A stretch of DNA of 32,000 bases from the NCBI GenBank assembly GCA_026692865.1, contig JAPLNI010000057.1, forward strand, positions 460,476 through 492,475. Reading direction: 5' to 3'. This DNA comes from Planctomycetota bacterium (lineage in GTDB: Bacteria; Planctomycetota; Planctomycetia; Pirellulales; Pirellulaceae). Shown piece after piece: positions 1-32,000 of the stretch; positions within the stretch are counted from its first letter, which is position 1; each line of letters starts with the position of its first letter. A program made the translations under genes and the position numbers. The notes beneath the pieces were generated by a model, which saw only the letters and a program-made list of their open reading frames with translations, did no database searches and was not told where the DNA came from.

Positions 1-3000
1 GACATAGCTGCGTTCAGGTAGGCCTTAACAAATTCATCCATTTGGTTTCGATACATGGCTGCAACGGACATCCATAGATGGCGATCATTTGGTCTCAACA
101 AGACTTGATTCACGGTTGCAGAAATATGCGATTGGGGAAACAGATAGTCCGATGGTAGCCTAGCCAACAGCCAACCAGCTAGTCGAGACTCCTCGGCGTC
201 TTCACTTGCAACACAGGAAGTGACAGCATCTATCGCCTTTTGATCTATTGCTACATGGGAAAGCGAATGTGCAACCTGCCTGCCGACACTTAGCCCGATG
301 AGTTGGATTTCTTGCTGTGGACTGTCTAGCATGTGTAACAGATCTTGCTGAACGAACTTACCGGCCGCACTCAACAATCCTGCGCATTGATTTGCAGTGC
401 TTATGTTGGATTGCTTCGACGAATTCTGAAGTAAGTCTCGAAGCTTCGATTCAGAACTTTCTGAGAAATCATTCCCGACGATCGCTTGCAGAATCATTCT
501 GCTTGCCTGACGCTGCAACCATGAGTCATTTCTTGAAAGGCAATCGATTGCTTGTGCAACGTCTTGTATAGGCTTTGATAAACCGCGAGACCGGTTGTCT
601 TTTGTAGTGGTTTTAACAACACGATAGATTCGCCCCTGTGAATCTCCCATACGTTGATCAGGGCGATTTTTTAGCTCGCTTGGAACCCACTCCGGGTGTT
701 CAATAACGGCTCGATACATATCGACAATGTAGATCGCACCGTCCGGTCCCTCATAAAGATCGACTGGACGAAACCAAGGATCGTGGCTGGCTAGCCATTC
801 TCGTTGATGCGAACCAGATGGTAGTGAACTATGACTCTCCCTCTCTGTACCAAAACCATTGACGCGACTTAAAACTTTTCGCTGAACGAGGCCGCCTGTC
901 GGTTCGCATGTCAATACAGTTGTCGACTCTGGACTACCAAAAAGTTCACTGTGAGTCACGCATACTCCGCACGCAGCCGTAAACTGCCCAGCGTGATGAG
1001 TTGATGTTGTCCATGCATTGATCAGCGGATAAACCTTCGAGTTGGCCTCGGAGGGTAGTGCCTGATTCAGTGATGGTGCAAATCCTGCCAAAGGACTTAT
1101 GTTTACATCTTCACGATCTGCGACGATTTCAAAGCAGGGTTGTCTATTCGAACAACCATACCGCCGACCAACATTGTCGAAAGACAAACCAAACTGCGAA
1201 GGACCTGTAATGCTTTCAATATTCTTCCGAACCAAGTGGAATCGAACATCACTCCCTGCAATATCGATCGCGGGATGATCATTCCCAAGTGATGAATCAA
1301 GCGAGATTACACCACCGCGAAGTCCGCTCGCGATCGTAAGCCACCCATCCGCCGTAATGGTCGGGTGGTTAGCGCGAAGCTGGGAATTCGACTTAGAAAA
1401 CCCGGTCAACCATGTCTCGATTTTGTCTGCCTTAAGATCTCCGTCTGTATCGCGTAAGAAGAGCAGTTTTTCTTCAACGGTTACGAGTACTCCGTCACGC
1501 CACGGTTGGAGTCCCGTTGCAAATTGAAGGCCTTCCGCAAAAGTGTGACTGGTTTCCATCATTCCGTCTGCATCGTGGTCTTCCAGCACGACAATCCGAC
1601 ATTGGGGTTCTTCGACACCACTTGGGTAGTCTCTCATTTCGACTACCCACATTCGTCCTTTTTCGTCGATCTGCATTGATACTGGGTCGACAACTTGCGG
1701 CTCAGATGCGACGAGCTCAATCGCGAAGCCCTCTTCTAATTCAAATGCGCCCAGAGACTGCAAAGGTGATAACGGTGAATTTGGAAGTGAAACATTTTTT
1801 GTTAGAGGAACCGTTGCATGTACCTTACGTTGATTAAGATCCGCCAGTAGGTTAGTAATCCCTTCGACCATGGTCGGTTCGGCTTGCTCGTTCAGGCAGC
1901 TTGATCTGCAGCGCCACGTCGCGTATCCACCTAGTTGAAACATTTCAGGTGGTGGTATGTAGCCACAATGTCCGTTTGCAAGACCGATGTTCATTGTCAA
2001 CGAGAACGGGCTCGCTTGTCGAATCTTGAGTCCTGTCTCGCAATACGATTCGCATGGGTTGGCTGCGATTGCGAAGTCACCGAGTCGAAAGGCCTGAAGG
2101 TTCATTCGGCGAGTGGCTGGTAACTCGCTCAACAAAATTGTTTCTCTGGCATAGTTCTCGTCCATGGTCTTTGGTAGTCGATCACCAAGGTTGGACTTTA
2201 CCCAAGCTTTTGCTTCATCAACTTCTTCCTGCTTTGGCATACGAACAGGGGCATCGAAGCTATTGAAAGCGGAATCAAGGGTCGCTTGACTTGAATATTT
2301 AATGGTTGGGACGACAGAAAGAATTTGGTCGGCAATGTAGTCGCCGACATCTACATAGGTGAATGGTTCGCGAGGTTTACTAAAATCAATACAGTTAGCG
2401 TTCCCACTAGTCGCATTTGCCATCAGCCCTACAAACGCATCAGGGTCATCGGGACGCATTGCCTTACCAAGCTTTTTTGCAACCACGCCGAAGTAGTCTG
2501 ACGAAAGTGGCTTAGCGCCTGCATAGTGCGTACTGAAGCTAGCGAGCAATGCGATAGCACGACCTTCGAGGTCTTGAATCGACAATATGGGGATCACTCG
2601 ATCTATCGTTCCAACCGGTGCAAGTTTGTCGGCGTTCTCGAAACCTGGGTTCATGCTCACATCGTCCATTGTGCGACCTGAAAATGGCGTCGACCTAGCT
2701 TTTCCGGGCTTCATCAACCAATCTCGGCAATGAATAAATTTGTCCGAGACTACCGAAGCCGTTCCATATTGTGCAGGTTGCAATCGATCGTTTGCAGAGG
2801 CGATCCCATCGGCGATCCAACTAGGAAGTTCTTTTGCATAATCATCTTGCACAGGGCATCCGTGAACGCCAGCGACCGATACTGCTGAATGCGTATGTGT
2901 GGCGGCAATCAGAACACACTCTGGCGGAAGGCCCATACGCTTTTGAATAATCGTCTTTGCCGTATCAGTAACTTCATGCGGCAAGATACAGTTATCGACG

Positions 3001-3236
3001 ATAGCTATGGCAACCTTGTGTCCAGATTCTTCCAGCACAAGACATCGCACAAACAATGTATCAAGAACTCGATCTGCCTTCTTTCCTGCGATTCCACCGT
3101 TAACCCAAACAGGGAAAGTTTGAGGATCGATTGACCTCGCAAACGCACCAGCTTTTAACTCTTGTGACCATGCAACAGATCCAATATGGCAAGAACATAT
3201 AAGCACAACCAAAATGCGTTGCATCATCGTTTTCAT
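1..3236 (-). CDS. Secreted multidomain protein, 3' end outside the window: neutral/alkaline-ceramidase-like N-terminal domain fused to a PVC-type 'membrane-bound dehydrogenase' beta-propeller domain and HEAT-like helical repeats
   Basis: Not in the supplied ORF track because there is no stop in the window. Manual minus-strand translation from the ATG at 3236 gives MKTMMQRILVVLICSCHIGSVAWSQ (signal-peptide-like) and stays open for 1078 codons to position 1. Motifs: KVAIAIVDNCILP and LIAATHTHSA (ceramidase-like); FELEEGFAIELVASEPQVVDPVSMQIDEKGRMWVVEMRDYP (typical start of the Pirellula/Verrucomicrobium dehydrogenase domain, from about nt 1765 downward); IYIVDMYRAVIEHPEWVP; a helical repeat region in the last ~200 codons. 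Confidence 0.8.
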   Translation of the reverse strand, partial: MKTMMQRILVVLICSCHIGSVAWSQELKAGAFARSIDPQTFPVWVNGGIAGKKADRVLDTLFVRCLVLEESGHKVAIAIVDNCILPHEVTDTAKTIIQKRMGLPPECVLIAATHTHSAVSVAGVHGCPVQDDYAKELPSWIADGIASANDRLQPAQYGTASVVSDKFIHCRDWLMKPGKARSTPFSGRTMDDVSMNPGFENADKLAPVGTIDRVIPILSIQDLEGRAIALLASFSTHYAGAKPLSSDYFGVVAKKLGKAMRPDDPDAFVGLMANATSGNANCIDFSKPREPFTYVDVGDYIADQILSVVPTIKYSSQATLDSAFNSFDAPVRMPKQEEVDEAKAWVKSNLGDRLPKTMDENYARETILLSELPATRRMNLQAFRLGDFAIAANPCESYCETGLKIRQASPFSLTMNIGLANGHCGYIPPPEMFQLGGYATWRCRSSCLNEQAEPTMVEGITNLLADLNQRKVHATVPLTKNVSLPNSPLSPLQSLGAFELEEGFAIELVASEPQVVDPVSMQIDEKGRMWVVEMRDYPSGVEEPQCRIVVLEDHDADGMMETSHTFAEGLQFATGLQPWRDGVLVTVEEKLLFLRDTDGDLKADKIETWLTGFSKSNSQLRANHPTITADGWLTIASGLRGGVISLDSSLGNDHPAIDIAGSDVRFHLVRKNIESITGPSQFGLSFDNVGRRYGCSNRQPCFEIVADREDVNISPLAGFAPSLNQALPSEANSKVYPLINAWTTSTHHAGQFTAACGVCVTHSELFGSPESTTVLTCEPTGGLVQRKVLSRVNGFGTERESHSSLPSGSHQREWLASHDPWFRPVDLYEGPDGAIYIVDMYRAVIEHPEWVPSELKNRPDQRMGDSQGRIYRVVKTTTKDNRSRGLSKPIQDVAQAIDCLSRNDSWLQRQASRMILQAIVGNDFSESSESKLRDLLQNSSKQSNISTANQCAGLLSAAGKFVQQDLLHMLDSPQQEIQLIGLSVGRQVAHSLSHVAIDQKAIDAVTSCVASEDAEESRLAGWLLARLPSDYLFPQSHISATVNQVLLRPNDRHLWMSVAAMYRNQMDEFVKAYLNAAM

Positions 3237-3349
3237 CAGGATTTGGTTTGATTGCATAGTTGGCGCCTCAATATCGCACTGTTTTGTTTCTATTGGTGTG
3301 GGAACCTAGTGCTCTGTCCAATTCAAAAATTAGGGTTGGATGCTGGTAG

Positions 3350-3369
3350 CAGATGTCGTAAGACATCTG
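3350..3369 (+). other. Perfect 8-bp inverted repeat with a GTAA centre (CAGATGTC-GTAA-GACATCTG)
   Basis: Read directly from the sequence. Lies in the 446-bp divergent intergenic region between the gene ending at 3236 and the exonuclease gene. Confidence 0.6.
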
Positions 3370-3404
3370 AATGTCGTAGGTTTGGCCGCCGTTTACACCG
3401 ACTT

Positions 3405-3424
3405 CGGAATTCTTACGAATTCCG
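3405..3424 (-). other. Perfect 8-bp inverted repeat, CGGAATTC-TTAC-GAATTCCG (GTAA centre when read on the minus strand)
   Basis: Read directly from the sequence. Same 8-4-8 geometry as the repeat at 3350-3369, with the GTAA centre on the opposite strand. Confidence 0.6.
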
Positions 3425-3682
3425 CTACCCAAAACTTTAATCTGGACGGAGCATTAGTCCAATATTGTAACAAATTAGCATGCGTCCAAAGTCTGGCGAC
3501 TTCGGCTATGGAATTTTCTGATTTGGGCACAACTTAAGCTTGCCTGGGTAAGATAATAACAGATCGGGACTGAGATTCGGTGATGACATGCGGTTACTAC
3601 TTTGTAAAAGCGATACGTTGAAGATTCTGTAGGCTATCACCATCAAAACAGATCAAGTCAGTTTGCAATTGGCAACGTACAT

Positions 3683-4771
3683 ATGAAGGATGTTTTGGAG
3701 TCGACTTCGCGGGGTTTGTACTGCGTACCGGGCGACTTTTATATTGACCCATGTTTACCCGTTAATCGGGCGGTGGTCACCCACGCGCACTCGGACCACG
3801 CTCGCTGGGGTTGCAAACGGTACCTTGCTGCGAAACCCTGTGAGCAATTACTGCGAATGCGGATGAGTCCGGATGCTGAATTTCGTTTTTTGCCCTATGG
3901 CGAAACGATCACAATCGGCGGTGTTCAAATCAGTTTTTACCCTGCGGGCCATATCTTAGGCTCAGCACAAATTCGTCTTGAGTACCAGGGCTTGGTGATT
4001 TTAATCACAGGCGATTACAAACTGGGGTACGATTCGACTTGCGATTCATGGCAACCCATGCGTTGTCACCACATGATCAGCGAATCGACTTTTGGTTTAC
4101 CTATCTACCGATGGCCATCTCAACAAGTGGTATTCGAGTCGATCAATCAATGGTGGCGAGATTGCCGCGAGCAGGGGAAGTGTTGCGTGCTGTATGGATA
4201 CGCTATTGGCAAGAGCCAAAGATTGCTTGCCGGACTGGATCCTACGATCGGAACAATTTATTGCCACGGAGCTGTTCAAAAAGGAAACGAGGCTTACCGG
4301 CGAACAGGAATCCATTTACCTGAAACCACCTATGTCGGATCTGTTACAGGGAAGCATGATTGGAAGGGAGCGATGGTTGTAGCTGTTCCCAGCGTCCATG
4401 GTACTCCTTGGCTTAAAAAGTTCGGTCGTTACAGTACAGCTATGGCGAGTGGTTGGATGGCTGTTAGGGGTGCTCGTCGCCGAAGATCGGTTGATCGTGG
4501 ATATGTTTTAAGCGACCATGTAGATTGGCCATCACTGATGACGGCAATCCATGAATGCAACCCCGAAACAGTTTGGTTAACGCATGGATTCACAGCAACG
4601 GTGGCGCGGTATCTTGTCGAACAGGGACGGGATGCACGTGTGCTGGACTTGCTAGGTCGAGATCTGGGTGAAGAAGATAAGGATGAAGAAGAATCGAGTG
4701 ACGAGGATTTTATCGACGAACCAATCGGTCAAGGAAACGAATCACCAGAGATTGAGGCCACGACTTCATGA
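3683..4771 (+). CDS. Ligase-associated DNA damage response exonuclease (metallo-beta-lactamase / beta-CASP fold)
   Basis: 362-aa ORF. MBL motif VVTHAHSDHARW. The stop overlaps the ligase start (ATGA at 4768-4771). Its position is the one usual for the exonuclease in the four-gene ligase-associated cassette. Acidic C-terminal tail (EEDKDEEESSDEDFIDE). Confidence 0.85.
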   Translation: MKDVLESTSRGLYCVPGDFYIDPCLPVNRAVVTHAHSDHARWGCKRYLAAKPCEQLLRMRMSPDAEFRFLPYGETITIGGVQISFYPAGHILGSAQIRLEYQGLVILITGDYKLGYDSTCDSWQPMRCHHMISESTFGLPIYRWPSQQVVFESINQWWRDCREQGKCCVLYGYAIGKSQRLLAGLDPTIGTIYCHGAVQKGNEAYRRTGIHLPETTYVGSVTGKHDWKGAMVVAVPSVHGTPWLKKFGRYSTAMASGWMAVRGARRRRSVDRGYVLSDHVDWPSLMTAIHECNPETVWLTHGFTATVARYLVEQGRDARVLDLLGRDLGEEDKDEEESSDEDFIDEPIGQGNESPEIEATTS

Positions 4772-6393
4772 TTCGGTTTGCTGCCTTGTTCGATGCAATT
4801 GATAGAACGACCAAAACCAATGAAAAGCTAACGGCATTGGTCAACTACTTTCGCGAAGCGGATCATGCGGATGCTGCTTGGGCGACCTATTTCCTTTGCG
4901 GATCCAAGTTGAAACAATTGGTCCCAACAAAACTACTTCGGGCGTGGGCCGCACAAGAGGCCGATATCCCACCTTGGCTATTCGAGGAATCTTATCACAC
5001 GGTTGGGGATTTGGCGGAGACCTTAACTTTAACGGTACCGCCGGGCAACTTGGCCAGCGATGAGTCACTATCGACTTGGGTAGAACAGCGACTAATACCG
5101 TTGCGAGGGATGGCGGAAGCAGAACAGCATCAAGTCGTTGTCGCGATTTGGAATGAAACCCCGTTGGAGATGCGATTGGTAATTTTAAAACTGATTACGG
5201 GCGCATTTCGAGTAGGCGTTAGCAAGTCGATGGTGACGCGTGCTGTGGCGGAGTACGCTGGTGTATCCTCCGATGTCATTTCGCATCGTCTGATGGGTAC
5301 TTGGAAGCCCACTGCGGAATTCTTTGAGAAGTTGATTTCAAAAGAAGTTCAAGACACCATTTCCAGTCAGCCCTTTCCTTTTTGTTTAGCGCATCCGGTT
5401 GATCCCGCATTGTTTGATCCGGAATTGGGCCCAGGAGGAATTGGAAAAATCAGCGACTTTGCAGCCGAATGGAAATGGGATGGAATTCGAGGACAAGTGA
5501 TTCGACGCGACCAACAGGTTTTTGTTTGGTCGCGAGGTGAAGAGCTTATGGAGAACCGCTGGCCCGAAATCGAATCCGCCGCTCAACTTTTGCCTGATGG
5601 AACAGTTCTTGACGGCGAGATCTTGGCGTCGTTAGGCGAGAATCAAGTGCTGCCTTTCGCGCAGCTTCAGAAGCGAATTGGTAGAAAAGTGGTTAGCAAC
5701 AAGCTTTTGAAAGAAGTGCCCGTCATCTTTCAAGCGTTTGATCTGCTTCAAGATGCAGGACAAGACATTCGAACTTTGCAATTCTCCGAAAGGAGGCGAC
5801 GGTTGGAAAATCTGCTTTCGACAGTGAACCATCCCAACTTTTGCGTCACCCAACTCATTCCAGGAAATTCCTGGGATGAATGGTCCAAAGTTCGCGGCCA
5901 AAGCCGAGCCATGAATGCAGAGGGCTTGATGCTAAAGCGATGGAATGCAGCTTACGAAGTAGGGCGAGTTCGCGGGGTGTGGTGGAAATGGAAGGTTTCG
6001 CCCTACACGATCGATGCCGTGCTGATTTACGCTCAGAAGGGTCACGGAAAGCGGTCGGGGCTTTACACGGACTATACTTTCGCACTCTGGGACGGCGACA
6101 GATTGGTACCCTTTGCAAAAGCATATAGTGGGTTGGACGATCGGGAAATCAAAAAGATCGATCGATTCGTTCGTCAAAACACAAAAGAAGCGTTTGGACC
6201 AGTGCGGAGCGTCGCGCCTGCTTTGGTAATGGAGCTCGCGTTTGAAGGGTTGCAAATCAGTTCGCGTCACAAAAGTGGAATCGCAACACGTTTCCCTCGA
6301 ATCGTGCGATGGAGACATGATAAGAAACCGGAGGACGCGAATACCCTGAATGAATTGATGGGTTTATTGCCCGACTCGGAGCCTCAAGGATAG
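4768..6393 (+). CDS. ATP-dependent DNA ligase (bacterial ligase-associated-DDR type)
   Basis: 541-aa ORF. Adenylation motif I KxDG in AAEWKWDGIRGQVI. Further nucleotidyltransferase/OB-like motifs (DGEIL, EGLMLKR, WWKWK). Translationally coupled to the upstream exonuclease gene. Confidence 0.9.
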   Translation: MIRFAALFDAIDRTTKTNEKLTALVNYFREADHADAAWATYFLCGSKLKQLVPTKLLRAWAAQEADIPPWLFEESYHTVGDLAETLTLTVPPGNLASDESLSTWVEQRLIPLRGMAEAEQHQVVVAIWNETPLEMRLVILKLITGAFRVGVSKSMVTRAVAEYAGVSSDVISHRLMGTWKPTAEFFEKLISKEVQDTISSQPFPFCLAHPVDPALFDPELGPGGIGKISDFAAEWKWDGIRGQVIRRDQQVFVWSRGEELMENRWPEIESAAQLLPDGTVLDGEILASLGENQVLPFAQLQKRIGRKVVSNKLLKEVPVIFQAFDLLQDAGQDIRTLQFSERRRRLENLLSTVNHPNFCVTQLIPGNSWDEWSKVRGQSRAMNAEGLMLKRWNAAYEVGRVRGVWWKWKVSPYTIDAVLIYAQKGHGKRSGLYTDYTFALWDGDRLVPFAKAYSGLDDREIKKIDRFVRQNTKEAFGPVRSVAPALVMELAFEGLQISSRHKSGIATRFPRIVRWRHDKKPEDANTLNELMGLLPDSEPQG

Positions 6394-6444
6394 TGAACAG
6401 TAGCCAACGAGAGAGTCTAAACAAGAATTTTGGTGTTCGGGTAT

Positions 6445-6537
6445 TCTCGTACTCGTACTCAGGCGTTAGCCGGTACTCGTACTCGCTTTGCCGTTGAATC
6501 GAGTACGAGTACCATTTCATTGAGTACGAGTACGAGA
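6445..6537 (+). repeat. Nested double-hairpin repeat element, copy A, built from GTACTCGTACTC units arranged direct-direct-inverted-inverted
   Basis: Outer stem 6445-6460 / 6522-6537 (TCTCGTACTCGTACTC / GAGTACGAGTACGAGA, 16 bp perfect). Inner stem 6472-6485 / 6500-6513 (14 bp perfect) with a 14-nt loop. Unpaired spacers of 11 nt and 8 nt (ATTTCATT). Weaker flank similarity to copy B extends to about 6424-6553. Confidence 0.85.
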
Positions 6538-6614
6538 TTTCAGCAACGTATTTCAACTGCAAAACGCAACGTAACCAATTCAAACCAATTAGCCATTAGT
6601 AGTCACATTCCACA

Positions 6615-9095
6615 GTGCCCAACCAAGTTCCATTGAAACGCCTGCTCGATTACTTTGAGAGCAAAGGACACAAGCCGTTTCCTTTCCAACGAGACGCATG
6701 GAAAGCTTATGCTGAGGGTTCTAGCGGTTTAGTTCATTCGGCTACAGGGACAGGAAAGACGCTTGCTGTTTGGCTTGGACCAATACTGAGTTGGTTAAAG
6801 CAGAACAAAGATCAAGACCAATGGAATCCGAAGAATCCGCCGCCGCTGCGCGTGTTGTGGATTACACCGCTTCGCGCTTTGGCCGCCGACACTGAAAATG
6901 CCCTCCGATCTCCGATTGAAGCGATGAAGCTCCCTTGGCTTTTAGAATCTCGCACGGGCGACAGTCTTGCTAGCGTTAAGGCTAAACAACTCAAGCGGTT
7001 GCCGACTGCTTTGATTACAACCCCAGAAAGTCTTTGTCTTTTGCTGACACACGCTGCGTTGCAATCGCAATTGAGTCAGATCGAGGGGGTGATTGTAGAC
7101 GAATGGCATGAATTGCTAGGCAGTAAGCGAGGGGTGCAAGTGGAGTTGGCATTGGCCCGACTTCGCAGGCTCAATCCATCGCTGCGAACTTGGGGACTCT
7201 CCGCCACGCTTGGCAATCTGGACGAAGCAGGAGAGGCATTGTTTGGGGTTGCATCCACCGTTCCACGTAAGATCATCCAAGGTAAAAGCAAAAAGCGATT
7301 GAAGCTTGAATCTTTGATACCCGACAAGATGGAACGTTTCCCGTGGTCTGGCCATATTGGAACACGCATGGTGCGACAAGTATCGGAGCAAATTTCACAG
7401 GTCGCGAGCGCGTTGGTTTTTGCGAACACGCGATCGCAAACGGAAATTTGGTATCAGCATTTGTTGCAACATCGTCCTGATTGGGCAGGACAGATCGCTG
7501 TCCATCATGGGTCGCTAGATATCAGTGTGCGCGACTGGGTCGAAAATGGGTTGCGAAGTGGTAAGTTGCGAGCCGTCGTTTGTACGAGCAGCCTTGACTT
7601 AGGGGTCGACTTTTCAGCGGTAGATCTTGTCCTTCAAGTGGGCAGCCCTAAAGGCTCGGCTCGTTTGCTGCAGCGTGCGGGGCGAAGTGGTCACCAACCC
7701 GGCGCCGAAAGTCGGCTAGTCTTTGTTCCGACCAACGCTCTGGAACTGATCGAGATGGCGGCTGCCAAGGAAGCGATCCAGCAGGGCAAGATGGAGGCTC
7801 GTTTGCTGCTGAGCAAACCACTGGATGTTTTGATCCAGCATGCCGTGACGATCGCCATCGGGGGCGGTTTCCATTCAAAAGATTTGTTTGACGAAGTCCG
7901 AACAACCCAAGCGTTCCAAAATCTTACGGAAGACGAATGGCAATGGATTCTAGATTTCATTGTTCACGGTGGAAGTTCCTTGACCGCTTACCCGGAATTT
8001 CATCGAGTTCAATTGGTGGACGACCAGTACCAAGTATCGATGCGGCGCATCATTACTTTGCATCGCATGAATATTGGCACCATTGTTTCGGATACGGCGA
8101 TGAAGGTAAGGTACATGAGCGGCAGTACGATGGGTACCGTCGAAGAAAGTTTTATTTCAAAGCTGAAGGAAGGGGATCGTTTTTTGTTTGCGGGTAGGCT
8201 CGTAGAATTGGTGATCGTTCGCGATAACACTGCTTACGTAAAGCGATCGAAGGGGACTCCGGATGCGGTGCCACGATGGATGGGCGGGAGAATGCCGCTG
8301 TCAAGCGAACTGAGCACCGCGCTGCGCGATAAGATTCACGAAGCGTCGGAAAGCCATTTTGCTGGTCCCGAAATGAAATCCCTAAAAGGGTTGTTCGAGC
8401 TTCAGCAACGCTGGAGCGCTGTGCCAAAAAGAGATGAGCTTCTGATCGAACTGGTGCGCGAAAGAGCAGGGTACCATGCCTTTCTTTTCCCATTTGAAGG
8501 ACGTTTGGTGCATGAAGGCATGGCGTCTGTGTTGGCATACCGATTGACGCGTTTGCAACGCACCACAATGAGCATGGCATGCAATGACCATGGCATTGTT
8601 TTGCAATCGCCCCATGTGATCGAGATCGAGAAAGCGATAGCTCAAGGTTTGTTTTCTGCTGATAGACTCGAAGAGGACGTTCGGCAAAGTATGAACGCCA
8701 CTGAAATGGCCAAACGGCAGTTCCGTCAGATCGCTCGCGTATCGGGTTTGATCCAGTCTGGTTTACCTGGCCAACGCAAAAGCACCAATCATATCCAGGC
8801 CAGCAGCAATCTTTTCTTTGATGCATTTAGCGAACATGATTCGGGAAATTTACTGCTAAAGCAGTGCCGCAGAGAGGTACTTGAACAGCAGTTGGAATGG
8901 ACGCGTTTGCGTCTCGCGTTAGAGCGGATGGAGAATGGAAAGATCACGTTCATGTATCCAACTAAAGTGACGCCACTGGCTTTTTCGCTACTGGTGGATA
9001 AACTTCGCGAGCGAGTCAGTAGCGAAACCCTGGCTGACAGGGTCGAACGCATGCAAAAGGAACTTGAAAATGCTGCCGAAGGGAGCTCAAGGTAG
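6615..9095 (+). CDS. Ligase-associated DNA damage response DEXH-box helicase (Lhr-core-like, superfamily 2)
   Basis: 826-aa ORF with a GTG start. Walker A/motif I SATGTGKT; motif II VIVDEWHEL (DEWH); motif VI LLQRAGRSGH. Position in the cassette between the ligase and PdeM. Confidence 0.9.
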   Translation: MPNQVPLKRLLDYFESKGHKPFPFQRDAWKAYAEGSSGLVHSATGTGKTLAVWLGPILSWLKQNKDQDQWNPKNPPPLRVLWITPLRALAADTENALRSPIEAMKLPWLLESRTGDSLASVKAKQLKRLPTALITTPESLCLLLTHAALQSQLSQIEGVIVDEWHELLGSKRGVQVELALARLRRLNPSLRTWGLSATLGNLDEAGEALFGVASTVPRKIIQGKSKKRLKLESLIPDKMERFPWSGHIGTRMVRQVSEQISQVASALVFANTRSQTEIWYQHLLQHRPDWAGQIAVHHGSLDISVRDWVENGLRSGKLRAVVCTSSLDLGVDFSAVDLVLQVGSPKGSARLLQRAGRSGHQPGAESRLVFVPTNALELIEMAAAKEAIQQGKMEARLLLSKPLDVLIQHAVTIAIGGGFHSKDLFDEVRTTQAFQNLTEDEWQWILDFIVHGGSSLTAYPEFHRVQLVDDQYQVSMRRIITLHRMNIGTIVSDTAMKVRYMSGSTMGTVEESFISKLKEGDRFLFAGRLVELVIVRDNTAYVKRSKGTPDAVPRWMGGRMPLSSELSTALRDKIHEASESHFAGPEMKSLKGLFELQQRWSAVPKRDELLIELVRERAGYHAFLFPFEGRLVHEGMASVLAYRLTRLQRTTMSMACNDHGIVLQSPHVIEIEKAIAQGLFSADRLEEDVRQSMNATEMAKRQFRQIARVSGLIQSGLPGQRKSTNHIQASSNLFFDAFSEHDSGNLLLKQCRREVLEQQLEWTRLRLALERMENGKITFMYPTKVTPLAFSLLVDKLRERVSSETLADRVERMQKELENAAEGSSR

Positions 9096-9275
9096 CCAAC
9101 GATGGACGCTTTATCCAAGGATGCTATCGTTATGCCGACAGGCATCACAACAAATGAGCCGATGGCGTTAGCCACGGGTACCGACACGACTAAAGTTTGC
9201 CATCCGGCACTTACTGCAAGCAGCAATTGCAAAGAACCAATGTTACTATCATTAGGGCACAAAACGTCTGACGAA

Positions 9276-9926
9276 ATGCTCGAGGTTTCCATTGAAGGGA
9301 TTCGCTTGTGGCTGCATGCGAAGCGGGGTGTCTTTTGGCCTGACAAAAGAACTTTATTTATCGCAGACACTCATTTTGGAAAAGAAGCAACGTTTCGTAG
9401 CCAAGGAATCGCAGCACCGCGAGGCAGCACCCGGGCCACGTTGAACACCATTGCAGAAATGATCGCAGAATGCGATGCGTCTCGTTTGATTTTGTTAGGT
9501 GATATGTTCCATGCGCAATCGTCTTTGTCGCAGGATATTCGGGAGGCTCTGGACCGTTTCTTCAGATCGCATCCACACCTGAAAACCAGTTTGGTTTTAG
9601 GCAACCATGACCGCGGTATCCATGCTTTGATTCAAGATTGGCCAATAGATATTATCGATTCGGGAACCGTTTTGGATTTGATTAGCATTTCGCATTTCCC
9701 ACAAGTACCTAGCCAGCCCGCTAAACTGCTTCTGTGTGGGCATCTGCATCCGGCGTATCGTTTCCAGTCCAAGCTAGATTCGGTCGGGAAATTGTCATGT
9801 TTTTGGCTATCCAATCGCCAGCTTGTTTTGCCTGCGATCGGTGAATTTACGGGAACACAAGTGGTCCATCCGAGCAAAACAGATCAAACCTGGGTCATCG
9901 TGGATGACCGAATACTTCGAGTGTAA
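9276..9926 (+). CDS. pdeM: Ligase-associated DNA damage response endonuclease PdeM (binuclear metallophosphoesterase)
   Basis: Motifs LFIADTHFGKE, LLGDMFH, LGNHDR, CGHLHP. The ORF is open from 9102, but the first 58 codons are low-complexity and have no family counterpart that I recognise. The ATG at 9276 leaves about 24 aa before the first metal motif, which is typical for this family. The start is therefore uncertain (9102, 9240 or 9276). Confidence 0.8.
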   Translation: MLEVSIEGIRLWLHAKRGVFWPDKRTLFIADTHFGKEATFRSQGIAAPRGSTRATLNTIAEMIAECDASRLILLGDMFHAQSSLSQDIREALDRFFRSHPHLKTSLVLGNHDRGIHALIQDWPIDIIDSGTVLDLISISHFPQVPSQPAKLLLCGHLHPAYRFQSKLDSVGKLSCFWLSNRQLVLPAIGEFTGTQVVHPSKTDQTWVIVDDRILRV

Positions 9927-10180
9927 TGAATATGCCGCTGTCACCTGCAGATATCGATCGAATCATTCAAATGGCTTGGGAAGATCGAACCGCATTCGAT
10001 ACGATTGAAACTCAGTTTGGCCTCACTCCTGGGGAGGTCATCAAACTCATGCGTTCCGAGATGAAGCCATCTTCATTTCGAATGTGGCGGGAACGAACCG
10101 CGGGGAGAAAAACAAAACATATCGCCCTTCGAGACTTCAAGGTCGGTCGCTTTCGATGTCCTGATCAAAAGGGCCCGTGA
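9926..10180 (+). CDS. TIGR03643 / DUF2805 family small protein
   Basis: 84-aa ORF. Hallmark RIIQMAWEDRTAFDTIETQFGL...VIKLMR...SSFRMWRERTAGRKTKH. Its ATG overlaps the pdeM stop (TAATG at 9924-9928). Confidence 0.75.
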   Translation: MNMPLSPADIDRIIQMAWEDRTAFDTIETQFGLTPGEVIKLMRSEMKPSSFRMWRERTAGRKTKHIALRDFKVGRFRCPDQKGP

Positions 10181-10242
10181 TTTGGGCGTTCTATCCTCTT
10201 ATGCGCCTCTTCTCGGCGAACGCTCTCTAGTCTTGCTTCCAA

Positions 10243-10344
10243 TCGTACTCGTACTCAATGAAATGGTAATCGTACTCCTACTCGGTTGAATGATTCGAAT
10301 CGAGTAGGAGTACGAGTACCGCCGATGGCTGAGTACGAGTACGA
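10243..10344 (-). repeat. Nested double-hairpin repeat element, copy B (inverted relative to copy A)
   Basis: Outer stem 10243-10256 / 10331-10344 (14 bp perfect). Inner stem 10265-10284 / 10301-10320 (19 of 20 bp, three hexamer units per arm) with a 16-nt loop. The 8-nt spacer AATGAAAT is the exact reverse complement of ATTTCATT in copy A. Flank similarity to copy A extends to about 10228-10378. Confidence 0.85.
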
Positions 10345-10414
10345 AAAGAAAGGGATTACGAACAAAAATTTCTTTCAGGTGTGGGCGATTGGTGAGGAGT
10401 GTCTGCAATTCTTG

Positions 10415-11203
10415 TTATCTCTGACAAACCGCACAAGCATACATCTGTCGATTGCCAAGCAGCCATTTCTGTGTAGCTGATGCACAAATTGGAGAAAATT
10501 CCTTTTTATAGATCCACAGCCGCTCTTCGGAAGTTAGTTTGCTAAGAGGCTTATCCGATTCGTCGCGACTTTTTGTGATTATTCGATTGTACTTCACACC
10601 GACTTCGAGCAGTCGAACTGAAGTCTTCCAAAGCTCATCAAACTCTTCGTGTGTAAAAGAACAACTTGGACGCGTTGGATGAACACTCATCAAGAAAAGT
10701 ATCTCCGCTCGATAGATGTTGCCTATGCCTGCGATGATCGATTGATCCAGGAGCAACTGACCAATTGGCTTTTTGCTTTTCTGAATCCGAGCCCATGCGC
10801 GCTCTGGATTTGCATCGGTCCGAAGCGGATCTTCGCCGATTTTCTTCCTGGAGTCTGCTATCTGTTGAGCATTCAGGACTACACACTGATTGGGGCCATT
10901 GAGGTCCAACGTGTTTGTCTTTCCAATAAATCGAACGCGAACCGCACCACGTGGTTCAGGCGGTGGTGACGCGTGCAACCGAAACTTACCGTACAACCCA
11001 AGATGAACATGAAGAACATGAACTCCTGAGAAAAAGTAATAGAGATGCTTCCCATGCGCTTCCACGCTTTTCAACGTCCTCCCATCCAGCAATTCAGAGC
11101 CTTCAGCAAACCGCCCCTGTGGTGAGCTAACCTTTAATCGTTGCCCCGAAAACCACTTAGATTGGTCGCGTGCGAGTCGATGAACCGTATGTCCCTCTGG
11201 CAT
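10415..11203 (-). CDS. Fpg/Nei family DNA glycosylase / AP lyase (endonuclease VIII-like)
   Basis: N-terminus MPEGHTVHRLARD. The family needs Pro2 as the catalytic nucleophile, so the start is placed at the internal ATG (11203) rather than the ORF-track start at 11272. H2TH-like region IAGIGNIYRAEILF. The C-terminal finger is CASA...CAVCQ. Confidence 0.85.
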   Translation of the reverse strand: MPEGHTVHRLARDQSKWFSGQRLKVSSPQGRFAEGSELLDGRTLKSVEAHGKHLYYFFSGVHVLHVHLGLYGKFRLHASPPPEPRGAVRVRFIGKTNTLDLNGPNQCVVLNAQQIADSRKKIGEDPLRTDANPERAWARIQKSKKPIGQLLLDQSIIAGIGNIYRAEILFLMSVHPTRPSCSFTHEEFDELWKTSVRLLEVGVKYNRIITKSRDESDKPLSKLTSEERLWIYKKEFSPICASATQKWLLGNRQMYACAVCQR

Positions 11204-11352
11204 TATTTTTACATCTGAGTGAAAAGAACTAACTTGCAAAACAGGTATTACAATCGTGCCCCAACATCTCATGAGACGCTTGACGGCAATCTAGAATTTG
11301 ATTCAGACGAAAGCTCGCACAGTATTTAATCACATGGTTGGTATCAGTAGGT

Positions 11353-11565
11353 ATGCGTAAACATTCGAAATCGACTTTACCCACGAAGCTGTGCAAGGCA
11401 TGTAATCGACCATTCGCATGGCGGAAAAAATGGGAAAGGGACTGGGATAACGTAAACTACTGCAGCGAACGTTGCAAACGCCAGGGGAGTATAGTTCCCC
11501 CGGCTAGCAATAAAGCGGATAGTAGTAAAACTGCCAGTAGTAAAGCTACAGACATAAGGGCTTAA
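11353..11565 (+). CDS. DUF2256 domain protein (small Cys-rich protein that co-occurs with cryptochrome/photolyase genes)
   Basis: Motif [32 protein letters not shown]. The ORF is open from a TTG at 11338, and the first ATG at 11353 is preferred. The stop lies 1 nt before the GTG start of the CPF gene. Confidence 0.8.
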
Positions 11566-11566
11566 A

Positions 11567-13135
11567 GTGCATAGAAGTCCTGTTCAAATTGTTTGGCTCA
11601 AGCGCGATCTTCGACTGAACGATCACCGGCCGATCTTGGAAGCCAGTCTTGATGGTCCTACAGTGGTCTTGTATGTCTTCGAGCCAAAGCTTTGGTCGAT
11701 GCCGGAGATGGACCGATCCCACTTCGACTTCATCGTGCAGTCCTTGCAAGTGCTTTCTCGGAGTCTTGAAGCAATAGGTGGTCGATTAGCAATTCGTGTC
11801 GGCGAGTTACCCGAGGTGTTCGCTGAGATTGCCCGTTTTGTCGACATTGCTGCAATATACTCTCACGAAGAAACTGGAAACGGGTTTACTTTCGATCGTG
11901 ACAAGCGAGTTGCAAGATGGGCTCGCGAGATCGGTGTTCCGTGGAATCAGTATCCTCAAAACGGTGTGGTACGGCCACTCAAAAGCAGGAATGGCTGGGC
12001 AGCACTTTGGGAAACGAGAATGAAATCACCAATGGCCACAACACCTGATCGTATCGAGATTCCCGACCATTTCGATTGGGGAACAATACCAGAAGGTGAT
12101 GAACTCGAGCTAAAAAAGACGCAGAAGAAAAACCTCCAAATCGGTGGTGAGCGTCAAGCGATTGAAACGCTTCAATCGTTCTTAGATGGTCGAGGCTGCG
12201 ACTATCGCAAGGGGATGTCGAGTCCATCTACGGCGAAGGATAGTTGTAGTCGTCTAAGCCCCTCTCCCGCGTGGGGGTGCATCTCAATCAAACAGGTATA
12301 TCAACAGTTGCAAAGTCGACAGCAAGAGATTCGCGAGGCACCTGCTGGTGCAAGTGACTCGCGTTGGTATGGTTCGCTCAATTCATTTTCTTCACGGCTT
12401 GCATGGCACTGTCACTTCATGCAAAAACTCGAGGATGAACCGGAACTTGAGTTTCAGAATATCAGTCGAGTCTACGATGGGCTACGTGAGAACGAGTTTA
12501 ATCAAGAGCGATTTGAAGCATGGAAGGAAGGCATGACCGGCTATCCAATGATCGACGCGTGTATGCGTGCACTTAATGAGACTAGCTGGATCAATTTTCG
12601 CATGCGAGCGATGCTCGTTTCGTTCGCATCGAATCACTTATGGCTACATTGGCGTCCGACTGCAGTACATCTTGCACAGCATTTTCTTGACTTTGAACCG
12701 GGTATTCATTTCTCGCAGTTTCAAATGCAATCTGGCACAACCGGAATCAATACCATCCGAATCTATTCCCCTGCCAAGCAGGTAATCGATCACGATCCTA
12801 CGGGCGTATTCATAAAACAATATGTCCCGGACTTGGCGAATGTTCCCAACGAATTTCTATCCGAACCGCACCGAATGCCTTTGGATCTGCAAACTAAGAT
12901 CGGTTGCATAATCGGCAAAGACTATCCGCCACCGATAGTAGAGCACTGCAAGGCCTACAAATCGGCTCAAGAAAAGATCTTCTCGATTCGTCAAACGAAC
13001 TCAGCAATTAGCGAAGCCAAACGGGTATTTGTAAAACATGGTTCACGCAAAAATCGCGATCCGTTGCCGAAACCGAAGAAGAAGTCGGGCTTTCAGCAAT
13101 TGTCCCTTTTCGATGATTTCGATGATCCGCAATGA
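11567..13135 (+). CDS. Cryptochrome/photolyase family (CPF) FAD-binding protein; subclass not assignable by eye
   Basis: 522-aa ORF. N-terminal photolyase alpha/beta motif IVWLKRDLRLNDH. FAD-binding-domain motifs GGERQAIETLQSFL, SRLSP...WGCIS, TGYPMIDACMRAL, TSWINFRMRAMLVSF. Adjacent to DUF2256. Confidence 0.85.
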   Translation: MHRSPVQIVWLKRDLRLNDHRPILEASLDGPTVVLYVFEPKLWSMPEMDRSHFDFIVQSLQVLSRSLEAIGGRLAIRVGELPEVFAEIARFVDIAAIYSHEETGNGFTFDRDKRVARWAREIGVPWNQYPQNGVVRPLKSRNGWAALWETRMKSPMATTPDRIEIPDHFDWGTIPEGDELELKKTQKKNLQIGGERQAIETLQSFLDGRGCDYRKGMSSPSTAKDSCSRLSPSPAWGCISIKQVYQQLQSRQQEIREAPAGASDSRWYGSLNSFSSRLAWHCHFMQKLEDEPELEFQNISRVYDGLRENEFNQERFEAWKEGMTGYPMIDACMRALNETSWINFRMRAMLVSFASNHLWLHWRPTAVHLAQHFLDFEPGIHFSQFQMQSGTTGINTIRIYSPAKQVIDHDPTGVFIKQYVPDLANVPNEFLSEPHRMPLDLQTKIGCIIGKDYPPPIVEHCKAYKSAQEKIFSIRQTNSAISEAKRVFVKHGSRKNRDPLPKPKKKSGFQQLSLFDDFDDPQ

Positions 13136-13631
13136 TGCGATGATCTTTGGTGCGTTTCAGGTCAGCATTAGTTGTTGCGGCAACCCAGATCGCTCCAATC
13201 GCTGCTGGTATGTCACTCGATAAAATTTGATTGTGCAGGATATCCCCTATGAAGCACTTCGCGAAAAGCTTGAGTCTGCCAAACAAATCGTGATGCCGGA
13301 GTCATGAAAGTGACCGGCCAACTCGAAGAAAGCACAACCAAAAGAAGCGCCGAAGAAGAAGGCAGCAACAGCGGCCATCTGAGAGAGCAAGACCGGCGAG
13401 CCAAACATTATTTCGATAATTCTCGCTGATTTTTCTTTCAGCTCATTGTTTTGTTATCCCCACTGTAACGCTGAGACTTCAAGCATCTACAGTTTGGACG
13501 CAGTCAGGATTCGATCGATTGATTCTGGTCGAATAAAAGTGCTTGGCGCTCCAACGTATGGAGTCCTCATGGCCGCACGACACAACCAAAAAAACTGGGG
13601 ACGATGGAGAAAGCTCGCGTGTCCGGCGTGA

Positions 13632-16139
13632 TTACCGAGAGCAAAAGATTTCGCTGGAAAGAACTTCGACAACCATGGATTGAAGACCGAATACGTCTTC
13701 TTTGACCTGCTGCGAGATTCGTTCAATTTCAGAACGATCGGTATGTTCCATGTGTCTTCCGGTTGCGTAGGAAAGCATCGTTTCAACCATGTGACGAACT
13801 AAGAAATCACTCCGAGTTCCAGATATCAATTGCTTGAAATCGGAGAAGTCCGCATACGTCTCGCCAGAAGGAAACGTTCCCGAGGGATCGACTTTGGGTG
13901 CAGTTTTGCCTCCCTTTTGCTTCTCATATTTGTCCCGATAACGGCCAATCGGATCGAAGTGTTCTAAAGCGAAGCCCATTGGGTCGATTTTGCGATGGCA
14001 AACGTTACATGCTGCGTCGGCTCTATGTTTGGCCAGCCGTTCGCGAATAGTCGTTGCACCGCTCACATCGGATTCAATAGCAGGAACAACATCTGGTGGC
14101 GGCGGCGGGGGAGTCCCCAGCATGTTTTCTAAGACCCACACGCCGCGAGTCACCGGCGATGTATCAACACCATTCGCACTCGCGGTTAATACACCAGCCA
14201 TTCCAAGCACACCGCCACGTCGATTTCGATCCTTCAACTCCACCTTCTGAAATCCATCAGCCAAACGCAGTGTGTCTTTCTCTGGAAGCCCGTATAACTT
14301 CGCAAGCTTTTTGTCGACGAAGGTGTAATCGGAGTCGATGAAGTCTGTCACCGGACCATTGGAATTCAATAGATGAAGAAAGAAATACTTCGCCTCTTCC
14401 TTCATCGAAGTGGGTAAATCTTCTGAGTAATACTCGCTTGCAGTTTGCCGTGGTGGCGGCAGAGAACCAATGACGCGAAGATTCAACCAGCTGTCAAGGA
14501 AACGTTTAACGAATTCATCGGAACGGGGATCAGCCAACATGCGACGTACCTGTTGCTTGAGCAAAGCATGATCTGCAAGTTTTCCATCCTTGGCAGCTTG
14601 CGTTAATTCATCGTCCGGTGGAATTCCCCAAAGTGTGTACGACATCCTCGAGGCAAGATCGTATGGACCAAGCTTCGGTTCATTTTCGGGTGTGTGTTCA
14701 CAAAGATAGAGAAACGATGGTGAGCAAAGAATCATCTTGATTGCATCCAGTGCCGCTTGACGATTGCTAACTTTTTCATCCAACCGTTTGCGATAGAGCT
14801 TCTCAATTCGCGAGCGATCTGAATCATAAAGAGGCCTCCGAAAAGCTCGTTCGGCAAAGGCGTAAAGCTGCTCGATTGCACGTTCCGATTGAAAACCTTC
14901 CGGTCCAAAGACGGCGATTTCTTCAGCTGTACCATTGGGTTCGGGAAGTGGTCCTCGTATCTGTATCTCATCAATTCGAATGTGAGGCAACGCACCATCA
15001 GTGAGCAACTTGGCTCGGCTTACGCCCGGATCTTTTTCGACCTTCAGTTCATCTTTGTACTTCTTATTTGTTTGAAGAACTGAAGCTCGCGACTCATATG
15101 GTCCATTGGGAAAAATGAAACGCGGTGTTTGACCTTCTTCGAGCCAAACACGAAATGTGATCCACTCAGCTTCTTTGTCAGGAACAATTGCTTGTCCAAG
15201 AATGGGTTCTATCGATTGCGGGTAATGAATATGACCACGCTTAATATCGCCTGGCACGACAGCTAACTGAAAAGGCTCACTAAAGTCGATCCGAAAAATA
15301 TTGGGATCGTAGTGCGTGTCGCGATGCATAGCTTGAGCATGCACTTCGATATCGTAAAGGCCCGAGACGGGTACACCTTGGAGAAAGTCTTCGATGTGAC
15401 CATAACCACCCTGCCGCGTATCAGTGTTAGGCTGTTCATAAAGACAAAGGTAACGGTAATTGAAGACAGACTTGTGCGGCCCGGAGAGCTCTTCATACTG
15501 GACGAAATGGCCTTTAAAATTCCAATCCTTCACCGGTGTCTCTGGCTTATTTAGTCGAAGTTCAACTAAACGGTTAGCGGCACTAAAGTATTGATCCAAC
15601 AATACACCAGAAGTGATCATGGCCGATCCGATTCGATCAATATTTCGACTTGCTGTTTCGGAAGGAAACTCGGTCGTTAATCCCAGTGTGTCTACGCGAC
15701 GCGAAAAGAGCGCAGCTAAGGTGTTTTCGTATTCTCGATTGGTCAACCGACGCATCACTGTTCGGCCACCCGTGCTCTGAAGGCGACTCCGTGCGTCTCG
15801 CATACTCGTGCGAAGGAATTCGACAGTCGCTAAGCGTTCTTCAGTCGATGGTTGCTCGGCATCCGGTGGTGGCATCTGCCTAAGCGTAAGTTGGTCGACG
15901 ATCTCATCGGCTGTAATGAGATGCGATTCGGAATCCAAAGGCAGTTTAATCGTCTCGAATTCTCGATTCCCCTGAGCATCCTGTTGATTATGGCAATCGA
16001 TACAGTAAGAACCCAAGAACTTAGAAACCTTATCGATCGGCTCATAGCCCGAGGCCAAGTTGACCAACGAAGCAGCCCAAACATAGCAACAAGTGAAAGC
16101 CGTAGTTGCAATCCGTACCTTTGATTTAGACAACATCAT
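13632..16139 (-). CDS. DUF1592/DUF1588/DUF1585-type multidomain protein with two CxxCH motifs (planctomycete paralogous family, function unknown)
   Basis: 835-aa ORF with an N-terminal hydrophobic segment. Contains CIDCHN near the N-terminus. Hallmark TSPVTRGVWVLENMLGTPPPPPPDVVP followed by ACNVCHRKIDPMGFALEHFDPIGRYRD. Confidence 0.85.
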   Translation of the reverse strand: MMLSKSKVRIATTAFTCCYVWAASLVNLASGYEPIDKVSKFLGSYCIDCHNQQDAQGNREFETIKLPLDSESHLITADEIVDQLTLRQMPPPDAEQPSTEERLATVEFLRTSMRDARSRLQSTGGRTVMRRLTNREYENTLAALFSRRVDTLGLTTEFPSETASRNIDRIGSAMITSGVLLDQYFSAANRLVELRLNKPETPVKDWNFKGHFVQYEELSGPHKSVFNYRYLCLYEQPNTDTRQGGYGHIEDFLQGVPVSGLYDIEVHAQAMHRDTHYDPNIFRIDFSEPFQLAVVPGDIKRGHIHYPQSIEPILGQAIVPDKEAEWITFRVWLEEGQTPRFIFPNGPYESRASVLQTNKKYKDELKVEKDPGVSRAKLLTDGALPHIRIDEIQIRGPLPEPNGTAEEIAVFGPEGFQSERAIEQLYAFAERAFRRPLYDSDRSRIEKLYRKRLDEKVSNRQAALDAIKMILCSPSFLYLCEHTPENEPKLGPYDLASRMSYTLWGIPPDDELTQAAKDGKLADHALLKQQVRRMLADPRSDEFVKRFLDSWLNLRVIGSLPPPRQTASEYYSEDLPTSMKEEAKYFFLHLLNSNGPVTDFIDSDYTFVDKKLAKLYGLPEKDTLRLADGFQKVELKDRNRRGGVLGMAGVLTASANGVDTSPVTRGVWVLENMLGTPPPPPPDVVPAIESDVSGATTIRERLAKHRADAACNVCHRKIDPMGFALEHFDPIGRYRDKYEKQKGGKTAPKVDPSGTFPSGETYADFSDFKQLISGTRSDFLVRHMVETMLSYATGRHMEHTDRSEIERISQQVKEDVFGLQSMVVEVLSSEIFCSR

Positions 16140-16188
16140 TCATGAATCCAACAGACAAATCCAGTTACTCGTTAAAAGTACGTTCCTA

Positions 16189-17460
16189 TTAGGAGAAGGT
16201 CCCGGTGCTGGTTCCGAATGACTCGGCAGGGATCCCGAGTCTTTGAATGATATCGAGGAATAAATTACAAAGCGGAACTCGCTGCGTCATATTCTTAAAT
16301 TCACCTTTACCGTAACCACCACCGGCCATGATGATTGGCAAGTCATCGTTGGTGTGCGAGTTCGCATCGGCAATACCACTTCCAAATAGCACTGCTGTCG
16401 AATCCAAAAGCGATCTGTCACCGTCGTTGATCTCAGCAAGGCGCGAGAGGAACTTGCTGAAGTGTTCGATTTGGTAGTGTTCCAATTTCATGAGGTCAGC
16501 GATTGCTTGTTCGTCATTGCCGTGATGAGACAGCCCGTGATAGGACTTGTCGATGCCTAAGTCTTGGGGCAAGAAGCTTCCACCAATTTCCAGCGTTGCG
16601 ACTCGGGTCGAGTCGGTCTGGAGAGCCAACGCGATCATCTCGTATAGCAATGGCAAATCATGAACCGTGTTGCGATCAGCGGGCCGGTCTAAAGGGGCCT
16701 TGGGCTTCGGATGATCTATCCACTGCGACTTGGCTTGGAGTCGCTTTTCAACGTCTCGTACTGACGTAAGGTATTGGTCAAGTTTGGCGTTGTCTTCGCG
16801 ATTGATTTGACTTGATAGGGCTCGTGCTTCATCGACCATGGAGTCCAAGATAGAAGCTTGTAAGCCGTTTGCAATTTTTTGCTTTTCGCGCTGTCCCAAT
16901 GAATCTTCCACAAAGAGCTTTGCAAAAAGCGCCCCCGGACCTGTAATCGGAGCGACACGTATACCAGAACGAGTCCAAGCTAATTGACACCCACCGTGAA
17001 TGCCATCTTCGGAGCCAACTGTGAGCGATGCAAATCGAGTTTGATTACCGATCGCATCGGCGATGAATTGGTCGACGGTAACGTTCCCGTCGGGGCGATT
17101 TTTAGCTTCATGGTGAAGTACTCCTGACAAGAAAGTATGAACCGCAAAGTGTCCGCCTTTCAACCCGTGATTTAAGCCTCGGTAAACCGTCATCTGATCA
17201 CGTAGCGGTTCAAGCGGATCTAGCAACTTCGTCGATTCGAATTCCTTGCCGACCGTTTCAGGAAATAGTTGTTTGCGTTGAAAGCCAAGTAAATTCCCGA
17301 TCGCTACGAATCTACGAGCACTGACGCCCGCACCCGGTGCGACATCAACGACCGACCGCTTACCGACTGCATCTTCAGCGAATGATGGCAAGGCAGGGAT
17401 CGCTAAGGCTCCTGCAACGGACTTCATCACAAAACGACGGCGTGAGAGGGACGGATGCAT
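16189..17460 (-). CDS. DUF1552 domain protein with a twin-arginine signal (function unknown; usual partner of the DUF1592 family)
   Basis: 423-aa ORF. N-terminus MHPSLSRRRFVMKSVAGALAIPALP (Tat-like). HGLSHHGND motif. Ends 49 bp upstream of the DUF1592-family gene on the same strand. Confidence 0.85.
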   Translation of the reverse strand: MHPSLSRRRFVMKSVAGALAIPALPSFAEDAVGKRSVVDVAPGAGVSARRFVAIGNLLGFQRKQLFPETVGKEFESTKLLDPLEPLRDQMTVYRGLNHGLKGGHFAVHTFLSGVLHHEAKNRPDGNVTVDQFIADAIGNQTRFASLTVGSEDGIHGGCQLAWTRSGIRVAPITGPGALFAKLFVEDSLGQREKQKIANGLQASILDSMVDEARALSSQINREDNAKLDQYLTSVRDVEKRLQAKSQWIDHPKPKAPLDRPADRNTVHDLPLLYEMIALALQTDSTRVATLEIGGSFLPQDLGIDKSYHGLSHHGNDEQAIADLMKLEHYQIEHFSKFLSRLAEINDGDRSLLDSTAVLFGSGIADANSHTNDDLPIIMAGGGYGKGEFKNMTQRVPLCNLFLDIIQRLGIPAESFGTSTGTFS

Positions 17461-17852
17461 CGCTGAAACTCCAGAAGTTTGCTAGGTGTGGGATTCTGAT
17501 CGAATCGATGTTGGCGGGAAGGGAGCAAAACGACTACCCTCTCTTTAGATTGTAAATCGTTTACTCAGGAAAATCTAGACAACGAGCCTAATCGACAGCG
17601 GTCGCCACTAAAGAACCTGCATGGATCAATCTAGTACAAGCCGTATGACTTGCTATCACTGCCCTCGAAAAGCATGTTGTTAACTAGTAATCTAACGATT
17701 TACAAAGACAACACTCCCTAAGAAAACAAGTTTTTACGATCGATTGGTTTCGCGGCATGGCGATTGCTCCTTGTATCAATAATCTTTTACAGAGGGGTCG
17801 AGAAAGACCCGGCGTGGCGGTGAAAGAATCTAATAATCAAAGGAAGTAAATC

Positions 17853-18026
17853 ATGTTAAATTGGGCTTTCAGTTTTCTAGTCTTGGCTCTTGTTGCAGCT
17901 GTTCTTGGATTCGGAGGAATTGCAGCCGGAGCATCGGAGATTGCGAAAATTCTTTTCTTCGTATTCTTGGTTATGTTCATCGTTAGTTTTTTCATCAACG
18001 CGACTCGGGGAAAGCCACTCGCTTAA
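17853..18026 (+). CDS. DUF1328 (UPF0391) small membrane protein, 57 aa
   Basis: Below the ORF-track size cutoff and found by manual translation: [63 protein letters not shown] lies 7 nt upstream of the ATG. The family signature LGFGGIAxxA...AKILFFVFL is present. Confidence 0.8.
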
Positions 18027-18033
18027 AGACCTT

Positions 18034-18055
18034 GGTTCTTCCGGGAATTTAGTGG
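18034..18055 (+). repeat. ISL3 terminal inverted repeat (transposase-distal end): GGTTCTTCCGGGAATTTAGTGG
   Basis: Its reverse complement matches 18679-18700 at 21 of 22 positions. Confidence 0.8.
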
Positions 18056-18638
18056 CTAAGGGTTTTCTAGCGTGAGATCGAGTTTGCCGCAGAAGAATAA
18101 GATTCGCGTTCGGTAGTTATCGAAATTGCGGAATCCTCTAGCAACGCTTTTGATCGATACCAATATTCTCAATACCATCGAGTTGTCTTCGATCGAGACC
18201 GCGACTAACCGCTCGCTTCATCATCTCGTTGTTTGCACTCCAGTCCAGGTCAAGAAGAACCGCAGCAGCCTTGATTGTGGAGCGTATTTGAATGACCCCA
18301 ATGGCAATCCGTTCAAAGAGTAGTGTGAACCGCGAGTGTTTATCAGCCCAAGGTACGGCGATCGTAAGAACACCGCACTGTTCACATTTACTTCTGGGTA
18401 CCGATGCGTGAATCTAAGTGACGAATTGCATTGTATCTAGATGCCTCCAAGTCTGCGTGGCGGCCATATCCGCTTTAGAACAAACACCCTGGCAGCCAGG
18501 GCACGACAACGCCTTGCGTGAGTGCTCAATGTGGATGTCGACCCTCTTCTTATCGGGCTGAAATTCCACCGAGGTCACAGTCCAAGAGGTGTCTAAACCA
18601 AGTAACGCATGATCATGTTTTGTGGTAAGCTCGTTCAT
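18056..18638 (-). pseudogene. ISL3-family transposase pseudogene (N-terminal ~165 aa plus C-terminal 33 aa; in-frame TAG; DDE core deleted)
   Basis: From 18638: MNELTTKHDH...CPGCQGVCSKA...WRHLDTMQFVT, then a TAG at 18414-18416. The same frame continues IHASVPRSKCEQCGVLTIAVPWADKHSRFTLLFERIAIGV...IENIGIDQKRC, stopping at 18138. A different frame over 18157-18056 reads SIKSVARGFRNFDNYRTRILFFCGKLDLTLENP*, the conserved ISL3 C-terminus. Confidence 0.8.
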
Positions 18639-18678
18639 CCGCTAACGATTACCCTAACGGCGGCTTTTTCTCACCTAC

Positions 18679-18700
18679 CCACTAAACTCCCGGAAGAACC
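18679..18700 (-). repeat. ISL3 terminal inverted repeat (transposase-proximal end): CCACTAAACTCCCGGAAGAACC
   Basis: Partner of 18034-18055. Similarity continues weakly for a few bases inward. Confidence 0.8.
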
Positions 18701-19047
18701 TTTATTTTATCTATCGATCTCATTTTTCACGCGATGATTGGCAACTGTCTTTCTGTCAGCCCGGCAAATTCATGCTTTCGAAAAACGAAGTAGTTTTAGC
18801 GATTCATAATTTGCTTTGCTTACTTTTGTCGACGATGGTTTTTTTGATGCTCCGAAGAGCTTTCACACGTTCTTGTAGAGAACTCAATTGCAATCCAAAA
18901 TGTCCCGATTACCGACGATCTATCGGAATCGTCCAGGATAGTTTGTCTTTGCCCTATCAAGTGCGAGCCTCGATGCATACGATCCAGAACCAGTGACGAA
19001 TCCGTTTCTGAATTACCGGTGTCCATGAAGGCAAGGAATCCAAAGCT

Positions 19048-19743
19048 ATGCGATTACCACATCCGGAGCTACACCGAACAGATCGAATTGGATGGCTTCG
19101 CGCCGCGGTGCTTGGCGCCAACGATGGAATTGTTTCCACGGCAAGCCTTGTTGTTGGAGTTGCAGCAGCGAATACTGGCAGCAATGAAATTCTTGTTGCC
19201 GGAGTCGCTGGATTAGTAGCCGGTGCGATGTCGATGGCTGCAGGCGAGTACGTTTCAGTGAGTTCGCAAGCCGACACTGAAAAGGCAGATACGGAACGTG
19301 AGCGAGCCGAGTTGGAAGCGGACCCTGTTCATGAGCACGCAGAACTCGCTGCGATCTACGAAAAGCGCGGGCTTGATGCGCAACTCGCGAGCCAAGTAGC
19401 GGTTCAATTGATGAAGCATGATGCGCTGGGGGCCCATTCGCGGGATGAGCTCGGGATTTCTGACACACTGAGTGCTCGGCCTGTGCAAGCTGCTTTTGCA
19501 TCGGCCGGAACATTTGCAATCGGTGCAGCGATGCCACTGTTGACCGCGATTGCTACGCCGCAGGCTATGTTAATACCGGTTGTTGTCGCCACATCCATTT
19601 TGTTCCTTGCGCTATTGGGCGGTTTCGGAGCTTATGCGGGTGGTGCACCTTGGTTGAAAGCGGCCGTGCGAGTTACATTTTGGGGCGCACTTGCGATGGC
19701 GATCACTGCTGGCGTTGGTGCAATATTCGGGGCGACTGCTTAA
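19048..19743 (+). CDS. VIT1/CCC1 family iron/manganese transporter
   Basis: 231-aa ORF. Hallmark WLRAAVLGANDGIVSTASLVVGVAAA. The central hydrophilic loop is rich in E/D. C-terminal transmembrane segments are present. Confidence 0.9.
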   Translation: MRLPHPELHRTDRIGWLRAAVLGANDGIVSTASLVVGVAAANTGSNEILVAGVAGLVAGAMSMAAGEYVSVSSQADTEKADTERERAELEADPVHEHAELAAIYEKRGLDAQLASQVAVQLMKHDALGAHSRDELGISDTLSARPVQAAFASAGTFAIGAAMPLLTAIATPQAMLIPVVVATSILFLALLGGFGAYAGGAPWLKAAVRVTFWGALAMAITAGVGAIFGATA

Positions 19744-19915
19744 GCTTCGTCTACATGCGGGTAGTTTTAGCGATTAATGCAAGATAGTTTCCGCTTGTGA
19801 GTAAATTCAAGTTCTGTTCATGTTCAACTCCCGAATATGGTTCTCATGTTTTTAATAACTTCGAGGATTGAATCTGGATTTGACTTTCAGATAGCTCTTG
19901 GGAACTGCGTTCAAA

Positions 19916-20641
19916 CTATGCCCATTGTTGTCTGAAGCTTAAAGGAGTGAATCCTGTGGCTTTCTTGAATGCTCGCGAGAAGGCGCTGTGATCGAAGTAA
20001 CCACAGATCTGAGCGATCTCCGAAATGGTCATGTCGGTTTGGAGTAACAGGCTAGAGGCTTTGCCGATTCGGCTCTTGGACAGATACTGAGTTGGCGTCA
20101 AGCCGAATACCAGCTTCATCGTTTTTGCAAATCGGTGATTCGGCATTTTGGCAAGCTTAGCTAACCAAGAGGGAGACGCCTCCGGCGCGAGATCTTGCTC
20201 GAACACTTCCAGCGCTCGAGCAAATGAAGTTGGAACGGTAGATGGTTCTACTGCTGATCGAACATCCTTCGAGAAACCCATGATACCGATCGTCTTACCG
20301 GCGTCATCTTTGAGCGGTAGTTTCGTTGTTAAACACCAAACAGGTCGTCCAGGCATCTCCCACTGCATCTCCAAATGATCGACGATCGAAACGCCCGTAC
20401 GGAGAATCAGATTGTCTTGCTCGGAAGGGATTCTTCCAAAGTCACCACTACAAATGTCTGAAGGTCTTTTGCCCAGAACTTCAGACTTGTTGGCAAACCC
20501 ATGCCGCGCGATCAATGATTGATTAATCGCGACATACTTGCCGTCTGCGTCTTTGATAAAAAATGCCATATCAGATACCTGATCGAAAAGCTGCTCCAGT
20601 GCAGTCAAGGGAACTGTTGTCAAATGGCGTGCGGTACTCAT
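19916..20641 (-). CDS. AraC-family transcriptional regulator with an N-terminal PAS sensor domain
   Basis: PAS-like region LEQLFDQVSDMAFFIKDADGKYVAINQSL...GIMGFSKDV. C-terminal AraC helix-turn-helix ISEIAQICGYFDHSAFSRAFKKATGFTPLSFR. The ORF is open to 20770, but MSTARH at 20641 is the more plausible start. Transcribed divergently from the enzyme array. Confidence 0.8.
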   Translation of the reverse strand: MSTARHLTTVPLTALEQLFDQVSDMAFFIKDADGKYVAINQSLIARHGFANKSEVLGKRPSDICSGDFGRIPSEQDNLILRTGVSIVDHLEMQWEMPGRPVWCLTTKLPLKDDAGKTIGIMGFSKDVRSAVEPSTVPTSFARALEVFEQDLAPEASPSWLAKLAKMPNHRFAKTMKLVFGLTPTQYLSKSRIGKASSLLLQTDMTISEIAQICGYFDHSAFSRAFKKATGFTPLSFRQQWA

Positions 20642-20781
20642 TGTGCGCGTTTCGATGGTCGATGATGCTAGATGTGCAAGAATTGAGGATGCCGATAGCT
20701 TAAAATCTTCAATAATAGCGATTAGTACCCGCGTAAGTTGAGGCAATAAATCAAGTTTTATTGATCTCAATCAACTGATTT

Positions 20782-20821
20782 AATTGCAATTGTGAGACAA
20801 ATTGCAAGCAAGGTGTGCAAT
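20782..20821. promoter_or_regulatory. Candidate operator: AATTGCAA direct repeat (20782-20789 and 20800-20807) plus a related GTGCAATA (20814-20821) in the araC/enolase divergent region
   Basis: Sequence repeats only, with no experimental or comparative support. AraC regulators commonly bind direct repeats. Confidence 0.2.
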
Positions 20822-20902
20822 AGGTTATTTTACACAAAACACGTCGACTGTGCGCGTTGGTACTAGAAATCAAAGCTCGTTCCTCATCGAAGAAAGTTTA
20901 AT

Positions 20903-22006
20903 TTGAAGATCACTCGTATCTTTGCCCACCGTGTTGAACTGCCGCTTCATGAAGGCTCTTACAAATGGTCGGGTGGGAAGTCTGTTTCCATCTTTGACAG
21001 CACGATCATTGGAGTTGAAACTGATTCGGGATTGATCGGCTACGGGGAGGTGTGTCCGCTCGGTCCTTTCTACTTGCCGGCTTATGCGGAAGGTGTTCGT
21101 GCAGGCCTTCGGGAACTATCACCTCACTTGATTGGCTTTGATCCTTGTGAGCTTTGGAAATTGAATTATCGAATGGATGCGGTTTTGAAGGGGCATCCCT
21201 ATGTCAAATCAGGCATCGATATTGCATGTTGGGATATTCTTGGTAAAGCAACCGGATTGGCTGTTTGCGAGTTGTTGGGCGGAAGATTTGGCGACAGTAT
21301 CAGACTTTATCGAGCCATCTCACAGACACCTCCCGATGAGATGGCTGCTAATGTGGCTGGCTATCGATCTGAAGGCTACACTCGCTTCCAGTTGAAAGTC
21401 GGAGGTGATCCTGACCAAGACATTGAACGCATTCGTCAGGTGAGGGCTATTCTGCCTGCAAGCAATCGATTAGTCGCCGATGCCAATACCGGTTGGACTC
21501 AGCATGAAGCCATGCGTGTCGTGCGGGCAGTAAGGGATCTGGATGTTTATATTGAGCAACCATGTTTAACTTATGAAGAGTGTCTTGCGGTGCGGCGCAA
21601 CACAGATCATCCATTCGTACTAGATGAAAATATCGATGGTCTTGATATGTTGCTGAGAGCCAAGGCTGATCTCGCGATGGATGTTGTCAATCTCAAGATC
21701 AGTAAGCTTGGTGGACTTACAAAGACTGCTCAGTTACGCGATCTTTGCGTCAGCATGGGAATCGCGATGACACTAGAAGACAGTTGGGGCGGCGATATCG
21801 CAACCGCCGCTATCGCGCATCTCGCACACAGTACACCCGAGGAGTATCGCTTTACGAGTACCGATTTCAACAGCTATGTTTCGGTTTGCAATGCTACCGG
21901 TGCTCCTCAGCGCGAAAACGGATTCATGAAAGCATCGTTTCTGCCGGGATTAGGAATCGAGCCAAGGTTTGAAGTGATTGGCCCAAGACTCGTTGTAGTA
22001 GATTAG
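20903..22006 (+). CDS. Enolase-superfamily enzyme (mandelate racemase / muconate lactonizing enzyme family); substrate not assignable
   Basis: 367-aa ORF with a TTG start. Barrel motifs [45 protein letters not shown] supply the expected metal ligands (D/E/D) and the Lys acid/base. Confidence 0.85.
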
Positions 22007-22016
22007 GAATTACGTC

Positions 22017-23147
22017 ATGGACAAACAAGGCGACTGCCGAAGTGAATCAACCTCTTTTTCGAATTGTTTCCTTCGAGGAATTGCGCTTTGGAGTGTACTT
22101 CTTTCGTTAACGGTAGCCTCAGTAGCTCCAGCAGAAGACGTTCCAAACTTTTTACCAAAGACCGATGGGCAATTGGCTGAACAAGCCAAGCCGATCAAAG
22201 TCTACGTCATGCTTGGGCAATCGAACATGCTCGGCTTTGGTCGTGTCGGGCCTAAGGAGACGAAAGGGTCGCTTGAATACGTGGTCAAAGAATCAGGCAA
22301 GTATCCGCATCTGGTTGACAAGTTCGGGAACTGGCTTGTTCGGCGTGACGTTCGATACGTTCATGTTATGGATAAGCGCGGTGTCGATTACAAAAACTTG
22401 GAAATATTTGGTGTTGTCCGCAATGAGTGGCTGGTTCCGAATAAATCATTTGGCCCAGAGCTCGGCTTCGGTCATGTGATAGGATACTACCATGAAGAAC
22501 CGGTGTTGTTGTTAAAGGCCTGCATTGGCAATCGTAGTCTTGGATGGGACCTGCTTCCTCCGGGTAGCGGGCGTTTCGAACATGAGGGGAAGATTTATGC
22601 GGGTTACAAAGACATCGCCAACTTTTGGGATAAAGGTACCGAGCCGCAACCGGTTTCATGGTATGCCGGTCGACAGTACGACGCAGACGTCGCGCATGCA
22701 AAGGCTGTTTTAAAGGATCTCGCAACTTATTACCCGGATTACAAAGGCCAGGGTTATGAAGTGGCCGGCTTCGTATGGTGGCAGGGGCACAAAGACCAAA
22801 GTGCGGCACTTGCCGGTCGCTACGAACAAAATTTAGTGCAGCTGATCAAGTCGTTGCGAACAGACTTTGAATCGCCGAATGCCAAGTTTGTGATAGCTAC
22901 TGGTTGTGGAAATCCGGGCACTGAAAGCTTCGGCAAGCAAATCGCCGAAGCTCAACTGGCAGTCGATGGCAATTCGGACAAGTACCCAGAATTCAAAGGC
23001 AATGTTAAGTCAGTCGACACTCGCGACCTCTGGCGAGCCGCAGACGAATCTCCCATCAACCAAAGCCACCACTACAACCATAACGCTGAAACTTATTACG
23101 AGACCGGCGAACGTCTTGGTCGAGCCATGGCGCAGCTCTTACCGTAG
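22017..23147 (+). CDS. Secreted SASA/DUF303-type SGNH esterase (sialate O-acetylesterase-like carbohydrate esterase)
   Basis: 376-aa ORF with a hydrophobic signal region (ALWSVLLSLTVASVAPA). Catalytic-Ser motif VYVMLGQSNMLGFG. FVWWQGHKD block. Starts 10 bp after the preceding gene. Confidence 0.75.
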   Translation: MDKQGDCRSESTSFSNCFLRGIALWSVLLSLTVASVAPAEDVPNFLPKTDGQLAEQAKPIKVYVMLGQSNMLGFGRVGPKETKGSLEYVVKESGKYPHLVDKFGNWLVRRDVRYVHVMDKRGVDYKNLEIFGVVRNEWLVPNKSFGPELGFGHVIGYYHEEPVLLLKACIGNRSLGWDLLPPGSGRFEHEGKIYAGYKDIANFWDKGTEPQPVSWYAGRQYDADVAHAKAVLKDLATYYPDYKGQGYEVAGFVWWQGHKDQSAALAGRYEQNLVQLIKSLRTDFESPNAKFVIATGCGNPGTESFGKQIAEAQLAVDGNSDKYPEFKGNVKSVDTRDLWRAADESPINQSHHYNHNAETYYETGERLGRAMAQLLP

Positions 23148-23234
23148 AGCGGACTACTGGTAATTGGCTTGTTGTGAATCGCTTCATTGGTCTTTAAGAC
23201 AATCGTTAGCTCACTCTATAAGAGTCCTGAATCT

Positions 23235-25325
23235 ATGAAATTCTATAATGACTACCATCAGCGTTTCGTCGCGTCGTTAGCGTTGGCTCTTTTTCTGACG
23301 ATCTTCACTACGCCTTACCAACTGTCTGCACAAACTTTTAAAAACGACTCCGGTTGGCGAAACCATGCGGAAGCTCGATTGAAGGGGATTTATGATCGTG
23401 GTGACTTTCGCGCGAAGAAGTTCCAGCCGACATGGCTAAAGGACAGCTCAGGCGTCGTCAGCGAAGAAGTTGATCCTGAAACGAAGAAGCCCTCTCGATG
23501 GTTTTTTGATGCGAGGTCGGGCGAGCGGAGGACCTTTGATTCGGATGATGAGTTTCCCGAACAAGACAACAAGCGTCGTTCTTCGCACGGTACATTGCGA
23601 CTTGAATCACGAGCTTCGAAACTTGTGGCCGTCGATCGCGAGAATCAAGAGAAGATCGTGCTGGTATCGAATGCATCAGATCGTGAGATCGAGTACCGCA
23701 ATCCCAAATGGAGTCCCGATGAAACGCGAGTGCTGTTTCTTGAATCGGACTATACCGATGTTCGACAGCGATCTGTTTTGTTGCCTAGCGATCCATCCTA
23801 CCCTGAAGTGCAACAAAATCGCTTTGCCAGAGTGGGCGGTGATATTGAGAAGTTGAGAATCGGAGTAGTGAATGCGGATGGGGCGCAGTTGAATTGGCTA
23901 CCGATTGAATGCCCCGAGGATGGTATGTATCTGGGTCAAGTTGAATGGGCTGGCAACTCGGAAGAAGTACTTGTGGAAAAGTTCAGTCGCTTCCGAGACA
24001 AACGAGATTTCCTGCTTATTAACAAGAGCGGCGCAGTTCAAACGATCTTCTCCGAGACCAACGATGCGTGGGTTGAGGCCAGTCAAGGAAAGAACTCTGG
24101 ACTGGTTTGGATTAAGGGGGGCAAAGAGTTTGTCGTCATTAGTGAAAAGGATGGTTGGAGACACGCCTATCGATACTCGCGCGACGGAAAGGAGTTGGCG
24201 TTGCTGACTCCTGGAGACTATGACATTATCGATCGCGCAGTAATTGATGAAGAACGAGGATGGTATTACTACTACGCGTCGCCAAAGGATGGAACGCAAA
24301 AGTACTTGTATCGAGTCGCACTCGATGGCTCTGGAGAAGCACAACGTATCTCGCCGGAAGATCAAGTCGGTACTCACGGCTATCTGTTTTCACCTGATGC
24401 TAAGTGGGCAATTCACACTTACTCCACTTTGGACTTGCCACCAGTTCACACGCTTGTCGAAATCGACACGCACCGTGTGGTGAGCTCTCTCGAAGACAAT
24501 AGTCTTGTCCGCGAAAAGATGAAGTCGATTGATTTGCTTCCCACTGAGTTTCTCAAGTTAGATATTGGCAACGATATAGTCTTTGACGCGTGGATGGTAA
24601 AGCCCAAGGACTTCGATGTAACAAAGAAGTACCCGATTTTCATCTATGTCTACGGTGAACCTCATGCCCAAACGGTGTTGAATGAATGGGGAGCGGCTCA
24701 AATTGATTTCAACCGCCTTGTTGCCGAGCTAGGTTACGTCGTGGTGTCGATCGATAATCGAGGAACTCCGGCTCCCAAGGGTGCCGCATGGCGGAGAGCA
24801 ATTTTTGGAAGCTTGGGACCTCTGTCGACGGAAGAGCAAGAAGCTGGCTTAAAAGCGCTCGCAAAACAATGCCCGTTCATTGACTTGACCCGCGTTGGAA
24901 TATGGGGATGGAGCGGTGGCGGTTCGAATACGCTAAATGCCATGTTTCGCAAGCCGGATTCTTACCATGTCGGAATCGCGGTTGTCCCGAAACCGCAACC
25001 GCATCTTTACAACGCATGGTTTCAGGAAATTTACATGCGCGATCGAGAGGTCAATGCTGAAGGTTATCAGCGCGCTGCACCTATCAACTTCGCCGAGGGG
25101 CTCCAAGGAAAGCTGCTGATTATGACGGGTTCGGGCGAGACGAATACCCATATTCAAATCATCGAAGGGTTGGTCGACAAGTTGATCGCCCTTGGGAAAC
25201 CCTTCGACTACATGGTGTATCCCAATCGGGATCATGGCCTGCGCGAAGGGGAAGGGACGCTGGTGCATGTTAGAATGCACATTTTGAGATACTTGCTACA
25301 AAATTTGCCTGCCGGGCCGAAGTGA
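23235..25325 (+). CDS. Dipeptidyl-peptidase IV-like serine peptidase (S9B: DPP-IV N-terminal propeller plus alpha/beta-hydrolase domain)
   Basis: Signal-like FVASLALALFLTIFTTPYQLSAQ. Nucleophile elbow GIWGWSGGG. His motif YPNRDHGL. The ORF is open from a TTG at 23187, and the ATG at 23235 is preferred. Confidence 0.85.
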   Translation: MKFYNDYHQRFVASLALALFLTIFTTPYQLSAQTFKNDSGWRNHAEARLKGIYDRGDFRAKKFQPTWLKDSSGVVSEEVDPETKKPSRWFFDARSGERRTFDSDDEFPEQDNKRRSSHGTLRLESRASKLVAVDRENQEKIVLVSNASDREIEYRNPKWSPDETRVLFLESDYTDVRQRSVLLPSDPSYPEVQQNRFARVGGDIEKLRIGVVNADGAQLNWLPIECPEDGMYLGQVEWAGNSEEVLVEKFSRFRDKRDFLLINKSGAVQTIFSETNDAWVEASQGKNSGLVWIKGGKEFVVISEKDGWRHAYRYSRDGKELALLTPGDYDIIDRAVIDEERGWYYYYASPKDGTQKYLYRVALDGSGEAQRISPEDQVGTHGYLFSPDAKWAIHTYSTLDLPPVHTLVEIDTHRVVSSLEDNSLVREKMKSIDLLPTEFLKLDIGNDIVFDAWMVKPKDFDVTKKYPIFIYVYGEPHAQTVLNEWGAAQIDFNRLVAELGYVVVSIDNRGTPAPKGAAWRRAIFGSLGPLSTEEQEAGLKALAKQCPFIDLTRVGIWGWSGGGSNTLNAMFRKPDSYHVGIAVVPKPQPHLYNAWFQEIYMRDREVNAEGYQRAAPINFAEGLQGKLLIMTGSGETNTHIQIIEGLVDKLIALGKPFDYMVYPNRDHGLREGEGTLVHVRMHILRYLLQNLPAGPK

Positions 25326-25329
25326 GATC

Positions 25330-27159
25330 ATGAAGCTGAAGGATATGCGCTGTGAAACGAAACGATTTTGGATGATCTTCATCTGCCTGTTGCTGTTGGA
25401 GACAATCGAGCCCATTCCGATGATGGCTTCGGAAAACTGGGTGCAGTGGCGAGGCCCCAGTGCTGACGGGCATGCGGGAGTCCATGCAAAGCCCCCAAGG
25501 CAGTGGGACAAATTAAAGAACATCGCATGGGCCGTTGACTTGCCCGGAGAAGGCTCCGCTACACCCATTGTGTTTGGTAATCAAATTTTCATTCTGTCGG
25601 CGGTCAAGACCGAACGCAAAAGTACGATCGCGATCGTAAATGACGAACGAGCCAAAACAACTCCAGACGAGTTCTTTTATCAATTTGTTGTGTCCAGCTA
25701 TGATCGTAAATCAGGGAAAGAACTTTGGCAGCGAATCGCGATTGAACAAGTCCCACACGAAGGCAAACACGATACAAATACCTATGCGGCGGGATCCCCA
25801 ACTACGGATGGTGAGCGACTTTACTTTTCCTTTGGATCTCGAGGCGTCTTCTGCTACTCGCTGGATGGGGATCTGCTATGGAAGATTGATCTAGGCGATA
25901 TGCGTACGCGGAGCGGTTGGGGAGAAGCTGTCACGCCAACATTGACTCAGGATGCCTTGATTATCAATTGGGACCAGGAAGAAGGATCCTTTATCGCCGC
26001 GATCGATAAACAAACGGGGCACATTCGTTGGAAAGTGGATCGTGTTGGCGAAGTCAGTTCGTGGAATACCCCGTTTGTCGCCACCTACCAAGGCAAGCAA
26101 CAGGTGATCGTGAACGGAACGGGTTCCGTCAAGAGCTATAGTGCGACCGACGGAGAACTTCTTTGGGAATGCGGAGGCCAAACGGTGAATGCGATTCCGT
26201 CGCCGATACAGTTCCGCGATTCAGTGATTTGTACGAGCGGTTATCGTGGGGCGCTTGCTTGCTCCATCCCTCTCCAGTCGCGAGGCAATGTTACGGATAG
26301 CCATACAATCGACTGGAAGATCCAACAAGGAACCCCTTATGTTCCCTCACCCATTCTCAGCGGTACAAAGCTGCTGCTCACGTCCGGCAATACGAATGTG
26401 CTCAGTTGCATCGACGCCAGTACCGGCCAAGCGATTCTTGAACGAACTCGGTTGACGGGAATCCGCACCATGTATGCTTCACCCATCTTGGCCAATGGTC
26501 ATTTTTACTTCACCAGTCGCGAAGGTACAACCTTGGTGGTCAAGGACAATGAGACGTTTGATATTGTCGCAACCAATGAACTAGACGATATCATCGATGC
26601 TTCGCTTGTTGCCGTGGACGACCAATTGTTTCTGCGAAGTTGGAGCAAGCTTTACTGCATTCAAGATTTACCAGCGATTGACACCACATCCACAAGTCAA
26701 ATGAATACGGTTCCGCCGATCCCTAGTATCGCATTCAAACAAGTCGATCTCGAAGAGACGATAGAAACTTCTGCCAATGCAAGTATCGGCGATGTCGATG
26801 GCGACGGCGATCTGGACATCGTCTTGGCCAAGGGAAGACACTGGCCGCTTCAAAATCGCATCCTTATCAATGACGGTCAGGGCAATTTTCAAGGCACACA
26901 TCTCGGAGACCGTCCGGATCGTAGCTATACGGCAGCACTGGGAGACTTGGATGCGGATGGCGACCTGGATATGGTTGTCAGTAATGATAAACCCGACCAG
27001 AAGGTCGTTTATCGAAACGAGGGTCAAGGGGTATTCGTAAGCGCTGGTACTTGGGGTGAGGCATCCTGGAATACACGCAATATCGGATTAGCTGACATGA
27101 ATGGGGACCATTATCTGGATCTGATACCAACCCCTGGAAAGTGGCTTCAACTACGATGA
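25330..27159 (+). CDS. Secreted PQQ-like (BamB-like) beta-propeller repeat protein with C-terminal FG-GAP/VCBS-type repeats
   Basis: 609-aa ORF. N-terminal WVQWRGPSADGH motif typical of planctomycete PQQ-propeller proteins. C-terminal repeats GDVDGDGDLDIVLA, GDLDADGDLDMVVS, ADMNGDHYLDLI. Starts 4 bp after the peptidase stop. Confidence 0.8.
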   Translation: MKLKDMRCETKRFWMIFICLLLLETIEPIPMMASENWVQWRGPSADGHAGVHAKPPRQWDKLKNIAWAVDLPGEGSATPIVFGNQIFILSAVKTERKSTIAIVNDERAKTTPDEFFYQFVVSSYDRKSGKELWQRIAIEQVPHEGKHDTNTYAAGSPTTDGERLYFSFGSRGVFCYSLDGDLLWKIDLGDMRTRSGWGEAVTPTLTQDALIINWDQEEGSFIAAIDKQTGHIRWKVDRVGEVSSWNTPFVATYQGKQQVIVNGTGSVKSYSATDGELLWECGGQTVNAIPSPIQFRDSVICTSGYRGALACSIPLQSRGNVTDSHTIDWKIQQGTPYVPSPILSGTKLLLTSGNTNVLSCIDASTGQAILERTRLTGIRTMYASPILANGHFYFTSREGTTLVVKDNETFDIVATNELDDIIDASLVAVDDQLFLRSWSKLYCIQDLPAIDTTSTSQMNTVPPIPSIAFKQVDLEETIETSANASIGDVDGDGDLDIVLAKGRHWPLQNRILINDGQGNFQGTHLGDRPDRSYTAALGDLDADGDLDMVVSNDKPDQKVVYRNEGQGVFVSAGTWGEASWNTRNIGLADMNGDHYLDLIPTPGKWLQLR

Positions 27160-27246
27160 ACTCGGTGTCAAATCTCAACCCGTTTCCTACTACCGATAAT
27201 TTTTGGTTTCATGGCAGATAATCAGCTTCTCGCAATCGAAACGACT

Positions 27247-29697
27247 ATGAAAAAAGTCTACTTAGGGATGTTATTGCTGCTTAGCAGTTCGATGGCTTCC
27301 GCTGGTGATTCGGCTTTGCCTGGAAATCACCCTTTGACGCAGGTGCAAGCCGGGAGTCTGCTAATTTCAGAACTGCGATGTGCGGCTTGCCATACCGATG
27401 TTGCACGCAATTCCATTCCGGAAAAGACTGCTCCGGATTTGGCTGAAGTCGGGACGCGAGTTACCTCGGAGTATTTGCAAAAATTCCTTGCGTCACCATT
27501 AACGGCTCATCCTGGAACGACGATGCCGGACGTGTTGGGAGCACGCTCAGAATCGGAGCGTAAGAAGATTGCTGAAGCGATGACTCACTTCTTAGTCGCC
27601 CTGTCGACCGCAGTGGCTTCCCTCGAGCCTCTCGAGTCTACGGGATCAGTGGATCCTGCGCAAGGCAAAGAGTTATTTCATTCTGTTGGCTGCGTCGCCT
27701 GTCACGGGACTAAGGAATCGGCTTCGGACTCGCAGAGGAATCCCAAACACAACAGTCTGGTCGACGACGTAGACGAAGAGGAAGCTGAAGATCCTGCACG
27801 AGCGGCCAGCCAAGCGATCAAGCCGATGGTGGTTCCTCTCGAACATGTCGCAACAAAGTACAGCGTGAAGTCTCTAAGCGATTTCTTGTTTCAACCGTTA
27901 CGAGTTCGTAGCTCAGGTCGCATGCCCGACATGAAACTGACTCCTTCTGAATCGTTTGCAATTGCTGGTTATCTGGTGGGCGATCAGCCAGGACCTAGTG
28001 CGCCACTCATTCCCGATGCAGCGTTGGTTTCCGCCGGCAAGAAACACTTTCAAGAATTGAATTGCGCTGCATGCCATTCACTCAAGGGCTTCGAAGCTGC
28101 TCCGCCAGTCGGCTCGTTCATGACGAGCTCGTTCAAGACGGCGGACTTTACCGCTGGTTGCTTGTCCACGGTGCCAGGGAAGACGACGAACGATCGAGGC
28201 CCTCGTTTCGATCTCGACAATAATCAGCGACAGGCCATTGTCGCCGCGATTCGAGAAGACGCTGGGGTCCGAGGAAACACCGCGGTCGATTCCGATCCAG
28301 TCGCGTTGGCGAGAACGCTGACTGTCTTTCGCTGTATTGCTTGCCACGTTCGCAACGATTATGGGGGCGTGCATGATGCTTACAATTCCTTCTTCAAGGG
28401 AAGTGAAATGAATCTTGGCGATGATGGTCGTATTCCGCCGCCACTTACGTTGATGGGGGCCAAGCTGAAGCCGTCTTGGATGAAGAAAGTGCTCTTCGAT
28501 GGTGAAAGCGTTCGCCACTACATGGTGACTCGAATGCCACAGTATGGGTCGGCTAATCTGCAGCACTTGCCTAGTCTCTTCCGGCGGCTTGATGTTTTGA
28601 CTGGTCCACAGATGAACATCCCGAATCCAGGTGGTCGCAACGAAAGTGAACGGCAGCAAGAAAAGCTGATTCGTGCAGCGGGCCGAGAACTGCTTGGCGA
28701 CAAAGGGGTGAATTGCGTAGCCTGTCATTCATTCAACGGAAAAGCTGCGAATGTAAATCAGGGGATCGACTTACTGACAAGCTTTGAGAGACTTCAGCCT
28801 GAGTGGTTTCATCGTTACCTTCGAAACCCCGGAGCTTTTCGGCCTCGCACTGTGATGCCTACCGCTTGGCCTGATGGCGTTGCAGCCTTCACCGCAATTT
28901 TAGACGGTAACACGGACCGTCAGATCGAGGCGATTTGGTATTATCTTTCCCTTGGCACGTCGGCGGCTGACCCTTCGGGCGTTCGAGCCGTCAGTACAAA
29001 AATCAAAGTTGGCGAACAGACAATAGTCCATCGCGGTCGTAGTCGAATCGCTGGCTTTCGAGGCATCGCGGTTGGTTTACCAGAAAGACTAAGCTATGCC
29101 TTCAACGCTGAAACTGGAACTCTATCCGCCATTTGGCAAGGGGACTTTATTGGCGTGAACTGGAGCGGTCAAGGGTCGGGGGATTTCAATCCGGCTAGCG
29201 AACCAATTGCTTTGCCACAGGACGTCTCTTTCGTCGCACTTGAGAATGAGAATACTTCGTGGCCATTGTTGCCCGTGATGACCAAAGAGGCCCCCACCAA
29301 TCCTGATCCGCTTTACCCAAAGAATGTTGGTTATCAGTTTCGAGGATACTTTCAAGACAAGTTGTCGATACCAACGTTCCAGTATCGTAGCGGCACGATC
29401 GAAATCAAAGATCGGTCTGTTGTCGAGGGTACTGGGGATCAACAACGGCTCAAGCGAGTCTTTCAGTTTCAGTCTCCCACGCCACAGATTATTTGGTTCC
29501 GCGCTCTTGTCGGTGCTGTCCATCGCGAGTCCGATCAAGTCTTTCGAAGTGGTCGTTTGAGGCTGCACATCCCCGCAGCCGAAACAAAACTGAGATCGCT
29601 ATCCGACGAACTGACGCAATTCGAATTGTTGTTGCGTCTGGACATTCCTCAAGGCAAATCCTCCCTGGAGCTCCGGTATGAACCGATCAAGAAGTAG
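27247..29697 (+). CDS. Secreted pentaheme c-type cytochrome with a heme-free C-terminal domain of about 250 aa
   Basis: Five CxxCH motifs: CAACH, CVACH, CAACH, CIACH, CVACH. Signal peptide MKKVYLGMLLLLSSSMASA from the ATG at 27247 (the ORF is open from 27211). Confidence 0.8.
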   Translation: MKKVYLGMLLLLSSSMASAGDSALPGNHPLTQVQAGSLLISELRCAACHTDVARNSIPEKTAPDLAEVGTRVTSEYLQKFLASPLTAHPGTTMPDVLGARSESERKKIAEAMTHFLVALSTAVASLEPLESTGSVDPAQGKELFHSVGCVACHGTKESASDSQRNPKHNSLVDDVDEEEAEDPARAASQAIKPMVVPLEHVATKYSVKSLSDFLFQPLRVRSSGRMPDMKLTPSESFAIAGYLVGDQPGPSAPLIPDAALVSAGKKHFQELNCAACHSLKGFEAAPPVGSFMTSSFKTADFTAGCLSTVPGKTTNDRGPRFDLDNNQRQAIVAAIREDAGVRGNTAVDSDPVALARTLTVFRCIACHVRNDYGGVHDAYNSFFKGSEMNLGDDGRIPPPLTLMGAKLKPSWMKKVLFDGESVRHYMVTRMPQYGSANLQHLPSLFRRLDVLTGPQMNIPNPGGRNESERQQEKLIRAAGRELLGDKGVNCVACHSFNGKAANVNQGIDLLTSFERLQPEWFHRYLRNPGAFRPRTVMPTAWPDGVAAFTAILDGNTDRQIEAIWYYLSLGTSAADPSGVRAVSTKIKVGEQTIVHRGRSRIAGFRGIAVGLPERLSYAFNAETGTLSAIWQGDFIGVNWSGQGSGDFNPASEPIALPQDVSFVALENENTSWPLLPVMTKEAPTNPDPLYPKNVGYQFRGYFQDKLSIPTFQYRSGTIEIKDRSVVEGTGDQQRLKRVFQFQSPTPQIIWFRALVGAVHRESDQVFRSGRLRLHIPAAETKLRSLSDELTQFELLLRLDIPQGKSSLELRYEPIKK

Positions 29698-29701
29698 TCC
29701 G

Positions 29702-31183
29702 ATGCGAACTTCGTTTGTCCTGGTCATGATTGTTCTTTTGGGGCTGGGACCAGTCCACGCAGAGGATGTCGGTGAGCGCTGGGGGACCGAAGAACGCGAG
29801 CGTGATTATTACCCAATCGTCAATATCACTTTGCCGAAGGATACGGTCATCGAGGCGGGTGCCTTTGCAGTGCTATCGGATCGGCAATTCGCAGTCGGCA
29901 CTAGGCGTGGCGAGATTTTTTTGATCGATGGCATCGATGCGCCGAAGCCCACGCCCTCGTTTCATCGTTTTGCATCGGGGCTCGATGAGATCTTTGGATT
30001 GTCATGGAAGGAGAACGCATTCCGTGTAACACAAAGCTGCGAATTAACTCGCGTCAGCGACTCAGATAGCGACGGTGTTGCCGACCGATTTGAGACAATC
30101 TCCGATGGCTGGGGTTATGCGAATTACCATGAGTACGCATTCGGATCGAAGCTTAATACGGATGGAAGTCAATTCGTGGCGCTTGGTTTATCCGCGTCGT
30201 ATTACTCCCATGCGTTGAATCGAGGGCTTATCATGAAGATCGCGCCCGATGGAAAAACGACCGCTTTTGCCAGCGGCTTGCGCAGTCCGGGCGGGATCGG
30301 GTTCGATGAGCATGGTGCGCTCTTTTATGTTGAGAGTCAGGGTCCATGGAATTGTTCATGCAGCTTGAAGGCTGTTTCGCCAAACAGCTTTCACGGCCAT
30401 CCAGCCAGCTTCAACTGGTATCCGTTCTCGCCAGAGCTAGGGCCTGAGCCCGAGATGCCGAAGACGGAAAGTCGTATCGTTACGGAAAAGAACCGTGTCA
30501 AACAATTGGTACCTTACGCGGTGATTTTTCCATACATCCGGATGGGCAGATCGATTACCGCCTTCAGTGTGGATCGGACACAAGGCAAGTTCGGTCCCTT
30601 TGAGAATCAGATGTTCCTTGGCGACTACACGCAATCGATCTTGATGCGGGCTACGACCGAGCAGATCAATGGTGTTTGGCAGGGTGCCTGCTATCCATTC
30701 CGCGAGGGTCTTTCGACGGGTATCCTCAATGTGGAATTCACTCCAGGAGGCAATTTGCTTTGCGGCGGTACCAATCGTGGTTGGCCGGTTCGAGGCATCA
30801 AACCGTTCGCTCTCGAACGACTCGAATGGAGCGGTATAATGCCTTTCGAGATAAACCGAATCACCATCGAGCCCGATGGCTTCCAAGTCACCTTCACGAA
30901 ACCGGTCGAACCAATCACGGGCAACGCCCCAAGTTCCTATGCGATCTCCGCCTTCACGCATCCATATCATGCTGGCTACGGCGGACCGGAGATCGACCAG
31001 CACCAACCAAAAGTGAAGTCGGTGTCGCTTGCTGAAGACGGTCTCTCCGCGAAACTCGTTCTCGAAAAGCTCGATCCGGGATTCGTGTACGAGCTGGATC
31101 TAGTCCGCTTGCGTTCGTGCGACCAGGATGAATTGCTGCACCGCAATGCATTCTATACAGTGAACGAAGTACCATCCCGATGA
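29702..31183 (+). CDS. Secreted beta-propeller protein, glucose/sorbosone-dehydrogenase-like (related to PVC dehydrogenase domains), with a C-terminal beta-sandwich-like domain
   Basis: Signal peptide MRTSFVLVMIVLLGLGPVHA from the ATG at 29702, 4 nt after the cytochrome stop. An alternative ATG at 29678 overlaps the cytochrome gene by 20 nt. Motifs GLRSPGGIGFDEHGALFYVESQGPW and FHGHPAS. Confidence 0.7.
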   Translation: MRTSFVLVMIVLLGLGPVHAEDVGERWGTEERERDYYPIVNITLPKDTVIEAGAFAVLSDRQFAVGTRRGEIFLIDGIDAPKPTPSFHRFASGLDEIFGLSWKENAFRVTQSCELTRVSDSDSDGVADRFETISDGWGYANYHEYAFGSKLNTDGSQFVALGLSASYYSHALNRGLIMKIAPDGKTTAFASGLRSPGGIGFDEHGALFYVESQGPWNCSCSLKAVSPNSFHGHPASFNWYPFSPELGPEPEMPKTESRIVTEKNRVKQLVPYAVIFPYIRMGRSITAFSVDRTQGKFGPFENQMFLGDYTQSILMRATTEQINGVWQGACYPFREGLSTGILNVEFTPGGNLLCGGTNRGWPVRGIKPFALERLEWSGIMPFEINRITIEPDGFQVTFTKPVEPITGNAPSSYAISAFTHPYHAGYGGPEIDQHQPKVKSVSLAEDGLSAKLVLEKLDPGFVYELDLVRLRSCDQDELLHRNAFYTVNEVPSR

Positions 31184-31227
31184 CATCATACTGATCCGCT
31201 CTAACAATAGCTTTAAGAAAAATCAAA

Positions 31228-32000
31228 ATGCAAACTCTTAATAAACTGCTTCCGGCAATTCTGTTGTTTATCCTCTTTTCGACTCAAGAGGTTGAAGCAC
31301 AATCAAAGCCGATTCGAGTCTTTATTCTTGCTGGCCAATCAAACATGGAAGGACATGCGAGAGTCGAGACCTTTGATTATATCGGCGAGGACTTGGCCAC
31401 GGCACCACTTTTGAAGATGATGCGTAGCTCTGATGGCAAACCGACTGTGTGCAATGGTGCGTGGATATCTTATCTGACTGGTTCGGGAGACAAGAACTTC
31501 GATCTCTCTGGTGAACTAACTGCTGGCTACGGAGCGTTGGGTGGGCAAGAGATTGGCAAGCTAGGCGAAAAAATTGGTCCTGAATTCACCTTCGGTCTTA
31601 CTATGGATGCAGCACACGATGAACAGGTACTCATCATCAAGACCGCTTGGGGAGGTAAGAGTCTGCACACGGATTATCGGTCACCGAGTGCAGGGCCCTA
31701 TCAATTGAGTTCGTTCCAAATTGATAACTATCCCAAGCAAAAAGGGCACGGAATTCCAAAGGATTTCGAACAATGGAAGGTTGAAAAGGCGGAAGCCACT
31801 GGCGTCTACTATCGATTGATGATCGAGCATGTACAAAAAGTCCTTGCCGATCCTAAACAAGTGATTCCTGGCTACGACCCCACGCAAGGTTATGAACTCT
31901 CGGGCTTTGTGTGGCTTCAGGGATTCAATGACATGGTCGATGGGCATGTATACCCTAAGCACAATCAACCGGACCGCTTTGAACTCTATTCAGAATTGCT
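31228..32000 (+). CDS. Secreted SASA/DUF303-type SGNH esterase, second paralogue (3' end outside the window)
   Basis: Not in the ORF track because there is no stop in the window. Manual translation gives MQTLNKLLPAILLFILFSTQEVEAQSKPIRVFILAGQSNMEGHA...IIKTAWGGKSL...FVWLQGFNDM, open to the window end (257 codons). Confidence 0.75.
   Translation, partial: MQTLNKLLPAILLFILFSTQEVEAQSKPIRVFILAGQSNMEGHARVETFDYIGEDLATAPLLKMMRSSDGKPTVCNGAWISYLTGSGDKNFDLSGELTAGYGALGGQEIGKLGEKIGPEFTFGLTMDAAHDEQVLIIKTAWGGKSLHTDYRSPSAGPYQLSSFQIDNYPKQKGHGIPKDFEQWKVEKAEATGVYYRLMIEHVQKVLADPKQVIPGYDPTQGYELSGFVWLQGFNDMVDGHVYPKHNQPDRFELYSEL

Follow-up and report, generated by a model that had tools for sequence, protein, structure and literature searches.

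Does the nested double hairpin that occupies the gap between the ligase and the helicase gene of a DNA repair cassette belong to this cassette, or did it arrive there from elsewhere? The window, by which we mean the whole analysed stretch of 32,000 nucleotides, contains this hairpin (copy 1) and, at a distance of 3.7 kb, a second element of like architecture (copy 2) which the initial annotation had missed. The genes concerned are the following, the identities of the first five being backed by profile scores above curated cut-offs:

3683..4771, + strand, ligase-associated DNA damage response exonuclease (TIGR04122)
4768..6393, + strand, ATP-dependent DNA ligase, upstream of copy 1 (TIGR04120)
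6615..9095, + strand, ligase-associated DEXH helicase, Lhr-type, downstream of copy 1 (TIGR04121)
9102..9926, + strand, PdeM (TIGR04123)
9926..10180, + strand, DUF2805 protein (PF10985)
10415..11272, - strand, Fpg/Nei-family DNA glycosylase, convergent with the DUF2805 gene

The exonuclease and ligase reading frames share positions 4768-4771, and 221 nt (6394-6614) lie between the ligase stop and the helicase start. This gap houses copy 1, which is composed of the following parts:

6445..6537, no strand assigned, copy 1, the nested double hairpin or GTACTC core, 93 bp, folding into a four-way junction on either strand
6445..6461, no strand assigned, 5' arm of the outer stem, TCTCGTACTCGTACTCA, 17 nt, 100% complementary to its partner
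6521..6537, no strand assigned, 3' arm of the outer stem, TGAGTACGAGTACGAGA, partner of the arm at 6445..6461
6461..6472, + strand, linker AGGCGTTAGCCG, a mini-hairpin (stem GGC/GCC, loop GTTA), paired in the predicted fold and in line with family-wide linker covariation
6472..6485, no strand assigned, 5' arm of the inner stem, 14 bp perfect with 6500..6513
6486..6499, no strand assigned, apical loop, the site of the four-helix-bundle ORF in full-length relatives
6500..6513, no strand assigned, 3' arm of the inner stem, 14 bp perfect with 6472..6485
6513..6521, - strand, linker reading AATGAAATG on this strand, the left-type linker of the subfamily; the - strand is the tentative "sense" strand
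6550..6564, - strand, type-i terminal inverted repeat, TTTTGCAGTTGAAAT on this strand, matching the consensus TTTTGAAGTTGCGCT at 11 of 15 positions
6428..6442, + strand, possible degenerate partner repeat TTTTGGTGTTCGGGT with about 10 of 15 matches, not convincing; this end looks truncated

The double hairpin is real, and what the initial annotation had said about its structure holds throughout. Four copies of GTACTCGTACTC are arranged direct-direct-inverted-inverted, two of them on the + strand (6449-6460 and 6473-6484) followed by two on the - strand (6501-6512 and 6522-6533). The outer stem is perfect as claimed, its measured length being 17 nt instead of 16 bp; the inner stem of 14 bp is confirmed, and its arms can be extended to 17 nt at 94% complementarity. 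The RNA of copy 1 has a minimum free energy of -60.9 kcal/mol on the + strand (z = -7.85) and of -57.7 kcal/mol on the - strand (z = -9.45), the values calculated for DNA being -35.3 and -36.3 kcal/mol with z-scores of about -10 to -11. If up to one mismatch is allowed, the 12-mer GTACTCGTACTC occurs ten times in the 32-kb window compared to 0.05 expected occurrences. The structure is far beyond chance. The lack of a U-tract, on account of which a canonical intrinsic terminator had been rejected, is borne out by a negative terminator scan of copy 1, and scans for intrinsic terminators and promoters at both copies found nothing.

Inspection of orthologous ligase cassettes, proposed earlier as a check for the insert, reveals that copy 1 is missing from relatives at 92% and at 80% ligase identity. 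In the closer of these (L135, 92%) the ligase and helicase genes overlap and a 26-nt gap follows the DUF2805 gene, while L136 and the contig carrying P0016 (80% each) show gaps of 24-26 nt. Since the orthologous cassettes have overlapping genes or a gap of this size, both window copies are derived insertions, and copy 1 does, as had been stated, interrupt the cassette. A further relative at 92% ligase identity (L134) harbours copy 1 in a decayed form and is devoid of copy 2; a spurious small ORF has been called over the element in this relative. Copy 1 is the older element, common to one relative, with one recognisable end kept. This end is of type i: the left end and the sub-terminal region align with type-i MITEs, and 31 nt separate the repeat from the first hexamer, compared to 30 nt in clean relatives. 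As only this one end is recognisable, copy 1 is probably immobile. A target-site duplication is not detectable at copy 1, the flanks AACAAGAA and CGCAACGT agreeing at 3 of 8 positions, which is not significant.

Copy 2 lies between the stop codons of the DUF2805 gene and the convergent Fpg/Nei gene and comprises:

10205..10403, + strand (tentative "sense"), copy 2, complete type-ii MITE of 199 bp, aligning end to end with L077, L110, L053, L045 and L038
10205..10223, + strand, left terminal repeat GCCTCTTCTCGGCGAACGC, from alignment with type-ii relatives
10243..10344, no strand assigned, GTACTC nested hairpin core, its orientation opposite to that of copy 1
10385..10403, + strand, right terminal repeat GCGATTGGTGAGGAGTGTC, from alignment with type-ii relatives

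Its inner stem contains one hexamer more, with changes on both arms (GTACTCCTACTC / GAGTAGGAGTAC), and its RNA reaches a minimum free energy of -64.1 kcal/mol (z = -12.3). At this copy, too, no target-site duplication is detectable (flank match 4/8, not significant). Judged by its alignment, copy 2 is a complete type-ii unit which was apparently gained only in the lineage of the window. The window units measure 137-199 bp and contain no meaningful ORF, and no transposase is encoded in the window.

The clean relatives of these units, 150-210 bp in length, carry outer terminal repeats at both ends and 8-bp target-site duplications; copy 2 possesses both type-ii ends and copy 1 one type-i end. 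Type-i outer repeats are present on six GTACTC elements, whose duplications directly adjoin the repeats on the outside and agree at 8, 8, 7, 7, 6 and 6 of 8 positions. By element, the match is 8/8 in L089 and L120 as well as in the type-ii elements L077 and L110, and 7/8 in L065, L104 and L048, the null probability of an 8/8 match being 0.0004. Every clean duplication sits outside the outer repeats, not at the core. Single-strand HUH transposition (IS200/IS605) is not known to make a target-site duplication. The type-i repeat TTTTGAAGTTGCGCT also bounds twelve units of 1506-1528 bp encoding a DDE transposase of 454-495 aa (PF01609, E = 7e-19), which is nearest to IS701/IS4 but reaches the curated cut-off of no NCBIfam IS family (highest score IS701, 81 bits vs 150). 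Type-i ends and the 8-bp duplication are common to this 1.5-kb IS and the MITEs, dozens of which show perfect duplications. For the type-ii repeat, to which copy 2 belongs, no transposase or autonomous partner was found among the sequences examined.

A genome scan locates the GTACTC module in at least 119 stretches, predominantly from Planctomycetota, and up to 8 loci were located in a single genome. The elements are mostly intergenic (28% inside long open frames compared to 77% of random segments) and show no bias towards convergent gene pairs. Clustering of the ORFs within 1.5 kb of the modules at the 119 listed loci yielded no specific recurrent neighbour besides the four-helix-bundle family described below, and neither a reverse transcriptase nor an integrase nor an HUH gene recurs at these loci. 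The recurrence of DUF1501, DUF1559, PSD/PSCyt and sulfatase genes near the modules was discarded as background from expanded planctomycete paralogue families. A link to phages was likewise dropped, as all ten stretches on viral contigs turned out to be unrelated coding Glu-Tyr repeats or AT-rich DNA. In substance, this spread over dozens of genomes, beside unrelated genes and free of positional bias, refutes the specific link to the repair cassette which the initial annotation had considered. The part of its interpretation that stands is the alternative of a REP/MITE-like element: the units are multi-copy, widespread and dispersed, polymorphic at orthologous sites and missing from orthologous cassettes, and their clean relatives bear terminal inverted repeats with 8-bp duplications. 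We also agree that the repeat matches no described family. Rfam returned no match, neither in a scan of the window at gathering thresholds nor in a permissive scan of 6380-6620, which gave only chance hits to miRNA models (E > 0.3), and no paper mentioning the motif or the planctomycete cassette was found in the literature searched. The elements appear to form an undescribed repeat family of Pirellulales and related Planctomycetota.

In the anatomy of the family, a pair of outer terminal inverted repeats encloses a GTACTC core of two inverted half-units, each of which reads (GTACTC)n, A, a small covarying stem-loop, G, (GTACTC)n. Perfect hairpins are formed by 44 of the 57 distinct linkers compared to 4.1 in shuffles, and the covariation score of the linkers amounts to 0.785 as against 0.477. 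Nearest-neighbour models do not predict the 2-bp mini-hairpins to be stable, so that covariation is their sole support. The near-invariance of the hexamer from family to family, combined with the covariation of the linker stems, suggests that the core is under selection and is more than simple junk. The boundaries of the core bear neither a target-site duplication nor any other junction signature, the flanks degenerating into hexamer-like sequence; family-wide they run TTTTC...GAAAA and are, hence, A-rich after the hairpin on both strands. A polarity derived from a GTTCG flank motif was abandoned, since the EYEY-HFI-EYEY tail it predicted occurs in 0 of 120 protein matches. The polarity of the window copies was consequently reversed, still tentatively, because AATGAAATG resembles the left-type linker AGTGAAACG; by this linker polarity copy 1 would tentatively be antisense to the operon.

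In full-length relatives, a four-helix-bundle gene (PF05635/TIGR02436) is located between the two GTACTC half-units. Each of the nine four-helix-bundle ORFs at the retrieved loci overlaps or adjoins GTACTC modules, and in 111 of the 120 closest homologues an EYEY-RxA-EYEY tail represents the translated right half-unit. The PF05635 ORF is enclosed by inverted repeats in L063, L048, L039, L068, L137 and L147; the window copies are without it. Interior lengths range from 381-415 nt over about 130, 96 and 50-60 nt down to 13-30 nt, and in L028 as well as in the called ORFs P0249, P0298, P0284 and P0300 an internal deletion has left the two gene ends in place. A 551-bp unit (L048) combines type-ii ends and the 7/8 duplication mentioned above with one passenger gene and no transposase. 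It is the only clean case, as no long outer repeat surrounds most gene-bearing cassettes (L147, L137, L063); L063 and L028 feature a 9-nt GTTCTGGCT pair without duplication. The GTACTC/four-helix-bundle cassette does not, therefore, always reside in a recognisable MITE backbone. Recent transposition of the gene-bearing cassette, for which P0164 had been a candidate, was rejected because its identical occurrence on 40 contigs reflects one fixed site in one organism that was resampled. With regard to a diversity-generating retroelement (Avd context), no reverse transcriptase lies near the gene-bearing copies. Integron attC sites are characterised by the core sites RYYYAAC / GTTRRRY; both R''/R' core sites and an IntI integrase are missing from the sequence and from the neighbouring genes.

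In the reading which we consider likely, a non-autonomous DNA transposon (MITE) inserted at the ligase-helicase junction, and the nested hairpin represents its internal core and not a component of the repair cassette. The unit would spread by means of a trans-acting DDE transposase, with the outer repeats as its recognition sites and an 8-bp duplication arising upon insertion, as is evident in clean relatives and as we infer for the window. The half-units of the core probably derive from the flanks of a small cassette carrying the four-helix-bundle gene (S23p/Avd-like, "23S rRNA intervening-sequence protein"), and internal deletion of this gene, to which the deletion series points, would have fused these flanks into the hairpin-only form. 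If exo, lig, lhr and pdeM are co-transcribed, copy 1 would add to the transcript a four-way hairpin of -61 kcal/mol lacking a U-tract. Its RNA is a plausible RNase III substrate, like that of rRNA intervening sequences and of the Correia elements of Neisseria, which are cut by this enzyme. Copy 1 could, so we infer, partly uncouple exo-lig from lhr-pdeM as a side effect of the insertion. Any role of its RNA, if it exists, would be a by-product of the insertion rather than something conserved in the cassette.

A different possibility, though an unlikely one, is that the GTACTC half-units act as functional ends of a mobile cassette which is complete in itself and resembles an rRNA intervening sequence. 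In this case, either the cassette-encoded Avd-like four-helix-bundle protein or RNase III would recognise the hexamer runs and the GNA-type mini-hairpins, in the form of folded RNA or of single-stranded DNA. If this were true, the S23p/IVS protein family would gain a long-sought role in mobility or processing, it would become clear why the same core is met both in transposon backbones unrelated to each other and in stem-loop contexts of rRNA type, and the hairpin-only copies of the window would be non-autonomous riders and possible processing sites in host operons. The more general notion that the cassette, with or without the four-helix-bundle gene, moves by itself in the manner of an intervening sequence, using its own structured ends and possibly its Avd-like protein, with the DDE-type MITE backbones as only occasional carriers or landing sites, strikes us as improbable. 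It accords with the occurrence of one core subfamily in two unrelated backbones (type i and type ii), with gene-bearing copies free of an outer repeat and with the conservation of the hexamer across families over phylum-level distances. A concerted GTGCTC/GAGCAC variant (L175), tandem arrays of half-units with a period of 21 nt and a long-standing, still unsettled hypothesis which assigns a function in mobility to the intervening-sequence ORF (PMC4990558) point in the same direction. Yet it would have to cope with core boundaries bare of any duplication or junction signature, with clean duplications that all lie outside the outer repeats, and with the lack of a reverse transcriptase, integrase or HUH gene recurring nearby at the listed loci.

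We also assign a low probability to a dedicated RNA processing or stabilising element, selected by the host to uncouple exo-lig from helicase-pdeM. Copy 1 is missing from cassettes at 92% and 80% ligase identity whose genes overlap or nearly abut, the same module occurs beside unrelated genes in many genomes, and the tentative linker polarity places copy 1 antisense to the operon. These observations argue against such an element although both strands of copy 1 fold very strongly, the missing U-tract implies that it is not a terminator, and the linker mini-hairpins covary. Moreover, the outer stem in L134 is kept via GTGCTC changes giving G.U pairs on the operon sense strand, and RNase III cuts the terminal stem of rRNA intervening sequences that contain a gene of the four-helix-bundle family (PMC4990558). 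Very improbable is a DNA-level protein-binding array or a cruciform, in which either a host factor or the four-helix-bundle protein would bind the hexamers in the manner of iterons. The hexamers are indeed conserved in sequence beyond pairing alone, dimers are spaced by 21-24 nt from start to start, the tandem arrays have a period of 21 nt, and the perfect arms could extrude as a cruciform; the binding protein, however, is only hypothetical, the coding constraint on the right arm of gene-bearing copies (EYEY tail) together with pairing could fix the hexamer without it, and copy 1 is missing in close relatives at the ligase-helicase locus. A REP/REPIN-type element mobilised by a RAYT (HUH Y1) transposase can practically be dismissed: the intergenic, multi-copy, hairpin-forming inverted doublet is superficially REPIN-like and HUH class 3 enzymes with atypical flanking hairpins are known in Planctomycetes (PMC6006769), but the modules lack both a GTAG/CGTC tag and a CnGA foot, recurrent HUH genes are missing from their surroundings at the 119 listed loci, and relatives have terminal repeats with 8-bp duplications.

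Taken as a MITE insertion, the 221-bp ligase-helicase gap becomes a transposon scar instead of a conserved regulatory module, whereby a tempting over-interpretation is removed. In annotation, spurious small ORFs are to be expected over the element, as in L134. The repeat family breaks short-read assemblies: short-read contigs which carry an identical ligase gene end at window positions 6494, 6525 and 6525, all inside copy 1. The "23S rRNA intervening-sequence protein" family is tied to small cassettes of which at least some are transposon cargo with target-site duplications, and the mobility of intervening sequences, suspected since 1990-93 and unsettled, is now testable in a setting with thousands of copies. 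With its invariant hexamers and covarying mini-hairpins, the core lends itself, as a small natural system, to the question of whether folded RNA, folded single-stranded DNA or a protein-binding site is the target of selection.

Among known systems, REP/BIME/REPIN sequences with their RAYT share with the present elements the character of short, intergenic, multi-copy palindromes occurring as inverted doublets. They are defined by a 5' GTAG or CGTC tag (or a CnGA foot) beside a 20-40-nt palindrome (PMC3733652, PMC6006769), whereas GTACTC units start TC-GTACTC and relatives of the window copies have target-site duplications. IS4/IS701-like DDE insertion sequences resemble the 1.5-kb units, from which the window differs in holding no transposase. 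Mobile insertion cassettes, in which IS-type ends surround passenger genes, find a counterpart in L048, which is a single clean gene-bearing example, while the window copies carry no gene. The 23S rRNA intervening sequences with an S23p ORF (Coxiella, Leptospira, Brucella, Xanthomonas) contain the same gene family, PF05635/TIGR02436, and, like the full-length relatives, place the ORF in the loop of a long terminal-repeat stem, which measures about 28 bp in Coxiella (PMC4990558). These intervening sequences are viewed as selfish elements, have for a long time been suspected of mobility, and also occur in versions without the ORF or in decay (PMC4990558). In contrast, the planctomycete elements reside between protein-coding genes and not in rRNA helices 9, 25 or 45, as holds for both copies of the window, in which no rRNA is found. 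Furthermore, their stems are hexamer-repeat modules whose 3' arm is translated as a protein tail, and some copies bear DDE-type terminal repeats and target duplications. With bacterial MITEs (Neisseria Correia/NEMIS, ERIC, Nezha) the elements have in common a length of 137-210 bp, the lack of an own transposase, terminal inverted repeats with fixed-length target duplications (the latter in clean relatives of the window copies), a multi-copy, mostly intergenic occurrence which varies between close relatives, and long hairpins when transcribed. They differ in that the interior is a modular nested hairpin with hexamer runs split by covarying mini-hairpins, sits in two unrelated terminal-repeat backbones and is related to a gene cassette, not to the ends of a parent IS. 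Finally, the GTACTC hexamer is conserved across many genera, whereas a MITE or REP family is in most cases confined to a single species or genus. The element is of an ordinary kind, a MITE, with an unusual anatomy and an unusual cargo.

Copy 1, the nested GTACTC double hairpin between the ligase and the helicase gene, turned out to possess exactly the sequence read in the initial annotation, with four GTACTCGTACTC blocks, two per strand (6449 and 6473, plus strand; 6501 and 6522, minus strand). The inner arms (6472-6485/6500-6513) are perfect as claimed and so is the outer stem, which, however, comprises 17 nt (6445-6461/6521-6537) instead of 16. Likewise, the 221-nt gap between ligase and helicase, the ATGA at which exonuclease and ligase overlap and the lack of a U-tract after the hairpin are as described. 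The fold predicted for copy 1 is a four-way junction composed of the outer stem, a small linker hairpin, the inner stem and a second linker.

Predicted folding of copy 1
6424-6553, plus strand, RNA: MFE -60.9 kcal/mol, z = -7.85
6424-6553, minus strand, RNA: MFE -57.7 kcal/mol, z = -9.45
6440-6542 (core), plus strand, DNA: MFE -35.3 kcal/mol, z about -10
6440-6542 (core), minus strand, DNA: MFE -36.3 kcal/mol, z about -11

The assignment of the surrounding genes to a ligase-associated repair cassette is borne out by TIGR04122, TIGR04120, TIGR04121 and TIGR04123, all above their curated cut-offs, plus DUF2805; the genes beside it contain planctomycete-specific domains (PSD/PSCyt, DUF1552). The cassette forms part of a DNA-repair island (3683-13135) in which exo, lig, lhr, pdeM and DUF2805 are immediately followed by genes of an Fpg/Nei glycosylase (10415-11272, minus strand) and a photolyase (11567-13135).

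Allowing up to one mismatch, the 12-mer occurs ten times in the window compared to 0.05 expected occurrences. Six of these matches (10245-10342) constitute a second element, copy 2, which had been overlooked. It occupies most of the 234-nt intergenic gap that separates DUF2805 from the convergent Fpg/Nei gene and repeats the nested design of copy 1 in reversed orientation; with copy 1 reverse-complemented, the two align at 79% identity, linker CAATGAAATGG included. Its inner stem is extended by one hexamer and also carries a change on both arms (GTACTCCTACTC / GAGTAGGAGTAC), and its predicted fold amounts to -64.1 kcal/mol (z = -12.3). Promoter and terminator scans at both copies revealed none contributed by the element. 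Over its full length, copy 2 aligns with five MITEs of type ii, one of two outer terminal-repeat backbones described below, its 199-bp unit comparing with 198 bp in locus L077 and 207 bp in L110. This alignment places its terminal repeats as follows.

Terminal repeats of copy 2
10205-10223: left repeat
10385-10403: right repeat

Conserved outer motifs emerged when all copies were aligned with the AATGAAATG linker of the window. The type-i repeat TTTTGAAGTTGCGCT is found 27 times in the fetched loci versus four times in shuffled sequence, usually as inverted pairs 151-184 bp apart which enclose a GTACTC core. Six such pairs are bordered directly on the outside by 8-bp direct repeats with 8, 8, 7, 7, 6 and 6 matching positions. 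The type-ii repeat is GAC..TCGCTGATCGCCACC; L077 and L110 show 8/8 duplications at a constant offset, and L048, a unit of 551 bp that carries a gene between type-ii ends, shows a 7/8 duplication (null expectation: P(8/8) = 0.0004; P(7/8 or better) = 0.009). In metagenomes, the type-i repeat is present in at least 120 stretches, those listed being loci L148-L267. Among the matches listed, twelve units of 1506-1528 bp encode a DDE transposase of 454-495 aa (PF01609, E = 7e-19) whose nearest families are IS701 and IS4, below their curated cut-offs, and dozens of units of 93-490 bp are bordered by perfect 8-bp duplications. The duplicated target approximates CTNRCGCK or its complement AGCGNNAG (e.g. 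L196, L244, L237, L252 and L194). Since GTACTC is absent from the interiors of the metagenomic type-i units listed, which are unrelated palindromes, the type-i repeat belongs to a broad IS/MITE family, with the GTACTC core as just one kind of interior. Several full-length type-i copies are flanked by inverted, not direct, 8-mers (L182, CTGGCGCG / CGCGCCAG; L213, L228, L222), which suggests that copies recombined with one another or that the targets were palindromic. In copy 1, the minus strand carries TTTTGCAGTTGAAAT (6564-6550), which matches the type-i consensus at 11/15 positions and lies 31 nt ahead of the first hexamer (30 nt in clean relatives); the sub-terminal sequence is similar as well, while the other end is truncated or degenerate. 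These outer parts account for the inserted DNA exceeding the 93-bp hairpin.

That the element interrupts the cassette is corroborated by orthologous cassettes, three of which lack the insert while the fourth contains a decayed homologue.

Orthologous cassettes (ligase identity; ligase-helicase junction; region after DUF2805)
L135: 92%; genes overlap; 26-nt gap
L136: 80%; 26-nt gap; 21-nt gap
contig encoding protein P0016: 80%; 24-nt gap; not comparable
L134: 92%; homologous element, partly decayed; unrelated 134-nt spacer

The L134 element has GTGCTCGTGCTC as outer left arm and a longer, degenerate inner right arm. As L134 retains a decayed copy 1 without copy 2, copy 1 predates the split of the window and L134 lineages and copy 2 is younger. 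Both window copies are derived insertions, and close relatives have a working cassette that contains neither. Short-read contigs encoding the identical ligase break off within copy 1 (at 6494, 6525 and 6525), as expected of a multi-copy repeat. The Fpg/Nei and photolyase neighbours are also present in L135 and absent from L136. A 68-aa gene called over the orthologous element copy (L134:6591-6797) is almost certainly a spurious ORF produced by the repeat, and the 108-aa ORF at 6257-6583 of the window (minus strand) is likewise a repeat-made artefact.

When one genome per species was searched for pairs of GTACTC dimers with a spacing of 3-33 nt, at least 119 stretches were recovered. The matches listed derive overwhelmingly from Pirellulaceae, Pirellula, Rubripirellula, Roseimaritima, Laterigemmans, Aureliella, Fuerstiella and other Planctomycetota, with few Verrucomicrobiota and up to at least eight loci per single genome. 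Among them, adjoining genes are unrelated to DNA repair, which contradicts the cassette-specific role considered initially, and the sole family recurring specifically nearby is a four-helix-bundle gene. DUF1501, DUF1559, PSD/PSCyt and sulfatase were discarded as specific neighbours, being expanded planctomycete paralogue families. Long open frames harbour 19 of 68 elements compared to 77% of random segments; no preference for convergent gene pairs was found among the elements compared. Within the species-representative set, Planctomycetaceae MAG H1_MAG_00037 (JAIYDN010000056.1) is the closest genome; it matches window 27125-31175 at L062:815-4841 with 87.6% nucleotide identity over 4 kb, and its contig contains a GTACTC element of intermediate length (L062:6934-7082). 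Typical modules also occur in MAGs labelled Chitinophaga (L039, with a complete planctomycete-type four-helix-bundle cassette), Anaerolineae (L029), Lysobacterales (L037), Rhodothermales (L087, L117) and Thermoanaerobaculia (L082); these could be mis-binned contigs or result from horizontal transfer.

In every locus the half-unit has the form TC-(GTACTC)n-A-[stem-loop]-G-(GTACTC)n-GA, and two inverted half-units make up the nested hairpin. While the hexamers are nearly invariant, the linkers vary and retain a small hairpin. Of 57 distinct A...G linkers, 44 form perfect hairpins (4.1 in shuffles), with 15 different stem sequences and GCA and GAA as commonest loops. Across the 33 distinct linkers of 9 nt, pairing holds in 92.4% of cells, and 18 cells are changed on both sides. 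Their covariation score of 0.785 compares with 0.477 in shuffles (0/500 reach 0.785) and collapses once the register is slid by one or two columns. As nearest-neighbour parameters predict no stability for 2-bp linker stems, the mini-hairpins are backed by evolution, not by thermodynamics. That the main stems, too, can change jointly on both arms is shown by the type-i MITE L175:3079-3262, in whose GTGCTC/GAGCAC interior every hexamer is exchanged on both arms; this variant suggests either concerted compensatory evolution or a sister family. Runs of GTGCTC/GAGCAC are seen in L009, L015 and L047 as well. Half-units also form head-to-tail arrays of hexamer dimer plus 9-nt mini-hairpin linker, with a period of 21 nt (L033:6408-6756, L058:3186-3260, L102:1872-2022) or 27 nt (L029:97-283). 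The 21-nt period equals two DNA-helix turns; unequal crossing-over and slippage are candidate origins.

In L063, half-units flank a 143-146-aa ORF encoding a "23S rRNA intervening-sequence"/four-helix-bundle protein (PF05635, E = 4e-21; TIGR02436, E = 2e-21), a layout seen in five further genomes. The left half-unit stops directly 5' of GAAAGGAT and the start codon; the right one is translated into the tail EYEYEY-RGA-EYEYE. Among all ORFs of the fetched loci, nine such genes were detected by profile search, every one overlapping or abutting GTACTC modules. A collection of 5.8 billion proteins holds at least 8000 candidates; among the best 120 of these, all at least 80% identical, 111 possess the EYEY tail, 96 of them with two EYEY blocks parted by R[DGKN]A, the translated linker.

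Interiors of paired elements
381-415 nt: gene present (n = 7)
172 nt: one element
near 130, 96 and 50-60 nt: clusters
13-30 nt: hairpin-only, about 31 elements

L028 is an internal deletion retaining both gene ends, and so are many of the small ORFs called (P0249, 81 aa; P0298, 61 aa; P0284, 55 aa; P0300, 51 aa). The flanks of a four-helix-bundle gene cassette demonstrably gave rise to the core, and the hairpin-only form of the window is the end point of the deletion series. In many of the proteins, translation continues through the right half-unit into the conserved DNA beside it, with tails such as ...QTARTK... (P0126, P0129, P0132, P0137, P0145; the translated outer repeat AGCCAGAACC) or ...NNPMHxSGG... 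(P0164, P0182, P0210); annotated C-termini thus stem in part from translation of the element's ends and may lack a function in the protein. Whole cassettes occur in tandem at L098:3300-4445 (period about 304 nt; 96 nt of the gene's 3' end remain), L063:2500-3700 (two intact adjacent gene copies) and L108:4650-5910, which shows local amplification besides dispersal.

Terminal repeats, 8-bp duplications, an autonomous type-i partner and filled as well as empty orthologous sites demonstrate the hallmarks of DDE transposition in the family, of which the window copies are members. It appears improbable that the core possesses an independent IVS-like mobility or recognition system, for which one core subfamily sitting in two unrelated backbones, the absence of long outer repeats from gene-bearing copies such as L147, L137 and L063, the conservation of the hexamer over wide taxonomic distance with covarying linker hairpins, and the tandem half-unit arrays of 21-nt period leave room. 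According to the preferred reading, transposition of a MITE, both copies would have arrived by transposition and copy 1 would now be immobile. Once transcribed, the core would fold and, by analogy with rRNA intervening sequences, would be a plausible RNase III substrate. Correia elements offer a second analogy. Cleavage could, as a side effect, part the exo-lig message from the lhr-pdeM message. The gene family residing in rRNA intervening sequences is that of the GTACTC cassettes. The terminal stem of these intervening sequences measures about 28 bp and is cleaved by RNase III (PMC4990558).

Compared to known systems, the element is neither an attC site nor a DGR component, and the missing U-tract and terminator exclude an intrinsic terminator. 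In line with the earlier remark that it is not a described repeat family, no Rfam family and, in a literature search, no paper describing it were found. From the suggested "REP/MITE-like" nature the MITE half stands, given terminal repeats and 8-bp duplications in relatives and empty orthologous sites; REP/RAYT identity is excluded by the missing tag, by the lack of a HUH gene recurring near the modules in the loci listed and by these duplications. The element behaves as a MITE in most tests of membership, except for the target duplication, which is recognisable at neither window copy (3/8 and 4/8 matches). In contrast to a strict rRNA intervening sequence, it lies outside rRNA and lacks an ORF. 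Copy 1 is best regarded as a transposon scar, not as a regulator, while the part worth following is the family-level tie of S23p/Avd-like genes to transposon-borne cassettes.

Follow-up and report, generated by a model that had tools for sequence, protein, structure and literature searches.

The two nested hairpins described here, both composed of the hexamer GTACTC and of its complement, GAGTAC, are the interior of a non-coding mobile element, a MITE of about 160-330 bp, which is scattered in the genomes of freshwater Pirellulaceae. In our reading, to which we assign a probability of about 0.8, the two copies found in the window (the whole stretch of 32,000 nucleotides analyzed) are the palindromic module of non-autonomous transposons, and this core evolves at the DNA level. 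A preliminary description of the second copy had proposed that selection acts on a folded RNA or DNA; that proposal has to give way to a transposon interior, provided with terminal inverted repeats (TIRs), 8-bp target site duplications (TSDs) and empty sites, and showing no orientation bias. The elements form a new family of a known kind, ISL3-derived MITEs (presumably so for two of the three TIR classes, T1 and T2), and not a new type of system.

The two copies in the window

The features of the two copies, named A and B, are collected in Table 1; the reference orientation, O1, is the one in which the variable spacer, s1, comes first and a conserved nonamer, s2, comes second. On the + strand, copy A reads (GTACTC)2, aggcgttagccg, (GTACTC)2, a 16-nt loop, (GAGTAC)2, CATTTCATT and (GAGTAC)2. 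Copies A and B lie in opposite orientations, and are detected as an inverted repeat of 35 nt at 97% (I1). The hexamer dimer is found 10 times in the window, against an expectation of 0.04.

The preliminary description had placed copy B, inverted with respect to copy A, between the convergent DUF2805 and Nei genes, and had counted three hexamer units per arm in its inner stem, against two in copy A. Both the coordinates and the counts are confirmed: 19 of 20 positions are paired between 10265-10284 and 10301-10320, and a repeat search extends the inverted repeat formed by the inner arms (I8) to 23 nt at 91%. The variant CTACTC/GAGTAG is indeed present as a paired unit, but it is the loop-proximal unit of the stem rather than, as had been reported, the middle one. 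The other spacer does differ in sequence between the copies; a 3-bp mini-hairpin, predicted in both of them, can be added to what had been noticed.

Both copies are predicted to fold with energies of -57 to -65 kcal/mol (z about -10 to -11), whichever strand is considered. An equally good fold on both strands is expected of any DNA palindrome.

Table 1. Positions of the two copies, of their parts and of a related insertion sequence in the window
Feature	Position	Strand	Remarks
Copy A insertion, approximate extent	6376-6561	+	ligase/Lhr junction; boundaries inferred by eye
Copy A hairpin core	6449-6533	+	two units per arm in both stems
Copy A outer arms	6449-6460 and 6522-6533	+	
Copy A s1, aGGC-gtta-GCCg	6461-6472	+	aggcgttagccg
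Copy A inner arms	6473-6484 and 6501-6512	+	
Copy A loop, 16 nt	6485-6500	+	
Copy A s2 nonamer	6513-6521	+	CATTTCATT
Copy B, complete T2-class MITE, 199 bp	10205-10403	- (O1 orientation)	end-to-end alignment with T2 elements
Copy B right TIR, degenerate	10205-10227	+	GCCTCTTCTCGGCGAACGCTCTC as read on the + strand
Copy B hairpin core	10245-10342		same architecture as copy A, other strand
Copy B outer arm, (GTACTC)2	10245-10256	+	GTACTCGTACTC; partner 10331-10342
Copy B conserved nonamer (s2)	10257-10265	+	AATGAAATG, reverse complement of CATTTCATT
Copy B inner arm, GTAATC-GTACTC-CTACTC-G	10266-10284	+	partner 10301-10319; one mismatch, in GTAATC
Copy B terminal loop, 16 nt	10285-10300	+	
Copy B inner arm, C-GAGTAG-GAGTAC-GAGTAC	10301-10319	+	GAGTAG unit common to Aureliella T2 elements
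Copy B variable spacer s1, cgccgatggct	10320-10330	+	in O1 aGCC-atc-GGCg, mini-palindrome; predicted small hairpin
Copy B outer arm, (GAGTAC)2	10331-10342	+	GAGTACGAGTAC
Copy B left TIR, degenerate	10379-10403	-	GACACTCCTCACCAATCGCCCACAC as read on the - strand
Internally deleted ISL3-family IS	18034-18700	-	25-bp T3-type TIRs GGTTCTTCCGGGAATTTAGTGGCTA / TACCCACTAAACTCCCGGAAGAACC (inverted repeat I3), transposase remnants

Family size and host range

A scan of one genome per species detected at least 120 loci in about 22 Pirellulaceae genomes, and a second, nonamer-anchored scan detected at least 120 further loci in metagenomes. The pattern used in the first scan, two hexamer dimers 10 nt apart, is anchored on the s1 side and leaves the nonamer unselected, while in the nonamer-anchored sample the arms are unselected except for the two units adjoining s2. 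The first sample is thus selected on perfect left arms and the second on a perfect nonamer, and each of the statistics reported below is unbiased in one of the two only.

The first-scan matches listed all come from Planctomycetota, and nearly all of them from MAGs of freshwater Pirellulaceae (Pirellula, Aureliella, Rubripirellula and Stieleria), along with a Thermoguttaceae MAG; one MAG alone contains dozens of copies. A hexamer cluster (L062) is also carried by a cultured strain, Stieleria sedimenti ICT_E10.1. A sister family is built from GTGCTC hexamers, keeps CAT...ATT and features a 12-nt mini-hairpin in between. In the literature searched, which covered REPs and MITEs of Planctomycetes and ISL3-related MITEs, the hexamer dimer is not described as a repeat and the family does not appear.

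Terminal repeats and target site duplications

When the sequences around oriented copies are aligned, the element is seen to reach well past the hexamers, and the same hexamer core proves to be flanked by at least three unrelated classes of TIRs, T1, T2 and T3. Elements of the commonest class, T1, are composed of TTTTGAAGTTGCGCTATTCGAG, about 40 nt, the core, about 10 nt and AATAGCGCAACTTCAAAA; the TIR is perfect over 18 bp, TTTTGAAGTTGCGCTATT... pairing with ...AATAGCGCAACTTCAAAA, and the paired ends mostly lie 100-250 bp apart. The TIRs of the other two classes are 22-25 bp long: those of T2, GACACTTCTCGCCGATCACCACCAC, are found in pairs 150-250 bp apart, and those of T3, GGTTCTTCAGGAATTATTGTGG, whose elements contain a "loop" of about 96 nt, in pairs about 250-330 bp apart.

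All three classes make TSDs of 8 bp. At least 7 of the 8 bases are identical in 27 out of 80 T1 elements, as opposed to 1.5% in shuffled controls, and in 7 out of 16 T2 elements; for T3, 6 duplications out of 9 are perfect. The target sites of T1, which resemble GCGCTAGC, suggest that small GC-rich palindromes are targeted by other mobile elements of these genomes as well.

Over its full length, copy B aligns with T2 elements found in Aureliella and in other Pirellulaceae. Its left TIR is located at the expected place and on the expected strand, and no other stretch of the window matches the T2 TIR 23-mer with up to 6 mismatches; agreement with the T2 consensus amounts to 17 out of 23 positions on the left and 15 out of 23 on the right. 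Judged by these alignments, copy B is a T2 element that has decayed. Copy A is probably a more eroded element of a T1-like kind, as suggested by traces on its left (CTCGGAGCCTCAA) and right (CAACTGCAAAA) sides; the TIR matches are weak, and comparison with the TIRs of the family revealed no recognizable left one. No recognizable TSD is present around the copies of the window, the flanks of copy B, tcttatgc and tgcaattc, being different from each other.

Empty sites and gene context

Copy A sits between the genes for an ATP-dependent DNA ligase and Lhr, within a ligase-Lhr-PdeM repair cluster. Copy B is flanked by DUF2805 (9926-10180, + strand) and Nei/Fpg (10415-11272, - strand), and takes up nearly all of the intergenic gap between them. 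The closest syntenic relative, locus L121, features the same gene order, with ligase and Lhr proteins 88-90% identical and PdeM 80% identical to those of the window, and contains neither copy: the stop of the ligase gene and the start of Lhr overlap by 4 nt, without any element, and the gap between DUF2805 and Nei is only 26 nt long. The absence of both copies from this locus indicates that both are insertions. Copy A is likewise absent from a second locus, L122. Its insertion replaced about 27 bp at the ligase/Lhr junction, and the Lhr start in the window is a GTG located immediately downstream of it. No ORF specific to the element was found.

Relation to ISL3 transposons

An autonomous IS with T3-like TIRs was identified at locus L204 (positions 161-1474, 1314 bp). 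It encodes a 406-aa ISL3 transposase, recognized by PF01610 at E=3.8e-78 and by ISL3 HTH and zinc-ribbon domains. The window itself contains an internally deleted relative (Table 1), which matches this transposase in a tblastn comparison over aa 1-163 at 54% identity and over aa 375-404 at 70%. Members of the ISL3 family produce 8-bp duplications. For T1 and T2, about 2 Mb of family loci yielded no autonomous partner, and from the 8-bp TSD only we infer that they, too, would be mobilized by ISL3-like transposases.

Some T1 TIR pairs lying far apart were considered as possible autonomous elements and rejected: those at L038 (2871 bp) and L162 (1528 bp) turned out to be two MITEs around ordinary genes, and a TIR pair at L178 similarly encloses ordinary genes.

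The T1 TIR is carried by other MITEs around an entirely different interior, and hexamers are absent from the autonomous ISL3 element. Hence the core is carried along as a passenger module and is not derived from IS ends; for T3, the hexamer-free autonomous element led us to reject the idea that the hexamer clusters are subterminal transposase-binding repeats taken from the ends of an IS.

Variation of the hexamer arms

The three units found in each inner arm of copy B had been interpreted as a symmetric hexamer expansion. Within the family, stems are usually unequal: the unit numbers are equal in both stems in only 14 out of 53 compact elements of the nonamer-anchored sample, and in the first sample the inner stems are unequal in 48 out of 80. 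Orthologous loci, recovered from different metagenomes, differ on one arm, with 5, 3 and 4 units in the outer right arm in one case, 2 and 3 units in the same arm in another, and 3 and 5 units in the inner right arm in a further one. Such one-arm differences are direct evidence for slippage, and the symmetry of copy B is just one state of a slippage polymorphism.

The change from G:C to C:G had been regarded as preserving the structure. Variant units account for about 8.8% of the units on each arm, and compensated pairs of variant units are 0 out of 29 in the nonamer-anchored sample and 4 out of 66 in the first one. In a gap-free alignment of 14 elements sharing the 2-3-3-2 architecture, the flip in copy B is the sole double change among 34 pairs, and 114 out of 500 shuffles do as well, so that it is not significant; covariation, examined on this fixed architecture against shuffles, yields no significant compensated change. 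Moreover, copy B has inherited its GAGTAG unit from the T2 subfamily, and most T2 elements of Aureliella have this unit without a CTACTC partner.

Mismatches show no G-U excess on either strand in both samples. The asymmetry between G-U and A-C mismatches, tried as a marker of a functional RNA strand, gave no consistent bias, and the one seen in the first sample is an ascertainment artefact of the search pattern.

Two further kinds of rearrangement were observed. The loop occurs in both orientations, in ratios of 46 to 15 and 23 to 11 in the two samples, its reverse complement being present in about one in four to one in three copies, and blocks composed of an arm and a spacer are found duplicated in tandem.

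These patterns suggest that the hexamer arms behave as a microsatellite, in which slippage would add or remove units in each arm independently, that blocks of arm and spacer may duplicate in tandem, and that the inner loop may invert through exchange between the inverted arms. In copy B, the 3+3 state and the CTACTC/GAGTAG pair would then be the outcome of slippage and of these other processes, together with subfamily ancestry, rather than of selected compensation. Uncompensated arm mutations along with a variable octamer, or simple homogenization by slippage, had been named beforehand as observations that would speak against selection on structure: in the arms, both uncompensated mutations and slippage were found, while the octamer proved to be conserved. 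Selection on the arms is not supported.

Conserved parts of the core

The octamer reported as identical in the two copies falls within the nonamer CATTTCATT, which is shared by both of them and is exact in 68 out of 80 elements, which come from about 22 genomes and form the sample that was not selected on it. In these same copies pairwise identity is 0.95 in the nonamer, 0.71 in s1, 0.56-0.65 in the loop and 0.5-0.65 in the A/T-rich proximal flanks. Copies with decayed terminal repeats still contain an intact nonamer.

The motif had also been called single-stranded. The nonamer is, however, fully base-paired in palindromic variants, such as the one at L148, where s1 is replaced by the complement of the nonamer, and it is found in tandem arrays of period 21 (L204, L211) and in elements lacking the left arms. 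The occurrence of paired and tandem nonamers indicates that what is conserved is the sequence block and not its unpaired state.

On the opposite arm, s1 always consists of a palindrome between an a and a g across the family. Its forms include GC-N4-GC (mostly GNNA), GC-gaa-GC and GT-gca-AC, as well as GCC-ttt-GGC, GCCC-gga-GGGC and GTCCGCC-gc-GGCGGAC. By inspection of these variants, s1 is the only part in which pairing is kept through sequence change. Two features of the core stand out, in that both the nonamer with its flanking GAGTAC dimers and the palindromic character of s1 look constrained in the alignments.

An explanation to be taken seriously, although we hold it rather unlikely, is that the same MITE carries the core as a functionless passenger, and that conservation of the nonamer is only apparent, resulting from the young age of the copies, from slow mutation of A/T-rich sequence and from sampling. 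Arms that slip and accumulate uncompensated changes, a loop that flips and the many copies near-identical within one genome are all in keeping with it, and selection of the first sample on intact left arms does enrich for well-preserved cores. However, within a single genome, ELA058, identity is 0.96 in the nonamer, compared to 0.80 in s1, 0.79 in the loop and about 0.6 in the proximal flanks, which are equally A/T-rich. Similarly, divergence of the nonamer stays at 2-5% while that of the TIRs climbs to 13-37%, a figure part of which may reflect differences between subfamilies rather than decay. Finally, the block is common to the three TIR classes and to elements with unrelated 96-nt interiors.

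Within the preferred reading, that of a transposon module evolving at the DNA level, the block GAGTAC2-CATTTCATT-GAGTAC2 is kept whatever the orientation, the TIR class and the hairpin context, and a protein site would explain its retention. That the block is a sequence-specific protein-binding site on DNA is a guess, offered tentatively; the site bound by IHF in Correia elements and the BIMEs that bind proteins provide the analogues. A stronger version of this idea strikes us as doubtful: the whole core, namely the block plus the GC-clamped mini-palindrome on the opposite arm, would be a functional DNA module, captured independently by at least three unrelated MITE lineages and selected in place, for example as a site for a host nucleoid or regulatory protein, or for a structure-specific enzyme acting on an extruded three-way junction.

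RNA structure and single-stranded DNA

It is very unlikely, in our opinion, that the core is a structured RNA, either cis-regulatory or a small RNA, in which a three-way-junction fold is selected and the nonamer serves as a single-stranded recognition motif. Such an RNA would account for the very stable fold (z about -10), for the conservation of the nonamer where it is unpaired and for the s1 mini-hairpin being kept as GC/GC, GT/AC, GCC/GGC, GCCC/GGGC or GTCCGCC/GGCGGAC; copy A, moreover, must be transcribed within the ligase-Lhr operon. Yet the fold is equally good on both strands, the stems are usually unequal in unit number, covariation is not significant, none of the 29 pairs of variant units is compensated and no G-U excess is seen. 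The loop found as its own reverse complement, and a nonamer sometimes fully paired or arranged in tandem arrays, are also at odds with a selected junction.

The genomic setting points in the same direction. The orientation of the element relative to genes is random: when crude stop-to-stop ORFs of at least 150 aa are taken as gene calls, the neighboring ORFs are same/same in 16 cases, opposite/opposite in 15, convergent in 12 and divergent in 12. A conserved neighbor gene, looked for as a sign of a cis-regulatory role, did not emerge, the neighbors being as unrelated as a peptidase, a kinase, a ROK protein, LepA and an ECF sigma factor. Consensus sites for a sigma-70-type promoter or an intrinsic terminator were looked for in T1, T3 and copy B and not found, and no U-tract follows the hairpin on either strand. 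Rfam 15 returned no match for the window elements at gathering thresholds, and none for the elements at L073 and L114 even at E values up to 1. The 96-97-nt "loops" of T3-type and related elements were also considered as a possible RNA gene and rejected, since RNAalifold gave only -8 and -15 kcal/mol, with no covariation support.

The least probable origin, and to us a most improbable one, is that of an independent hairpin element of single-stranded DNA, similar to REPs and REPINs or recognized by an HUH or other structure-specific enzyme, and trapped secondarily in several MITEs: one and the same core, with about 8 bp of basal stem in addition, does occur with three unrelated TIR types, about 40% of the hexamer clusters have no recognizable TIR, the autonomous ISL3 element has no core, and most s1 variants (GC-GNNA-GC or GC-GAA-GC on one strand) match DNA mini-hairpins of the very stable d(GCGAAGC) type, but the GTAG or CGTC tag is absent, no RAYT or HUH gene was noticed among the neighboring genes examined, well-preserved copies have TIRs and TSDs, and many TIR-less copies look like decayed versions of TIR-bearing ones (e.g. 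L017 compared to L104).

Comparison with known repeats

In most respects, the elements resemble ISL3-derived MITEs: they are short and non-coding, have TIRs and 8-bp duplications, and occur as many dispersed intergenic copies in either orientation. In addition, the TIRs of one class match those of an IS bearing an ISL3 transposase, and insertion polymorphism is evident in a close relative. They differ in their interior, a palindrome made of a hexanucleotide microsatellite, which does not come from IS ends and is common to three TIR classes, and in the fact that their internal 9-mer is better conserved than their TIRs.

The S. pneumoniae BOX elements have a modular structure, boxA-boxB(n)-boxC, in which a unit of about 45 nt is repeated between distinct A and C modules. 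Like them, the present elements are modular intergenic repeats with a variable internal tandem unit and a strong hairpin potential, and both are thought to be mobilized in trans. In contrast, the unit is here only 6 nt long, and is repeated in both arms of a nested palindrome, inside elements bounded by TIRs and flanked by TSDs.

Correia elements (CREE, or NEMIS) of Neisseria duplicate a TA dinucleotide and contain an internal conserved site which binds IHF. They are, similarly, TIR-bounded MITEs which form long hairpins when transcribed and insert between or within operons, and they share with the present elements an internal conserved protein site, putative in our case. Correia elements have other TIRs and no microsatellite arms, and no IHF-like consensus was recognized in the nonamer block. 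By analogy, they nonetheless offer the best model of the way in which the present element may work.

REP sequences are grouped into superfamilies defined by an unpaired tag, GTAG or CGTC, which lies at one end of the stem-loop (PMC3733652). In the present family the basal flanks of the hairpin are ...TTTTC and GA.A.AA..., and GTAG is found only inside the rare GAGTAG unit. As REPs, BIMEs and REPINs, the elements are abundant extragenic palindromes, sometimes clustered; they are distinguished by TIRs and 8-bp TSDs, and by a nested palindrome of tandem hexamers.

Significance

Repeat families of Planctomycetota are almost undescribed, and the present one is abundant, with hundreds of hits also in lake metagenomes. 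The result carries a caution, in that TIRs and target duplications should be checked before stable, "covarying" intergenic hairpins are called RNA motifs. The hexamer arms are a natural copy-number marker, which may be used for strain typing in metagenomes.

The case of copy A, which splits the formerly overlapping ligase and Lhr genes, shows that the element inserts inside operons, and a hairpin of -59 kcal/mol now lies within the ligase-Lhr transcript. The internal 9-mer block, better conserved than the ends of the transposon and present in three TIR classes, goes beyond what routine annotation would record. If it is a protein site, MITEs would be seen to spread a functional DNA module through a genome; and, should the whole core be such a module, it would represent a planctomycete counterpart, spread by transposons, of the protein-binding sites of BIMEs or Correia elements.

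Genomic context of copy A

Gene order across the DNA-repair gene island of the window is conserved in two relatives (L121, the closest syntenic one, and L123), while in L122 it is kept only through DUF2805, followed by an aldo-keto reductase gene instead of Nei. Through the insertion of copy A, the hexamer element between the ligase and Lhr genes, the overlap of these two genes was lost and the Lhr N-terminus was shortened by about 21 codons. The same site is occupied in another relative by a different palindrome, TGAGCCTGAGGCGCTAGCCGA...TCGGCTAGCGCCTCAGGCTCA.

Features identified in the window and in loci fetched from other genomes and metagenomes (L-numbers; ELA058, one MAG)
Feature	Location	Content or basis
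DNA-repair gene island	window 4768-13135	ATP-dependent ligase, Lhr helicase, PdeM metallophosphoesterase, DUF2805, Nei/Fpg glycosylase, photolyase
ISL3-family IS, internally deleted	window 18034-18700	TIRs, transposase remnants
Second ISL3-family IS	L215 10130-11425	transposase, TIRs
Palindromic repeat TGAGCCTGAGGCGCTAGCCGA...TCGGCTAGCGCCTCAGGCTCA, different from hexamer element	L123 3355-3440; L124; ELA058 loci, e.g. flanks of L054, L049, L111	
Abundant repeat CCCAACCCGACGCGTTAGCGAGGGATTTCC	L014, L016, L053, L071, L083, L119, L120	Pirellula samp_2047
Array of partial hexamer elements	L010 3815-4818	period roughly 270 bp
Sister repeat family	L038 4375-4520; L047 1511-1640	T1-type TIRs, GTGCTC/GAGCAC hexamers
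MITE, long-hairpin interior wholly unrelated	L081 1005-1232	same T1 TIRs

Associated repeats and insertion sequences

Truncated hexamer elements of Pirellula samp_2047 are often adjoined by, or interleaved with, the CCCAACCCGACGCGTTAGCGAGGGATTTCC repeat, which occurs in tandem at L120. TIRs are not recognisable in the L010 array.

In the deleted ISL3 element of the window, the TIRs are 25 bp long (92% complementarity), the transposase remnants cover residues 1-163 and 375-404 of the enzyme encoded at L204 by an IS with T3-like TIRs, and the flanks are without clear target duplication. The L215 transposase is 44% identical to that of L204, and its TIRs (CATCCGGGTTTTGTGTGGGTA paired with TACCCACGGTAATCCCGGATG) are distinct from those of the L204 IS.

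Targets and range of the T1 class

T1 insertions often target the TGAGCCTGAGGCGCTAGCCGA...TCGGCTAGCGCCTCAGGCTCA palindrome, generating CTAGCGCC or GGCGCTAG as target-site duplications, and the T1 target consensus resembles s1, the variable mini-palindrome spacer of the hexamer core. In the sister family, AATccgccaaagcggATG replaces AATGAAATG as spacer. T1 TIRs also bound the unrelated interior of the L081 MITE, so mobilisation by the T1 transposase extends to several families.
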